NCBI GenBank assembly: GCA_977020255.1
Contig: CDROCS010004085.1
Span: 186,001-250,000, forward strand
Direction: 5' to 3'
Origin: Obrimoposthia wandeli
Taxonomy: Eukaryota
DNA length: 64,000 nt
Below, in pieces: positions 1 through 64,000 of this stretch. The notes under the pieces were generated by a model. That model ran no database searches. It worked only from the letters and a program-made list of their open reading frames with translations, and was not told where the DNA came from. Within the stretch, counting starts at the first letter, position 1, and every line of letters starts with the position of its first letter. The position numbers were made by a program, and so were the translations under genes.

Positions 1-101
1 CGCGCTAACCGTTCATAATAACCCCGATATATCATTCTTTAAAAGGCGAGTTAATTACTCGCCTATTTCTCTTGCTGATTAAAACAATAAATGGACATGC
101 C

Positions 102-1628
102 ATGTTGAAATTTGATGGTGAGTTGAGCTTTGGACATCAGATATTAAGCTTTGATGTACCTATTGGTACAACTGCGATATCAATTACTGGTACAACTATT
201 AAAACAGGTTTTCTTTACGGTTATCTATACGATGCAGAGCAGCAGTTACGCGGCAATGTATTGTGGGTGAAAGAGCATAAAAAGTTAGTCATTACCGCTG
301 ATAGCGCATCTCTTGGCGGTATTGCTGGTAATGTGATGGCTGGTCAGTGGCAACTTCATTTATACAACCTTGAAGGCGAAAATCGCGCACCGAAAGTGAT
401 GCAATATCAGGTTGATGTTACTTTTGAGTGCGTATCAAAAGCTGATGAGCACGCTAACTTGTTAGGCGTTGCAACCGCGAAGAACCTGATTGCGGATAAT
501 TCGATTATCTTCGATTACAGCAACATTAAAAACTCAGCATCAAAATGGTATCGGGGCGACCTACATGCTCATACTTTATTGTCTGATGGGCATAATACGT
601 TAGAAGCAGCAACGCATATTGTTGAGCAGCAAAAGCTAGATTTTTTCTTTCTGACTGAGCACAATATTTGTCACCCTGCTTTGCCTATTTCTGATGAAAC
701 CCTTATTTTACCGGGTATTGAAGTAACAACTGACCAAGGGCATTTTAATGTTCATGGCCCACGTTGTGGCTTGAATATGTTTAATGCCGCTTACTCGAGT
801 GACGCATTGATTAAACAAGGTCTTTCACTGGTGGGTGAGCAACAACAAGGCAGTATCAGCATTAATCATCCGATGATGAAACCTTGGCATTGGCATTTTG
901 ATAGCCTGCAATTATCTGATGTAAATACCATGGAAATTTGTTGCGATCCTACTTGGTCTTCATCGCCAATGGCGACTGAAAAGGCTTTAACAACATTAAG
1001 TGCAATGTGGAATGCTGGGTACCGTATTGCAGGTGTTGGCGGCAGTGATTCCCACCTTGAACCTCATGAGCGCAATCCTAAAGCAACGGAACCATCTATT
1101 TATGGTGATCCTTCTACCTTTGTTTTTTCACATGGCTTAAGTGGTGAAGGAATACTTGCTGGGCTACAGCAAGGGCAGGTGTATATCGAAAGACGCTGCG
1201 GATTATCTTTTAGTTTGAACCAAGGGAATGTATTGCCAGGCCAAAATGTCGGTGAGCAATTTGTTGATTACCACTTAGCAGTAGCAGATGAAGATAACCA
1301 TTATTACGCCGAATGTATTGCCGATGGCGTGGTTATTTCGACACTGCCCATTACCAGTGAAGGCATAGATGTTCATATAAACATGGCTCAGTACATGTGG
1401 GTAAGATTTGATATTCGACGCGGTGTTTTCAGCGATTATGATATCAGCGATTGTGATGCCAGTGAAACTGAAATAGAGACAGAATCTACACATCGGCAGC
1501 AGATACAAAAAGGCGAATTTGAGGGAATGATCAACCCCGTATACAACGGCAATCACCCTCATTATTCTTCGCCAACACTGGCAACATGGGGTGAGCTAAT
1601 GAAGGAAGTCGAACACAATGGAAATTAA
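102..1628 (+). CDS. PHP-family (CehA/McbA-like) metallohydrolase
   Basis: GDLHAHT, LTEHN, SINHP and GGSDSH PHP metal-binding motifs. ATG at 102 preferred over TTG at 72 (GGAC upstream). Confidence 0.8.
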   Translation: MLKFDGELSFGHQILSFDVPIGTTAISITGTTIKTGFLYGYLYDAEQQLRGNVLWVKEHKKLVITADSASLGGIAGNVMAGQWQLHLYNLEGENRAPKVMQYQVDVTFECVSKADEHANLLGVATAKNLIADNSIIFDYSNIKNSASKWYRGDLHAHTLLSDGHNTLEAATHIVEQQKLDFFFLTEHNICHPALPISDETLILPGIEVTTDQGHFNVHGPRCGLNMFNAAYSSDALIKQGLSLVGEQQQGSISINHPMMKPWHWHFDSLQLSDVNTMEICCDPTWSSSPMATEKALTTLSAMWNAGYRIAGVGGSDSHLEPHERNPKATEPSIYGDPSTFVFSHGLSGEGILAGLQQGQVYIERRCGLSFSLNQGNVLPGQNVGEQFVDYHLAVADEDNHYYAECIADGVVISTLPITSEGIDVHINMAQYMWVRFDIRRGVFSDYDISDCDASETEIETESTHRQQIQKGEFEGMINPVYNGNHPHYSSPTLATWGELMKEVEHNGN

Positions 1629-2352
1629 AGGATTATTGTTCGATAAAGATGGCACGTTATTAGAGTTTCATCAGATGTGGCTGCGTGTCGCACAGGGCGT
1701 CGCCGCTGATATTAAAGCGATGTATGTGGTCAATAAAATGGTTCATACCACTGAAGTTCAGTTACTTGAAGAGATTGGTGTTTTTGGTGAATACGTCGAT
1801 AATCATGGCTTATTGGCTTCGAACCCCGTTGAAGATACAGCATTGGCTTGGTATGAAATGCTTCAGCTTCAATGTGATTTAAGTGAGTTTACAGCTGTTG
1901 TTAAATCTCGCTTTAACGCACAAGTTGAAGATAACCCCGAGTTAGTACAAACCTTACCGGGCGTAAAAGATAAGCTCATAAAACTGAAACAAAAAGGCTT
2001 TAAACTAGGCATAGCAACGGCAGATACACGCGATTCTACTTTATACAGTTTGAAGTTAGCAGGTTTAACCGAACTTTTTGATTACATCGGCTTTTCAGAT
2101 GGCGATATTGAACCGAAACCCGCACCAGCACTATTAATGGGTTTTTGTCAGCAATGTGATATACAGCCTGAGCAGGTTGTGATGTTTGGCGATACCGTTT
2201 CAGATATGGAATTTGGTACTAACGCTGGTGCACGCAAAGTGGGTGTATTAACAGGTACTGCAACTGAATCTGAACTGTTGCCTTATGCTGACGTTGTTTT
2301 AGCGTCAGTGGCTGATTTTGATCTCACATTTTTTCGTGAGTCTGGTATCTAG
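1618..2352 (+). CDS. HAD-superfamily hydrolase/phosphatase
   Basis: LFDKDGTL motif I, KPAP and GDTVSD motifs. Overlaps the upstream stop. Confidence 0.9.
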
Positions 2353-2375
2353 AACTTATAAAAGCGGACATACAA

Positions 2376-3509
2376 ATGGCTGAAGTAGTACTTCGACAGG
2401 TAGAGAAAACCTATCCAAACGGATTTAAAGCAGTACATGGTGTTGATCTTACTATTGAAGAAGGTGAGTTCATGGTATTTGTGGGGCCGTCTGGTTGTGC
2501 AAAATCGACAACGCTACGGATGATCGCGGGCTTAGAAGAGATCAGTGGTGGCGAGATTATTATAGGCAATAAGCTGGTTAACCACCTTCCGCCGAAAGAT
2601 CGTGGTATTTCGATGGTCTTCCAAAACTATGCGCTTTATCCGCACATGTCTGTTTACGACAATATGGCTTTTGGTTTAAAGCAACAAAAGCTTGATAAGC
2701 ACAAGATTGATCGCCGAATTCGTGAAGCAGCTGAAACATTAGAAATTACCCATTTATTAGAGAATAAACCGGGTGAAATGTCGGGCGGGCAGCGACAACG
2801 TGTGGCGCTTGGCCGTGCAATGGTACGAAAGCCAGATGTATTTTTATTTGATGAGCCGTTATCAAACCTAGATGCTAAATTACGCGTATCAACCCGGGTG
2901 AGTATTGCGCAGCTTCATAATGATTTAAAAGCAGAAGGTCAGAATGCAACCATGATTTATGTAACCCATGATCAGGTTGAAGCAATGACATTAGGTGATC
3001 GCATTTGTGTACTAAACCAAGGGCGCATTATGCAGGTAGATACACCGATGAATTTGTACCAAAAGCCTGCTAATAAGTTTGTTGCAGGGTTTATTGGTTC
3101 GCCTGCGATGAACTTGATGCAAGCGACAATTGAGTTAGAGGGAAGCCAGTATTTTATTATCTTAAGCTGCGGTGCAAGGTTCCTATTACCGAGTGATAAA
3201 TCAGAGCTTGTGAAATCAAGAGTCGGTAAGAAAGTGTGGTTTGGTATTCGTCCTGAACACATTACCGTTATCGATGATCTTGATGATGAAAGCGTATTAC
3301 AAGATATTGAAACACTACAAATCAATGTCGTTGAATCAATGGGTAATGAAATATATTTATATTTAGATATCGGCAAAGATAAGCTGGTCGCGCGAGTGCC
3401 ATTTAATCAAGATCTGATGATTAAACACGGTGATATGAAACCGATGCATTTTGATATGTCGCATTGTCATCTATTTGATATCGATACCGAGCAGTCGTTA
3501 TTAGTTTAA
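2376..3509 (+). CDS. Sugar-type ABC transporter ATP-binding subunit (MalK/UgpC family)
   Basis: Walker A variant GPSGCAKST, signature MSGGQRQR, Walker B FLFDEP, C-terminal TOBE-like region. Confidence 0.92.
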
Positions 3510-3525
3510 CTATTTGTTATCGTTA

Positions 3526-3563
3526 AAAAGCCTTGATGAACAATATTCATCAGGGCTTTTTTA
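3526..3563. terminator. Intrinsic, probably bidirectional terminator
   Basis: aaaaagccttgatgaa-caata-ttcatcagggctttttt between convergent genes. Confidence 0.8.
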
Positions 3564-3588
3564 ATGTTTGGATCTTTGTTGTTCTAAA

Positions 3589-3762
3589 TTAAAAACAGTT
3601 AGCAGAACCATTCAGCATGCAGTTAGCTTCTTCTTTGCGTTGTTCTGCCCTTACTTTACTTTCGAGATCATCTGGTGGTCTGTAGTTTTCATTTGTTGTA
3701 CAGCCAGCGAGTAGAACACTGATTAGCATTCCTGCAAGCATTGAACATACTTTCTTCATCAT
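3589..3762 (-). CDS. Small lipoprotein, hypothetical (about 57 aa)
   Basis: MMKK plus hydrophobic stretch and lipobox LAGC. AGGA-like RBS upstream. Confidence 0.65.
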   Translation of the reverse strand: MMKKVCSMLAGMLISVLLAGCTTNENYRPPDDLESKVRAEQRKEEANCMLNGSANCF

Positions 3763-3937
3763 TCCATTCCTAAAGAGCAATTTGTCGAGTTTCGTTGAGG
3801 CGCCTTGGGTATATATCATTATTTTTATATCAACAGATTGATTTTATGTTTAACTCACCCTTACGAACAACCATAGCAGAGTTCTTCTGCAATGTTGAAA
3901 GATAAATAAGCGAGCACCTTTCTATAAAAGGGTGATT

Positions 3938-4450
3938 TTATGCTTCTGCTACTTCTGCGGGGCTCTTAACGTAGTAACGGTAATAGCCTACTAAATTACT
4001 GGTAATAAAAAGTAACTCCAGCAGTACAGCAGTAGGAGAGCCAATAATAATGTTATGTACAATCCAGCAACTGGTTGCAAGAATCATAAACTGGCGCAAC
4101 TTTTTATCTTCTTTAGAAAAGGCGGCGGCATTTTGAAAAAGAGACGCGGTGCAACTAATTAAGCTGATGAAGCCAGCATAAGTAAAATATGTGACAACAA
4201 GAGAGCTGATAGAGAACAACACTGCCATTTGTTTCGATGTCGTAAAAAGGCTCGTGATATATCGAACCGCAGCAAGAGCCATTAACCCTGCTGCTGTCCA
4301 TTGTTCTAATAATGCAAAATGGATCGCAATTAAAATCACCGCAAAAATGAAGCAGAGGATGATTTTTTTTCTTTCTCTAAACTGAAAAGATAAAAGGTCA
4401 AAACAGGCTGCGAACCCAATAATTATCTGAGAAAGTAAAAAAGCAGTCAT
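3938..4450 (-). CDS. YgjV-like inner membrane protein
   Basis: Multi-TM protein with SFQF...HF and WIVHN...GS patterns typical of the family. Confidence 0.7.
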   Translation of the reverse strand: MTAFLLSQIIIGFAACFDLLSFQFRERKKIILCFIFAVILIAIHFALLEQWTAAGLMALAAVRYITSLFTTSKQMAVLFSISSLVVTYFTYAGFISLISCTASLFQNAAAFSKEDKKLRQFMILATSCWIVHNIIIGSPTAVLLELLFITSNLVGYYRYYVKSPAEVAEA

Positions 4451-4466
4451 GACGAATAAATCCTAT

Positions 4467-5342
4467 TTATAGTTCAGTTTGTAAAAGTTGTTTTTGCTGC
4501 ATCTTTTTCTCAATCAGAGCAAGCCATACAAGAGGCAATATAATCATTGCTGTGCCAATGAGCATTGCTAGGTCAGGCACTTCATCAAACCATAATAAGC
4601 CCACACCAACAGCGCCTAATAAACCACTATATTCTGCACTGGCAATTTTGTTGCTCTCTGCTGAGCGGTAGGCGATCACGCAGGTTGCCGCATAAATTAA
4701 AATGAATGCACTTGACCCTGCTGCCGTTAATAACGGTGCCCAATCCCAAGGTTGTCCTTCCCATACGGCTAAACCTAATGAAGCAGGCATACCCGCAAGG
4801 TTCGTTAACAATAATGTTTGAGCAACAGTTTGATGAGTAGGCAGTTTTCGGATTAATAAATTATTCGCGGCTAACGTAACGGCAACAACGAGTGCGGCCA
4901 TTGCAGCCCAATTAAACTCTGTCGGCCTTATAACCACTAATACGCCAGCAAAGCCGAGCATACCTGCAGCAACAGAATGTTTAGTGAGCTTTTCACTAAA
5001 AAGCATCATTGCCATCGGTAACATGATTAACGGCGCAGCATAGAAAATGGCATTTGCTGTAGCTAGCGGCATTGAATTAATGGCTATAACCATAAAAATG
5101 GCACCAAAAAGCCAAATGTGAGCCCGTAATACGTGCCATTTCAGCCCATCAATAAAGCTCTTTTTTGATGTAGATAAACAAAATGGAACAAGAATCAAAA
5201 CTGCAGTCAGCTGTCTAAAAAAGACAAACTGAAAAATAGCAGTATCGGCATCCAGTGTTTTAATTAATGCGTCAGAAAAGACAGCCACTAAATTCCCGAC
5301 AATAAGCAGGGTCATGGCAAGACCAACAGATATTTTAGGCAT
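4467..5342 (-). CDS. DMT/EamA-family permease
   Basis: About 10 TM segments in two EamA halves. Start placed at MPKISV (GGAG RBS upstream). Confidence 0.85.
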   Translation of the reverse strand: MPKISVGLAMTLLIVGNLVAVFSDALIKTLDADTAIFQFVFFRQLTAVLILVPFCLSTSKKSFIDGLKWHVLRAHIWLFGAIFMVIAINSMPLATANAIFYAAPLIMLPMAMMLFSEKLTKHSVAAGMLGFAGVLVVIRPTEFNWAAMAALVVAVTLAANNLLIRKLPTHQTVAQTLLLTNLAGMPASLGLAVWEGQPWDWAPLLTAAGSSAFILIYAATCVIAYRSAESNKIASAEYSGLLGAVGVGLLWFDEVPDLAMLIGTAMIILPLVWLALIEKKMQQKQLLQTEL

Positions 5343-5516
5343 AACACGACTCCTTTTTTTGGGGCATGAGGCATTAATGTATAACGGAAATAACGAATAA
5401 ATTGCTTTGAAATTTACGATTATCCGATAGATCACAGAAAGTGATTTTTGGAGGATAGAGAATCTTAAGGATGAAGTATAATGATATAAATTAACTTAGT
5501 ATTAGTTGAGCTAATA

Positions 5517-6410
5517 ATGAAATTACCCCCGTTACGCGCTGTTCAATGCTTTGAGTCTGTTGCGCGTTTTAATAGCTTTTCTAAAGCGGCTGAAGCATTA
5601 CACGTTACCCAAAGTGCGGTTAGCCATCAGGTTAAATTACTTGAAGAATACCTAGGTGAAGACCTTTTTATTCGTCAGGGACGAAGGTTATCGTTAACCG
5701 TTATCGGTGAGCGTTATCAAGAGGAAATCAACTCTGCACTCATTAGTATTTCGCACGCGAGCCAGAAGCTGCGAGAAGGTGAGGATGGTAAAGTCCGCTT
5801 AGCTATTTATAGTACGTTAGCAGTAAAGTGGCTGGTACCTCGATTAGATAATTTACGGCAATTACATCCTGAAATTGACCTTACATTGAATATGGTGGCC
5901 GACGAGCCAGAATGTAGTGATCAAGTGGCAGATTGCTTTGTTACTGCTTACCCACCTTCACGGAATTTTGTTAGTGAATTTCTATATAAAGAGCAGTTAT
6001 ACCCATTTTGTAGCCCTAAACTGTGGTATGAAATGCAAGGAAAGTCGTTACCAGAAGCATTGTGGGAGCAGCCTTTATTATCAGTACGTTCAATCTTTAA
6101 AGATGGCACTGAAAAGAAAGATTGGCGACTATGGTGTGAACTTGGTGGGTTTGAGTTACCAGACGATGTAAAAGTGATTCACTTTAGTCATATGATTTTG
6201 GCTGCTGAAGCGGCGAAGTACCATCAAGGAATCGCCTTTCTTAATGATTACTTTATGACAGATCAAGATCGGCTACAGGATTTAATTAGAATTCCGATGC
6301 ATGATTTACCAACCGGCGATAGTTTGTATTTTGTTTATAAAAAATCCCGAGCCAAACAACCAGGAATTAAAATACTGAGTCAATGGCTAAAACAGCAATG
6401 TTATGAGTAA
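5517..6410 (+). CDS. LysR-family regulator (GcvA-like)
   Basis: LPPLRA...SFSKAAEALHVTQSAVSHQVKLLE helix-turn-helix. Divergent from the DMT gene. Confidence 0.93.
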   Translation: MKLPPLRAVQCFESVARFNSFSKAAEALHVTQSAVSHQVKLLEEYLGEDLFIRQGRRLSLTVIGERYQEEINSALISISHASQKLREGEDGKVRLAIYSTLAVKWLVPRLDNLRQLHPEIDLTLNMVADEPECSDQVADCFVTAYPPSRNFVSEFLYKEQLYPFCSPKLWYEMQGKSLPEALWEQPLLSVRSIFKDGTEKKDWRLWCELGGFELPDDVKVIHFSHMILAAEAAKYHQGIAFLNDYFMTDQDRLQDLIRIPMHDLPTGDSLYFVYKKSRAKQPGIKILSQWLKQQCYE

Positions 6411-6435
6411 TTAAATGGCAGGGGAATTCTACAGA

Positions 6436-6816
6436 TTATTGAATGGCTAATTGAATACGTTCAACATCGATTTTTGTACTGAACCATTCATTAATATGAG
6501 AGTTAAACCACTCTTCATCAATTTCACCTGTAATGGTTATTTTCGTTTCAGGGGTCACTTTAATGCCATGCCACTTGTCGTTGTCGATTTCTACCGAAAT
6601 ATTGTCTTGGCCATCGGAGAATGTATACATCTCGTTGCCTAAAGAGGCTGTGATATAGCCTGTCAGGGTAACGGGTTGGTCATCTTTCCCTTCTTTCGCC
6701 GCTTTTACTGAGGTTTCACTCGGCCCGAAGAAACCCTGATCGTTCAAGCCATTAGTATTGGCGAATGTTATTGGAGAAAGAATAAGAAGGCTAGATAGTA
6801 AAAGTGCTTTTTTCAT
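6436..6816 (-). CDS. Periplasmic bacterial OB-fold (YgiW/YdeI-like) protein
   Basis: Signal peptide, GFFGP, VTLTGYI...YTFSDG...VEID...GEID pattern. Confidence 0.85.
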   Translation of the reverse strand: MKKALLLSSLLILSPITFANTNGLNDQGFFGPSETSVKAAKEGKDDQPVTLTGYITASLGNEMYTFSDGQDNISVEIDNDKWHGIKVTPETKITITGEIDEEWFNSHINEWFSTKIDVERIQLAIQ

Positions 6817-7063
6817 TTTTATACTTATTGAGTCGGAATAGGTGAATTAATGATGTGAAGTATAAAGGACCGAAAATGAACACTGAATGAACGTACTATA
6901 TTGGTAGGAAATAGAGAGACCAATAGTCGGTATGCATCTTAATAAATTGTTGTTAAATGTAAAATTTCAATACTATTAGCCAAAAAATATCGAGTACCTT
7001 GTTAGCGCAGAGTAAAAGTACGCTGTGATTGGTGGATTCTTGAACGGTTGATCAGGCGTGCTA

Positions 7064-7092
7064 TTTACAGTCTCAATTGTTATACGTATTAT
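7064..7092 (+). promoter_or_regulatory. Sigma70 stable-RNA promoter of tRNA-Ser
   Basis: TTTACA-N17-TATTAT followed by GC-rich discriminator tcaccgcg. Confidence 0.75.
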
Positions 7093-7102
7093 TCACCGCG
7101 TT

Positions 7103-7193
7103 GGAGAGATGGCTGAGTGGTCGAAAGCACTGGTCTTGAAAACCAGCAAGGGTTTATAGCCCTTCTAGGGTTCAAATCCCTATCTCTCCGCCA
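7103..7193 (+). tRNA. tRNA-Ser (anticodon TGA), copy 1
   Basis: GGAGAGA/TCTCTCC acceptor stem, anticodon arm CTGGT-CT-TGA-AA-ACCAG, long variable arm, GGTTCAAATCC T arm, encoded CCA. Confidence 0.97.
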
Positions 7194-7385
7194 CATTCAA
7201 AGAAGCCGCTACATTGTTAGCGGCTTTTTTACGTCTAGATTTTACCCAATAAGATAGGGATGCAGAATCCTAGACAGGGTTCACCTGAGCGAAGCGAAAG
7301 CACATTGCCCGTACCGAAGGTGCGAAAAAGGCAATAGCCCGAAGGGTGCGAGCTTGCGAGTAAATAAATCCCTATCTCTCCGCCA
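7194..7385 (+). repeat. tRNA-linked repeat module A, copy 1 (192 bp, ends in a 20-bp copy of the tRNA 3' end)
   Basis: Starts with terminator aagccgcta...tagcggcttttt. Ends in AAATCCCTATCTCTCCGCCA (7366-7385 = 7174-7193). Near-identical to 46431-46620. Confidence 0.9.
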
Positions 7386-7402
7386 CATTTAGAAAAGGGC
7401 GA

Positions 7403-7452
7403 GTGGTAAGAGGAATTTGTTCCAAATCCGCCTTACCCAGAACACTCCGCCA
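7403..7452 (+). repeat. 50-bp direct repeat B, left copy
   Basis: 46/50 identical to 8986-9035. Hairpin-forming and ends in CTCCGCCA. Confidence 0.9.
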
Positions 7453-7457
7453 GATAC

Positions 7458-7486
7458 AAAAAGGCCAGCAGAAATGCTGGCCTTTT
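7458..7486. terminator. Bidirectional intrinsic terminator
   Basis: aaaaaggccagca-gaaa-tgctggcctttt. Confidence 0.85.
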
Positions 7487-7502
7487 GATTTTTGAGTGGC
7501 AA

Positions 7503-8696
7503 TTAAGCCAGCATGATGTTGGCGATCATTGCCGATAGAATGCTGACCAAAGTCGAGCCATACAGTAAGCGTAAGCCGAAGCGGGCAACCATATTACCTT
7601 TCTCTTCGTTGACCCCTTTAACAGCACCCGCAATGATACCAATTGAGCTGAAGTTAGCGAAAGACACCAAGAAGATGGAAATTGTACCGACTGTATGTGC
7701 AGAAAGGCTGCCCAACTGATCTTGTAATGCCATCATTGCCACAAATTCGTTTGAGACTAATTTAGTCGCCATGATGCTACCGGCTTGCAAGGCTTCGTTG
7801 GCAGGAATTCCCATTAGCCATGCAATCGGGTAGAACGCATAACCGATCAGATCTTGGAAGCTAATACCGAAGGCGTAGGTGAAACCTGCGTTGATCATGG
7901 CTATGAGCGAGATAAAACCAATCAGCATTGCAGCGACAATTACCGCGACTTTAAATCCCGTAAGAATATATTCGCCGAGCATTTCAAAAAACGTAAGTTT
8001 TTCAATTGATTCATCGGCCATCATATCGTCAAAGCTTACTTCTGCCTCATGATCATAAGGGTTAATGATCGACAGAATAATAAAGGTGCTGAACATGTTC
8101 AAAAATAATGCGGCCACTACAAATTTAGGAGCGATGAGCTGCATGTATGAACCGACTATCGACATAGATACTGTAGACATAGCTGTGGCTGCTAATGTGT
8201 ACATACGGCGCTCTGACATACGGCCCAAAATGTCTTTATAAGTGATGAAGTTTTCTGATTGACCAACCATTAATGCGCTGATGGCGTTAAATGACTCAAG
8301 TTTACCCATGCCGTTAATTTTAGAGAGTAAGTAGCCAATTGCACTAATTACCACGGGCAGCACTTTAATGTGCTGTAAAATACCAATAAGGGCCGAAATA
8401 AAGACAATGGGCATTAATACTTGCAGGAAGAAATCGAAGCCACCTTCATTGACTAATCCGCCAAAGACAAAGTTTGTACCTTCAGCTGCGAATGCCATTA
8501 GGCCATTAAAACCGCCTGCAAATTCGGCGATAATGCCTGTTCCAGTTGAAGAATTCAGTAAGAAATAAGCGACACCCATTTCAATCACGAGAAGCTGAAT
8601 AATATAGCGAAGTTTAATGCTCTTGCGATCTTTGCTGACCAATAAGGCAAGGGCAGCAACGACAGCAAGGCCAAAAATAAAGTGTAAGTAAGGCAT
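7503..8696 (-). CDS. nupC: CNT-family nucleoside:cation symporter
   Basis: [10 protein letters not shown]...GQSENF and [31 protein letters not shown] closely follow NupC. Confidence 0.92.
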
Positions 8697-8985
8697 AATA
8701 GATGTGTACCAATGGTGATTGTTATCAAACTATTTATGTATGCTACATATTCTGTTGCTTAAATATAGTGATGCTAATCTCGTTTTTTATTCAATTTGTA
8801 CTCAGCAAAAGGGCCGATAACCAAATGTGTTGAAAAAAAAGGTATGTTATTTTAAGTGCTTGGAGAGGTAATAAACACAAGTGTTAATAGTGAAATCTAA
8901 CTTTTATAAAGCGGTAGCTTTTTGTTGTAGTGGTATGCGTTTAGCGCGTCACTACGCCGCGTAAAGAATGTTGATTTCGGCGCAT

Positions 8986-9035
8986 GTGGTAAGAGGGATT
9001 TGTTCCAAATCCGTCTTACCCAGAACACTCCATCA
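8986..9035 (+). repeat. 50-bp direct repeat B, right copy
   Basis: Direct repeat of 7403-7452. Confidence 0.9.
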
Positions 9036-9163
9036 TATTTAAAGAAGCCGCTACTCTGTTAGCGGTTTTTTTACATCTGGATTTTACCCAATAAGATAGG
9101 GATGCAGAATTCTAGACTGGGTTCACCTGAGCGAAGTGAAAGCACATTGCCCGTACCGAAGGT
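9036..9163 (+). repeat. Truncated tRNA-linked module A, copy 2 (no tRNA)
   Basis: Aligns to 7194-7321 (aaagaagccgcta...gatagggatgcagaat...gggttcacctgagcgaag...cccgtaccgaaggt), then diverges. Confidence 0.88.
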
Positions 9164-9266
9164 TTGCGCAATGTAGTTACAAACTGATAATTGATCAAAA
9201 TAAGGGCATATAAGAACCAAACAATTAAGCAGATTTCTATATTGGTATCAGAGTACCAAATAAAAT

Positions 9267-9280
9267 TTGATCATTATCAA
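9267..9280. promoter_or_regulatory. FNR-type binding site
   Basis: TTGAT-CATT-ATCAA, a perfect match to the TTGAT-N4-ATCAA consensus, just upstream of the TPR-rdh operon. Confidence 0.75.
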
Positions 9281-9310
9281 TAACTAATAGGAAGGGAGAT
9301 TATCTATCGG

Positions 9311-10498
9311 TTGAGGGTATTTTTTGACCTTTTAACCACTTTATTTGTACGTACCATAGCATTATTCAAAATGATTTGGTGTAACGACATGATGGATACA
9401 AAGTGGCTAGAACTCTATCAATACCTTCAGGAAAAAACTGGCGGATTTTTATATGAGGGTAATATCGAAGATAGCCTGAATTATAAATATAACTTTATTA
9501 AAAGTCAGTTTAGTACTGTAAATAGCAATGTGGATGAAAATAAGAATGACTGGTTAGAACATGAAGCATTCACCGCTTTTTTTAGCGATATTATTCGTCG
9601 TGGAAGTTTGTCGTTAAACCAGCTCGATACCACTTATAACATCTTAATGTCGGCTAAGTTATGTCAGCTTGCGCTGGCGGTTATTAATCATTTTCGAACT
9701 CAGTTATCTAATGATGAATTTAGTTTAAAGGCTGGACTTATCTATCAACAGTTAGGGGATCATGAACATGCCCGAGCAATGTTTGAAGATGGAATAAAGT
9801 CTAACCCTAATAATTACATGTGTTTTAACCACCTTGGTTTTAATCACATCTATACCGGTGAAAATGCGGCGGCAATCGAGATGTTTAAGCAGGTTATTGC
9901 GCTTGCACCTGAATTATCGGGCGGTTATCAAAATTTAGCGGGCTGTTATTACCAAGATAGTGAATTTAAACAAGCGGCTAACTATTGTGAAAAAGTGTTC
10001 ACTTTGGACAAAACGATTGTAGCGACTTACATCACTGCGATCAGTGCGTATTTAGCACTTAAAAATACAGAAGAAGCAGATCGCTGGATCCAACTATCAA
10101 TTGATAATGAAATTACATCCATGGAACTGGTTCGATTAAGTGGTATTTCAGCGCTTCAATGTCAACGCTATGAAGAAGCCACTGCCGCCTTCAACCATTA
10201 CCTCAGTAATACCCCTGACTCTTACGATGTGTTGCATTTAAGAATAAAAGCTCAAATTGGTGCCCATCAGTGGAGCGTATTAGAGCCCGATTTGAAATGC
10301 CTATTGGTGTTTGATCCACATGACAGCGAGCTACTTGAGCAGCTTTTTCTTACCTATTACCACACCAAACAGTGGTTAGATGCTGAATGTGTAATGGCTG
10401 AGCTTAACAAACTATCAACGCACTATAGCAGTACTTATCGCGACCAAATAAATGAGATCAGACAGCAAAATAGTATTGCTGTAAGTGTAATTAGCTAG
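9311..10498 (+). CDS. Tetratricopeptide-repeat protein (start uncertain; ATG at 9371, 9389 or 9392 possible)
   Basis: Repeated TPR-like helices (AGLIYQQLG...A...F; LGFNHIYTG...A...F; LAGCYYQ...A...C). Ends 15 nt before rdhA. Confidence 0.8.
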   Translation: MRVFFDLLTTLFVRTIALFKMIWCNDMMDTKWLELYQYLQEKTGGFLYEGNIEDSLNYKYNFIKSQFSTVNSNVDENKNDWLEHEAFTAFFSDIIRRGSLSLNQLDTTYNILMSAKLCQLALAVINHFRTQLSNDEFSLKAGLIYQQLGDHEHARAMFEDGIKSNPNNYMCFNHLGFNHIYTGENAAAIEMFKQVIALAPELSGGYQNLAGCYYQDSEFKQAANYCEKVFTLDKTIVATYITAISAYLALKNTEEADRWIQLSIDNEITSMELVRLSGISALQCQRYEEATAAFNHYLSNTPDSYDVLHLRIKAQIGAHQWSVLEPDLKCLLVFDPHDSELLEQLFLTYYHTKQWLDAECVMAELNKLSTHYSSTYRDQINEIRQQNSIAVSVIS

Positions 10499-10513
10499 TA
10501 TTGGGGAGCAACA

Positions 10514-12034
10514 GTGAAATCTAAAAATAGCACAATAGAAGGTGCAGATAACCCTTCGCGCCGTAATTTTCTAAAGATGGGAGGTGTAGCCGCTGCAGCG
10601 GTTACTGTTGGTGCATCGGCAGGCGCTGGTTTTGCTCTTGGCCGCGATCCCGATGCCAATGTGGGGTATGGCCGAACGGAAGCGGGTAAAGACATGTTCT
10701 TTAATCGTGAACCTTTCCGGGTTGATAGCGCGCCAACGTTAGAAGTGGCAGGCAAACTGGTACGTCCTGAGTGGAGTGATTTCTTATTTCACCGTACTGG
10801 CGTGCTTTCAACATTAATGAAAGGTGGCTGGATCCCCACGCCCGATTGGAAAGCCATTCCGGATGCACGAATAAGAGAGTATTACTCGCGCTATCCAGAA
10901 CGTTGGGATGACATGTACCAATCCTTTAGTGAAAAAGTGAAGCATGATCAAAATGTCGAAAAGCACCGTGATCAATTTGCCCTTGGTTGGGCCCATTCGG
11001 CTGCCTTTATGCGTGGGCTGTACAGTAATTTCCCACCAAAGCCAAACGGTCATCCAGATGAAGTGGATTTTCAATGGGTAAAAAGGGAACAGCAGGAATT
11101 TAAATCGCCCCAACATGCCTCTGATTTGATCAAAAAAATGGCGTTTAAATTTGGTATGAGCATTGTCGGGATCACTAAAATGGATCCCAATTTTGTGTTT
11201 AAAAATACCATGCGCGGAATGCCTGAGTGGGATGAGTCGATTCCCAAGCACTGGAAAAATGTCATTGTTTTTGGTACGCCGATGAACTGGGATCCAATGT
11301 ATGCGGCGATTGGCTATTCTACCTCGTATGATGGTTATTTTAGAGCCAAAAATGCAGCTGGTTTGATGGCCGCTTATTTAGGTGAGCTTGGCTATGCTGC
11401 GCGACCTCAATGGCCAGGTTCTGATTACGAGATCATTGTGCCACCACTTGCTATTCAAGCGGGTATGGGGGAAGCAGCGCGCAACGGTATTTTACTAACG
11501 CCAGAGCTGGGGCCAAATATTCGATTAGCGGCGGTGATCACCGATCTTGATCTTGAAGCCGATAAACCTATCAATACTAAAGTACAGCACTTTTGTGAAG
11601 AGTGTAAGATTTGCGCTGATTCGTGCCCAAGTGGATCGATTAGCCATGCCGATAAACCAGATGCAGTGGTTCGTGGTTATCGTAAGTTTGCCTTTAACCA
11701 AGATGGCTGTTGGAAGCTATGGCGCCAAGGGCCAACTGAAACGGGGATGGGCTGTCGTGTGTGTATTGCAGTTTGTCCTTATACCCGTAAAAACAACTGG
11801 ATACACGCGTTGGTGAAAGAAGCGGATCCGCGAGACCCTACCGGCGCTACACGTAAAGCGCTGCTAGCGATGCAGCATAACTTCTTTTATTACCCCGATG
11901 CAGAAGCGTTTCACGGTGATTGGAATGGCGGGCGATTTGCTGGCTATCACCAGCCACCAGAATGGTTACGTAGTGAAAATTATTTGAAAGTCACCAAAAC
12001 TTGGGAATATGACGGAAACTGGGAGGGATTTTAA
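10514..12034 (+). CDS. rdhA: Reductive dehalogenase catalytic subunit (Tat-exported, corrinoid/2x[4Fe-4S])
   Basis: Tat motif SRRNFLK; GMGEAARNG...PELGPNIRLAAVITDL...DKP; Fe-S motifs CEECKICADSCP and C-X14-CRVCIAVCP. GTG start with GGGGAG RBS. Confidence 0.9.
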   Translation: MKSKNSTIEGADNPSRRNFLKMGGVAAAAVTVGASAGAGFALGRDPDANVGYGRTEAGKDMFFNREPFRVDSAPTLEVAGKLVRPEWSDFLFHRTGVLSTLMKGGWIPTPDWKAIPDARIREYYSRYPERWDDMYQSFSEKVKHDQNVEKHRDQFALGWAHSAAFMRGLYSNFPPKPNGHPDEVDFQWVKREQQEFKSPQHASDLIKKMAFKFGMSIVGITKMDPNFVFKNTMRGMPEWDESIPKHWKNVIVFGTPMNWDPMYAAIGYSTSYDGYFRAKNAAGLMAAYLGELGYAARPQWPGSDYEIIVPPLAIQAGMGEAARNGILLTPELGPNIRLAAVITDLDLEADKPINTKVQHFCEECKICADSCPSGSISHADKPDAVVRGYRKFAFNQDGCWKLWRQGPTETGMGCRVCIAVCPYTRKNNWIHALVKEADPRDPTGATRKALLAMQHNFFYYPDAEAFHGDWNGGRFAGYHQPPEWLRSENYLKVTKTWEYDGNWEGF

Positions 12035-12360
12035 TGTTTCCACAATCAACGGTATTAGACCCGCTATTTTGGATGGGATTAGGCGCACTGCAAATATTAG
12101 TGTTTGCTGGTGCAAATCAATGGGCTAAAGAATATCAGCTGGGAATGAAGGGTTGGAAATGGTGCTTAGTCGGTGGTTGGTGGTTCTCGATGATGTTGAC
12201 CATTGCTGGTGCATTTACCTTATTGGGTGAGAACGAAGGCTTAGCTGGCTGGTATTTACTCGGTTTTGCGGGAACGCTGCTAATCATTGCTGGTGCATTG
12301 TTATTACGGCTTTTGATTGCAATGAAACCGAAGGATATAAGCATTAACATTAGTGAATAA
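12034..12360 (+). CDS. rdhB: RdhB-like membrane anchor
   Basis: 108 aa, three hydrophobic segments, Trp-rich WKW/WWF. TAATG overlap with rdhA. Confidence 0.8.
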   Translation: MFPQSTVLDPLFWMGLGALQILVFAGANQWAKEYQLGMKGWKWCLVGGWWFSMMLTIAGAFTLLGENEGLAGWYLLGFAGTLLIIAGALLLRLLIAMKPKDISINISE

Positions 12361-12400
12361 GGTATATCCCCGTATTGTCATAATACGGGGATAATAAAAT

Positions 12401-13645
12401 ATGATGAAAAAAACGTCTTCGAAATCAAAATCAAAAGTATTTGATAAGTTTATTAGTGTACTTTCAATCTTACTGTTTGCCGTCTTTTGGTATTTAGGGG
12501 GGGATCGGAGTCAACATAATCAACAGGCTCAATTATCCTATTTAACCCTTCAATCGGAGCAACTTGAACCAGCAGGATCTAATACCTTCCAAGGTGTGGT
12601 GCGAAGTGATAATGAAAGTAACGTAGTTGAATGGATAAGTGTTGGAAGCGGTATTGGCTATGGCGGCGAGATGGTCGCTGGCATTAATATTTCACCAACG
12701 GGCACATTACAAGCACTGGCAATTATTGATTCAAAAGAGACTTCAACCTATTTAGACAAAGTCATGCAGAGTGGGGTCGCTGACCATATTTTAGGTCAAC
12801 CTATTGATACCACCGTCACGTTTGATAGCGTGACGGGCGCGACCTTAACTTCAACGGCCTTGATGGATGCGGTTGAGCATGCTGCAAAGCCTGTTCGTAA
12901 GCAAATCTACGGCTATACCTTGTCTGAGTCGAAAAGTATTTTTTCTTCGCTGCAGTGGTTAGACTTAGCCGCATTCGTCTTTTTTGGTGTCGCGGTGTGG
13001 GCGAGCAGAACCCGAAATAAAAAGAAAGTGATGATCAATTGGGTCGTGCTTATTATCTCAATGGGGGTATTCGGTTTTTATTCAGCAACGCTATATACCG
13101 CATCCACGATGAGTATGGTGATTTCTGGTGCTTGGCTATATGGTCTCGCGAATTACACGCCTTTAATCTTGATCCTATTAAGCATCGTATACATATTGTA
13201 TTACAACCGAAATGTCTATTGTCAGAATATCTGTCCTTTCGGTGCGGTGCAGCAATGCCTAGCGAAGGTCGGTAATGCAAAATCCTCCACTATCAAAAAC
13301 GAATTTTTGTTGTGGTTCCCTCGCGTATTATTACTGACTACATTGTGCCTTGGCGCATACTTCCGTAATCCGGTCGCATTTTCTTACGAGCCGTTTGGTA
13401 TTATGTTTGGCATGATTGGGACGATGTACCTTTTTGTTCTGACAATCGTTATTTTATTAACATCATTGGTGGTTCGTCGACCGTGGTGTCAGACGTTATG
13501 CCCAATTAATGCGATGACTGACTTTTTGACGTTCAATAAATCATGGTTTAAACAGGTACAAAAAAAACGAGCAAAACAACACCGTCAACAACGAAAGCAA
13601 ACTGAAGATGGTCAATGCCAGAGCAAGACTGGAGGACGTGAGTGA
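12401..13645 (+). CDS. rdhC: RdhC-like (NosR/NirI-related) FMN-binding membrane protein
   Basis: N-terminal TM, flavinylation motif DSVTGATLTS, multi-TM domain, two CX3CP motifs (CQNICP, CQTLCP). Confidence 0.82.
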   Translation: MMKKTSSKSKSKVFDKFISVLSILLFAVFWYLGGDRSQHNQQAQLSYLTLQSEQLEPAGSNTFQGVVRSDNESNVVEWISVGSGIGYGGEMVAGINISPTGTLQALAIIDSKETSTYLDKVMQSGVADHILGQPIDTTVTFDSVTGATLTSTALMDAVEHAAKPVRKQIYGYTLSESKSIFSSLQWLDLAAFVFFGVAVWASRTRNKKKVMINWVVLIISMGVFGFYSATLYTASTMSMVISGAWLYGLANYTPLILILLSIVYILYYNRNVYCQNICPFGAVQQCLAKVGNAKSSTIKNEFLLWFPRVLLLTTLCLGAYFRNPVAFSYEPFGIMFGMIGTMYLFVLTIVILLTSLVVRRPWCQTLCPINAMTDFLTFNKSWFKQVQKKRAKQHRQQRKQTEDGQCQSKTGGRE

Positions 13646-13854
13646 TGAGAAAAACGCTAGTTTATGTTTTTTACTGCGTTTCAACGGTATTGATTCTTGC
13701 CCACTTGTGGGGAAGTGTTGTGACACAACGTACCCTTGCTAAGCAAAATAAGCCGCTGTACATCTTCAGTATTGAGGTAGAAGCAACCATCGAACCTGAT
13801 ATCGAGATTGATTACCAAAAAGTCGCAACAGAGTTATCAGAGCTGAACTATTAA
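13645..13854 (+). CDS. Small single-TM hypothetical protein
   Basis: GGAGGA RBS, TGATG coupling to rdhC, N-terminal hydrophobic helix, acidic tail. Confidence 0.65.
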   Translation: MRKTLVYVFYCVSTVLILAHLWGSVVTQRTLAKQNKPLYIFSIEVEATIEPDIEIDYQKVATELSELNY

Positions 13855-13882
13855 GTTATTGATGACATTAGGAAGGATACCT

Positions 13883-13907
13883 AAGAGGCATGGGTTGCCT
13901 CTTTTTT
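13883..13907 (+). terminator. Intrinsic terminator closing the rdh operon
   Basis: aagaggca-tgggt-tgcctctt followed by a T run. Confidence 0.75.
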
Positions 13908-13913
13908 ATTAGG

Positions 13914-14804
13914 ATGATCGTGATAAATAAAGATATTCCCGCAGTATTGCTCAACGATGTGAGTGTTAATTTAGAGCTTTCTTTTAACACTATCGCGACG
14001 TTCTACCAGCAACGAGATCAGCTCTATATCGGTAAACCACACCGTTTACGGTTTAGCGCCTTGGTTTATATAACTCAGGGGGAGGGCTATCATTTTATTG
14101 ATTACAAAAGGTATCAATTAAAGCCAGGTACACTGCTCACTTTGGGTAAGCATCAAGTCCATCATTTTTCTGAACATTGCAGCGTAGAAGGCTACGTCAT
14201 TTCTTTTAGTAATGAGTTTTTACACTCGGGAGGCGACGATCCCTACCAAGAAGTAATGGCAACTGCGGTTGAAGAAGTTAATTGTATTACTGAAACAGCA
14301 GATAACCTCGGTGGTTTATTTGACCAGATTTCTCAAGAGTACCACCGTGAAGGTAGTAGCTATAAAGATGAAATTATTCGAAATTTAATGCGTGCTCTTA
14401 TGCTAAAAGAAATTGTACCTAACTATCAAGCGTTGTGTAATAACACCAGTTTGTGTCAAAAGGATATTAATTATCACGCATTAAAAAAGTATATCGAAAA
14501 AGTCTTTAGTCAACGTCCTTCCGTCGGGGGGTTGGCAAAAACAATGGGTAAAAGTATCAAACAGCTTGATAAAATTGCGAAAGATTATTCAGGTCGCAGT
14601 GTTAAAGAGTTAATTGATGACAGAGTCTTGCTTGAGGCAAAACGCTTGTTGGCCTTTAGCCAGCATTCAATACTGGATATCTCGCTGCAGCTCGGATTTA
14701 AAGAGGCAACGAATATGACCAAATTTTTCAGACGCCATACCAGTTTGACGCCGAAAGATTTTAGAGATCTCTGTCGAACCAATGTTGCAAAAAGGGTTGG
14801 CTAA
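13914..14804 (+). CDS. AraC-family transcriptional regulator
   Basis: N-terminal cupin-like sensor (PHRLRF...GEGYHFID) and C-terminal double HTH (LEAKRLL...ISLQLGFKEATNMTKFFRR). Start adjusted to ATG 13914. Confidence 0.9.
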   Translation: MIVINKDIPAVLLNDVSVNLELSFNTIATFYQQRDQLYIGKPHRLRFSALVYITQGEGYHFIDYKRYQLKPGTLLTLGKHQVHHFSEHCSVEGYVISFSNEFLHSGGDDPYQEVMATAVEEVNCITETADNLGGLFDQISQEYHREGSSYKDEIIRNLMRALMLKEIVPNYQALCNNTSLCQKDINYHALKKYIEKVFSQRPSVGGLAKTMGKSIKQLDKIAKDYSGRSVKELIDDRVLLEAKRLLAFSQHSILDISLQLGFKEATNMTKFFRRHTSLTPKDFRDLCRTNVAKRVG

Positions 14805-14930
14805 CCAGTAGCATCGCTGAAAATCAATAATGGTCTCTTTTGTTATTCTTAGTTGGTGATGATGAGCCTGCATGCAATTGTTATCTTAATAATTTGAAGC
14901 ATCCACAATGAGGCTCATAGCTCCATCTCA

Positions 14931-16118
14931 TTAGTTAAAAGCACGTACCAAGCTACCGTGGCCGTAATAGTGGTAGTTGCCAGATATCTCTTCAATAAAG
15001 ACTGATTCTCCCGTTGTTAATACTAGTGTAGTGTCATGTGTGTATACCGTGATCTCACCTTGTAAGCAGAACAAGATTTCGGCACTGCGCACGTATTCCA
15101 CTTGTTGTTCATCCACAGCGGTTAGTACTTCAAATTTAAAGTCATCAACGGGTACAGAGTAGGTCAGCTTGTTGCCGCGAAGAAGCGGCGTTGTTTTGAG
15201 TGCAGAGTAAGGAATGGGTTCAAAGCGTGTATTTCGAATCAACTCATCGACGTCTACATGTTTTGGGGTTAAGCCAACACGTAGTACGTTATCTGAATTG
15301 GCCATGATTTCGATACCTGTGCCTTTCACGTAGGCATGTGGCGTTTCGGCGTGTAAGAACATGGCTTCGCCTGCTTGCAGTTCAATAATATTCAACAATA
15401 GCGGAGCAAACAAACCAACATCTTCGGGGTAATCATGGGCAAATTCTTGAATCATAGAAAATGCTTCACGTCCTGTTTGGCTACATCCTTTTTGTGCAAT
15501 GTTATCCATTAACTGTTTTATAGCTGTGGTTTTCTGTTCACCGTACAATGACACGACAAAGCGAAAGAATTCCGACAATTCGATAGGAGTAGGGTTTGCT
15601 TTCAAGCGCGCTAGTTCCTGGTTGAATATGTTGCATTGTGCCTGCTCGAACAGTGTCACTATATCGCTGATTACACGAAAACCATTTAATGCTAAGTAAT
15701 TAGTGATGGCATACACTAATTCCGGCTTGTGGTTCGCATCTTTGTAATTACGCTCTGGGGCATCTAATGGGATGCCTTCGGCATTTTCGCGAGCAAACCC
15801 TTGCTCTGCTCTTCTTTTTTCAGGATGCACTTGAATTGATAATGGTTTTTCTGCAGATAGTACTTTTAGAAGATATGGCAGTTCACCAAACTTGTCATAA
15901 GTATAACGACCAATGATTTTCTCAGGTTCTGCCTCAATTAAGTCTGATAACAATTGGCTGTCCCCGTTATTTACCACTCGCGAACAGCCGTTAGGGTGTG
16001 CACCCATCCACATTTCAGCGAGAGGTTGCTGGCTAGGATTATTGATCCCAAACAAGGTGCTCATTGCCGTTGTGCTGCCCCACGCGTAATTTTGAATCAC
16101 ATTGCCCAGTTTAAACAT
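14931..16118 (-). CDS. manA: Mannose-6-phosphate isomerase, type I
   Basis: QNYAWGS, AEMWMGAHP, LSIQVHP, NHKPE, HAY, EIMANSDNVLR motifs. Confidence 0.96.
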   Translation of the reverse strand: MFKLGNVIQNYAWGSTTAMSTLFGINNPSQQPLAEMWMGAHPNGCSRVVNNGDSQLLSDLIEAEPEKIIGRYTYDKFGELPYLLKVLSAEKPLSIQVHPEKRRAEQGFARENAEGIPLDAPERNYKDANHKPELVYAITNYLALNGFRVISDIVTLFEQAQCNIFNQELARLKANPTPIELSEFFRFVVSLYGEQKTTAIKQLMDNIAQKGCSQTGREAFSMIQEFAHDYPEDVGLFAPLLLNIIELQAGEAMFLHAETPHAYVKGTGIEIMANSDNVLRVGLTPKHVDVDELIRNTRFEPIPYSALKTTPLLRGNKLTYSVPVDDFKFEVLTAVDEQQVEYVRSAEILFCLQGEITVYTHDTTLVLTTGESVFIEEISGNYHYYGHGSLVRAFN

Positions 16119-16259
16119 TTACATCTACCTATTTGACACTATTTTTTGGGTAAAAAATTGCCGAGCCTAAGCCCGGCAGAAATCGGAAATCGTATTTACT
16201 TTGAAAATATGGTTATACGTTATGGTCATACGTCATTGTTATACTGCTATTACTTTGGG

Positions 16260-18899
16260 CTAGAAGCGCACGCGGAATGTCTTAGCCTGACATTGCCCCA
16301 GTTCGCCAAATTGACTATTTACTGGTGCAGAGTCAGCTAGAACAACTTCATCCATTTGTGTTTCGACCCACTCTGTGACTGCGCGGTTAAAACGCACACT
16401 ATCAATTACAGCTTCACTTTCTGATGGGTTGTATACACGTAGAATCAACGCGTCTTCATCTTCTGCCTTTTTCAACACACTTAGCACAGCGCCATGCATA
16501 TCTTTTTCAAGCAGCGAATACGTCATTGGCAAATCTTGCTCGCCCACGTTCAATTTCATAGCGTTGTATGGAATTTTGTTGTAACAGTGAATTGGCGTTA
16601 CATAGTCACGAGCATTTTGCATCACGTTTGCCGTAATGTGGTCACCTTTAAATCCAAACAAACCGAAGCGACATACTAGCTTGCCACGCATTTGCGAATC
16701 TGGTGTAGGTACCTTGATGCCTGACGGACGACCCGGACGTAACAATAATTCTTCTTTGCCTAATACACCGATTGAACGGAATAGTGTTAAAGCAATAGTA
16801 TCTTTTTCGTCATTACCTTTCGATGAAATGATTTCAAACTCACGCAGACCATTGGTGAATACAGCCATGCCTTGCTTGCCATCTTCCAACGCAGCAAAGT
16901 TCATCAATTGCCATACAGGGACTGGTGCTTCTTTCCAGCCATCTTTTTCCCAATTTTCCATCTCTGCATCGTTCACTGAACGGGTGATCACACCGAATTG
17001 GTTATCAGACAAGCAAGTTTCAGACACATAAGGTGTAGGGATCAGCACGCGTACACGGTGGTCATCAGCTTGGTTATCTAGCACCATTTCTATGTCAATA
17101 CGGTGACTGCCAGTTTTTAACGTTACGCGACATTCCACGTCTATATGGGCGTCTTGTAATTTGGCTTCGCGTGCAGCTAGGTTTTCAGGTAATGCCATGC
17201 GATAGCGAATGGTTGCCGTGCTTTGGAAAGCGTCATGCTGAATGCTAATGTCGTTTTTAACGTCGGTTGAATACAACAACCACTCTTGACGTGATGGTGA
17301 GTAATCATACTCATCACCGTCATCTGAACCTTCTTCCACTTTTAGTACTTGGTCGTATGTTTTCTGTGCGGCTTTGTCGAAAATTGACAAGGTGCCGTTA
17401 GCGTTTACGGTCACAGTGTAGAATTCATTTTCTAAATCTGCGTCTCTATGTTCAACCGTAGCTAATTTTCCAGTTTCTTTTCCTTCAATATGTAAAGTGG
17501 TGAACCCCATTGCTGGTATGGTCGGTTTTAATTGGATATCAAATTCCATGAACGGGTCGTAGTTACCGTAGTGTACGATTTGACGATCAACTTGACCTGG
17601 GTCGATTTCACGCTTGTCTTGGATGAAGTATTCGACGTTATTACCGTGTTCATCGGTAATTGCAAATTCTTGAGCACGAATACGAATTGTAGTATTCACT
17701 ACTTCTTCGCGGGCATACGGTGCCAAATTGAAGAATGCTAACTTGTCGCAGCCTTCTTTGGCTGGCATGTGATCGACAATTTTACGTTTGTAGAAGTTGA
17801 TCAGGTTTTCAGCCATGTCATCAGCCAAGGTATAACGGTTTAAAATTTCCGCATGTACCTTATCGCTACAACAACAACCGATACTGTCGTGAGCATGGTT
17901 TTTCATGCTTTCTTTCCACATTTTCTCGATCAAACCATGGTGATATTCAAAACCAAACGACCATGCAATTGCAGCCAACGGTTCTAGAACATTCACAATC
18001 TTGTTTTCAATTTCAGCGTGGATTAGTTTAATGTCCATACGCGTTGATGAAATGGTACGGTGCACACGCATGTACTTACCGTCGTTGAATTCACCTTTCA
18101 CCACATCCAGTTGATCACGTACTGCTTCAATACGCTCGAACACATCTTCATAACGGCTCATGTGGAATTCACGGTCAGGGTAGACTTCGCGCAGTTTATC
18201 CATGACTTCAAAAATATCTTGTTGAATCGGCATCTGGTCGTGACCGTTAGGCAACAAAATATCTTTAGTGACAGATGGCTTTTCTAATACAGGAAAATAT
18301 TTATCTAGACGTGCGCGTAGGCCGGCTTCGTCTTGTGGTAGGTATTTACCAATGGCATAGCCTAGCGGCAATACTTGTGCGGTTACTTCACTGCCGTCGT
18401 TGCTCTGCCATAAAAATTCTGTTTTGTTCGTGCCATGACGCTCAGAACAACCACGCCAGAACATGGCACGATTGATACCAAAACCGTTATAAATCATCGG
18501 TAGCTGTGAGCTCATAGAGAATGAATCTGGTAAGTAACCGATCTTCATTGGCTCACCAAATTTTAAACAATCACGAATACCATACATCATGTTACGTACG
18601 ATGGACTCACCAGAAACCTGCATGGTATCGGTTTGTGAATACCATGGACCAATTATCAACTTGCCTGCTTGAACTAATTCACGTACACGCGATTCATGTT
18701 CAGGTTTAATTGCGAAATAATCTTCCAGTACGGCCGTTTGACCATCAAGTACATAGAATTTGTATTCTGGGTCTGACTCCAGACGAGTCATGATTTCTTC
18801 CATGTTATTGACGAGCAGAATTCGCGATTCTTCCGTGGTGAAATACCATTCACGATCCCAGTGCATGTGTGGAGTAATATGAACGCGAGATGTAGCCAT
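16260..18899 (-). CDS. mngB: GH38 alpha-mannosidase / mannosylglycerate(-6-P) hydrolase
   Basis: [35 protein letters not shown]38 motifs. Context with the PTS and GntR genes. Confidence 0.92.
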
Positions 18900-19006
18900 A
18901 ATAATGTACCTGATTAATTGTCTTACTTTGTCGAGCGCAGTAACCCCGCACTCGACAAATTGAGAGTGTCAGCAATGAAGTGACGTAAAGTTAAATTTGT
19001 TTGAAA

Positions 19007-20956
19007 TTACGCGTCAGCGGTCACTTTAAAGGTCCCCTTTTTTGCAGCATGGGCCCTCCAACTGATCAGTATTGCGGTAGAGATAACGGCACCAATTATG
19101 GCCGCGCCCAACCAGATTCCAGCTGCCATGAAGCTACCAATGCCAGCATCATGCAGAAGGAACATCGAGAAAATACCTGCCCCTGGTGTTGATAGACCAA
19201 TACCCGCAGCACCAACAATGGAACCCGTTACCATCGATCCCACAAGGAAAGAGCCAATCACTCGCACAGGATCTTCAATGGCCATTGGAATCGCACCTTC
19301 GGTGATCCCCGCAAGACCAAGTAGCCAAGTGGATTTACCCGTTTCAATTTCAAAATCTTTAAATAGACGAGGTGCTATCATCGTCGATGCTGTTACGGTG
19401 AACGCCGATACCATTTTCACCGAACCAAAAATTGCATAAGGACCGTATACGCCGTTTGCCATAGCCCCTAAACAGAAAGCATAAGCAGCTTTGTTTACTG
19501 GGCCACCCAAGTCGAATGACACGAAAATACCGATGACTGCACCAAGTAGCAGTGCATTAGACCCCGACAAGCCATTCAACCAATCTGTTAGGCCTTGGTT
19601 TAGAAGGGCAACTGGCTTACCAATCACAAACAGCATTAAGCTACCGACTACTAAGGTACCAAGTACTGGATATAGGTAGAAGGTTAGGAAACCGTTGAAG
19701 GTTGGGCTTAGGCGAATGTTTTCTTTCACCCAACGCATGAAGTAACCAGCAAGCAAGCCACCAACTACACCACCAAGGAAACCAGAGCCAATCATATTGG
19801 CAGCCAAGCCTGCGGCAAAACCGGGACCTAACGCGGGTTTATCAGCTAACGAGAACGCAGTATATGCGGCTAATACTGGCACCATTAAGGTTCCCAACAT
19901 GCCACCGCCGAGTTTGCGATACATCCATAGCCATGAATTTTCTGTGCTGTAAACGTCTTGTAGATTAAATATTTGAGCAATAAGAACGGCGACAGCCAGT
20001 ACTGTACCGCCTGCAACAATGAGCGGCACAGCGAACGAAATACCGCTAAGCAGGGCTTGTTTTAATTCGGTTTTTAGTGGCATTCGCTTTGGTTTATCAT
20101 CGATTGCGACTTTACGTTCGGCACCACTACCGTTTTTTGCTGCTGTCAGTGCATCACTCAAAATACGCTCAGCGTGGCGAATTGGCTCAGCCACAGGGGT
20201 TTCAATACGTGGAATACCGTCAAAACGTTCAATTTCTTTGATTGCAACTTCAGCTGCAAACACACACGCGTCGGCCTTGTTTAATTGTTCAGCCGTTAAG
20301 CGACCTTCAATGCCGTTAGCACCTTGTTTTTCAACATGCACATTGATACCAAGCTTCTTACCTGCTTTTTCAAGGTATTCGGCGGCCATGTAGGTGTGGG
20401 CTATTCCTGCCGGACAAGCTGTTACACAAACAATAGTTGGCTGATCATTATGTTGATTTGTATTGTTATTTGTATCTAAGTCTTGTTGTTCGTCATCATT
20501 GCTGTCTAATAAAGCCATGACTTCAGCAGTTGTTGTTGCCTGTAATACAGCATTACGAATGTCATCATCGACTAATGTTGTGGTTAATGCCGTTAACAAA
20601 TGCATATGGGTTGAACCCGCTTCCGCATTAGGAATAGCAATCAGGAAAACTAAGTTAACATCTTCATCTTCGTCTTCATCAATACCTTTCCATTTAAGGT
20701 CACGCTTCAATGTTGCAACAGCGAACCCTGCTTCTTTTACCGCATCTGTTTTACCATGCGGTACAGCCAGACCTTCACCAAGGGCTGTTGGCCCTTGTTC
20801 TTCACGTTTAAATACCGCGTCAAGATAGGCTTGCTTATCATACAACTTTCCTTGTTGATCTAGTTGATCAGCAAGCGCGTGGATGGCTTCTTCTCTACTC
20901 TCAAATTGAGTTTGTAATGAGATGAGCGCCTTATTGGTTAGGGTCGTCAGTTTCAT
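19007..20956 (-). CDS. mngA: Fructose-family PTS IIABC, mannosylglycerate-type
   Basis: IIA AVPHGK, IIB ACPAGIAHTYMAAE, IIC DLGGPVNKAAY and GITEGAIP motifs. Confidence 0.9.
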   Translation of the reverse strand: MKLTTLTNKALISLQTQFESREEAIHALADQLDQQGKLYDKQAYLDAVFKREEQGPTALGEGLAVPHGKTDAVKEAGFAVATLKRDLKWKGIDEDEDEDVNLVFLIAIPNAEAGSTHMHLLTALTTTLVDDDIRNAVLQATTTAEVMALLDSNDDEQQDLDTNNNTNQHNDQPTIVCVTACPAGIAHTYMAAEYLEKAGKKLGINVHVEKQGANGIEGRLTAEQLNKADACVFAAEVAIKEIERFDGIPRIETPVAEPIRHAERILSDALTAAKNGSGAERKVAIDDKPKRMPLKTELKQALLSGISFAVPLIVAGGTVLAVAVLIAQIFNLQDVYSTENSWLWMYRKLGGGMLGTLMVPVLAAYTAFSLADKPALGPGFAAGLAANMIGSGFLGGVVGGLLAGYFMRWVKENIRLSPTFNGFLTFYLYPVLGTLVVGSLMLFVIGKPVALLNQGLTDWLNGLSGSNALLLGAVIGIFVSFDLGGPVNKAAYAFCLGAMANGVYGPYAIFGSVKMVSAFTVTASTMIAPRLFKDFEIETGKSTWLLGLAGITEGAIPMAIEDPVRVIGSFLVGSMVTGSIVGAAGIGLSTPGAGIFSMFLLHDAGIGSFMAAGIWLGAAIIGAVISTAILISWRAHAAKKGTFKVTADA

Positions 20957-21044
20957 TGTTTCCCTCGATACCGTCGTTCACAGTGTTATTGGTTGGCTAA
21001 TTTTGTTTTAATACAAATATAATACCAATTAGCCAGATAACATC

Positions 21045-21060
21045 CGTGATCGTTCTCACA
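21045..21060. promoter_or_regulatory. CRP-type site upstream of mngA
   Basis: CGTGA-N6-TCACA, 9/10 match to TGTGA-N6-TCACA. Confidence 0.65.
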
Positions 21061-21292
21061 TGAATCGCAGAATATGTATTAAAGTTGTATTGTTGTGCGC
21101 GTGATGACGATCTTACAACTTTATTTCAAATTTCAAAAAATGTATTATGAATCTATCTGCACGAGGTGCTGACATGCTTTGGTTCAATTCTGTCAGCAAC
21201 AGCAAAATAGACTCGGTAGATTCGTTCAACACTTTTAACTGTATTAACTATATGACTGTATTTTATGCTTTGCGCAGTCAGAGGAGAACGAT

Positions 21293-22015
21293 GTGGCACG
21301 TTTGCCAATGTATCGTCAGATTGCTGATGCAATCCGAGAACAAATTCAAACCGGGCAACTCAAACCGGGTAACGCTCTACCTACGGAAGCCCAACTTCGT
21401 GAAGACTTTTCTGTTAGCCGCGTTACAGTGCGCCAAGCATTAAAGCTGCTAATAGAACAAGATGTGCTAGAAAGCGTGCAGGGTAGTGGTACGTATGTGA
21501 AAGAAAATAAAGTTAATTACGATATTTATCAGCTCACTAGTTTTTATGAAAAGCTTACTCACTTAGATGTTAAAACTCACAGCGATGTGTTGGCGTTTGA
21601 AATCATTAAGCCGAGCATCTCGATTGCTGAAATTTTGCAGATTGGCGATGAAGATCGTGTGTATTACGTTAAGCGTGTGCGTTTTATTGATGATAACCCC
21701 GTTACGCTAGAAGAAACTTGGATGCCATTATCCTTGTTCCCCGATCTTACTTATGAAGTGATGCGTAACTCGAAATATGAGTACATAGAAGGGGAGAAGA
21801 AAATGGTGATAGATCGCAGCGAGCAAGAAATCATTCCCGTGCTGCCGTCTAAGGAAGTCGTTGAAAAATTGGGGATCCCTGCGGAACAGCCAATCATCAA
21901 AAAAGTGACTAAGGGCTTTTTAAAAGACGGTACTGTGTTTGAATACAGCTGTAACTTCTTTAAGTCATCAGACTACAAATTTACCCTAGTTGCCAAGCGT
22001 GCAGCTCACGCTTAA
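21293..22015 (+). CDS. mngR: GntR/HutC-family regulator
   Basis: PMYRQIAD...LPTEAQL...VSRVTVRQA HTH plus UTRA domain. Divergent from mngA. Confidence 0.88.
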   Translation: MARLPMYRQIADAIREQIQTGQLKPGNALPTEAQLREDFSVSRVTVRQALKLLIEQDVLESVQGSGTYVKENKVNYDIYQLTSFYEKLTHLDVKTHSDVLAFEIIKPSISIAEILQIGDEDRVYYVKRVRFIDDNPVTLEETWMPLSLFPDLTYEVMRNSKYEYIEGEKKMVIDRSEQEIIPVLPSKEVVEKLGIPAEQPIIKKVTKGFLKDGTVFEYSCNFFKSSDYKFTLVAKRAAHA

Positions 22016-22094
22016 TTATCATTTCTCTATAGACAGCATTTCCATGCGTTTTGATGACTTAAAGAGGCTTACCAATGTGGTATTGGTGGTTTAT

Positions 22095-23156
22095 TTAAGT
22101 CTCCAATGCGCTGGACTTGTACTGCCACTTATCTAAGATAAACGACACCACAATCATATAAATGCTTGCCATCATGATCTGTGCGATACGCATATAAAAG
22201 TTATCGTCCATCAACTTGCTATCTGAAGCGACAGTTGAGCCGATTAAAACCAGCAATGCCGACATTACACCAGCCCAAATTGGTGCTTTGGCGGGTTCGT
22301 TGAAGATTTTGTTACCTAACACTAAACTAACCAGTGTAATAAGGCTTAGAAAGAATAAGAAATGCGGCACCATAACCAGTAGCTCGTAATATACAATAGC
22401 GACCAAACCACCGATGATATTTGTCAGCAGCAGAAACATACTGACTTTGATACTTTTCTGCCCTGCGGTCTGTAGTGATAACAGACCAATGAAGGCCATG
22501 GTGAGTATGGCACCTGTTATTTGGAAATAATAAAAATAGGCGATAATTGGAAAAGAAATGGTTAAGGCTTTTAGTGATTCGAATGCACGTTGGTCATGGG
22601 TTAATGAACTAACGAGCGGTGCTTGCTTGTCGTTAACGGGGGTAAGATCGGGTAATACGAGGTGAAGTAAGCCAAACAACAATACAGCCACCACCCCTGA
22701 TGTCGTTAACCCTACACCAACGTAAACAGCCAAACCTGGAGATATTGTACCCATGAAAGGCAGTAGCATTACCGCGATCATTAAAATTGTCGCGAAAAAA
22801 TTCCACTGTGGATCCATAAATAGGTAATAGGCTATGAACATCAGTAAGCTCAGTAGCAACAACAAGGGTAATGGGTAGTGAGTAATGCCTGCACTGACAG
22901 ATAAGCCAATGAGTACGGTTACTGTCATTGCTAAGAGTAATTGACTGATTGTATGGGAGGTTGGTTTTTGGTGATCAACTAAAAATTTAGCGAGAAAGAC
23001 AGGTGCAACAAAAGACAGCCCCCACCCAATACCTAATGCTAAAGCACAAGAGACAACAAGCCCTATAACGTAACGAAAAATACGACGTTGAGCTATGGCT
23101 TGTTCCGTGGGAGGTGTGTGTGTATCAGCGATTAGTTCATGACTATTAACGGACAT
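22095..23156 (-). CDS. DUF2955-like/FUSC-related multi-TM protein
   Basis: About 10 TM segments, coupled to the HlyD gene. Confidence 0.7.
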   Translation of the reverse strand: MSVNSHELIADTHTPPTEQAIAQRRIFRYVIGLVVSCALALGIGWGLSFVAPVFLAKFLVDHQKPTSHTISQLLLAMTVTVLIGLSVSAGITHYPLPLLLLLSLLMFIAYYLFMDPQWNFFATILMIAVMLLPFMGTISPGLAVYVGVGLTTSGVVAVLLFGLLHLVLPDLTPVNDKQAPLVSSLTHDQRAFESLKALTISFPIIAYFYYFQITGAILTMAFIGLLSLQTAGQKSIKVSMFLLLTNIIGGLVAIVYYELLVMVPHFLFFLSLITLVSLVLGNKIFNEPAKAPIWAGVMSALLVLIGSTVASDSKLMDDNFYMRIAQIMMASIYMIVVSFILDKWQYKSSALET

Positions 23157-24318
23157 AAGATAACCAGCTCATTATACGAATCCATACCCGACCAAACGTA
23201 TTCATGATCGAAGACTGTTCGGTATACACGATGATATCGGCTTGACCGCCCACTCGACGAAAGCCTCGGGCTGTTTCATCATCAAATCGAATAGTAACCG
23301 GGAATCGCTGGGTCTGCCGTAGCCAACCTGTTTGAGACGTTACGGTGGCCAGTTTACCTGCTTGTTCATTTTCTCCCCAGCTAATGCCCCAATCAATGCC
23401 TGCTACTTTTCCTGCAAAAACGCGACCAGGAGCATAATCCAAAACGATATCGACACTATCTCCAACTTTCATGTTGCCAATACTATTTTCACGAAAATAG
23501 GCATCAATCCAAACGTCTTCACCCGAAACAAAGGTGAATAATGGTTGACCTGCTTGGGCGTAAAATCCTTCATCCAAACGAAAGTTTGTTACACCGCCAA
23601 TAGCTGGTGCTCTAATGACCGTGCGGTCTAAATCAAGTTGTGCTTTTTGTAATTTTAATAAGGCTGATTTTACTTCACTATTTTCATTACCAGTAGAACC
23701 TAGTTGTTTCTTTGCTTGTTCTATACCTGCTTGTGCAGCTTCGACTTGTGCTTTCGCACTGGCAAGTGAAGCTCGTGTTTTATCGGCCTCAGATTTCGAG
23801 ACAATGCCTTTTTTTTCCATCGTTAAGATACGTTTGGCTTGTGCTCGTAAGTGGGATTGATTTGCTAATGCATCGGTTAATTTGGCTTGGGCTGAAGCAA
23901 TAGATGCCGTTTGCACGCCAACGTTTTTCCCTGCATTAACGAGCCCTTGCTCTGCTTCTTGAATCGCGAGCTCATAATCTGAAGAATCAATCTTGACCAG
24001 AATATCGCCTGGGTTAACAATCTCATTGGGCTCTACGGTGACTTCAGTTAATCGTCCTGAAACTAAAGGTGTCATGGGGATAACAAAACCACGAACACGC
24101 GCCATATCTGTAGACGGGATAATACGGTCGGCGGCAATGTAGAAAACAAATAAACCAAGACATAAAGAAAGTACAAACGTTGTTAAACGCTTTACTTTAT
24201 TAGGAGGGGATTTTTCTTTTTTTACTCGTACTTTTTTGATACGTTTGGGTTTTTCTGATTTTGAGGCGATCCTTTCCCTGGGTTCGACCTGCATGCTAGG
24301 CATGTTCTCGTCAGACAT
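23146..24318 (-). CDS. HlyD-family membrane fusion protein
   Basis: TM anchor, VSGRL...V..G..LVKID lipoyl halves, coiled coil, IRAPAIG. Start set at MSDEN. Confidence 0.9.
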   Translation of the reverse strand: MSDENMPSMQVEPRERIASKSEKPKRIKKVRVKKEKSPPNKVKRLTTFVLSLCLGLFVFYIAADRIIPSTDMARVRGFVIPMTPLVSGRLTEVTVEPNEIVNPGDILVKIDSSDYELAIQEAEQGLVNAGKNVGVQTASIASAQAKLTDALANQSHLRAQAKRILTMEKKGIVSKSEADKTRASLASAKAQVEAAQAGIEQAKKQLGSTGNENSEVKSALLKLQKAQLDLDRTVIRAPAIGGVTNFRLDEGFYAQAGQPLFTFVSGEDVWIDAYFRENSIGNMKVGDSVDIVLDYAPGRVFAGKVAGIDWGISWGENEQAGKLATVTSQTGWLRQTQRFPVTIRFDDETARGFRRVGGQADIIVYTEQSSIMNTFGRVWIRIMSWLSYVR

Positions 24319-24383
24319 TTTTAACTCCACTCCGTTAAGGGGCATCTTATGTTTTCAATAAGCATAGTGGAATAAAATAAAGA

Positions 24384-24427
24384 AAAAGCGAAGGTTGCAT
24401 ACAATAATAAGTATGACCTTCGCTTTT
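24384..24427. terminator. Intrinsic terminator downstream of the Cof-type HAD gene
   Basis: aaaagcgaaggt...accttcgctttt inverted repeat. Confidence 0.65.
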
Positions 24428-24450
24428 CTTGTTGAGTTATAAATTCATAA

Positions 24451-25260
24451 TTAAGCGTTAAGAATAAATTTCTCTATTGCGGTAGCTACACCATCATCAT
24501 TGTTACTGTCAGTAATATAATTCGCAATCGCTTTGGTATCGTCGGTTGCGTTACCCATGGCGATACCAAGCCCTGCATATTCCAGCATGTGATGGTCATT
24601 TCCAGCATCGCCCATGCAAATGACTTCACTAGCATCAATACCTAGGTGCTCAGCTAACGCTTTTACACCTGCACCTTTATTGCTGTTCTTGTTCATAAAT
24701 TCCAAGAAAAACGGTGCGCTCTGCACAATAGTGTATTGATCGTATAGTGCCGCAGGTAATTGAGCGATAGCCTTTGATAATAACTCGGGCTCATCAATCA
24801 TCATTACTTTTAAGATTTCTTCATTGTTATCTAGTTCGGCGAAATCCATTTCAGTAATATCAAGACCGTTGATGGTCGCTTCATGCTGGGTGTAGTGGTT
24901 GTTCTCTGGCGTTATTAACCCTTGACGGCGAGAAAATCCGTGTACGTGAACACCAAAATCATGGCTTAGGCTAGCGATGTTTTTTGCATCACTACCTAGT
25001 AATAGCTGGCTGCGAATAACACTTTGGCTTTCAACTCGCTGAACTAATGAACCGTTGTAGCATAAAACGTAATCGTCGTTGCTAGTCATGTTTAATTCAT
25101 TGAGCGCATCAGTCATTCCTTCAAGTGGTCGCCCAGACGCTAATACCACCACGATGCCTTTTTCGCGTGCTGCCGTGATGGTTTGTTTCGTTTTCTCTGA
25201 AATCTTTCCCTGACTATTAAGTAGGGTGCCATCCATATCTAATGCAACCAGTTTATACAT
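24451..25260 (-). CDS. Cof-type HAD-IIB sugar phosphatase (YidA-like)
   Basis: LVALDMDGTLL, LASGRP, NKGAGV, GDAGNDHHML, AMGNA. Confidence 0.9.
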   Translation of the reverse strand: MYKLVALDMDGTLLNSQGKISEKTKQTITAAREKGIVVVLASGRPLEGMTDALNELNMTSNDDYVLCYNGSLVQRVESQSVIRSQLLLGSDAKNIASLSHDFGVHVHGFSRRQGLITPENNHYTQHEATINGLDITEMDFAELDNNEEILKVMMIDEPELLSKAIAQLPAALYDQYTIVQSAPFFLEFMNKNSNKGAGVKALAEHLGIDASEVICMGDAGNDHHMLEYAGLGIAMGNATDDTKAIANYITDSNNDDGVATAIEKFILNA

Positions 25261-25653
25261 GTTGTTCATCCACTGTAAGAAAATACTAACGCGTCTATTC
25301 TAATCAATAAATGTGACAGACTCGACAAAAAATGCGTTTGTTTTTGTAACGATAGAATCGTCATTAACTTTCTTATTGGATACCTGAGACTGAAAGTGAG
25401 TTTGCACACGTTCTTTAGTTGACACGGCTGCTAGGAAGGAGCCTGGTGGATAATTGTTGATAGCTGTAATTATTACAGCCCTAAACATTTATTTGTTGGT
25501 TTATTGTGAAATGACGCATTAAAGCACTGGATATTTCTTATTTATCGCCAATAATTGATTAGATGACAGAATATGTTTGATGCAATTTGATTGTATTCAT
25601 GTAAGCTATTGAAAGGTTTGTAAGGAATCAAACCCTTAAATAAGGATATTTAT

Positions 25654-26652
25654 ATGCGTAAAATTCTTGCGACATCGCTTGTTTTAGCCTCTGTTTCGTT
25701 CACCGCTTCCGCGGAAGAGTGTGGCAAAGTGACCATTGCAGACATGAACTGGAATTCAGCAACATTAATTGCCAATATCGACCGTTTTATCTTAGATCAC
25801 GGTTATGGGTGTGATGCTGAATTGGTGCCGGGCGATACGATGCCAACAGGTGCATCGATGATCGAAAAAGGGCAGCCGGATGTTGCACCTGAGTTCTGGA
25901 GTAACTCGATGAAAGCGGCTCTCGACAAAGGCGTTGATGAAGGTCGTATTCGTTATGCGGGTTCCAGCTTATCAGAAGGTGGTGAAGAAGGTTTTTGGGT
26001 GCCGGAATATATGGTGAAAAAAGACCCAACCTTAGCCACTATCGAAGGTGTGAAAGCCAACGCGAAATTATTTGAACACCCAGAAGACCCAGATAAATCT
26101 GCTTTCATGGGATGTCCTGCTGGTTGGAACTGTCAGATCTCTGCGGGCAATTTATTCAATGCACTAGAGTTGGATAAAGCTGGTTTTGATTTGATTGATC
26201 CGGGTTCAGGTGCTGGTCTTTCGGGTTCGATTGCCAAAGCGTATGAACGTGAAGAAGCATGGTTTGGTTATTATTGGGCTCCGACATCTGTTTTGGGTAA
26301 ATACAAAATGGTGAAAGTCGATTTTGGTTCTGGCGTTGATGAAAAGCAATTCAAAGACTGTACTACCAACGAAGATTGCTTAGATCCAAAAGTGACGATG
26401 TACCCACCATCCCCTGTCGATACAGTGGTGACTGAGACCTTTGCGAAGCGTGCTCCAGCTGCGATGGAATACCTATCTACACGTGCCTTTACCAATGCGA
26501 AAATGAATGCATTATTGGCATGGATGGAAGATAACCAAGCTGATGGTGAGCTTGCCGCGGAACAATTTTTAAATGAAAACGCAGACATTTGGATGAAATG
26601 GGTAAGTCCTGAAACAGCGGACAAAGTGAAGAAAGCATTAGCTGATCTGTAA
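25654..26652 (+). CDS. proX: Glycine betaine/proline-type ABC substrate-binding protein
   Basis: Signal peptide, MNWNSA, GCPAGWNC, YYWAP. Confidence 0.85.
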   Translation: MRKILATSLVLASVSFTASAEECGKVTIADMNWNSATLIANIDRFILDHGYGCDAELVPGDTMPTGASMIEKGQPDVAPEFWSNSMKAALDKGVDEGRIRYAGSSLSEGGEEGFWVPEYMVKKDPTLATIEGVKANAKLFEHPEDPDKSAFMGCPAGWNCQISAGNLFNALELDKAGFDLIDPGSGAGLSGSIAKAYEREEAWFGYYWAPTSVLGKYKMVKVDFGSGVDEKQFKDCTTNEDCLDPKVTMYPPSPVDTVVTETFAKRAPAAMEYLSTRAFTNAKMNALLAWMEDNQADGELAAEQFLNENADIWMKWVSPETADKVKKALADL

Positions 26653-26712
26653 ACCTTTATAGAGCCCGACAATTGACTGTCGGGCTTTTGCATTTTTAGG
26701 GAAGAAATTGTT

Positions 26713-27603
26713 ATGTCAGATAAATCATGGTTAACGGAAATTCCGCAGCTTGATCGTTATCAACTGCTCGAAATTCGTAAAACTCTCGATGGTGCTTACC
26801 GCTCCTTTTCTCGTGAATACGGTGATAATATCGAAGCCTTCTTCGACCCTCTGTTATCGTTTCTTATCTGGTTTGAAAAATTATTATTAGGCACGCCATG
26901 GTGGATTGTCATTGGCGTGTTGGCTGGCTTTGCGTTTATGGCAAGCCGTTCTTGGAAATTAACCGTTGGGGTTGTTGTCGCCTTTTCACTCATTGGTGTG
27001 TTTGGGATGTGGGATAACACCATGCGTACCATGAGTATTATTTTAGTCTCAACCATGGTCGCCATCGGGGTGGGAATACCGATTGGTATTGCGATGGCGC
27101 GATCCAATAGGGTGCAATCTATTGTTACGCCAATGCTCGATATTATGCAAACCATGCCAGCATTTGTGTATTTGATTCCAGTCGTCATGCTACTGGGTAT
27201 CGGTAAAATCCCAGGTGTGATTGCCGTAGTCATCTATGCAGTACCGCCCGTTATTCGTCTGACTAACCTTGGTATTCGTTTAGTGGATGAAGAAGTGCTT
27301 GAAGCTGCCACAGCTTACGGAGCAAGCCCAATGCAGCGCTTATTTGGCGTGCAGATCCCGCTTGCCATGCCGAATATCATGGCGGGTATCAACCAAACTA
27401 TCATGATGGCACTCGCCATGGTTGTTATTGCTTCAATGATCGGTGTTAAAGGGTTAGGACAACCTGTACTTAAATCTATTACTAACCAATACTTTACTTT
27501 AGGCTTGCTTAACGGTTTAGCGATTGTGGCATTAGCCATCATTTTTGACCGTATTTCTCAGAGCTATGCAAAGCGTACCCAACAGCATTTAGGAGGTCGC
27601 TAA
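26713..27603 (+). CDS. proW: ProW/OpuAB-type ABC permease
   Basis: LDIMQTMPAFVYLIP, EAA loop, GINQTIMMAL. Confidence 0.9.
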   Translation: MSDKSWLTEIPQLDRYQLLEIRKTLDGAYRSFSREYGDNIEAFFDPLLSFLIWFEKLLLGTPWWIVIGVLAGFAFMASRSWKLTVGVVVAFSLIGVFGMWDNTMRTMSIILVSTMVAIGVGIPIGIAMARSNRVQSIVTPMLDIMQTMPAFVYLIPVVMLLGIGKIPGVIAVVIYAVPPVIRLTNLGIRLVDEEVLEAATAYGASPMQRLFGVQIPLAMPNIMAGINQTIMMALAMVVIASMIGVKGLGQPVLKSITNQYFTLGLLNGLAIVALAIIFDRISQSYAKRTQQHLGGR

Positions 27604-27604
27604 C

Positions 27605-28888
27605 ATGACGGATAAATCACAAATAAAGCCGCTTATTCGGGTCAAAAATCTGTACAAAGTATTTGGACCCAATGCGAAAGCCGTGCTGAAACAAGTGAAA
27701 GCCGGGAAATCGAAAGATGATATTTTGGCTGAAACGGGTCACACCGTTGGGCTTTGTGATATTAATTTGGATATAAATCCGGGTGAGATCTTTGTCGTCA
27801 TGGGCTTGTCGGGGTCGGGTAAGTCGACGCTTATTCGTCACTTTAACCGCTTGATTGATCCTACCGAAGGTGTGATTGAAATTGCGGGTACTGATGTGAT
27901 GAGCCTGAATGAAAAAGGGCTACAAGACTTTCGCCGTAATAAAATGTCGATGGTATTCCAGCGTTTTGGATTGATGCCGCATCGTACTGTGTTGCAAAAC
28001 ATCGGTTATGGTTTGCAAATTCAAGGCTTGAGTAAAAATGATTGGGAAGCTCGCGCCCATGAATGGCTTGAAACCGTTGGTTTAGCAGGGTATGCAAATC
28101 AGTATCCATCCCAGTTATCTGGTGGGCAGCAACAACGTGTGGGGTTAGCCCGCGCTTTATGTACCGATGCCGATATTTTGCTCATGGATGAAGCCTTTTC
28201 GGCGCTTGATCCATTAATTCGTAGTGAGATGCAAGATCAGCTTATTGAGCTACAAGAAAAGCTGCATAAAACGATCGTATTTATTACTCATGATTTAGAT
28301 GAAGCACTGCGCTTGGGCGATAAAATTGCCATTTTACGTGATGGTGTGTTGGTCCAACAAGGTGAGCCTGTCGATATATTGTTGAACCCAGCTGATGATT
28401 ACGTAGAAGCATTTGTTAAAGACGTTAACCGTGCACGTGCCTTGACGGTAGAAACGGTAATGAAGCCACAAGTCGTGAGGATTTCGGCTGAAACAATTGG
28501 TGAAGCCGTCGCGGAAATGCGTAAAATTAAAGATGATTATGGTTACTTCATTAACGATGAGGGCTATCAAGGGGTTATCACACAAGAAACGCTTGAAAAT
28601 GTTGAGAAAGCTGATTATGGCAATGCGATTGATGAATCTATGTTAGAAGACGTACCTTCAGTACAAACAGATGCATTGTTGGAAGCTGTGATTCCTGAAA
28701 CATTAGAGAGTGATCACCCGTTACCTGTGTTAAATGCCGAGGGTGAAGTGGAAGGGTTATTGTCCCGTTCAACTTTAGCTGAAGTCCTGAGTGATCAAAG
28801 CTCAACATCTGGTGAAGAGACTAATAGCGATACAAAAAAGTCCTATAGTAATAAAGGTGGCACATCGGGTAATAACAAAGCAGCATAA
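27605..28888 (+). CDS. proV: ProV/OpuAA-type ABC ATPase with CBS pair
   Basis: GLSGSGKST, LSGGQQQRV, LMDEAFSALDP, C-terminal CBS-like region. Confidence 0.92.
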   Translation: MTDKSQIKPLIRVKNLYKVFGPNAKAVLKQVKAGKSKDDILAETGHTVGLCDINLDINPGEIFVVMGLSGSGKSTLIRHFNRLIDPTEGVIEIAGTDVMSLNEKGLQDFRRNKMSMVFQRFGLMPHRTVLQNIGYGLQIQGLSKNDWEARAHEWLETVGLAGYANQYPSQLSGGQQQRVGLARALCTDADILLMDEAFSALDPLIRSEMQDQLIELQEKLHKTIVFITHDLDEALRLGDKIAILRDGVLVQQGEPVDILLNPADDYVEAFVKDVNRARALTVETVMKPQVVRISAETIGEAVAEMRKIKDDYGYFINDEGYQGVITQETLENVEKADYGNAIDESMLEDVPSVQTDALLEAVIPETLESDHPLPVLNAEGEVEGLLSRSTLAEVLSDQSSTSGEETNSDTKKSYSNKGGTSGNNKAA

Positions 28889-28918
28889 ATTAATCTCTTA
28901 ATTTATAAAGCACACTAC

Positions 28919-28956
28919 AACGCCTCTGTTAGTTACTCTGACAGAGGCGTTTTTTA
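28919..28956. terminator. Terminator between proV and enolase
   Basis: aacgcctctgt...acagaggcgtt followed by a T run. Confidence 0.75.
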
Positions 28957-29019
28957 TTCTTAATTATCTATATAGATTGCAGTCTAGAAGAATGATTACC
29001 AGTGGTTTACTTGTAAAAA

Positions 29020-30366
<1,347 letters not shown>

Positions 30367-30453
30367 TCAGATACTGAAAATATATATTGAAGCATGGTTT
30401 TTTCATATGTCAGTAAGGTTATTGGCTATTCTTAACGGATTATATATGATTTG

Positions 30454-31308
30454 TTACGAACTATGTTGCGAACGCTGTATTTCTTCAGCGACCCAATGCA
30501 ACAGTTGTTTAATAGCACGTGAAAGCACTTGGTTTTGACGAACAATATACCCCAAGCTGGTGGTGGGGAAATTGGGTAGTGGGGTAATGGTCGTTTGTAG
30601 ATTAAGTTTTGGGTGCAGCGAGAAAGCCGGAACGATCGCGACACCAAATCCAGCCTCTGCCCAGTCGATTTGTGCATCAACACTGCCAACTTCCATGACG
30701 CGATAGCTGGGTAATTTCAGGCTTGGCAGCGCCAAATCAATCAAATCACGAGTACGGGTATCATGCCCTAACAGAATAAGGGTGGGTTCTTCTTGTAACC
30801 CATTACCCAATGCACACCATTTGACCTGATGTAATTCAGTGAAGTGGAGTGGCTGGCTTTCTTTGTGAGCAATAACAAAACCGAGATCTGCTTTAGCGCT
30901 TTTCACTAAATCGGCAGCTTGAGCTGAGGTCGTGTTGAGTAACGATAGGTCAATGCCCGGGTATTCTTTTTTGAATGATTGAAAAGGCGAGATCAACAAT
31001 AAACGTGAAATGATATCACTGGCGGCTAAAGTTAATGTGCCTTGGCTTAAATCATTGATGGCATTCAAATCAGCCTGACAAGTCTGCAGTTCCATTAAGG
31101 TATTTTGCGCACTTTGCAATAAACGTTCGCCCGCTTGGGTCAATCTAAATGGATTTCGTTCAATCAGTTTTACATGTGTACTCTTTTCTAACTGTTTGAT
31201 ATGAAGGCTAACATTAGGCTGAGTCATATGAAGTTTAATGGCTGTTTTACCAAAATGTTCAAGCTTGGCAAGGGTAACAAATGTGTTTAACCAATGGATG
31301 TCTAGCAT
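30454..31308 (-). CDS. LysR-family regulator
   Basis: N-terminal LysR HTH. Divergent from the purA-like gene. Confidence 0.9.
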   Translation of the reverse strand: MLDIHWLNTFVTLAKLEHFGKTAIKLHMTQPNVSLHIKQLEKSTHVKLIERNPFRLTQAGERLLQSAQNTLMELQTCQADLNAINDLSQGTLTLAASDIISRLLLISPFQSFKKEYPGIDLSLLNTTSAQAADLVKSAKADLGFVIAHKESQPLHFTELHQVKWCALGNGLQEEPTLILLGHDTRTRDLIDLALPSLKLPSYRVMEVGSVDAQIDWAEAGFGVAIVPAFSLHPKLNLQTTITPLPNFPTTSLGYIVRQNQVLSRAIKQLLHWVAEEIQRSQHSS

Positions 31309-31444
31309 GTGGCTACCTATCTGTTGTTGATCATTAGCACCATAAGCCCATATGAAATTCTTATCAAGGTGATAATTATAATTAATTTTTCATATTCAGT
31401 ATTTAAGAATAGGATAGGTACTTCGCTTTTGAGGAGAATGAATC

Positions 31445-32701
31445 ATGTCGTCTATTGTTGTTGTTGGTGCTAACTGGGGTGATGAAGGTAAAGGTCGTAT
31501 TGTTGATTATTTGGCAGGTGGTGCATCTGCAAGTATTCGCTTTCAAGGTGGTAATAATGCTGGCCATACTGTTGTTAATGACTTCGGAACATTCAAATTA
31601 CATCAACTGCCAAGCGGCGTGTTTAATCCCGATTGTATTGCGGTGTTAGGCCCTGGCATGGTGATTAGTCCTGCGCCTTTAACCGAAGAATTAGCAGAAG
31701 TTAAAGCTGCCGGCGTAAATGTGAAAATGTGTATTTCCGACCGTGCAACACTTTGTCTTCCACTCCATGCTATTGAAGATACGCTAGAAGAAGAGCGTTT
31801 AGGTGATGGTGCATACGGTTCAACACGTCAGGGCATAGCACCCGCTTATGGCGACCGAGTAATGAAAAAAGGTATCTTGGTCGGTTGGCTTAAGCAACCT
31901 GAAGTACTACTTGAGCGTATTAAGTTCATGTTAGATTGGAAATTGCCACAACTGAGAGCCTTGTATCCGTCATTTGAATTTAGCCAAACAGCAGAAGAAA
32001 TGACAGAGTGGTTATTAGAAGTGTCTGCGCCTTGGCGAGATGCTATTTGTAACGTTACAGAGCCGCTAAAAGCCTTACAAGTTCAAGGTAAGGGTTTATT
32101 GTTTGAAGCCCAGCTTGGTGCAGGGCGTGATCTTGTGTTTGGTGAATACCCTTGGACAACATCATCCAATGTGACAGCTGCTTATGCAGGTATTGGCAGC
32201 GGTTTGCCAGCATTGCGCCCAGAGCGTGTTATTGCTGTTGCTAAGTCGTTTAGTTCATCAGTGGGTACTGGCACACTAATTACTGCAATGGCCGAGCAAG
32301 ATAACTTTCGCGAAGCTGCTAATGAGTATGGTGCAGTAACAGGTCGCCCACGTGATATGGGTTATTTTGATGCAGTTGCCACACGTAATGGCGTTGATCT
32401 TCAGGCGGCGACTGAGGTTGCTTTAACTAAGATTGACTGTCTAAGTGGGATGACAGATCTTAAAATTTGTGTCGCTTATGATGGTGAGCACTGTGAAAAT
32501 CCAATTTGGCCTCAAACAGCGACTCTTGCGCCAATTTATGAGCAACTAGAAAGTTGGGATGAAGATATTACAGGTTGCCGTACATTTGAAAGCTTGCCAT
32601 TAGCCGCCCAGAAATATGTACTACGTATTGAAGAACTAATGGGTGTACCTGTGAAAATGGTTTCTGTCGGACCAGAGCGTGATCAAATGATCAATCGTTA
32701 G
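31445..32701 (+). CDS. Adenylosuccinate synthetase-like protein (divergent PurA paralogue)
   Basis: WGDEGKG, QGGNNAGHT, TKID, VSVGPER. Several substrate-pocket motifs differ from canonical PurA. Confidence 0.88.
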   Translation: MSSIVVVGANWGDEGKGRIVDYLAGGASASIRFQGGNNAGHTVVNDFGTFKLHQLPSGVFNPDCIAVLGPGMVISPAPLTEELAEVKAAGVNVKMCISDRATLCLPLHAIEDTLEEERLGDGAYGSTRQGIAPAYGDRVMKKGILVGWLKQPEVLLERIKFMLDWKLPQLRALYPSFEFSQTAEEMTEWLLEVSAPWRDAICNVTEPLKALQVQGKGLLFEAQLGAGRDLVFGEYPWTTSSNVTAAYAGIGSGLPALRPERVIAVAKSFSSSVGTGTLITAMAEQDNFREAANEYGAVTGRPRDMGYFDAVATRNGVDLQAATEVALTKIDCLSGMTDLKICVAYDGEHCENPIWPQTATLAPIYEQLESWDEDITGCRTFESLPLAAQKYVLRIEELMGVPVKMVSVGPERDQMINR

Positions 32702-32730
32702 ATTGGTATTGCTGTTTATAACAATATCGC

Positions 32731-32760
32731 AAAAATGCCGTGAATATTCACGGCGTTTTT
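32731..32760 (+). terminator. Intrinsic terminator
   Basis: aaaaatgccgtgaa-ta-ttcacggcgttttt. Confidence 0.75.
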
Positions 32761-33258
32761 GTATCTATACCCAATTAAAAGCATTTTGAGTGATGTTCTT
32801 CTTGTTTAATATCGGTACACGGTATGAGTACCGTGATCAGCCTATCAATATTTGACAAAATATCGATGAGTAGAAAGAGGAGTGACTGAGATAATATTCA
32901 CTAGTGACGAATCAATCATAAAAAATAGACCGCCTAAGTGAGATTGTGTGAAAAAAGGTGGATATTTAATCGAATAATGAATAGTTCTAATTAATTAAGG
33001 CTGTTTCTAGTGATGATATATCTTGATATTTGTCACATTTCCGACATTTCTTTTACCCTACTATAGCGACATATTAATTACGTGAGTACTTAAACCATTA
33101 ATTGGTTTTCCTTTATATGAAGGTGCTAATTAATGAAAAAGATGTTTTTGGTATATTAAGCATTTACAATAAATGATTAACTAATAAAGTGACGGTGATT
33201 ACTCAAGTTGATGTTTATATAATTAAATAATAATTAAAAAATAGAGAGATACGATCAT

Positions 33259-34188
33259 ATGCGCATAGTATTAGCATTAGGCGGCAATGCCTTATTGGCA
33301 AGAGGCCAAGCGTTAACTGCCGAGAATCAACGTAAGAATATTATACAATCAGCAGCAAGTATTGCAGCAATAGCTAAAGAGCATGAGATTGTTGTTGTGC
33401 ACGGGAATGGACCTCAGGTAGGTTTATTAATGGAGCAGAACTCAGCATACCAAGAGTACTCACCTGAAACGACACCATACCCAATGGATGTTTTAGGCTC
33501 TCAGACTTGCGGTATGGTTGGCTATATGCTGCAACAAGAATTACGTAATGTAGATAACTCTTTAGCGATAGCAACCTTGGTAACGCAGACAGAAGTTAGT
33601 AAATCAGATCCAGCATTTGCCAACCCAACGAAGTTTGTTGGTCCGGTATATACTGCTGAGCGCGCTGAAGAAATCATGGCCTCATCATCTTTGATGTTCA
33701 AACCTGATGGAAAATACTATCGCCGTGTTGTTCCATCACCAATGCCAAAAGATATTGTTGAATTACAGCAGATTGAAACCTTATTAAAAGCGGGTAATTT
33801 AGTTATCGCTTGTGGTGGCGGTGGGGTACCTGTCAGTATTGAAGACGGAAAAAGCACTGGCGTTGAATGTGTTATAGATAAAGATTTAACTGCAGAGTTA
33901 CTAGCAGAAAAATTGGATGCCGATTTATTCATTATTCTAACTGATGGCTCAATCTATCGCCATTATGGGAAAGAAGATCAAGCTGAAATGAAACAAGCAA
34001 CGCCTGCTGGCTTATCTGAATTTACTTTCCCCGCGGGTTCTATGGGGCCAAAGATCGATGCTGTTTGTAAATTCGTGGAAACCGGACGAGGCAATTCAGC
34101 CATTGGTTCTCTATTTGATTTAGATAAGATATTGAAGAATGAAGCCGGTACATTAGTGACCCAAGGTGAAGGTATTATCTATTATTGA
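33259..34188 (+). CDS. arcC: Carbamate kinase
   Basis: ALGGNALL, HGNGPQVG, NPTKFVGP, RRVVPSP, GGGGVPV, VIDKD, GSMGPK. Confidence 0.93.
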   Translation: MRIVLALGGNALLARGQALTAENQRKNIIQSAASIAAIAKEHEIVVVHGNGPQVGLLMEQNSAYQEYSPETTPYPMDVLGSQTCGMVGYMLQQELRNVDNSLAIATLVTQTEVSKSDPAFANPTKFVGPVYTAERAEEIMASSSLMFKPDGKYYRRVVPSPMPKDIVELQQIETLLKAGNLVIACGGGGVPVSIEDGKSTGVECVIDKDLTAELLAEKLDADLFIILTDGSIYRHYGKEDQAEMKQATPAGLSEFTFPAGSMGPKIDAVCKFVETGRGNSAIGSLFDLDKILKNEAGTLVTQGEGIIYY

Positions 34189-34564
34189 TAATACATAAGC
34201 TTCTGTTTGAAAAATAAAAACTGCTTGCTTGAACTTTTATTTAAAGCTTAGCAGGCAGTTTTAATTTAGATTTAAATTGTTCTGTATAAATAAAGCATAA
34301 CAATAAAATTTAAGTGAATGCTATAGCCATGTTTTTAGCCTTGTAACTATCTATATTTTACAAGACCGTGTAGGGCTGCGACGTGTACTTATTTTAGGTA
34401 CAGTAATGATATCACCCCCCGCCATGTTGGTTATGACTTCTGGTATGAGTACAGGCTGTGGTATCGGTTTGTGTATGTGTGTCTTAGCCCATCAGCAATG
34501 AGATGGTTCCACCCATAGAAGAAAGGGTTCGTACATATTTTTTGTATTTAATTGAAAATAACTC

Positions 34565-34592
34565 TTTACAGAAACCGATAATCTGGTATTAT
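34565..34592 (+). promoter_or_regulatory. Probable cold-shock gene promoter with a 5' UTR of about 180 nt
   Basis: TTTACA-N16-TATTAT with TGn extension. Long UTRs are typical of cspA-family genes. Confidence 0.55.
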
Positions 34593-34777
34593 TCGTCTCG
34601 CTCTGTTGTTCAGGGTTATTAATGCAGCAATAAGTAAAAGTTAAACCCTAAGATACATTTGCTTTCAGTTTTTGTCCTCAGTGTTTCCCTTAGCTTCACG
34701 TAACATTTAATAATTCAACTTCTTGGCAATATCGCAACTCTGCGAATTTTTTAATGAATTTTTATAAGGGACATATT

Positions 34778-34987
34778 ATGTCTAATACAACTGGTATCGT
34801 AAAGTGGTTTAACGAAGAGAAAGGTTTCGGTTTCATTACTCAAGACAACGGCGGCGCTGACGTATTCGTTCACTTCCGTGCTATCGCTTCAGAGGGTTTC
34901 AAAACTCTTGCTGAAGGTCAAAAGGTTTCTTTTGAAGTTGAACAAGGCCAGAAAGGTCTTCAAGCTGCAAACGTTGTAGCTGTATAA
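34778..34987 (+). CDS. Cold-shock protein (CspA family)
   Basis: GIVKWFN, KGFGFI (RNP1), VFVHF (RNP2). 69 aa. Confidence 0.97.
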
Positions 34988-35255
34988 TTAGAAGATTTAT
35001 TCTTCTAAGTAATGCTGGCTTCTAGCCAGCATTTATTTACGATTGCTCAGTGTAAAACAATGATCAATCGTAAATAACAGGCCTAAAAGTAGACCTATTT
35101 AAATGTAATACAACCGTGTGCAATAAGAAACATTTCCAACATCTGCCTTATCAGTTCATGTCTAGAAGTTTCCTTTCGTATAATTACATCAAATAAGTAA
35201 ATCGTTTCAGGCTCCATGCATATTGATGCAAAATTATATTAAAAAGGGTACAAAC

Positions 35256-35336
35256 ATGTCTAAATCATCAGGCAGAAAGCGTTTTTGGTTTCAGCAAACA
35301 CGTGAAACAGATCAGGTTATTGTTAAAAAAGCATAA
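35256..35336 (+). CDS. Putative 26-aa basic small protein MSKSSGRKRFWFQQTRETDQVIVKKA
   Basis: AAGGGT RBS upstream of the ATG, followed by its own terminator. Below the ORF-track length cut-off. Confidence 0.5.
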   Translation: MSKSSGRKRFWFQQTRETDQVIVKKA

Positions 35337-35358
35337 TACTGAATCAAAGAACTCTAAG

Positions 35359-35385
35359 AGGCTACCTATATAGGTGGCCTTTTTT
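35359..35385 (+). terminator. Intrinsic terminator
   Basis: aggctaccta...taggtggcct followed by TTTTT. Confidence 0.7.
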
Positions 35386-35446
35386 CGTTTATGGCTTTTA
35401 CTTGTTAGTAGGTGGCAACGCAGGGAAGTCACTAGCTTGTATGATA

Positions 35447-35863
35447 CTAACTGTCTTGTTTTTTTTGTGGTGACGAAATACCACATGTGCCACCGCTATT
35501 ACATTTTGCTTTCCCTGTTAATAAATAAGAAAAGCGATAGCGGTTACGCGCAAATAGTAGATAGCACTGATCGGCAATGGGTTTGATAAATGGCATACGT
35601 AAAATGCCTATCCATTTTTTGTGACCTACTAAAGACCACGCTTTATGAGTAACATCTAGCCCTAATAACAACTCACCAGAATCTAACTTGCCATGCAGAA
35701 TGTTACTGGCTTCTATAATGCAGATATCTGGATAACGCTCAGTAAAGCCCTCCACTAAGATATCTTCAAAATGCAGATGTTTCGCTTGGTTTAATGCCCG
35801 AAGCTTATTCATCTCAGCCACACATAAAGGGCAACTTCCATCATAAAAAAGGGTAAATGTCAT
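35447..35863 (-). CDS. DCC/DUF393-family thiol-disulfide oxidoreductase-like protein
   Basis: FYDGSCPLC (DxxCxxC) and FARNRYR. Confidence 0.88.
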   Translation of the reverse strand: MTFTLFYDGSCPLCVAEMNKLRALNQAKHLHFEDILVEGFTERYPDICIIEASNILHGKLDSGELLLGLDVTHKAWSLVGHKKWIGILRMPFIKPIADQCYLLFARNRYRFSYLLTGKAKCNSGGTCGISSPQKKQDS

Positions 35864-35913
35864 TTCTTCTATCCTTGATATCTGGCGAACTGTTGAGTGT
35901 TAAAACGGTGAGG

Positions 35914-36363
35914 TTAACTTACCAGCACGACAAGGTGCATAAAGCCCACACATGCTGTTAATCGGTTACGTAATTGTTGATAATTTTTCGGGTTTTCTTC
36001 ATGTTCTGTTTCTCTTATTTTCATTTCAGAAAACCATACAGCAATGAAACCAAACAATAGTACCAGAACTGAAATAACATATACTTCAGGCGAGTGCAGT
36101 AGTGTTCCCCACGCAATCAAGGCGAAGAGAAGGCTTAAAATTAATGCATTACGGCTTAAAGCGTGTTTCATGTGATCAATTGCATTTCCCCATAGGACAC
36201 CTGAAAGAAAACTTAAAATAACGGCACTGTAAGCAATAAATACAGTTGTAGGGTTAAGGCTGAAAAGTGTTTTATCAAACCAAATACACACAATACTGAG
36301 TGCGAAAGGAAGGAGGCCAGCATAACCTAGAATGACCATTATTTTATCGGGTGATGTCTTCAT
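35914..36363 (-). CDS. DUF3429-like membrane protein
   Basis: LGYAGLLPF, YSAVILSFLSGVLWG, Y..LR..LT pattern. Confidence 0.8.
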   Translation of the reverse strand: MKTSPDKIMVILGYAGLLPFALSIVCIWFDKTLFSLNPTTVFIAYSAVILSFLSGVLWGNAIDHMKHALSRNALILSLLFALIAWGTLLHSPEVYVISVLVLLFGFIAVWFSEMKIRETEHEENPKNYQQLRNRLTACVGFMHLVVLVS

Positions 36364-36464
36364 TGTGTGCGCTCGAAAAATGGGATAGGTACTACTAAGT
36401 ATTAGCTACTTGTACGTACTAGCACGAAGAAAAGATCAATGATAAATACCGCCTTAAAATGACA

Positions 36465-37376
36465 CTACATTATTGCTTTTACTTGCTGTTGTAACCATCG
36501 CCTAAAGGCTTGTACTTTCTCGGTATTATCATGTTCAGGCTTCCATACTACGTAATACGCAAGCTGGACCAGAGATTGTGAATCGGCAAAAGGACGAATA
36601 AGCCGGCCACAATCTAAATCATCTTTCACTAATACACTGCGACCTAACGCAATGCCTTGCCCACTCACTGCTGCTTGTATAACAGATGCTGAGTTATTGA
36701 TACGAAGCCCACGTTCGGTGTTTACCCCCATTATATTGTGATTTTCTAACCATCCTTGCCAAGTAGGAAAACCAATGTTTTCGGGTAAAGATTGATCATG
36801 CAGTAGCGGAAAATGTTGTATGTCTTCAGGTTTATTTAGCTCTTGTTGAATCAAATCGGGTGAGCACACCGGAAAGATTTTTTCTGTCATTAACAACGCA
36901 GTTGATAGCCCTGCCCAATTCCCCTTTCCGTAACGCACACCGATATCAATGCCCTCTGAAAAATAATCGACAGTACGTGTGTTGGTATCTAAACGTAAAT
37001 CAAACTCAGGATGTTGAAGTTGGAAGCTATCAATACGCATTAAGAGCCATTTTGCTGCAAATGCAGGGCTGACGGTAACAGTAAGAAGGTGATTACTGGC
37101 TGGTTTTTGCAACAAGGAAAGTCCACTTGAAAGGTGTTCAAAGCCTCGTGTGATTTCGGGTAACGCTTGAATTGCCTGCTTGGTAAGTGTTAAACGTGAT
37201 GGTCCGGCTACACTGCGATTAAACAGTTTAATGTCTAACCACTCTTCAAGTAACCGTACTTGCTGGCCTATTGCAGCAGGCGTAACGTTTAATTCTTTGG
37301 CGGCCATAGAAAAGCTAAGGTGTCTTGCTGAAGCTTCAAAAGCCCTTAATCCGTTCAAGTGCGCGATACTTTTCAT
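36465..37376 (-). CDS. LysR-family regulator (GcvA-like)
   Basis: LRAFEASARHLSFSMAAKELNVTPAA HTH, FAAKWL. Confidence 0.92.
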   Translation of the reverse strand: MKSIAHLNGLRAFEASARHLSFSMAAKELNVTPAAIGQQVRLLEEWLDIKLFNRSVAGPSRLTLTKQAIQALPEITRGFEHLSSGLSLLQKPASNHLLTVTVSPAFAAKWLLMRIDSFQLQHPEFDLRLDTNTRTVDYFSEGIDIGVRYGKGNWAGLSTALLMTEKIFPVCSPDLIQQELNKPEDIQHFPLLHDQSLPENIGFPTWQGWLENHNIMGVNTERGLRINNSASVIQAAVSGQGIALGRSVLVKDDLDCGRLIRPFADSQSLVQLAYYVVWKPEHDNTEKVQAFRRWLQQQVKAIM

Positions 37377-37627
37377 TGTTCATACTCATTGCTTTTTAAT
37401 CAGCTTCTGTTTAATTCTTGGTGATTAATGGGTTTTTATTGAATATCTGGTAAAGAAAATCTTTATCGGAAGTATAGAAGTTATGATTTGTTGAGTACAT
37501 GAAAACAAGCCAAACTTCTTTATATACCGCGTACGTTACGGATTCATATTTATTGTATGCGTAATAAATAGGGTGCACATGAATGATGCGTCTCAATAAA
37601 AAAAGTCAGTCTCTCCAAGGAAATAAC

Positions 37628-38323
37628 ATGAAACTCAATATCGATCTTACGAAAAAAGTAAATGCATTCTTTGAGCAGTCACAATGGTCTTCGTCACCAA
37701 TAAAAGAAGTAAAACGAAAAATGTTAGAGCGTGATGGTGGTGAGATTGCCATTGCGACGACCATCGTTAGGTATGAACCCAATAGTTATTTTTCATCCCA
37801 TACTCATGACGGTGGTGAAGAGTTCTTAGTGTTAGATGGTGAGTTTGCCGATGAACATGGTCGTTATCCTATAGGTACGTATATGAGAAACCCTCCCGGT
37901 ACATCTCATACGCCCTCTGTTGAACCTGGCTGTATGATTCTGGTGAAACTCGGGCAGTTTCAAGAAGGGGATACTCAACCCGTTCATATTGACACCCAAC
38001 AGCATTTATTTGTGAAAGATGAAGATCGAACTGGTGTTACGATTCAACCATTACACCGCTTCAAGCATGAAGTTGTGCGTTTAGAGCGCTGGGATCAACA
38101 TTCTACGATCGTGCTAGAGAACACCGGGGGCATCGAAATCTTGATCATTGACGGTGGCTGCGAGCATGATGGCGTGGATTATACCAAGCATGATTGGTTA
38201 CGTTTACCGAAAGGAGAAAACCTGACAGCTAAAACAGAGAATACAGATTGTATGGTGTGGATAAAAATGGGACATCATTTACATCAGCTTAATCGTGCGG
38301 CTTACTCTGGAAACATTCTATGA
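37628..38323 (+). CDS. ChrR-like bicupin protein
   Basis: HTHDGGEEFLVLDG...NPPGTSHTP cupin metal site. No zinc anti-sigma N-terminus. Start at MKLNID. Confidence 0.8.
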   Translation: MKLNIDLTKKVNAFFEQSQWSSSPIKEVKRKMLERDGGEIAIATTIVRYEPNSYFSSHTHDGGEEFLVLDGEFADEHGRYPIGTYMRNPPGTSHTPSVEPGCMILVKLGQFQEGDTQPVHIDTQQHLFVKDEDRTGVTIQPLHRFKHEVVRLERWDQHSTIVLENTGGIEILIIDGGCEHDGVDYTKHDWLRLPKGENLTAKTENTDCMVWIKMGHHLHQLNRAAYSGNIL

Positions 38324-39504
38324 AGACGGACTTTATTATTGTAGGTGCAGGGTTAAGTGGTTTATATGCGGCACTTCAACTTGAGAGGTTAGGCAAAGAT
38401 TATGTCCTTGTTGAAGGGCGTGATCGTGTTGGTGGGCGTATTTATTCAGAGCCTGTTACCACATTGAAGAGCACAAACAATGTTTTGGCAAATCAAGGTA
38501 CTTTTAATCAAAAGAAAGATCACTTTGATGTCAGTTTAAATCGTTTTGATATGGGACCATCCTGGTTTTGGCCGTCAATGCACCCACGTATTACACAGCT
38601 AATCGATGATTTGTTATTGCCTGTGTTCCCTCAATATACCGAGGGCGCTTATATGTTTGAGAATGATCCAATTATGCCTGCAACACGTTATGAGGCGGGT
38701 CTTGTAGGATCACCAACATCAATGCGTATCGCGGGTGGAATGCAAACAGTGATTGATGGTGTGAAAAAACAGCTGCCAGCGCATAAAATAGTTCTGCAGT
38801 CGACCGTAAAAAGTGTTGTTAAAACGGGTGATCATTCCCTTGTAACTTTCGCGATGAACGATGATAAGCAAACAGGTGAAAAGCATACCACCGACATGCA
38901 AATTATGGCCAAAAACGTTATTTTTGCGATGCCATTACGTCTAATTGCAGAAAGCATTCAATTTCAGCCAGCCTTGCCCGTTGTGATTGAAAAGGCATTT
39001 TCTTCAACGCCTACTTGGATGGCAGCCCATGCGAAATTTTTTGCGGTGTATGATAAACCTTTTTGGCGTAATAATGGTTTATCAGGCTCAGCCAGTAGTC
39101 GAGTAGGGCCTTTAGTTGAAATACATGATGCCTCGACGTTAGAAGGTGTTGGAGCACTGTTTGGTTTTGTGGGTATTGATGCAACCACGAGAATGAAGGC
39201 CGGTGACGATGTTATTAAGTCGATGGCAGTTAGCCAGCTAACGCGTATTTTTGGCGAGCAAGCGGCGAATCCTATTGATGTAAAATTGGTAGATTGGAGC
39301 CAACAAGCATTAACCGCAACAATTGCCGATCAAGCAGCTCCTACGTCCCACCCACGCTACGGATTACCGAGAGGTGTATCAAAACTGCATGATCTTGGTT
39401 GGTATTTTGCGGGTACAGAAGCTGCCGTTGAAAATGGTGGTTATGTAGAAGGGGCACTAGAAGCCGCTGAAGAGGCTGTTCGTATTGCCGTTTTGGACAA
39501 TTAA
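38320..39504 (+). CDS. Flavin monoamine-oxidase-family FAD oxidoreductase
   Basis: GAGLSG, EGRDRVGGR, DMGPSWFW, FAGTE...GYVEGAL. ATGA overlap with the cupin gene. Confidence 0.88.
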   Translation: MKTDFIIVGAGLSGLYAALQLERLGKDYVLVEGRDRVGGRIYSEPVTTLKSTNNVLANQGTFNQKKDHFDVSLNRFDMGPSWFWPSMHPRITQLIDDLLLPVFPQYTEGAYMFENDPIMPATRYEAGLVGSPTSMRIAGGMQTVIDGVKKQLPAHKIVLQSTVKSVVKTGDHSLVTFAMNDDKQTGEKHTTDMQIMAKNVIFAMPLRLIAESIQFQPALPVVIEKAFSSTPTWMAAHAKFFAVYDKPFWRNNGLSGSASSRVGPLVEIHDASTLEGVGALFGFVGIDATTRMKAGDDVIKSMAVSQLTRIFGEQAANPIDVKLVDWSQQALTATIADQAAPTSHPRYGLPRGVSKLHDLGWYFAGTEAAVENGGYVEGALEAAEEAVRIAVLDN

Positions 39505-39556
39505 AGGCAATAAAGGGATACTAGCCTTCAGTTAAGGATAACGAGTAGATACGACG

Positions 39557-40003
39557 TTGATTGAACAAGTAAATGATACAGATGTTTCAGATATTATTAA
39601 GTTAATTAGTTTGTCGATTAAAACGTGTATCGATGTACCAACCGCTGCAGCTGATGCACTTATCGCTGGCAGTGTTGATGAAATTCTATGGTGGAAGTGT
39701 CATCAAAAAAGTACAGCACACTATATATACCGTGTTGACGATAAAGTTGTTGGCACGATACTAATTAAAGATTTTTGTTATATCTCTAATCTTTTTGTCG
39801 ACCCCGATTTTCATCATCAAGGTATTGGAAAGCAACTTATCTTGCATGCGTTGGTGATATGTAAGCGTTATTCTGCTCAATCGACGGTTAAATTAAATTC
39901 ATCGTTCTATGCCGAACCTTTCTATCAAAAGATGGGATTTGAACAAGTTGGTAAAGCAAAGGATTTACCGGGTGGATGCATACCTTTTGAGCGTATTTTA
40001 TAA
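39557..40003 (+). CDS. GNAT-family acetyltransferase
   Basis: LFVDP..HHQGIGKQL acetyl-CoA motif, AEPFYQKMGF. Confidence 0.85.
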   Translation: MIEQVNDTDVSDIIKLISLSIKTCIDVPTAAADALIAGSVDEILWWKCHQKSTAHYIYRVDDKVVGTILIKDFCYISNLFVDPDFHHQGIGKQLILHALVICKRYSAQSTVKLNSSFYAEPFYQKMGFEQVGKAKDLPGGCIPFERIL

Positions 40004-40017
40004 TATGCTCATCCACC

Positions 40018-40878
40018 TCATCCACAGACGAACCAAGAATTAGCCGCCGCATCAATATAGGCTTCACGATACCAATCGACTCTCTCAAGTGTTGGAGCGA
40101 TCCGAATATCCCCTTTAAACTTGGCTGTTGCTAATACTTTTACCCGCCCTTCATAAGCCTGCATTACTGTACCTTGATAAGTGTGACCTAAACTCGACCC
40201 TTTAGGTTGTTCAAACAAGCAAACTGTTTGCCCTTTATTGGTGTAAATGAACTGACTTTCTTCTGTCCACACTTGAGGCTCTAACGTCACATTAGGTTGT
40301 GATGTATACGCTGAGCTGCCCAGAGTATCATTATCGTTAATGACTGTACGATGTATAGAGTAAGGTTGATAACCTAATATTTGAGCTGCGCCAAACCATT
40401 CATTAGAAGGTGCATTGGTATTCTCGACGACTCGTAAAGTGACAAAGGGTCCATCTAAACACAAGTCAGCCCACAGCTCTGTGCTAGAAATACGCGCAGA
40501 AAAGATAGGACGTTCTTCAACGGTATTTGCATTGTAGACACACCATGATGCCGTTTCTTGATGGACTAATGTACCAATGTTGGCTTCACACGTTCTTTTG
40601 GCAAGATCGAGATATTCGGCAACATCATTCTTTGCTTGTTGTGGGCTATTTGCGCAATATCGATAGCTAAATGAATACGCACTTTTCGGATAAAAGTTAC
40701 CTTTATCAACCACTGCGCCATTATTTCTGGTGCTATTTAATTCGAGAAAGCTTTTGGTTGAATCAAGAAAACTGTATTCAGGTAGATCAGGTTTTGTCTC
40801 TGAGGTTGAGCTACAGCCGACAAGGAATAAGACGAATAACATTATAGAAGAAGATTGAAAGTGAAAGTGTTTCAGCAT
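40018..40878 (-). CDS. Hypothetical lipoprotein
   Basis: Lipobox LVGC. No recognised domain. Confidence 0.7.
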   Translation of the reverse strand: MLKHFHFQSSSIMLFVLFLVGCSSTSETKPDLPEYSFLDSTKSFLELNSTRNNGAVVDKGNFYPKSAYSFSYRYCANSPQQAKNDVAEYLDLAKRTCEANIGTLVHQETASWCVYNANTVEERPIFSARISSTELWADLCLDGPFVTLRVVENTNAPSNEWFGAAQILGYQPYSIHRTVINDNDTLGSSAYTSQPNVTLEPQVWTEESQFIYTNKGQTVCLFEQPKGSSLGHTYQGTVMQAYEGRVKVLATAKFKGDIRIAPTLERVDWYREAYIDAAANSWFVCG

Positions 40879-41409
40879 TTCGTTCCGCCTTAAAGTGACC
40901 TAATGGAGTATTTTTAAGTATATAAGGCGATTTAAAATGCGTTGTAAAAGATCTGAGGCAAGAACATAGAACGGAGGTAAAGGAGAATAGACGTTGTGAG
41001 TGGTATCGAAACCCTTTTTTATGAAGATGAGGAACTCCGTGAGACAGTTCAGGGAATTTATGCACCTATAACCACATAAATAGTGCACCAATGGGGCTTA
41101 TTCTTGAGTTTTCATCAATTTATTGTGAACAACGTATCAAAATTGGATTAAAGTAAGCTAATAGAGCATTTAAATTACTGAGATTATATTCACAATTAAC
41201 GAATCATTCGTAAAAAAAAATGACATAACAGCCAGATTACTCGCATAATCGCGGATAATTAATCGTAATATGACTATTCATTCTATCAATTAGCTATTTC
41301 TAGTGAAATGATATTTTGATACCTATCACATTTCCCTTAAATAATTTCACTTACCATGACGTCACTTTAATCATTCATTCAAATGAAATCTATTAAGAGA
41401 AATATCTAT

Positions 41410-42645
41410 ATGTCTGGCGATATCATTAAGTTTTCAAGAAACACAGAAAATGCTCCAAAAAGTTCTGTATCTACACAAACTGTAGCTTTTTCTCATTATA
41501 ATAATATTTCAGCTCAATTACCTGTAGATCCTAAAACGGGTGAAATTGTAGTTGGTTCTGTAAAAGACCAAGCTACACAGTGCTTAAACAATATTAAAGC
41601 AATTGTAGAAAGTATCGGCCACGTAATGGACGATGTTGTTAAATTGAATATCTTCGTTAAGAATATTTCAGACATCGAAGCTATCGATGAAATTTATACA
41701 GCTTTCTTCCAAAGTGCTCTTCCTACACGTACGACAGTTGCAGTTGCAGCTTTGCCGATGAGTGATGCTTTAGTACAAATTGATGCACTTATTTCAAATG
41801 GTGAAGGTACTACTCCACAAGCTCCTTGTGCTCTAATCAAAGTTTCTAGAGACACAGAAAACGCACCCAAAGGTCTATACTCACAAACGGTTGCATTCTC
41901 TCACTACAATAACCTTGCTTCTCAATTACCTGTCGATCCAAAAACAGGTGCGTTGGTAGAAGGTGGTGTTAAAGAGCAGACTGAACAGTGCTTAAATAAC
42001 ATTAAAGCAATCTTAGAAAGCATCGATCACGTAATGGACGATGTAGTTAAAACGACTATATTCCTTAAAGATATCGCTGATGTTGAAGCGGTAAACGAAG
42101 TTTGTGCAAAATTTTACCCAAACTATGTTCCTGTACGCTCAATCGTTAACGCTTCAGCTTTACCTATGGGTGCATTGGTACAAATTGATACATCAGTAGC
42201 ACACGGTGATGGTACACCACCACAACTTCCTGAAGACACAAGCCTACTTGTAATCGAAGCAAGCAATACGGAAAATGCACCAAAAGCGACATACTCACAC
42301 ACTGTAGCTTTCTCTCACTACAACCATGTTTCTGGTCAATTACCTGTAGACCCGAAAACAAATGAATTAGTTGCTGGTGATGTAAAAGCGCAAGCAGAAC
42401 AATGTCTAAATAATATTAAGGCAATTATTGAAAGTGTTGACCATGTAATGGACGATACAGTTAAAATCAATATCCAACTTAAGAATATCGAAGACATCGA
42501 CGCTGTAAACGAAATTTACACAACGTTCTTCAAAGGCGATCTTCCTGCAAGAACAGTAGTGGGTGTTTCAGCTATCCCTATGGGTGCTTTAGTACAAATT
42601 GATGCTGTTGTTTCTAACTGTGAAGGTACACCTCCACAAGCATAA
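41410..42645 (+). CDS. Rid (YjgF/YER057c/UK114) protein with three tandem domains
   Basis: Three repeats of about 137 aa, each with TENAPK, QLPVDPKT, QCLNNIKAI, P.R, VQID. Start at MSGDII. Confidence 0.92.
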   Translation: MSGDIIKFSRNTENAPKSSVSTQTVAFSHYNNISAQLPVDPKTGEIVVGSVKDQATQCLNNIKAIVESIGHVMDDVVKLNIFVKNISDIEAIDEIYTAFFQSALPTRTTVAVAALPMSDALVQIDALISNGEGTTPQAPCALIKVSRDTENAPKGLYSQTVAFSHYNNLASQLPVDPKTGALVEGGVKEQTEQCLNNIKAILESIDHVMDDVVKTTIFLKDIADVEAVNEVCAKFYPNYVPVRSIVNASALPMGALVQIDTSVAHGDGTPPQLPEDTSLLVIEASNTENAPKATYSHTVAFSHYNHVSGQLPVDPKTNELVAGDVKAQAEQCLNNIKAIIESVDHVMDDTVKINIQLKNIEDIDAVNEIYTTFFKGDLPARTVVGVSAIPMGALVQIDAVVSNCEGTPPQA

Positions 42646-42897
42646 CAAGCATTTCTCTACGAGACATTAAGTTGGGGCATCCATAAAGTCAAAGTACGCT
42701 TTGGTCTTTTGGATGTCCTTTCCTGCTTATTAAAACCAATCGATTAACCGTATGAATAACTAGGCTTTATCGCAAAGCCACTCCACAAATTATGATTACG
42801 GCCGCTTTTCACCCTTAGTAACCACATCACTATCCATTTTTCAGTCCGGCACTCCCTTACAGAAGTATCGTGACAAGAAATAAAAAATCAGCTTGGG

Positions 42898-43165
42898 TAA
42901 TACCAAATCCATTAATTATCTGCTCAGTTCTGCGAGAGTTAAAATGCTTTTAGGCAAGGAGATAAATTGAGGATCTAGTATTCTAAATTGAAATTTATTA
43001 TCGCAGTATAAAAGTATTTTAAACTCGCCCAAAGGGAACACCACTGGAAGCCAACTTCTGTGTCTAGCGATTTCAAAAGAGAACCACTCTTCTATCAAAC
43101 ACTATCCTTGAACTCGACTCCCAGTGGTATTCTGAATGGGCAGATAATTAATGGAATTGGTATAA
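42898..43165. mobile_element. Putative 268-bp non-autonomous element with 26-bp terminal inverted repeats
   Basis: TAATACCAAATCCATTAATTATCTGC (42898-42923) versus GCAGATAATTAATGGAATTGGTATAA (43140-43165): 24/26 inverted match. No transposase and no clear target duplication. Confidence 0.55.
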
Positions 43166-43183
43166 TAGACGCTTTAGTCTCTG

Positions 43184-43624
43184 TTATTTTGCTTGTTCAA
43201 GCGTTTCATTTAGCCATTGATCAAATTGTGATTTTGGTAACGCCCCGTTCAAATTATTCAGCAGTTGACCATTTTTGAATACCATAATGGTTGGAATACT
43301 ACGAATACGATATTGGGCAGCAAGTTCTTGTTGTGCCTCAGTATCTATTTTTACAAAGCGAGCGTCACCAGAGCGCTCTGCAGCAACATCTTCAAAAATA
43401 GGTGCGAAACCCACACAAGGGCTACACCATGGTGCCCAAAAATCGACAACAACAGGTGTGTCACTTTGGATTAACGCTAAGAAGTTGTTTGTCGTGCCTT
43501 CAATTGGCTTTCCATCTAATAGCTTCTCTTTGCATGAACCGCATGTTGCCGTGTCTTCAATGCGCTCTGTTGGTATGCGATTCATCGCTTTACAGTGTGG
43601 GCAACGTGTTGTCATTGTATTCAT
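43184..43624 (-). CDS. trxC: Thioredoxin 2 (zinc-binding N-terminus)
   Basis: CPHC...CGSC plus WAPWCSPC active site, IRSIPT. Confidence 0.92.
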
Positions 43625-43913
43625 AATTATTATCCGTTTTCTGGCTGTTTACTTTTTAGAATTATTTTTATCTAGGTTGCTTTCATCGGCTCTACATTTA
43701 GCCGATGAAAGTAACTCAGGTATGTAAATGTAATTTACAGGCTTGCGCCCAGAAAAAAAAGACGACTATGCTTATTAATTCAATTGGTTTTATCTATGAA
43801 TTACACTTACGTGTTTAGGCTAAAAGAGGAACAGTTGGACAATTTGTTCTCTGTTTCCTTATATCAGCTACCGTTACAGTTACCTCATTGTTCTGAAGAG
43901 GTAAGTAACTATT

Positions 43914-44108
43914 ATGTTGAGACATCATTTAGCGGTATTTTTTAAAGCAACAGCGTGTGATGAAATACAAAACGGTTTGCTCGCAAAAATCGTTCACATG
44001 TCGTTAAAAGAAAGAATGGATCGTCTTGACCAAATTTATGATATTCGGCGAGTACCACTATCTCTGGCAGAGTTAGAGCGACTACATAGAGAAAAAAATG
44101 AACAATAA
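43914..44108 (+). CDS. Small hypothetical protein coupled to the SgrR-family gene
   Basis: GAGGT RBS. Stop overlaps the next start by 11 nt. Confidence 0.5.
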   Translation: MLRHHLAVFFKATACDEIQNGLLAKIVHMSLKERMDRLDQIYDIRRVPLSLAELERLHREKNEQ

Positions 44109-45681
44109 AAAGAAGCTAGAAACCTATGAGCTGTTATTTAAATACTTTGGACCCGGTGAATCAGAAACTACACTCGCTGATGTTGCTGCTGCGTTAGGGT
44201 GCACTTCCCGACATGCGCGTACCTTGTTACAACAAATGTCGGCGCTTGAATGGTTAGTTTGGCAGCCAGAACCTGGGCGAGGGAAGCGTTCATTATTAGT
44301 GTGTAATCAAGAGCCCATTAATGCCTGTTATCAAATGATGGGAGATGCCTTAGAAGCGGGAAAGCATGAGTCCGTATTTAAACTAGCAGGCTTTAATGAC
44401 CGGCATGTATCGTCTGAACTTAAAAAATACCTGATTTCATCGACTCAACATAACAGCCAAGCTATTCGTATTCCTTTTCATCGCGAAATAAAAAAATTAC
44501 ATCCCCACTATGCCTTTGATAGAACAGAGCGACATTTAATACTGCATGTTTTTCAACGACTAACCGAAGATGATTTTGGCGAAATAAAGCCGTCGCTTGC
44601 CCATCATTGGGAAAGCGATGAAGAGGGAATGAATTGGACATTCTATTTACAGTCTGGTGTGCAATACCAAGACCAAACCCCAATGAAAGTTGAAGATATT
44701 GTTATTAGCTTACAGGTGTTAATTAATAATCCCTATTGGCGATCGTTATACGAACATATTGAAAAAATTGATATTTTGTCACCAGAGTCTATCCGAATTT
44801 CGTTATCAAGACCTGATTGGCACCTTCCAGCATTATTGGGACGTTCTGAGGCATCAATAATGCCAAGCCAATATGGTCGGCTTATTATCAACCCTGAAGT
44901 ACCCGTTGGGTCTGGTGCTTTTATGATTGATATCGCGTCCTCACGCTTATTTCGATTAAAAAGAAACAACAGCTATTCTGGTGAGAATGCCTTAATTGAG
45001 AACATTGAATTATGGATACATCCTGATTGGGCGAAAGATAAATTGTGTAGTGAAGGTTCATTCTTTTTGGATCAGCCCGAGCAAACTTATATAACGACAT
45101 GTAACGATGTTGGTTACTTTTACATGATGATTAAAAAGCCACAGTTGAGAGATAGAATAGTTAGCAAGGCTATTATCGATGTTCTTCAAGAAAAACGGCT
45201 TATTCTCGGCGAGGTTCATTACCCAATTACCTTCAGCTACGATGATAATAATGAGTGTCGCTACTATGCTCAATTATTGAATCAAGCATTAGCCAATCAT
45301 CAACATGTTACTTCTACTTGTGTGTCTTTTGGTGAACAACAAAAAGGGGCTGATATTAGTTTAGGGGGAATTCGAATAGAGGGTTGTAGCCTGACCAGTT
45401 TATTGGCTTTTTTTTATACCTACAGTTTATGGCCACAAATTTTATCACAGCCGTTATACCAAAAATTACTGGCATTACTTCATCAGGCACAAGCGACACC
45501 AGACAAACAGCAAGCTGAAGGTGTATTACGGTCGATAATGACTTGGTTATCTGATGATCGAATCTTGACGATGATAAGGCAAGAAAGTTTTAAATTAACC
45601 GCACCACTAAAAATTCAAGGTATACGAGTGAACAATGTTGGTTGGTGTGATTTTTCAAAACTATGGGTTAAAAGTCATTAA
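44098..45681 (+). CDS. SgrR-family regulator (winged HTH plus solute-binding family 5 domain)
   Basis: TTLADVAAALGCTSRHARTLL...WQPEPGRGKRS; ERHLILHVFQRLT; LAHHW. Confidence 0.88.
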   Translation: MNNKKKLETYELLFKYFGPGESETTLADVAAALGCTSRHARTLLQQMSALEWLVWQPEPGRGKRSLLVCNQEPINACYQMMGDALEAGKHESVFKLAGFNDRHVSSELKKYLISSTQHNSQAIRIPFHREIKKLHPHYAFDRTERHLILHVFQRLTEDDFGEIKPSLAHHWESDEEGMNWTFYLQSGVQYQDQTPMKVEDIVISLQVLINNPYWRSLYEHIEKIDILSPESIRISLSRPDWHLPALLGRSEASIMPSQYGRLIINPEVPVGSGAFMIDIASSRLFRLKRNNSYSGENALIENIELWIHPDWAKDKLCSEGSFFLDQPEQTYITTCNDVGYFYMMIKKPQLRDRIVSKAIIDVLQEKRLILGEVHYPITFSYDDNNECRYYAQLLNQALANHQHVTSTCVSFGEQQKGADISLGGIRIEGCSLTSLLAFFYTYSLWPQILSQPLYQKLLALLHQAQATPDKQQAEGVLRSIMTWLSDDRILTMIRQESFKLTAPLKIQGIRVNNVGWCDFSKLWVKSH

Positions 45682-45745
45682 CATAACCAAAGCGCCGTAT
45701 TGGCGCTCTAGTTCATGATTGAATGAAATAGGGGATGGAAGTGAC

Positions 45746-45943
45746 TTAATGGAGAAGCCCTAGTTCTCTCGCTTCTTCAATACTTAAACCGCTCTCTCGA
45801 ATATCTTTTAATGCTTCGATACGTCTTCTTGCTTTAGCTTGCTGCTTCTTTGCTGAGGCAAGATTTGAAGCTGTTTCATCTTTGTAATCCCACTTAGAAG
45901 ATACATCTGACATCTCTGTGTGGTCGATAGAATTGATAGACAC
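45746..45943 (-). CDS. Small charged hypothetical protein
   Basis: GGAGG RBS; 65-aa ORF with ARRRIEALK helix. Confidence 0.7.
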   Translation of the reverse strand: MSINSIDHTEMSDVSSKWDYKDETASNLASAKKQQAKARRRIEALKDIRESGLSIEEARELGLLH

Positions 45944-46300
45944 AATTACCTCCGAAAGAAACCCTGCGTTGGATTCTACCTATGTGTACCAAATGAAAAT
46001 GCATGCGTTAAGTCTATAATATTGAGTTTGTGATCTAATTCGTATTTGTGAAAATAACCCTAAAATTTACTATTTCTAATGTGTTTTTGGGCGTATCTTC
46101 GATCGTTCACGCTCAGTAAAAAACACGGTTCCAGATCAAGTTTTATTTCTCGCTTATTCATCCATTATGCAATCGGTTTTAATTGTATATTTTAATCTGA
46201 AATGCAAGCGTAAAAAACGCTCTAACTGATTGTGTTTAAATCACTTAATTGCTTTTTTTATCATGGTTGTTTAAATCATAAGCAATCGGCTATTTAGGGC

Positions 46301-46329
46301 TTTACAGCTACTGTGGTTATACGTATTAT
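46301..46329 (+). promoter_or_regulatory. Sigma70 stable-RNA promoter of tRNA-Ser copy 2
   Basis: TTTACA-N17-TATTAT plus tcaccgcg, same core as 7064-7092. Confidence 0.75.
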
Positions 46330-46339
46330 TCACCGCGTT

Positions 46340-46430
46340 GGAGAGATGGCTGAGTGGTCGAAAGCACTGGTCTTGAAAACCAGCAAGGGTTTATAGCCCT
46401 TCTAGGGTTCAAATCCCTATCTCTCCGCCA
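46340..46430 (+). tRNA. tRNA-Ser (anticodon TGA), copy 2
   Basis: Identical by eye to 7103-7193. Confidence 0.97.
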
Positions 46431-46620
46431 CATTCAAAAAAGCCGCTACATTGTTAGCGGCTTTTTTACGTCTAGATTTTGCCAAATATGATAGGGATGC
46501 AGAATCCTAGATTGGGTTCACCTGAGCGAAGCGAAAGCACATTGCCCGTGCCGAAGGCGCGAAAAGGCAATAGCCCGAAGGGTACGAGCTTGCGGGTAAT
46601 AAATCCCTATCTCTCCGCCA
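46431..46620 (+). repeat. tRNA-linked repeat module A, copy 3 (190 bp, ends in a 20-bp tRNA 3' duplication)
   Basis: Near-identical to 7194-7385. AAATCCCTATCTCTCCGCCA at 46601-46620. Confidence 0.9.
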
Positions 46621-46627
46621 CATTTAG

Positions 46628-46658
46628 AAAAGGGCGCTGATTTATCAGCGCCCTTTTT
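46628..46658 (+). terminator. Intrinsic terminator after module A
   Basis: aaaagggcgctga-ttta-tcagcgcccttttt. Confidence 0.85.
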
Positions 46659-46676
46659 GCATCTATTTCCTCTGAT

Positions 46677-47111
46677 TTGATTAATATTAAGTTCTTGCAA
46701 GCAACACGTAGAACTGAGTTAAACAAACAGGAAATGGTTTCTTTTAAGCATGTTGTACTTAATGACTTTCCTTCACTGAAGGAGATCATAGATTCCGATA
46801 GAAAATCCTTTGACGATTTTCTCAAGTTGCTCGAAAAGTCTGACAGGTTTAAAAAGTGGACTGTTGGTGTAAATCCTGATGTGGGCTTAGTTACAGAGTA
46901 CTTTAATGAAGTCGGTGGACAGAGTTGGCTAGAGAAAACTCCGGGGAAGACATTACGATATGCTCTAGGTACGGCTATCTCTGTATTTGAACCAGTTGTT
47001 GGTTCAAATACAGAGATAGCGGATACATTGCTTACCGACAAAATTGCATTAGGGTGGAGACCCAATCATTTTGTGAATAAGCATATGAAGCCGTTTCTCA
47101 CAGAGAATTAA
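46677..47111 (+). pseudogene. Probable C-terminal fragment of an unidentified protein
   Basis: Protein-like reading frame with no convincing RBS/start, directly after a terminator. Contains a perfect 21-bp hairpin. Confidence 0.5.
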
Positions 47112-47387
47112 AGTTCTAGCAAACATAACCTATACGTCACAGACGGCATGGCATACATAAATGGCGTATGGTTTTATGATTAGCATGATAATTAGTAAAG
47201 TCTAAATTTAGACTCTATTTGGATTTTTGCTTAAGTGGTTGTATAGTAGATGTTGTGAGTAGGCGTTAGATCTGCCGCTGAATACCTATCTACGTGACAA
47301 TTAGTTTTATAAGCACTCAGTAAGCAATCTCGGTTGTAAATATGAGTCAACAAGTGATGAGTGAATGAAAGAGTGAGTGATTAAATT

Positions 47388-47630
47388 ATGGCAACTGAAA
47401 CAGTCAGTTTTTTGAAAAAAAATGCGGCGGATCTGCCTCTCAATGAACCTTTGACGATTACACAAAACGGTAAACCTGCTTATGTAGTTGAGTCTTACGA
47501 GCAACATCAGCGCAAAGAGCAGGCGATTGCGCTGCTTAAACTGGTTAGCTTTGCTAAGTCCGATGTGGCAAACGGTTGTGTAATGCCTTCAGGAACGTTG
47601 AAAGAGCGACTAGCGGCTCGTAAACAATAA
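47388..47630 (+). CDS. Phd/YefM-family antitoxin
   Basis: TVSFLKKNAA...EPLTITQNGKPAYVVESYE. Confidence 0.9.
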   Translation: MATETVSFLKKNAADLPLNEPLTITQNGKPAYVVESYEQHQRKEQAIALLKLVSFAKSDVANGCVMPSGTLKERLAARKQ

Positions 47631-47645
47631 GACGAGGCTCTTTTA

Positions 47646-47987
47646 ATGGCACAACCTGAAATCCTTTACACTGAAACTTGTTACAACACAATTGACGACC
47701 GCATTAATTATTTCTCTCAATGGAATGATGAGAACGCGGTTATCGAAAGGATGGAAGCACTTATTAGTCGTTTTGAAAATAACGTATCGGACAACCCTGA
47801 GATTTACTCACGCTGTCGCGATCTAAGTGAGTTTGGTATCACGGACATACGTCAGTTTTCAGCGGATGGTTTTAGGGTGCTCTATGAGTACAATGAAACC
47901 TTAAATAAGATCACAGTATTGCTGCTGTTGAGCGATAAGCAGGACTTGCAAAAGACACTCGTAGACTATTGCCTCATTTACAAATAA
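47646..47987 (+). CDS. RelE/ParE-family toxin
   Basis: 113 aa downstream of the antitoxin; GITDIRQF...GFRVLYE...VLLLL...QDLQ. Confidence 0.82.
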   Translation: MAQPEILYTETCYNTIDDRINYFSQWNDENAVIERMEALISRFENNVSDNPEIYSRCRDLSEFGITDIRQFSADGFRVLYEYNETLNKITVLLLLSDKQDLQKTLVDYCLIYK

Positions 47988-48298
47988 TCAAATGAGTTCT
48001 TTCAACATAACATCCGTAAAGCGTCTCGCGGATAAACAAGCAAAAAGATCACGTCCGTGGCCTTTTTAGTTCTGCTGGTTTATCACTAACACATATTTTC
48101 CCCTTTGTGAGTTAACGAAATTACTCATTCACATCTTGTTAATGTGCGTTTGCCCTATCAATAGTTATCCAAACTCAGCTCATCTAGAAGTTATGCTTTA
48201 CTGAGCAGCTTTTCTTCCAACATATAATCTAACCTGTTGATTGTAATATTAATTGATAAATGAAAGGCAACATTATGTGAGGATGGAATGCGCCTTTA

Positions 48299-48470
48299 TT
48301 TGGTGCATTATTGAGTTTTCTCAATTACAACAATCAGTTGGCGAGACTGACGCCATGATTAAAGCACTCAACAAGCTAACAGGGCTAGGTATGCCCGAAA
48401 CTCAATATATCGTTTAGAACACAGGCACTTTGGCTAGTATTCACTTCAAAACTGAATTCGGCAACAAAGC
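48299..48470 (+). mobile_element. IS5-family (IS903-group) right-end remnant
   Basis: Frameshifted transposase tail ..NYNNQ/GETDAMIKALNKLTGLGMPETQYIV* (stop 48415-48417). The end reads GCTTTGTTGCCG on the minus strand, resembling the IS903 IR GGCTTTGTTG. Confidence 0.75.
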
Positions 48471-48588
48471 ATGCTTGAGGAAGTAAAATTATTGTTATCG
48501 CTGACAATTAATGACCTGTTGATACAATAAATTTTCTTCACCTGGGTTAGAGTATCTGTTGAAAATACACAACGGTTAAGGGTAAGAA

Positions 48589-49383
48589 ATGAAATATCGT
48601 ATAGGTTTGTTGTTCTTTGTAAGTGCATTATCTACAGCAGGTGAGTTTTCTCCAGTAGACTCACCTGTAGAGGGATGTCCGGGAAATTTCTTTACTCAGA
48701 AAGCCCGAGTTTTTGATATCGTGACGATTTGCGCGACCTCATCGGTACCCAAAGATAAACTCAAGCATGCTGCAAATGTGGCAGCGCAATGGTTGGACAA
48801 TGATCAAAATGGACAGATTGACGAACCCAGTCTTATCGCACCGTTGCGAAGCAATCATGCCACTTTGTTAATGAGTAAATCAGGCTTTAACGATAAAGTA
48901 TTTGAGACCTTTGAACCTTACCTTGATCATATGATTGGACAAGATTTATCGGCTGACGAAACGACACCCGTTTTGGGGCGGGACGCGTCGCAAGAGGAAA
49001 TACATCATTTGATAGTGAATGCGGGGTGGCAACCTTACTTGCCTTCTGTTTTTAGTGATAAAAAAGCCAAACAAAGCGAGCTTTATAAACAGTGGCTAAT
49101 TGCAGAAAAAAAGGGACTGTACAGCTATGGTGACCCGACCTGTGATGATGCTTGTAAAACAGTAGAGTTCTTTTACTTAGCGACAGCGGCTTATCTGGGT
49201 TCAGGCGCAGATTTGGAAAGTGATGAAATGCGAGTAAAAAGCCGCGAAGAGCTAAAATACTCATTGCCTGATTTAGCCTCATTAATGGAGTCTAATCGCT
49301 ATCATTATCCAATTCATATATGGCCGGATGGTAATTATCGTTACTCAGGGAATATTACTTTAACGTCGATTAAAGATGAGTGA
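48589..49383 (+). CDS. Secreted hypothetical protein
   Basis: Signal peptide, Cys pairs, QEEIHHL motif. Confidence 0.75.
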   Translation: MKYRIGLLFFVSALSTAGEFSPVDSPVEGCPGNFFTQKARVFDIVTICATSSVPKDKLKHAANVAAQWLDNDQNGQIDEPSLIAPLRSNHATLLMSKSGFNDKVFETFEPYLDHMIGQDLSADETTPVLGRDASQEEIHHLIVNAGWQPYLPSVFSDKKAKQSELYKQWLIAEKKGLYSYGDPTCDDACKTVEFFYLATAAYLGSGADLESDEMRVKSREELKYSLPDLASLMESNRYHYPIHIWPDGNYRYSGNITLTSIKDE

Positions 49384-49961
49384 AAAGACGCCTAATGTCG
49401 GTGGATAATAAAGTTTGTCACTTTTGGCTCTATCTGGTGAGACGGACGGGGGCAGGTAAGCTAAAATACTTCTGCCCCATTATCATTTAGATGCATTCTG
49501 CTACACTCATTTCATGCTCCTCCTTTGACCAAATTTTTATTATGATTCAATATGTGACCTATTAAAACTTCAATCAGGTACTAAACATGGAACTGTAGTG
49601 GATGAGTAACTTTGGCCACCGGATAAGAGCTTTGCAATACCTTAGATAATCCGATAAATGCTAATTTATAAAATGCACTGACACGTTCTTGCCCCAAACT
49701 TTGTTAGGTTGGCCTAAACATCCATTTTTCTCACCTGTTATATGACCAAGTTTCCTTATTCATACCTTGTCTAAGACAGAGAAGTGAACATGGTACGAAT
49801 TCTGTGATACGCAAATTGCGTACTTGTGTAACGGTATGAATTATAAGTTAAATATCAACATACGCATTTTGCGTAACACCATTTGTGTATTTCCCATTCT
49901 GGGTCTGTAGTTGAGTGTTGTGGGTTCATTGAATTTACTAGTAGGTAACTCATTTATGTCC

Positions 49962-52122
49962 GTGCGACCTGAAGTCGTATGAAGCGCTGTTCACCGCGAT
50001 AAGAGTGAACCATCTGTATCACCAGATGACCCTAGGGTTCTGAATAAAGCAGCGAACCCGACAATGTAACGAAGTTCAGCTGTTTGCTGAGCGGGAATGG
50101 AATCGTGAGAGGACGTTCCTCCTGATAACCACAAATCGGGTAAGTGCTAGGGTGTCGGTATGATGAACGTAAGTGAATCCATGCAAGGTGCGTTATACGA
50201 GGATCAGCGGAAGTGGTTAATACGCTGTGGCCAAAAGGCACGAGAGTAGGAAAGAGATTGGACAGTACTCTTTCGTGATCAATACGCTCTCCGCACTATA
50301 GTGGGCATCTAACCCGACGTTGCGTGACATACGGAACAGGGTAAGCCTGTATTTCTCCCTACGGGAAAGCCGTTTGTGAAGACAGCCGATAGTTGTGCAG
50401 GTAAAGGAGGCTAGAAAAAGCGAAAGCCGTGTTGTAATGATGCGGATACAGGTGGTTATCTGGCGCGAAAGCGAGCTGACTTCTAGCTGGTCTCCCGTTG
50501 CAAGATGATTTGAAGAACTTTATTCAAGGAGGAACGCAAATGGTAGCTTTAATTGAAGTTAGTGCCCCTCCTAACGATGCTCAATGGAAAACCATTAACT
50601 GGGCTGACATTGAGCGGCACGTATTAAAGCTTCAAATGCGCATTGCAAAAGCAACCCGAGAAGGTAAACGCGGCAAGGCGAAAGCATTGCAGTGGATATT
50701 AACTCACTCAAGAGCAGCAAAACTTCTTGCTGTTAGACGAGTATCACAAAACAAAGGCAGCAAAACGCCAGGAATAGACGGCATCATTTGGAACACCGAT
50801 GCTCGTTGTATGGCGGCGGTCAATCAACTGAGCAGAAAAGGCTACAAAGCTAAACCGCTCAGGCGTATCTATATCCCCAAGAAAAACGGCAAACTTAGAC
50901 CATTAGGCATTCCGTGCATGATAGACCGAGCGCAGCAAGCGCTTCACCTTCTAGCCCTAGAGCCTATATCTGAGACTATTGTTGATCTAAACAGTTATGG
51001 TTTTCGACCCAACCGAAGTACAGCCGATGCTATCGCGCAATGCTTCAAATGTTTGTGTCAGAAAAACTCTAGCCGTTGGATCCTTGAGGGAGACATCAAA
51101 GCCTGTTTCGACAAGATTGGTCACCAATGGCTTATCGATAACATTCAAACAGATAAACGAATGCTGAAACAGTGGCTCGAATGTGGCTTTATCGATAAAG
51201 GAATGTTTTACAACACGGCAGAGGGAACGCCGCAAGGTGGCATCATCTCCCCGACGCTCATGTTACTGACGTTAGCAGGTTTAGAGAAACTGGTTAAGTC
51301 GATAGCGCGTAAAACAGGCGATAGAGTTAACTTCATTGGATACGCAGATGATTTTGTAATAACAGGGACTTCACAGGAAGTCTTAGTTAACGAAATTAAA
51401 CCGCAGCTCATTGGCTTTCTAAAAGAAAGAGGCTTAACGCTCTCTGAAGAGAAAACGCATGTTACCCATATCGATGATGGTTTTGATTTTCTGGGTTTTA
51501 ACCTCAGAAAATACAAAGGCAAACTACTTATTAAACCAAGTAAGAGCAATGTACTTTCATTTTTGGGTAACTTACGTGAACTCATCAAAAAGTACGCAAC
51601 TATTCCAGTTAACGATCTCATTAAGATATTGAATCCGAAGCTGAAAGGATGGGCGAATTATTATCGTCACTGTGTTGCTAAGCGAACTTTTGATTATATA
51701 AGTCATCAACTTTTCTGGTTATTGTGGCGATGGGCTGTAAGATGTCACCCAACGAAAAGCAAAGACTGGGTACGTCGAAAATACTATATGAACCGCACAG
51801 GTGGATGGCAATTTCATGGCTGGCAGAAAATCGCCAACATGGACTGTTACTTTAATCTGGTTCAGATAGCTCAAACCCCAATAAAAAGACATGTAAAAAT
51901 CATGAGTAAGGCTACGCCTTACGATCCCTTTTATGAAACTTACCTCAAAGAGCGTAAGCCGAAGAAACAGGGAAGAAATTCGTGGTTTGATCCCGTCTTA
52001 GCTGCACTGTGATTGCTGGGTAACGTAACACGCCTTAGCGGAGGCTTGAGCCGTATGCAGTGAAAGTTGCACGTACGGTTCTTAGGAGGGCGGCACTTGG
52101 TAACAAGTGTCGTCTATCCGAC
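49962..52122 (+). mobile_element. Group II intron, IIB-like (about 2.16 kb)
   Basis: 5' GTGCG; domain V GAGCCGTATGCAGTGAAAGTTGCACGTACGGTTC (52048-52081); domain VI ending CTATCCGAC (RAY end); internal RT ORF. Confidence 0.93.
50540..52012 (+). CDS. ltrA: Group II intron reverse transcriptase/maturase
   Basis: NKGSKTPGIDG, RPLGIP, SYGFRP, GDIKACFD, GTPQGG, YADD, domain X GWANYY. No HNH endonuclease motif. GGAGG RBS before ATG 50540. Confidence 0.95.
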   Translation: MVALIEVSAPPNDAQWKTINWADIERHVLKLQMRIAKATREGKRGKAKALQWILTHSRAAKLLAVRRVSQNKGSKTPGIDGIIWNTDARCMAAVNQLSRKGYKAKPLRRIYIPKKNGKLRPLGIPCMIDRAQQALHLLALEPISETIVDLNSYGFRPNRSTADAIAQCFKCLCQKNSSRWILEGDIKACFDKIGHQWLIDNIQTDKRMLKQWLECGFIDKGMFYNTAEGTPQGGIISPTLMLLTLAGLEKLVKSIARKTGDRVNFIGYADDFVITGTSQEVLVNEIKPQLIGFLKERGLTLSEEKTHVTHIDDGFDFLGFNLRKYKGKLLIKPSKSNVLSFLGNLRELIKKYATIPVNDLIKILNPKLKGWANYYRHCVAKRTFDYISHQLFWLLWRWAVRCHPTKSKDWVRRKYYMNRTGGWQFHGWQKIANMDCYFNLVQIAQTPIKRHVKIMSKATPYDPFYETYLKERKPKKQGRNSWFDPVLAAL

Positions 52123-52240
52123 AAAAATGAGTCAGCGAGATCATTGCTGACTTGTGATCACTGAGCAGTTCCGACCAAAATCCGCCATATTTCCGAATTC
52201 TTCCACCACGCCCCTAGCCAAATAGCGCCACACTGGCACT

Positions 52241-52545
52241 CTGAAAACATCAAAACGCACTCACATCGCTCAGGCAGTTTTATCTGCCAACCTTACCGGT
52301 AACCTTGCTGTACTGGTCGCTGACTTAAACCAGTCAGAAAACGGCTGGCATCAGTTTCTACCTGCGGGCAAATTCAAAGCTCGCGACGGTCGCCCCCACG
52401 ATACCGCCGATAGCTATTGGCACCTTAATGCCGATATTGCCGCGCAGATGATAGCGGCCACCAAAGCCACAGCCCCCAAAGACCTGATTGATTACGAACA
52501 TCAAACCCTCAATACTGCTGAAAATGGTCAGAAAGCCATTGCAGC
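52241..52545 (+). pseudogene. Mu-like prophage protease/scaffold (gpI) N-terminal fragment
   Basis: In-frame WHQFLPAGKFKARDGRP...W...IDYEHQTL...GQKAIAA. Starts at CTG (possible ATG mutation) and runs into AT-rich sequence. Confidence 0.75.
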
Positions 52546-52710
52546 CCTCACTTCGCGGGCGGCTACACATTTTCATTATTCCAATTTAATTTTGATAAAT
52601 ATTATAGTTATTATCATTGAAATAGTTATCTATATGTTTTTAAAGGCTTAAAGGTTCTTATCCACAAAAACAGTGGGTAACTATGGCTGGATATATTATT
52701 CTTTATTGGA

Positions 52711-53046
52711 ATGAAAATTGATGCTGCAAATAAGCAACTTGTTAATGCTGAGGTATCAAGTGAAACTATTGAGCTGTTTAACCTTTACGATGAAGTTGCT
52801 AATCAATTTGCGGTTGTGGCTGACGAAGTACGAACATTGGCACAGCGTAGTAAGCAATCAACAGAAGATACTCGACGTTTTCTTAATGGTATCGGTGAGA
52901 ATGCCGATGTTGATAATCTACTAAACATGGCGCAAAGCACGAATCAAACGATTGTGAGTATTCATGCCGAAATGGATATTGTTCAACAACGTATGGCTGA
53001 ATTAGAGCATGAAGTGACGATAGTTAAATGGGATGTAGCCTCTTAG
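52711..53046 (+). pseudogene. Methyl-accepting chemotaxis protein signalling-domain fragment
   Basis: FAVVADEVRTLAQRSKQST hallmark in a 111-aa remnant lacking the rest of the receptor. Confidence 0.75.
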
Positions 53047-53085
53047 TAAATCTGTGATTAGTTGGTACAGGGTATTTCGTTCATA

Positions 53086-53118
53086 AAAAAAGAGAGCATT
53101 ACGCTCTCTTTTTTTATT
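53086..53118. terminator. Bidirectional terminator at the end of the ape cluster
   Basis: aaaaaaagagagc-attac-gctctcttttttt. Confidence 0.85.
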
Positions 53119-53160
53119 TTGTTTTTGGTACTAACGATTTAGCTCAATGGCTATCGTCTA

Positions 53161-54393
53161 CTAATCTTGCCAGCGTTTGAAGATCAATGATGTATTGATA
53201 CCACCGAAAGCAAAGTTATTGCTCATAATATATTGGCAATCAATGTTGCGCCCATCACCGCGAATATAATCTAATGCACCGCAACGTTCATCAACGTTAT
53301 CAAGGTTCAATGTTGGGCTAAACCAGCCCGTGTGCATCATTTCTAAACTTAACCATGCTTCAATGGCACCACAGGCACCAAGAGTATGACCAAAATAGCT
53401 TTTTAATGAGCTAATCGGTGCTTTATCGCCAAAGATGTTGGCTGTTGCATTACTTTCTGCAATATCACCTTTTTCTGTCGCTGTGCCATGTGCAGAAATG
53501 TAGTCGATAGATTCTGCCGACAAATTCGCATTTTTTAGCGCTATTTCCATACAAATTTGCATGGTTTCTTGTTGTGGCTGAGTAATATGTGCCGCATCGC
53601 AGTTACTGGCGAAGCCAACCAGTTCTGCATAAATTTTGGCGCCACGCGCAATAGCGTGTTCGTATTCTTCTAGTATTAATGTACCTGCACCTTCACCAAT
53701 CACTAAACCATCGCGATCGGTATCGTAAGGGCGAGGGGTCGTTTTAGGGGCATCATTCTTAAGGCTAGTCGCGAACAAAGTATCAAAAACCGCCGACTCT
53801 GTTGGGCATAACTCTTCAGCGCCGCCTGCAATCATGACAGTTTGGTAGCCGTGCTTTATCGCTTCATAGGCATAACCGATAGCTTGGCTGCCAGACGTAC
53901 ATGCGCTACTAGTTGGAATAACACGACCACGAAAGCCAAAGAATAAACCGACGTTAACCGCGGTTGTATGGGGCATCATTTGTACATACGTTGTTGCTGT
54001 GATGGCTCTGGTGCTCTTTTCATTGAGCATGACACCAAAGGCACCAATAGCAGGAGTGCTACCGGTTGAAGAGCCGTAAGCAATACCGGTTTCACCGTTA
54101 GTTAGCACGTCGTTATCGAGCAACCCACTTTGTATTAGTGCATTCTCTGTCGCTAAGGTTGAGAGTTTTGATACTCGACCCATCGAACGAATTTTCTTTC
54201 GGGTGTAATGCTTTGGCAGTGAAAAGCCGTGAATAGGCGCGGCGAGCTTGGTATTTAAGCCATCATATTGTTCATAATCGACCATATACTGGGTCGCATT
54301 TTCACAAGTTCGTAATTTAGGCTCGATGGCCTGCCAGTCATTTCCTAAAGCGGTTACGCCAGACATACCGGTTACAACAACGCGACGGATCAT
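53161..54393 (-). CDS. Beta-ketoacyl-ACP synthase (ApeR-like)
   Basis: SSACTSG, HGTAT, GHTLGA catalytic Cys-His-His; NNFAFGG. Confidence 0.92.
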   Translation of the reverse strand: MIRRVVVTGMSGVTALGNDWQAIEPKLRTCENATQYMVDYEQYDGLNTKLAAPIHGFSLPKHYTRKKIRSMGRVSKLSTLATENALIQSGLLDNDVLTNGETGIAYGSSTGSTPAIGAFGVMLNEKSTRAITATTYVQMMPHTTAVNVGLFFGFRGRVIPTSSACTSGSQAIGYAYEAIKHGYQTVMIAGGAEELCPTESAVFDTLFATSLKNDAPKTTPRPYDTDRDGLVIGEGAGTLILEEYEHAIARGAKIYAELVGFASNCDAAHITQPQQETMQICMEIALKNANLSAESIDYISAHGTATEKGDIAESNATANIFGDKAPISSLKSYFGHTLGACGAIEAWLSLEMMHTGWFSPTLNLDNVDERCGALDYIRGDGRNIDCQYIMSNNFAFGGINTSLIFKRWQD

Positions 54394-55115
54394 ATTAATC
54401 CTCCATTTACCGAAATTACTTGGCGTGTCACATACGCCGCGATATCAGACATTAAGTAACTAACAAGACCCGCGACTTCTTCAGGTTCACCCATACGGCG
54501 CAATGGCACTTGCGGTAAGGCATGTTCTTTAACATGGTCATCAACCATACCTGTATCGATTAAGCCTGGTGCGACACAGTTCACCGTGATTTTCCGCTTA
54601 GCCAGCTCTAGTGCTAACGATTTGGTTGCACCAATAACGCCTGCTTTTGCTGCGCTATAGTTGGTTTGACCACGGTTACCTATAATGCCAGAAACAGAGG
54701 CTAATGTAATAATGCGGCCACCTTTACGTTTCTGTACCATTGGCATAACGCAAGGGTGAAGTACGTTATAAAAGCTGTCGAGATTGGTATGAATAACGCC
54801 ATCCCATTCTTCTTCTGTCATCGCTGGGAATGCGGTATCACGGGTAATGCCGGCGTTACTGACGACACCATAGTAAGCGCCATACGCAGCAATATCGGCT
54901 TCAAGTTGTTCACGGCATTGAGCGCGATCACTGATATCAAATTGAATGATACGACCCGAACCGCCAGCGTGCTGAATATCACTTAATGTTGCTTCTGCGC
55001 CAGGTTTGTCACTCATGTAATGCACTACGACAGTAAAACCGTCTTTAGCAAGCTGTGTAGCAATAGCACGTCCAATACCTTTGCTCGCGCCTGTTACTAA
55101 TACCTGTCGGGTCAT
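54390..55115 (-). CDS. 3-oxoacyl-ACP reductase (FabG/ApeQ-like)
   Basis: TGASKGIG, NAG, YSAAK. Confidence 0.93.
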   Translation of the reverse strand: MTRQVLVTGASKGIGRAIATQLAKDGFTVVVHYMSDKPGAEATLSDIQHAGGSGRIIQFDISDRAQCREQLEADIAAYGAYYGVVSNAGITRDTAFPAMTEEEWDGVIHTNLDSFYNVLHPCVMPMVQKRKGGRIITLASVSGIIGNRGQTNYSAAKAGVIGATKSLALELAKRKITVNCVAPGLIDTGMVDDHVKEHALPQVPLRRMGEPEEVAGLVSYLMSDIAAYVTRQVISVNGGLI

Positions 55116-55591
55116 GAAGGATTCCTATTTTCTTGAGAGTTACCGATCATTTGATCTAATTTTTCTGGTGATGGTACAAATGCATTTAATTGGCAAGTGG
55201 CTAACACTGTGCCTTGGTGTTCAATGCGGCAAGTGAAAACGGCCATTCCATTATTTTCCATTAGGCGATCGGCATAAATGTCGAGTAAGTCGCCTTCATT
55301 AAAAGCGCTGCATTCTGTTTGGTAGCGGCGACAACCGAGTAAAAAACCAATGGGTGAAGGTTTGCCTTGTTTCCAAGCATGATAACCCGCCCAACCCGCA
55401 ACAGATTGAGCCATAAATTCAATGCCGACATGCCCAGGAATACTACGGGTGTCGGGATCGAAAAAAATACAATTTTCGTTGATACTCACTCGACAATGAA
55501 CATGCTCTTCACCTACGTCGATAAGCTCATCAACCAGCACCATTGGTGTGTCATGAGGAATAAGTTGATGCAAATGCGGAATATTAGACAT
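55112..55591 (-). CDS. Hot-dog-fold dehydratase partner (ApeP-like)
   Basis: LIPHDTPMVLVD, IEFMAQ, GFLLG. Start at MSNIP overlapping the KS stop. Confidence 0.85.
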   Translation of the reverse strand: MSNIPHLHQLIPHDTPMVLVDELIDVGEEHVHCRVSINENCIFFDPDTRSIPGHVGIEFMAQSVAGWAGYHAWKQGKPSPIGFLLGCRRYQTECSAFNEGDLLDIYADRLMENNGMAVFTCRIEHQGTVLATCQLNAFVPSPEKLDQMIGNSQENRNPS

Positions 55592-56858
55592 GTGTGTACC
55601 CAAATATCAGGCTGATGTTATTGCCACCAAAGGCAAATGAATTACTTAGAATCGCGGGCTGAACAAGTTTCGTATTCGGTTTAACTAACGTAATGGGTGC
55701 AAGGCTGTCTGCTATTTCACCATCATTTATTTGTGCTGGAAGGTCAATGCCATAATGCAGTATGTGCCAACAAATAGCAGCTTCTACAGCACTCGCTGCC
55801 CCTAGAGTATGGCCGGTAAACGGTTTCGTTGAGCTTACTGGCGTTTTTCCACCAAAGACACGATGAATCGCCTTTGCTTCCATCTCATCATTCAACGGGG
55901 TTGCTGTACCGTGGGCATTGATGTAGCCAATGTCTTCTGGGGTTAGCCCTGCATCATCCAGTGCTTTGCGCATCGCTTCTTCTGCGCCGTTACCTTCTGG
56001 GTGTGGCGCCGATATGTGGTGGGCGTCAGAGCTATCACCGACACCTAGCAAAGCGATCTGCTGTTTCGCGTTAGATCGACTTGAATCGGCTTTATCTCGA
56101 TGCAATGCGTCAGGTTCTGGTGTTAAGGCTAACAACATGAATGCGGCCGCTTCACCAATATTAATGCCATTACGGTTTTTGCTAAAAGGGTTACATAAGG
56201 TGCTTGAAAGTGCGTCTAAACCGTGGAAACCATTTAAGGTTAGCTTACAAAGAGAATCGACCCCACCGACGATAACAGCATCAACAATGCCCATTTTTAA
56301 TAATCGTTTCGCTGTCAGAAAAACCCTACCGCTTGAAGAACAAGCCGTTGAAATGGTATAGGTTGGCCCTTCTAGCCCGAAATAATCAGCAACAAATTCA
56401 GCTGGATTACCAATTTCTTGTTGGTAGTAATGATAATCAGTAGGAAAATCACCGTCATTCATTTGCTTGCTTAGAGCTTGCTCGCCATCTGAAATACCAG
56501 AAGTGCTGGTGCCAATGATGACGGCTAGACGTTCTTTACCGTATTGGTTAATCGCATGTTCAATGGGGGCTGTGATTTGCTGTAAGGCTGATAGTGCAAG
56601 GCGGTTATTAAAGGAACCTTGTTGTTGGCAACGTGCTGGTACAGCGGGCAGTGGGTCGTGTATTTTACCGATAACCGTATCAGCCCCATCATTCAACCAG
56701 CCTGTTACGGGCAGCATATCGGGTGAAGCTCCTTGCTGTAGGCGTGAATGTATTTCTTCTGCATTTTTGCCTAGCGCAGAATGAAACCCACAGCCATGAA
56801 TATACACGGGCGTGCATTTATGTTCTTTTTCCGTGGTGTTCGACATATTAATCGTCAT
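55584..56858 (-). CDS. Beta-ketoacyl-ACP synthase (ApeO-like)
   Basis: STACSSS, HGTAT, GHTLGAA, SNSFAFGG. Confidence 0.9.
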   Translation of the reverse strand: MTINMSNTTEKEHKCTPVYIHGCGFHSALGKNAEEIHSRLQQGASPDMLPVTGWLNDGADTVIGKIHDPLPAVPARCQQQGSFNNRLALSALQQITAPIEHAINQYGKERLAVIIGTSTSGISDGEQALSKQMNDGDFPTDYHYYQQEIGNPAEFVADYFGLEGPTYTISTACSSSGRVFLTAKRLLKMGIVDAVIVGGVDSLCKLTLNGFHGLDALSSTLCNPFSKNRNGINIGEAAAFMLLALTPEPDALHRDKADSSRSNAKQQIALLGVGDSSDAHHISAPHPEGNGAEEAMRKALDDAGLTPEDIGYINAHGTATPLNDEMEAKAIHRVFGGKTPVSSTKPFTGHTLGAASAVEAAICWHILHYGIDLPAQINDGEIADSLAPITLVKPNTKLVQPAILSNSFAFGGNNISLIFGYTHV

Positions 56859-56869
56859 TGCACTTCTTA

Positions 56870-57496
56870 TTATTGTTGGTTGTAATCTAACGTTTTAATG
56901 GTAATTGTGTAGCCAAGCTTATGATTGATAAAGGTAATGTCACCATCAAGGTGCTGTGCTGACTGATAGTTAATATCAGCGACAACCATCCCCATATCAT
57001 CAATGAGCTGGCGGTGCTGTGCTATTTCTATTAGCTGCCACCCCACATCGTCTAATGGTTTATGCCATGCATCTAACGGCCATAGCGTTAGCATTAAATT
57101 AAACAACACTTGCTCAGGCTTGGGCAACGTATCCCCTAATCCTGGTAAGACACTGGCTTCAATGGTCTGGTTTTCATAGGTTAAGCTCAGAATACGAGAT
57201 CCCCACGATGAAAAGCCTGCTAATGCCAGCTTCTGACTATCGACTTGCAGTTGCACGGGTAGTTGGTGGTTTTTTTCTGCCCACTGTGCAGTGATCAATT
57301 GACTTGCGGTTAATGAATACCCCAATTGGGCTGCAGTCGGTAATGTGACCAATGTATCGGGTGCAATACTGACTTGATTGGCTTGTGGTTCTGGCTTCAT
57401 TGCACAACCGCTGAAGGTGAATACCAACATGGCTAACGCTAATGGTTTGAATGGCATTGCCTGCACGATTGATCGCTGCGTTAGGGTGAACATCAT
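56870..57496 (-). CDS. DUF3261-like lipoprotein (ApeN-like)
   Basis: Lipobox FSGC; position in the cluster. Confidence 0.75.
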   Translation of the reverse strand: MMFTLTQRSIVQAMPFKPLALAMLVFTFSGCAMKPEPQANQVSIAPDTLVTLPTAAQLGYSLTASQLITAQWAEKNHQLPVQLQVDSQKLALAGFSSWGSRILSLTYENQTIEASVLPGLGDTLPKPEQVLFNLMLTLWPLDAWHKPLDDVGWQLIEIAQHRQLIDDMGMVVADINYQSAQHLDGDITFINHKLGYTITIKTLDYNQQ

Positions 57497-59889
57497 TCAT
57501 TCGCCTTATTGTGTCGAGTGTTATTAGTCTGTTTATCGTGAACCGACATGGATTGCACCGACATAGATAAAGGGGCAAGTAACCACGCCACGATAATGCC
57601 GGTCAATACGGTAATGCCAAAACTGTGTATCGCTTGGGTCGCACTCAAGGCCAATAAGCCAAATGACAATAGGGTAGTGGCTGCTGATAGGCTGATTGCC
57701 AGTAATGTACTGTGGGTCGAAACCGATGCAGCGTTTTTTTCAGCGTTAGCATCAATAGCCTGATCCTGCTCAGCAAAGAATAGGGTGTAATCTATTCCAA
57801 TCCCCAAAATTAATATTAGTGCGAGTAAGTTAAATAGATTTAGCGGTACGCCTGTCATTGTCGTAACAGCGATTCCGGCACAGCCAGCAATAACTGGCGG
57901 TAAAATAAGTAAAAAACCCTTCTTCATGCCATATCGCCAAGCAAGTAACGCCCAAATTGCCAGTGTTGCACCAATCAGTAATTCTGTTACTCGTACTCGG
58001 TATTCACCAAAGAGTAACGAGACTTCATCCGCTTTATTAAGGTAACTGATATTCAGGTGCTGAGCCGCAAATTGTTGAATGATTTTTGGTTGATGCACAT
58101 CGCTCAACATAATGATGGCAGATTGCGTGCCTTGTAACTGACCTAGCCACATAAAACGCAATGGTTCAGCAACGGGCGACGTCAGAAAATCATCAATGGT
58201 GAGAGGCGTAAATGTTTGCTTCAATGTTACTGGCGTATTGAGTTTTAACTGCTGGGTTAATGCATCGCCTTGCTGCTGGTAAAGCTGCTGTACTAAGGCG
58301 AAATTGTCGCGCTGGGTATTTTCAGATGGCAAGTATTGGCTAATGCTTTGGTATCCGCCTAATGCCCCTTGCTGTTGGTACGTATCAAGCTGCTGTGTCA
58401 CTTGTTGTAACTGGTTTAGCAGGCCTTGTTCATCCGCTGCTTTTACTAGCAACATTTGCTGGCTACTGCTTACGCCAGTGATTGCTTTAATCGTTGCTTC
58501 TTGTTGTTTCAAATCTGTCGGCAATGCTTGCAGTTGGCGAATATCATCATTGTAATCGGCATGATACATACCCACTAGAGCAGCAATGAATATGATGGAA
58601 GGGAAAGCTATACGAATAACTGGTTTTTGCCATAAATTTAGCCATGCAGTCATTGTATGCATGAATGGCAAAGCACTGCGTTGTTGGCTAGGTTTACGCG
58701 CTAAAATCGGATACCAGCACACGACTGTCGCATAAGCTGCGGTTAAGCCAATGGCAGAGAATAAAGATAATTGCTGCAAACCAGGGAAAGGCGCGATAAG
58801 CATGCCAAGGTAGCCAATCAAACTGGTAATTAGGCCTAGCGTGATGGCGGCAAAAATATGTTGTAAGCCTTGTTGTGCATTCCAGGTTTTGCCTGCTGCC
58901 AAGCGGTCAGTAAGAAAATGAAAGGCATAATCGATAGATACGCCAATTAAGCTGGCACCGAATACCAAACTGAACAAATGGACTTTACCGAAAATAGCGA
59001 CGGTTAATACAAATGCCGACAGCAACCCACAGCTAATAGACAGCAAGGCGAGCGCAATCGGTAAAGGGCTACGATATACCGCCAATAGTAAGACGATAAT
59101 ACCAAGTAGCGAACCTAGCCCTATGGTACTTATTTCACTTTTAGCGCTTTCAGTGCCGTGTGCCGCATAGAAAATTACCCCTGTGTGCAGCACGTCGACA
59201 TTATAATGTTGGCGAATACTATTTTCTAACGTGGTGAGTGCTGGCAGTTGGTGCTGTAGGTTTACGCTATAGGCTGAATCTGATAAATCGGCAGTAATTA
59301 ATATGTAATCTTTGCCTTGATAATCTGTCGTTAAAAAGCCATCGGTTAATTGAAAATCACCTGATTGCTTCGTTAGCTGAGAAAGAAAATCACGAAAGAG
59401 CAGAAACGGATCACTGCGCAGTTCATTACCTGTTACCCCTGAAAATGGGTTATACAGAGCTTGAAGAACCTGCTGATTTTGCAGCTCTGGGGTATGTTGT
59501 AAGCGTGCTTGTTGTTCAGATGTCAGTAGTTGAAAGCGTTTAGGGAAATATAACTCTCCCCAAGCTTGTTGTACGTTCTGGCTGATTCTGCCTGTGACTT
59601 TACTGAATAGCCCCACCGTTGCGAGTTCTGATGAAAATTGCTCAGAAGCCGCTAATAACGCTTGTTTATCTTGGCCTCCGATCAGAAAGATAACTTTATC
59701 GCTCATGCTATTCGCGACCTGATCAAAGGCCTCTTGTGCGATAGGATCTTGCCGATTTTCTGGTAGCAATGCCAGAATGTTGGTTTCTATTGGGGATTGG
59801 TTGCGCACGGTCAATTGATACCCTAAGGCACCAATAAAAATCAAGGTGATGAATAACCAAGCAAAGGCAAGTTTAGAATTGGAAGGCAC
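57493..59889 (-). CDS. MMPL/RND-like exporter (ApeM-like)
   Basis: Two TM blocks with GVSIDYAFH and GIGIDYTLF motifs. Confidence 0.88.
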   Translation of the reverse strand: MPSNSKLAFAWLFITLIFIGALGYQLTVRNQSPIETNILALLPENRQDPIAQEAFDQVANSMSDKVIFLIGGQDKQALLAASEQFSSELATVGLFSKVTGRISQNVQQAWGELYFPKRFQLLTSEQQARLQHTPELQNQQVLQALYNPFSGVTGNELRSDPFLLFRDFLSQLTKQSGDFQLTDGFLTTDYQGKDYILITADLSDSAYSVNLQHQLPALTTLENSIRQHYNVDVLHTGVIFYAAHGTESAKSEISTIGLGSLLGIIVLLLAVYRSPLPIALALLSISCGLLSAFVLTVAIFGKVHLFSLVFGASLIGVSIDYAFHFLTDRLAAGKTWNAQQGLQHIFAAITLGLITSLIGYLGMLIAPFPGLQQLSLFSAIGLTAAYATVVCWYPILARKPSQQRSALPFMHTMTAWLNLWQKPVIRIAFPSIIFIAALVGMYHADYNDDIRQLQALPTDLKQQEATIKAITGVSSSQQMLLVKAADEQGLLNQLQQVTQQLDTYQQQGALGGYQSISQYLPSENTQRDNFALVQQLYQQQGDALTQQLKLNTPVTLKQTFTPLTIDDFLTSPVAEPLRFMWLGQLQGTQSAIIMLSDVHQPKIIQQFAAQHLNISYLNKADEVSLLFGEYRVRVTELLIGATLAIWALLAWRYGMKKGFLLILPPVIAGCAGIAVTTMTGVPLNLFNLLALILILGIGIDYTLFFAEQDQAIDANAEKNAASVSTHSTLLAISLSAATTLLSFGLLALSATQAIHSFGITVLTGIIVAWLLAPLSMSVQSMSVHDKQTNNTRHNKANE

Positions 59890-60559
59890 GTTGTTCTTCT
59901 ACAGTCAGTTCAGCAGGGGTTGTGCGTTGGTTGGAAAACGTAATGTCAGTCACATCGCCACGAATTTCGGTTAACGTTAAATGGTTAATGAACGCATCAC
60001 CATTGATCGTGATGGTTTTAAAGACTGCATTCAAAGGGGCAGCTTTAGGTGTAAGCACTAATTGCCATCCCCCTTCGTTATCTGGCTGTTGGCTTAATGC
60101 TAGTTCGAACTGTTCGGTTAATTGGCTAGTATCCCCTTTAAATAAAGACAGGAATACATGACTAAAATAGAACACCATTGGGTTCTCACTTGCTGAAACC
60201 ACTTGCGCGTCTTGGTCGCCAAATTGCTGGCTTAACTTGTCTTTGGTTAGTATTAAGGCGACGGGGAAAGGGGTGGTTTGTTGCCAAAGTAATCCCTGTT
60301 TTTCTGCTAATAGAAATTGCCCTTGTGAGATTAATGGTGCATTGAACATTTCCATTTTTCGAGTTTGTTCAAAGTCGCCGCGAACAATCGGTTGATTCGA
60401 TAATTTCTCTTGCAGATCAGGCAATGTAATCGCGTTAGATGAAAAACTGATAAGCCCTGCACATAGGCTTAACCCAAGAGTGACGTTGTGTAATAAACGC
60501 TTAGCTGTTGTTCGTGGGGGGCGAATGTTGCTACTTGCGATATTATTTTGTGCCAGCAT
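59873..60559 (-). CDS. LolA-like carrier protein (ApeL-like)
   Basis: GDFEQTRK...SQGQF...GLLWQQTTPF. Start at MLAQNN. Confidence 0.8.
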   Translation of the reverse strand: MLAQNNIASSNIRPPRTTAKRLLHNVTLGLSLCAGLISFSSNAITLPDLQEKLSNQPIVRGDFEQTRKMEMFNAPLISQGQFLLAEKQGLLWQQTTPFPVALILTKDKLSQQFGDQDAQVVSASENPMVFYFSHVFLSLFKGDTSQLTEQFELALSQQPDNEGGWQLVLTPKAAPLNAVFKTITINGDAFINHLTLTEIRGDVTDITFSNQRTTPAELTVEEQRAFQF

Positions 60560-60980
60560 GCCATGTCTCCACTTTATCGGTGAATGTTTTAGGTGAAACA
60601 AAACACATTTCACCATCTTCAATACCAACTGCAACTTGCATGGTATGTGCTTTGGTCATCCGTACTCCTGATTTTGCATCGTAAATAACGTAATCAACCC
60701 GCAGGCGATTTTCCCATTCAGTTAACGTTGCAGTAATGCGGATTTGATGATTAAACGGGATAGGTTTAACGTACTTAACCCGCGTATCAATGATCGGCCA
60801 CATATAACCAGAAGCCATCATGTCATGGTAACTGTATGCAATTTTTTCCATCAAAATACGACGAGCTTCTTCAAAGTATCGGAAGTAGTTACCGTGATAA
60901 ACCACGCCCATAGGATCAGCATCCTGGAAAGATGTCACCATAATGACGTCAGCATCTAGAGTACGGTGTTGTTCAGTCAT
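60543..60980 (-). CDS. Acyl-CoA thioesterase, 4HBT family (ApeK-like)
   Basis: FQDADPMGVVYHGNYFRYFE. Confidence 0.9.
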   Translation of the reverse strand: MTEQHRTLDADVIMVTSFQDADPMGVVYHGNYFRYFEEARRILMEKIAYSYHDMMASGYMWPIIDTRVKYVKPIPFNHQIRITATLTEWENRLRVDYVIYDAKSGVRMTKAHTMQVAVGIEDGEMCFVSPKTFTDKVETWHAGTK

Positions 60981-61024
60981 TTAAAAAAGCTCCGTGTTTG
61001 ATCATGCATCAATGATGGTGGAAA

Positions 61025-62569
61025 TCAGTAAAGATCCCAATGCTGTTGTTGGATCATCTCGATGAAATGACGGAGATCGCCTTCTAGCGGACGATCTTCA
61101 ATCACAAAGTCGAAATCACTAAGCACAGCTTTTGTCATGGATTTCAGTGCGGGACTGAAGTGATTCTCGTCGAGTTCATTATGGCGTTTGCGTAGCTCTA
61201 ACGCTTGTGTTGCCGCTAGCAGTGAAGCCGCTGTTACTTGTTCGGTTAATTGCAAAACACGTAAGCAGTCACGAGATGAAATGGTACCCATGCTGACTTT
61301 ATCTTGGTTATGACATTCAGTAGAACGCGAGAAGACACTGGCAGGCATGGTGTTTTTCAATGCTTCGGCTGTCCATGCCGAAATACCAATTTGTACCGCT
61401 TTGAAGCCGTGATTAATAGGCTTACGTTCGCCTTCTGCGCCAGTTAGATTAAACGGTAGACCATTATTAAATTTGTAGTCCATCAACTGCGCCATTTGAC
61501 GATCCAATAGATCGGCAATATTAGCAACCGCGGTTTTTAATGTGTCCATTGCCATCGCGATATGCCCGCCATAGAAGTGACCACCGTGTAGAACACGCTC
61601 GTTTTCACCATCGATGATTGGATTATCATTGGCGCTATTCAGCTCATTTTCGATCATCTGGCGTAGCCACGGTAGCGTATCTTGCAATACCCCAATTACG
61701 TGCGGTGCACAACGCAGTGAATAACGATCTTGTAGACGATCACTGTTGCGTGGTGGGGTATCGGCCTGAAGATCTGAACGTAACCAGCGCGCGATTTCTT
61801 GCTGACCTAGGTGCGGTTTTACCGCAAATAATGCTTCATCAAAATGGAAGTCATTACCATGCATACCCAAAGATACCATTGCTGTAATACGGGTAGCTAA
61901 CTTAGCAAGGTATTCGGCACGTTTGTAAGCGATACAAGCTAATGCTGTCATCACCGAAGTTCCGTTCATCAAGGCTAACCCTTCTTTGGGCTTTAGCTTG
62001 ATGGGTTTAATGCCTAATTCAGCAAATACGTCTGCGGTTGGTCGAATTTCACCTTTGTAGATAACCTCTCGTTCGCCAATTAATACAGCAGCAACATACG
62101 ATAGCGGTGTTAAATCGCCACTGGCACCGACAGAGCCTTCTTGAGGAATACGAGGTGAAATATCGTGGTTGATTAACGTTATAAGCTGATTAAGCAAATC
62201 GTGACTCACGCCTGAAAAGCCTTGAGACAAAGAACACAAACGTGTCGCTAATACTGCGCGGGCTTGCTGGTGGTCAAGATTTTCACCTAAGCCACAGCCG
62301 TGAAAACGGGTTAAGTGGAGTGGTAACTCATCAACAAGGTTGGGTGGAATCGCGACAGTGCATGAATCACCATAACCGGTAGTTACACCATAAATAACGC
62401 CTTCTTCTTTCAAAAGGCGCTCTAGAAATGCAACACTACGATCGATTTTCGCGGTGTATTCAGGGGTACTGTTCATGGCAGCTGTTGCGCCATTGGCGAT
62501 AGACATAACATCTTCAATGGTGAGACGTTCTGCGCCAAAGGTAATAGGTTGCTGTGTATTATTTGTCAT
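61025..62569 (-). CDS. Aromatic amino-acid ammonia-lyase (MIO enzyme)
   Basis: YGVTTGYG, GSVGASGDL (MIO-forming ASG), KEGLALMNG, DNP, HNQD. Start at MTNN. Confidence 0.93.
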   Translation of the reverse strand: MTNNTQQPITFGAERLTIEDVMSIANGATAAMNSTPEYTAKIDRSVAFLERLLKEEGVIYGVTTGYGDSCTVAIPPNLVDELPLHLTRFHGCGLGENLDHQQARAVLATRLCSLSQGFSGVSHDLLNQLITLINHDISPRIPQEGSVGASGDLTPLSYVAAVLIGEREVIYKGEIRPTADVFAELGIKPIKLKPKEGLALMNGTSVMTALACIAYKRAEYLAKLATRITAMVSLGMHGNDFHFDEALFAVKPHLGQQEIARWLRSDLQADTPPRNSDRLQDRYSLRCAPHVIGVLQDTLPWLRQMIENELNSANDNPIIDGENERVLHGGHFYGGHIAMAMDTLKTAVANIADLLDRQMAQLMDYKFNNGLPFNLTGAEGERKPINHGFKAVQIGISAWTAEALKNTMPASVFSRSTECHNQDKVSMGTISSRDCLRVLQLTEQVTAASLLAATQALELRKRHNELDENHFSPALKSMTKAVLSDFDFVIEDRPLEGDLRHFIEMIQQQHWDLY

Positions 62570-64000
62570 TATCTTTTCCACTTAACTGCCAGAAATTAAA
62601 GAAGTTGTACCATTGTAGTGGTGCTTTTATCGTGTAATGCTCTAAACGATTTGCATATTGATTGACCACTTGGGTAAGGGCTTCTTCACGTTGACCTCTG
62701 GGCAGTTTGATTTGTTCGCTAAAAGGTTCAAAGTAGACATCAAAGTGCGGTGTCTTTTGATTATCATCCCTAAGTCCAAATAAGAGGTAAACCGGTGCTT
62801 TTAGCACGGTTGCCAACATGAATGGACCTTGAGGAAATGGCGCTGGTTGACCAAGAAAATCAGCCCAAACAACACGTTGCTCTTTGGTAACAGAGGTGCG
62901 ATCGCCAACAATGACAATCCACTCTCCTTGTTCAATTTTTTGCTGCAGTAAAATGGCGGTATCTGGCCCAAGCGTACTGACTTGAATAAGATTGAGATCA
63001 GATTTTGTGTTAACAGCCTTCATGACGGCATTAAAACGTTCAGCATGTTCGGTAAAAACTAACGCGTTAATTTTTATATGCGTATGACGACGGCTTAATG
63101 CTCGGCAAAGTTCTAAATTGCCTAAATGGGAACCGATAATGACCACGCCACGCTGCTGTTTAACAATGCTGTCAAAATGCTCTTGACCATGTATGGTTAG
63201 GTTTTTTTCAGAAACGTCGCCGCGCCATGCTGCCAGTTTATCCAGCATGGTATGGCCAAAAGACAATAAATGGTTATAGCTACTGAGCTTGGCGGGTAAT
63301 GGTATATTCTGCTGCTGGGCGTGTTTTCTAAGTTGGTTAAGGTATTCTTCTGATGCCTTGCGCGCTTTTTTGCCTGTTAGGTAGTAATACGCCATAACTG
63401 CTTTTAATAATAAATTAAAGGCTGTACGTCCTAATAATGCATATACCGCTAGCAATGCTTTAATACCAAGGATTGTGCCGCGTTCAGTGTGCGATGACCA
63501 ATGTTGTTGCTGGCTGGATTTGCGTTTTAATAGCTTAGGAATTCGCGGCAACATGCCAAAGAATAAGCGGGTATGCATGGCGCTGATTTTCACATTGTCC
63601 CACAATGCATCGAAGTGAGATATTCCGCCTTCTGGGTAGATCACTTTGGTATCAATAAAGCGAACATCACAATCGTCCCAATACATACGAACCATGATTT
63701 CGGTATCGAAATCCATGCGTTTACCAAGACGATTACGTTCTAATATCTTGATAGTGCGGCCAATAGGATAAGAACGGAAACCACACATACTGTCTTTAAT
63801 GGTGAAAGATAGTGTTTCAATCCATACCCAAATATGCGTGGCATAACGCCCATATAAGCGTGATTTAGGCACCGATTCGTCATATACCGGTTGACCAGAA
63901 ATGAGCGCTGTAAGATGGTTTTTCGATTCCGTAATGAGTTTGGGTAACGCGTCTAAATTATGCTGCCCGTCTGCGTCGATTTGAATCGCATGGCTGAAAC
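62559..64000 (-). CDS. GT2 glycosyltransferase / lipid A-type acyltransferase fusion (ApeJ-like), 5' end outside the window
   Basis: Frame continues upstream of 63872 to the window edge (HAIQIDADGQH GT2 motif); RMDFDTE; acyltransferase SHLGN and VGDR. Confidence 0.88.
   Translation of the reverse strand, partial: FSHAIQIDADGQHNLDALPKLITESKNHLTALISGQPVYDESVPKSRLYGRYATHIWVWIETLSFTIKDSMCGFRSYPIGRTIKILERNRLGKRMDFDTEIMVRMYWDDCDVRFIDTKVIYPEGGISHFDALWDNVKISAMHTRLFFGMLPRIPKLLKRKSSQQQHWSSHTERGTILGIKALLAVYALLGRTAFNLLLKAVMAYYYLTGKKARKASEEYLNQLRKHAQQQNIPLPAKLSSYNHLLSFGHTMLDKLAAWRGDVSEKNLTIHGQEHFDSIVKQQRGVVIIGSHLGNLELCRALSRRHTHIKINALVFTEHAERFNAVMKAVNTKSDLNLIQVSTLGPDTAILLQQKIEQGEWIVIVGDRTSVTKEQRVVWADFLGQPAPFPQGPFMLATVLKAPVYLLFGLRDDNQKTPHFDVYFEPFSEQIKLPRGQREEALTQVVNQYANRLEHYTIKAPLQWYNFFNFWQLSGKDNDK

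Follow-up and report, generated by a model that had tools for sequence, protein, structure and literature searches.

Whether a facultatively anaerobic marine bacterium could respire organohalides is the question raised by a locus in the window, the whole 64,000-nucleotide stretch of DNA analysed here, which the original prediction had read as a respiratory-type rdh operon serving either respiration or detoxification. As judged from sequence, and with a probability of about 0.7, the locus encodes a functional membrane-bound, corrinoid-dependent and quinol-dependent reductive dehalogenase system of the respiratory type in a psychrophilic Photobacterium (P. indicum / P. frigidiphilum group); its use for respiration rather than detoxification, and its substrate, we infer. 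The result offered here is an annotation together with several testable regulatory predictions.

Operon structure and maintenance

Five tightly coupled genes in the order TPR-rdhA-rdhB-rdhC-orf69 occupy positions 9389-13854 (+) of the window in the ORF list, with an intrinsic terminator at their end (Table 1). The predicted unit of a TPR gene, rdhABC, and a small ORF closed by a terminator is thus confirmed by the ORF coordinates, the overlaps, and the stem with its T-run. An AraC-family regulator gene, missing from the earlier gene list, is also part of the conserved cassette.

Table 1. Features of the rdh locus, in window coordinates
Feature	Position	Strand	Description
FNR-type box TTGATCATTATCAA	9267..9280	+	direct sequence reading
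Conserved promoter block	9293..9339	+	alignment A2, 11 loci
TPR gene	9389..10498	+	ORF 9311-10498; conserved start ATG 9389, giving 369 aa
rdhA	10514..12034	+	GTG start; 506 aa; GGGGAG 7 nt 5' of start
rdhB	12034..12360	+	108 aa; 1-nt overlap with rdhA stop
rdhB-rdhC stem-loop	12365..12393	+	perfect 13-bp stem; RNA fold
rdhC	12401..13645	+	414 aa
Small ORF (orf69)	13645..13854	+	69 aa; overlaps rdhC stop
Intrinsic terminator	13883..13910	+	stem 13883-13903, 8 bp, 4 GC pairs, then TTTTATT
AraC-family regulator	13890..14804	+	likely start ATG 13914

The state of these genes bears on whether the cassette is a horizontally acquired one that is decaying and out of use. The locus adjoins tRNA-Ser-related repeats, its neighbouring gene content is unlike that of P. 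indicum, and the source assembly did not yield the btuB locus seen in the closest relatives; absences from this 1.35-Gb, multi-organism assembly mean little because it mixes many organisms. All five operon genes and the regulator are nevertheless intact, dN/dS against P. indicum is low for the main genes (rdhA 0.057, rdhB 0.076, TPR gene 0.108) and 0.34 for the small ORF, the promoter elements are kept across families, and an RdhA homologue is retained in 48 of the 401 Vibrionaceae species genomes sampled. Decay is therefore very improbable, and rdhA proves far commoner than the "few" marine Gammaproteobacteria in which it had been thought to occur.

No trigger-factor, CRP/FNR-type, ApbE, or corrinoid genes were found among the window ORFs of at least 120 aa, in agreement with the predicted absence of rdhT, rdhK, ApbE, and corrinoid genes, with the TPR protein and the AraC-family regulator in the flanking positions. 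The accessory set had been described as atypical. A TPR protein and a small transmembrane protein are indeed present and rdhT and rdhK are missing, but this arrangement is standard for a widespread gammaproteobacterial clade.

RdhA family, motifs, and active site

Against the reductive dehalogenase model TIGR02486, RdhA scored 160.3 bits (E 1e-46), 0.05 bit below the curated cut-off of 160.35, compared with 51.8 bits for the QueG model TIGR00276 (cut-off 200). The best PDB sequence matches were PceA and NpRdhA (E about 1e-32), with 115 bits for PceA and 44 bits for QueG. When the AlphaFold model, which is of moderate quality (mean pLDDT 65, with low-quality modelling of the first 82 residues and of the C-terminal region), was searched with Foldseek, the top 36 PDB matches were all reductive dehalogenases (PceA, NpRdhA; E 7e-17 to 2e-13), followed by QueG at E 8e-8. 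Assignment as QueG was rejected on the far lower QueG scores in all three comparisons, on the Tat signal, and on the length of 506 aa as against about 380 aa for the cytoplasmic enzyme; the clustering with QueG that had been named as refuting the prediction did not occur. Separate QueG-sized homologues are present elsewhere in the assembly.

The predicted twin-arginine leader and both [4Fe-4S] motifs were found. The leader carries RRNFLK at residues 16-21 and then a hydrophobic segment spanning 24-42 (Pfam TAT_signal 26.8 bits, cut-off 22.7); the first Fe-S motif, of the CX2CX2CX3CP type, is CEECKICADSCP (residues 361-372), and the second reads C399-X14-C414-X2-C417-X3-C421-P. All Fe-S cysteines are invariant across 23 RdhA homologues (alignment A1). 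The long CX14C spacing is therefore real, but the invariance of C399 and C414 makes it a clade-wide trait rather than a peculiarity, and it exceeds the spacings of PceA (X10) and NpRdhA (X12) by just 2-4 residues. In HMMER alignments to 4UQU and 4RAS, Y275 and R337 fall on SmPceA Y246/R305 and NpRdhA Y426/K488, the Tyr and Arg/Lys pair whose catalytic role is described in PMC10624902, and both are invariant in 23/23 homologues of A1. R425, H431, and K435 align with the menaquinone-pocket residues K489, H495, and R499 of DhPceA. The Pfam N-terminal dehalogenase domain was not detected in RdhA, whose N-terminal third has no match to characterised dehalogenases. On this combination of scores and motifs, RdhA is a genuine reductive dehalogenase homologue with the respiratory (Tat, RdhB, and RdhC) architecture.

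Phylogeny and substrate class

In the tree, the gammaproteobacterial RdhA clade (support 100) is sister to a marine deltaproteobacterial clade that holds the RdhAs of Halodesulfovibrio marinisediminis, Desulfuromusa kysingii, and Desulfoluna spongiiphila (joint clade support 100). The H. marinisediminis enzyme, 48% identical over 96% of the query, is the product of that organism's one RdhA gene, which is induced up to 400-fold by 2,6-dibromophenol in a bacterium that respires bromophenols (PMC6299228). Membership of a characterised orthologue group calls for 90% or more amino-acid identity to an enzyme whose substrate is known, and our RdhA lies outside any such group, the best functionally linked relative being 48% identical and the solved enzymes about 25%. 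The phylogenetic check proposed in the original prediction thus upholds the dehalogenase family and places the nearest functional link among bromophenol-induced RdhAs, although at this identity, far under 90%, the substrate is a guess. The most likely candidates would be natural ortho-brominated or iodinated phenolics, because 2,6-dibromophenol induces the closest relatives that have a functional link, and because the regulator is similar to a sensor of hydroxyphenylacetate.

It could also be argued that the periplasmic enzyme reduces a non-halogenated substrate by corrinoid chemistry, with no carbon-halogen cleavage. Between genera, RdhA retains 82-90% identity as against about 45-50% for neighbouring proteins, which hints at one fixed, widespread substrate; the unmatched N-terminal third and the inclusion in the family of QueG, which is not a dehalogenase, point the same way. 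Yet the dehalogenase-specific catalytic Tyr/Arg pair is retained, the QueG model scores are far lower, and bromophenol respiration is tied to the sister clade, so that we consider a non-dehalogenating role quite improbable.

For members of the gammaproteobacterial clade, no measured activity was found in the literature searched. The kind of locus is itself already known, and its novelty had been overrated in the original prediction, since Buttet et al. 2018 (PMC5928378) already listed rdh clusters from Photobacterium, Vibrio, and Ferrimonas, with 11, 16, and 10 RdhC sequences, respectively, and proposed these genera as new candidates for organohalide respiration. The available part of that paper treats RdhC only, and holds no TPR gene, AraC regulator, FNR box, operator block, internal hairpin, or physiology for these genera. 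What is new here is the conservation of the cassette over four families, the conserved FNR box, the invariant promoter block, and the rdhB-rdhC hairpin. The cassette, comprising TPR, rdhABC, the small ORF, and the AraC regulator, is kept in Vibrionaceae, Psychromonas, Shewanella, and Endozoicomonas (four gammaproteobacterial families).

Partner proteins

RdhB had been predicted to be a three-TM anchor, and three hydrophobic segments are seen, two of them above the hydropathy threshold and the middle one W/G-rich. An EXE motif (defined and interpreted for RdhB in PMC10624902) is present as E66-N-E68 in the TM2-TM3 loop. A search of PDB sequences gave no match between RdhB and the solved PceB; an RdhB homologue lies directly 3' of rdhA in nearly all related loci, including those of Desulfoluna and Desulfuromusa.

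RdhC carries the anticipated flavinylation motif (TGATLT at 145) and two CX3CP motifs (CQNICP at 274 and CQTLCP at 363), together with six hydrophobic segments and a Lys-rich N-terminus. Its Pfam matches are FMN_bind and two of Fer4_5 only, with weak NapH/NosR matches. It is thus predicted to be a NosR/NapH-like membrane flavoprotein whose FMN-binding domain is periplasmic and whose six-helix module bears the two CX3CP motifs. In Buttet et al. 2018 (PMC5928378), RdhC is defined by [S/T]G[A/S]TX[S/T], two CX3CP motifs, about six TM helices, and the absence of the NapH/NosR C-terminal [4Fe-4S] motifs, and the protein here fits every one of these elements.

The TPR protein matches several TPR families in Pfam, shows no signal peptide from its conserved start, and is encoded directly 5' of rdhA in 10 related gammaproteobacterial loci (40-95% identity); this conserved position suggests a candidate cytoplasmic factor for RdhA maturation or assembly. 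The small ORF, which has no match in Pfam, NCBIfam, or Atlas, is kept 3' of rdhC in seven related loci, the conserved features being the helix MRK...FVFY...LILAHL and the motif EIDYK at the C-terminus, and its product is probably a single-pass membrane protein translationally coupled to rdhC.

Putative regulatory elements

The FNR-type box TTGATCATTATCAA is centred 115 nt 5' of the TPR start codon and recurs with 0-1 mismatch at the same position in Psychromonas and six further Vibrionaceae loci, whereas the Shewanella and Endozoicomonas loci yielded no such box. The promoter block consists of two similar elements, TTATCTATCGG... and TTTGACCTTTTAACC, about 21 bp apart. Across the 11 loci of alignment A2, which represent four gammaproteobacterial families, ACCTTTT shows no variation and the flanking block almost none, against a mean column identity of 50%. 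The block overlaps the -35 region and looks like an operator at which the linked AraC-family regulator would act.

The regulator itself combines AraC_binding, a cupin ligand-binding domain, with HTH_18 in Pfam, and its best NCBIfam match is HpaA at 98 bits, under the HpaA cut-off. An AraC-family gene lies 3' of the operon in 10/10 related gammaproteobacterial loci, a conserved position that suggests a putative organohalide or phenolic sensor for the cassette; to our knowledge, the AraC/HpaA-like type is not known for rdh operons.

The rdhB-rdhC hairpin folds at -18 kcal/mol, and strong hairpins of differing sequence occupy the same gap in 10/10 gammaproteobacterial loci, the structure being conserved and the sequence not; none was present in the two deltaproteobacterial loci checked. 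From its conserved position, the hairpin is probably a partial terminator or an mRNA-stabilising element setting the rdhAB:rdhC ratio, and its conservation fits the report that pceAB transcripts lie far above pceC in Desulfitobacterium (PMC10624902).

Cofactor supply

The search for btuB, cob, and apbE genes proposed with the original prediction was partly productive. In P. indicum, the closest named genome, btuB, cobS, and menA are present and the de novo cobamide marker cbiC was not found; the cobamide probably comes from uptake or salvage and not from de novo synthesis. btuB was recovered in P. indicum but not in the mixed assembly. ApbE is encoded both in relatives and on the window's own contig. 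The same-contig ApbE gene adjoins that of a cytoplasmic fused flavoprotein and may serve that protein specifically.

Proposed working of the system

Under the respiratory reading that we favour, the operon promoter would need anoxia, acting through the FNR box present upstream, and the adjacent AraC/HpaA-like regulator would probably sense an aromatic or halogenated inducer and act at the conserved tandem operator. Apo-RdhA would receive its cobamide and two [4Fe-4S] clusters in the cytoplasm, where the TPR protein may replace the missing RdhT chaperone, and would be exported by Tat on its twin-arginine signal. It would then dock on RdhB, the EXE loop and the aligned R425/H431/K435 resembling the PceA2B2 menaquinol pocket. 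Electrons from menaquinol would pass through the clusters to the cobamide, with Y275 and R337 protonating and stabilising the leaving aryl group. In the periplasm, ApbE would flavinylate RdhC at T148 (the second Thr of TGAT), and the rdhB-rdhC hairpin would lead to less RdhC being made, the protein assisting electron input or maturation.

The same enzyme might instead dehalogenate for detoxification or co-metabolism only, removing toxic bromophenolics in sediment or the invertebrate gut while leaving growth unsupported. As a versatile facultative anaerobe, the host can draw on many other electron acceptors, the cassette includes an inducer-type AraC regulator of the sort typical of catabolic and stress operons, and Shewanella sediminis PceA reportedly dechlorinates PCE without growth coupling. 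However, Tat export, the RdhB EXE motif, the conserved quinone-pocket residues, and RdhC match an energy-conserving menaquinol:organohalide oxidoreductase, the FNR box suits a respiratory regulon, and sister-clade organisms gain growth yield from 2,6-dibromophenol (PMC6299228). Detoxification as the sole function is accordingly judged unlikely, and respiration is preferred.

Comparison with known systems

The locus shares its rdhA-rdhB-rdhC order and marine habitat with the 2,6-dibromophenol-induced deltaproteobacterial RdhAs ("clade 5" of Liu & Haggblom 2018: H. marinisediminis, D. kysingii) and with one rdhABC cluster of Desulfoluna spongiiphila. Identities to these clusters are 47-48% for full-length RdhA, 44-45% for RdhB, and 28-29% for RdhC. 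In contrast, the deltaproteobacterial clusters are without the TPR gene, small ORF, AraC regulator, and rdhB-rdhC hairpin, the Desulfoluna cluster having a sigma-54 activator in place of the AraC regulator, and their hosts are strictly anaerobic and in some cases make corrinoids de novo.

The D. hafniense menaquinol:organohalide oxidoreductase PceA2B2 (PDB 8Q4H; pceABCT) resembles the present system in its Tat-exported RdhA with two Fe-S clusters and a Tyr/Arg pair, its three-helix RdhB with EXE, its aligned quinone-head residues, and the RdhC flavoprotein gene that follows. Identity to PceA reaches only about 26-30%, across the last 200 residues, with no recognisable similarity in the N-terminal domain; a PceT trigger-factor chaperone is lacking here, and the substrate is probably an aromatic bromide rather than the chloroethenes of PceA. 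The catabolic NpRdhA of Nitratireductor pacificus (PDB 4RAS, 6ZY1; 115 bits) keeps the catalytic Tyr, and its substrates, brominated hydroxy-aromatic acids, belong to a class in keeping with the HpaA-like regulator. Unlike our RdhA, it is cytoplasmic, carries a fused NAD(P)H reductase module, lacks a Tat signal, RdhB, and RdhC, and has Lys in place of Arg.

Wider significance and environmental occurrence

Nearly all work on organohalide respiration has dealt with bacteria that grow slowly, are strict anaerobes, and are hard to manipulate genetically. A broader and tentative reading, to which we give somewhat less than even odds, is that a mobile, self-contained cassette for organohalide respiration is common to marine Gammaproteobacteria of facultatively anaerobic habit (Vibrionaceae, Shewanella, Psychromonas, Endozoicomonas) and combines FNR anoxia sensing, a co-transferred AraC/HpaA-like activator at a tandem operator, TPR in place of RdhT, and a hairpin-fixed RdhAB:RdhC ratio. 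On that reading, roughly one Vibrionaceae species in ten would be an organohalide respirer that has escaped recognition, easy to culture and amenable to genetics, feeding on bromophenolics from invertebrates and algae. A working rdhABC in a fast-growing, tractable Photobacterium or Vibrio would offer a convenient host in which to express and dissect reductive dehalogenases, a direct test of the disputed role of RdhC, and possibly a new regulator type for organohalide biosensors. For the ecology of cold sediments, seeps, and animal guts, it would mean that a common group of marine heterotrophs takes part in the natural cycling of bromine and iodine.

A marine-sediment metatranscriptome contains four short contigs, which may derive from contaminating DNA, that fall on the promoter region, rdhA, rdhB, and rdhC, and the sequence stretch occurs in metagenomes from cold seeps, ice, sediment, and invertebrate guts.

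Organization of the rdh operon and identity of its products

The operon, as read from the open reading frames of the window, consists of five co-directional genes with minimal spacing and is followed by an AraC-family gene, the whole forming the cassette discussed here. All of the motifs named in the original prediction (the twin-arginine leader and two [4Fe-4S] motifs of RdhA, and the TGAT flavinylation and CX3CP motifs of RdhC) were found where it had placed them, and its remark on missing accessory genes was borne out, none of the window ORFs of 120 aa or more being of the trigger-factor, CRP/FNR, ApbE or corrinoid type. The long CX14C spacing of the second Fe-S motif is real and fixed across the clade; it exceeds that of the solved enzymes only slightly and is no anomaly.

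Coordinates of the rdh cassette and its associated elements (window positions)
Feature	Position	Strand	Remarks
FNR-type box	9267-9280		perfect; TTGATCATTATCAA
TPR gene	TTG 9311 (mechanical ORF); ATG 9389	+	369 aa from ATG; start shared by orthologues
rdhA	10514-12034	+	GTG start; GGGGAG Shine-Dalgarno upstream
rdhB	12034-12360	+	one-base overlap with rdhA stop
Internal hairpin, rdhB-rdhC gap	12365-12393	+	perfect 13-bp stem, -18 kcal/mol
rdhC	12401-13645	+	
69-aa ORF	13645-13854	+	overlaps rdhC stop
Intrinsic terminator	13883-13903 + T-run	+	closes operon
AraC-family gene	13890/13914-14804		downstream of operon

The identity of RdhA as a reductive dehalogenase homologue, and not the epoxyqueuosine reductase QueG, was supported by model and structure searches. 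The NCBIfam reductive dehalogenase model scored 160.3 bits (E 1e-46), 0.05 bit below its cut-off, against 51.8 bits for the QueG model (cut-off 200), and the best PDB sequence matches were D. hafniense PceA, N. pacificus NpRdhA and S. multivorans PceA at 106-115 bits, with QueG at 44 bits. This assignment was further supported by a Foldseek search of PDB, in which the best 36 matches were all reductive dehalogenases, using an AlphaFold model of moderate confidence (23-sequence alignment; pLDDT 65, core mostly >70). With positions counted in HMMER alignments, Y275 corresponds to SmPceA Y246 and NpRdhA Y426, and R337 to SmPceA R305 and NpRdhA K488, both residues being invariant across 23 RdhA homologues. 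R425, H431 and K435 align, once a 48-residue numbering offset is corrected, with K489, H495 and R499 of PceA, which secure the menaquinone head in the cryo-EM structure of PceA2B2 (PMC10624902). A PDB search with RdhB did not match PceB, its sole match being at chance level (E 0.11), so RdhB was identified through its position, topology, EXE motif (E66-N-E68, within the TM2-TM3 loop) and homologues in related loci. RdhC satisfies the published RdhC definition in both motifs and hydropathy.

The ATG start of the TPR gene is backed by eleven orthologues (M-[M/I]-x-x-K-W-L), and the protein read from it has no signal peptide, carries the conserved motifs DWLEHEAF and GGYQNLAGCYYQ, falls into generic TPR clusters only in Protein Atlas and evolves with a dN/dS of 0.11. 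Going by gene position, our guess is a putative maturation or Tat-proofreading factor in place of RdhT; a complex prediction with full-length RdhA scored 0.00, which weighs neither for nor against binding. The 69-aa ORF encodes a conserved protein that crosses the membrane once and has no known relatives, a Protein Atlas search giving no match. An Rfam search returned no riboswitch or other known RNA in or near the operon.

Distribution and relatives of the cassette

The host is read as a Photobacterium of the P. indicum/P. frigidiphilum group, the nearest RdhA proteins being those of P. frigidiphilum and P. indicum (98% each) and the DNA of the locus, over the stretch between nupC and the AraC gene inclusive, sharing 95% identity with that of P. 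indicum ATCC 19614. Among the 80 related loci surveyed by tblastn, the full cassette TPR-rdhA-rdhB-rdhC-(small ORF)-AraC recurs in Photobacterium, Thaumasiovibrio, Vibrio, Enterovibrio, Psychromonas, Shewanella and Endozoicomonas, and the rdhABC core without the rest reaches Desulfobacterota, Deferribacterota, Bacteroidota, Chloroflexota and others. Between Photobacterium and Vibrio/Enterovibrio, RdhA identity is ~85% and that of neighbour proteins ~50%. A sample of 401 Vibrionaceae species genomes contained 48 with an RdhA homologue (E <= 1e-60), about 31 of these matches being at 81% identity or more. Additional rdhA-like genes were also seen: a second rdhAB pair lies in tandem upstream of the TPR gene in Endozoicomonas atrinae (locus L024, 5829-12046), two Shewanella loci (L022/L026, about 4930-6218) carry a divergent rdhA-like gene nearby on the opposite strand (32-33% identical), and the source assembly (G000, GCA_977020255.1) holds a second RdhA-like open frame (L002, G000:C1484:35291-36013) of 450 aa, with 32% identity across residues 199-443.

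In a maximum-likelihood tree, the gammaproteobacterial RdhAs form one clade with support 100, whose sister holds those of Halodesulfovibrio marinisediminis, Desulfuromusa kysingii and Desulfoluna spongiiphila; placement relative to PceA, CprA, VcrA and other characterized RdhAs comes not from this tree but only from scores of the HMM, PDB and fold comparisons. In H. marinisediminis the sole RdhA gene is induced as much as 400-fold by 2,6-dibromophenol, and both this organism and D. kysingii respire bromophenols and not 2,6-dichlorophenol (Liu & Haggblom, PMC6299228). The D. kysingii homologue is located on scaffold 10, which fits our inference that it is the induced "RDase A10" of that study, and a gene for a sigma-54 activator precedes the Desulfoluna homologue, which is thus taken to be either rdhA1 or rdhA3 as described by Peng et al. 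The 47-48% identity to these bromophenol-linked RdhAs suggests a substrate class and is no proof of one. Since none of the 80 loci retained by the genome scan comes from Shewanella sediminis, the PceA of that species probably falls outside the gammaproteobacterial clade.

Putative regulatory features of the operon

An alignment of promoters from 11 loci in four gammaproteobacterial families revealed two conserved features. The FNR-type box recurs, perfect or with one mismatch, equally far from the start codon in six further Vibrionaceae loci, and is perfect at that distance in Psychromonas; it is absent at the corresponding position in the Shewanella and Endozoicomonas loci. Downstream of it lies a block (9293-9339 in the window) with almost no variation among the four families, with the consensus ATTTCTACCATTTT-GGG-N-TTTT-NN-ACCTTTTGACCA and an invariant ACCTTTT, and which holds two similar elements ~21 bp apart. 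Tandem sites like these, overlapping the -35 element, are typical of AraC-family activators; the spacing of candidate -35/-10 hexamers, and hence the transcription start, is ambiguous here. The AraC-family gene is the sole regulator travelling with the cassette, and its best family match is HpaA, the 4-hydroxyphenylacetate sensor (98 bits, below cut-off). Because the FNR box and tandem block are conserved, the AraC gene is linked and HpaA is its best match, we propose that the operon may be under dual control, with FNR responding to anoxia and the AraC protein to an aromatic or halogenated inducer. These putative regulatory elements, recognized by conservation, are new in the present analysis.

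A strong hairpin between rdhB and rdhC was found in every gammaproteobacterial locus compared (n = 10), with a different sequence each time, and in neither of the two deltaproteobacterial loci checked. Acting as a partial terminator or stabilizer, it would give more rdhAB than rdhC, as in Desulfitobacterium, where pceAB transcripts and proteins are far above those of pceC (PMC10624902).

Cofactor supply

The source assembly (1.35 Gb, 6,912 contigs) mixes many different bacteria, so gene presence or absence in it is not assignable to the organism of the window, which sits on a 550 kb Photobacterium contig (C4085, positions 186001-250000). Whole-genome calls need binned contigs, and the proxies used here were P. 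indicum and two further close genomes. P. indicum carries btuB (691 bits), cobS and menA, with no match for cbiC in its genome, a gene set that points to cobamides being obtained by uptake or salvage and to menaquinone synthesis; the other two genomes each hold a full-length BtuB-like gene. In the assembly, DNA searches located the cobS locus on another contig (88% identity) and returned nothing close to the btuB locus, which in a mixed, fragmented assembly is no sign of absence; ApbE gave 39 matches, some with in-frame stops. The window's own contig also carries an ApbE gene, 25 kb past the window and paired with a cytoplasmic OYE-FMN_bind-FAD fusion; relatives carry the usual 340-aa ApbE. 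This pair lies in locus L109 (G000:C4085:268000-277500; 4262-8284), where ApbE follows and an AraC-type regulator precedes the 1,003-aa OYE-type FMN oxidoreductase/FMN_bind/FAD_binding_2 fusion, which we take to resemble the cytoplasmic NADH:acrylate/cinnamate-type reductases of Vibrio.

Novelty, occurrence and genomic neighborhood

Clusters with an rdhC gene were already tallied in Vibrio (16), Photobacterium (11) and Ferrimonas (10) by Buttet et al. 2018 (PMC5928378), who named these genera as candidate new organohalide respirers. A full-text literature search returned no report of dehalogenation activity in Vibrionaceae and no description of the TPR, AraC, FNR or hairpin features of rdh loci. 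The kind of locus is therefore known and part of its regulatory anatomy is unreported, making it a good experimental opportunity and not a surprise. The stretch was found in cold-seep, ice, sediment and invertebrate-gut metagenomes, and in one cold-seep run a single contig spans the entire operon (~98% identity). Four short contigs from a marine-sediment metatranscriptome, on the promoter region, rdhA, rdhB and rdhC, are suggestive only of expression, given possible DNA carry-over.

Several other elements were observed in the window. Two equally scoring tRNA-Ser(TGA) copies lie at 7103-7193 and 46340-46430, and repeats at 7186-7300, 8980-9142 and 46423-46537 are copies of their 3' flank, one of them just upstream of the rdh promoter with a terminator-like hairpin (9048-9070); in P. 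indicum, a full tRNA-Ser copy separates nupC from the cassette. Such repeats may mark recombination or island borders. After the AraC gene, a 7.3 kb mannoside-utilization block (14835-22116), missing from the syntenic P. indicum locus, encodes a mannose-6-phosphate isomerase, an 879-aa alpha-mannosidase-like ORF, a PTS EIIA/IIB component and a GntR/UTRA regulator. A group II intron (50010-52122; Rfam D1-D4 and domain V/VI) contains an intact reverse transcriptase/maturase ORF (50498-52012). On the minus strand, an aryl-polyene-like lipid/pigment cluster (53161-63872) comprises two ketosynthases, a ketoreductase, an ApeP dehydratase, DUF3261, an MMPL transporter, a LolA-like protein, an aromatic amino acid ammonia-lyase and an acyltransferase. 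A full-length match to the cspA mRNA thermoregulator (34597-35038, 116.7 bits) fits a cold-adapted host.
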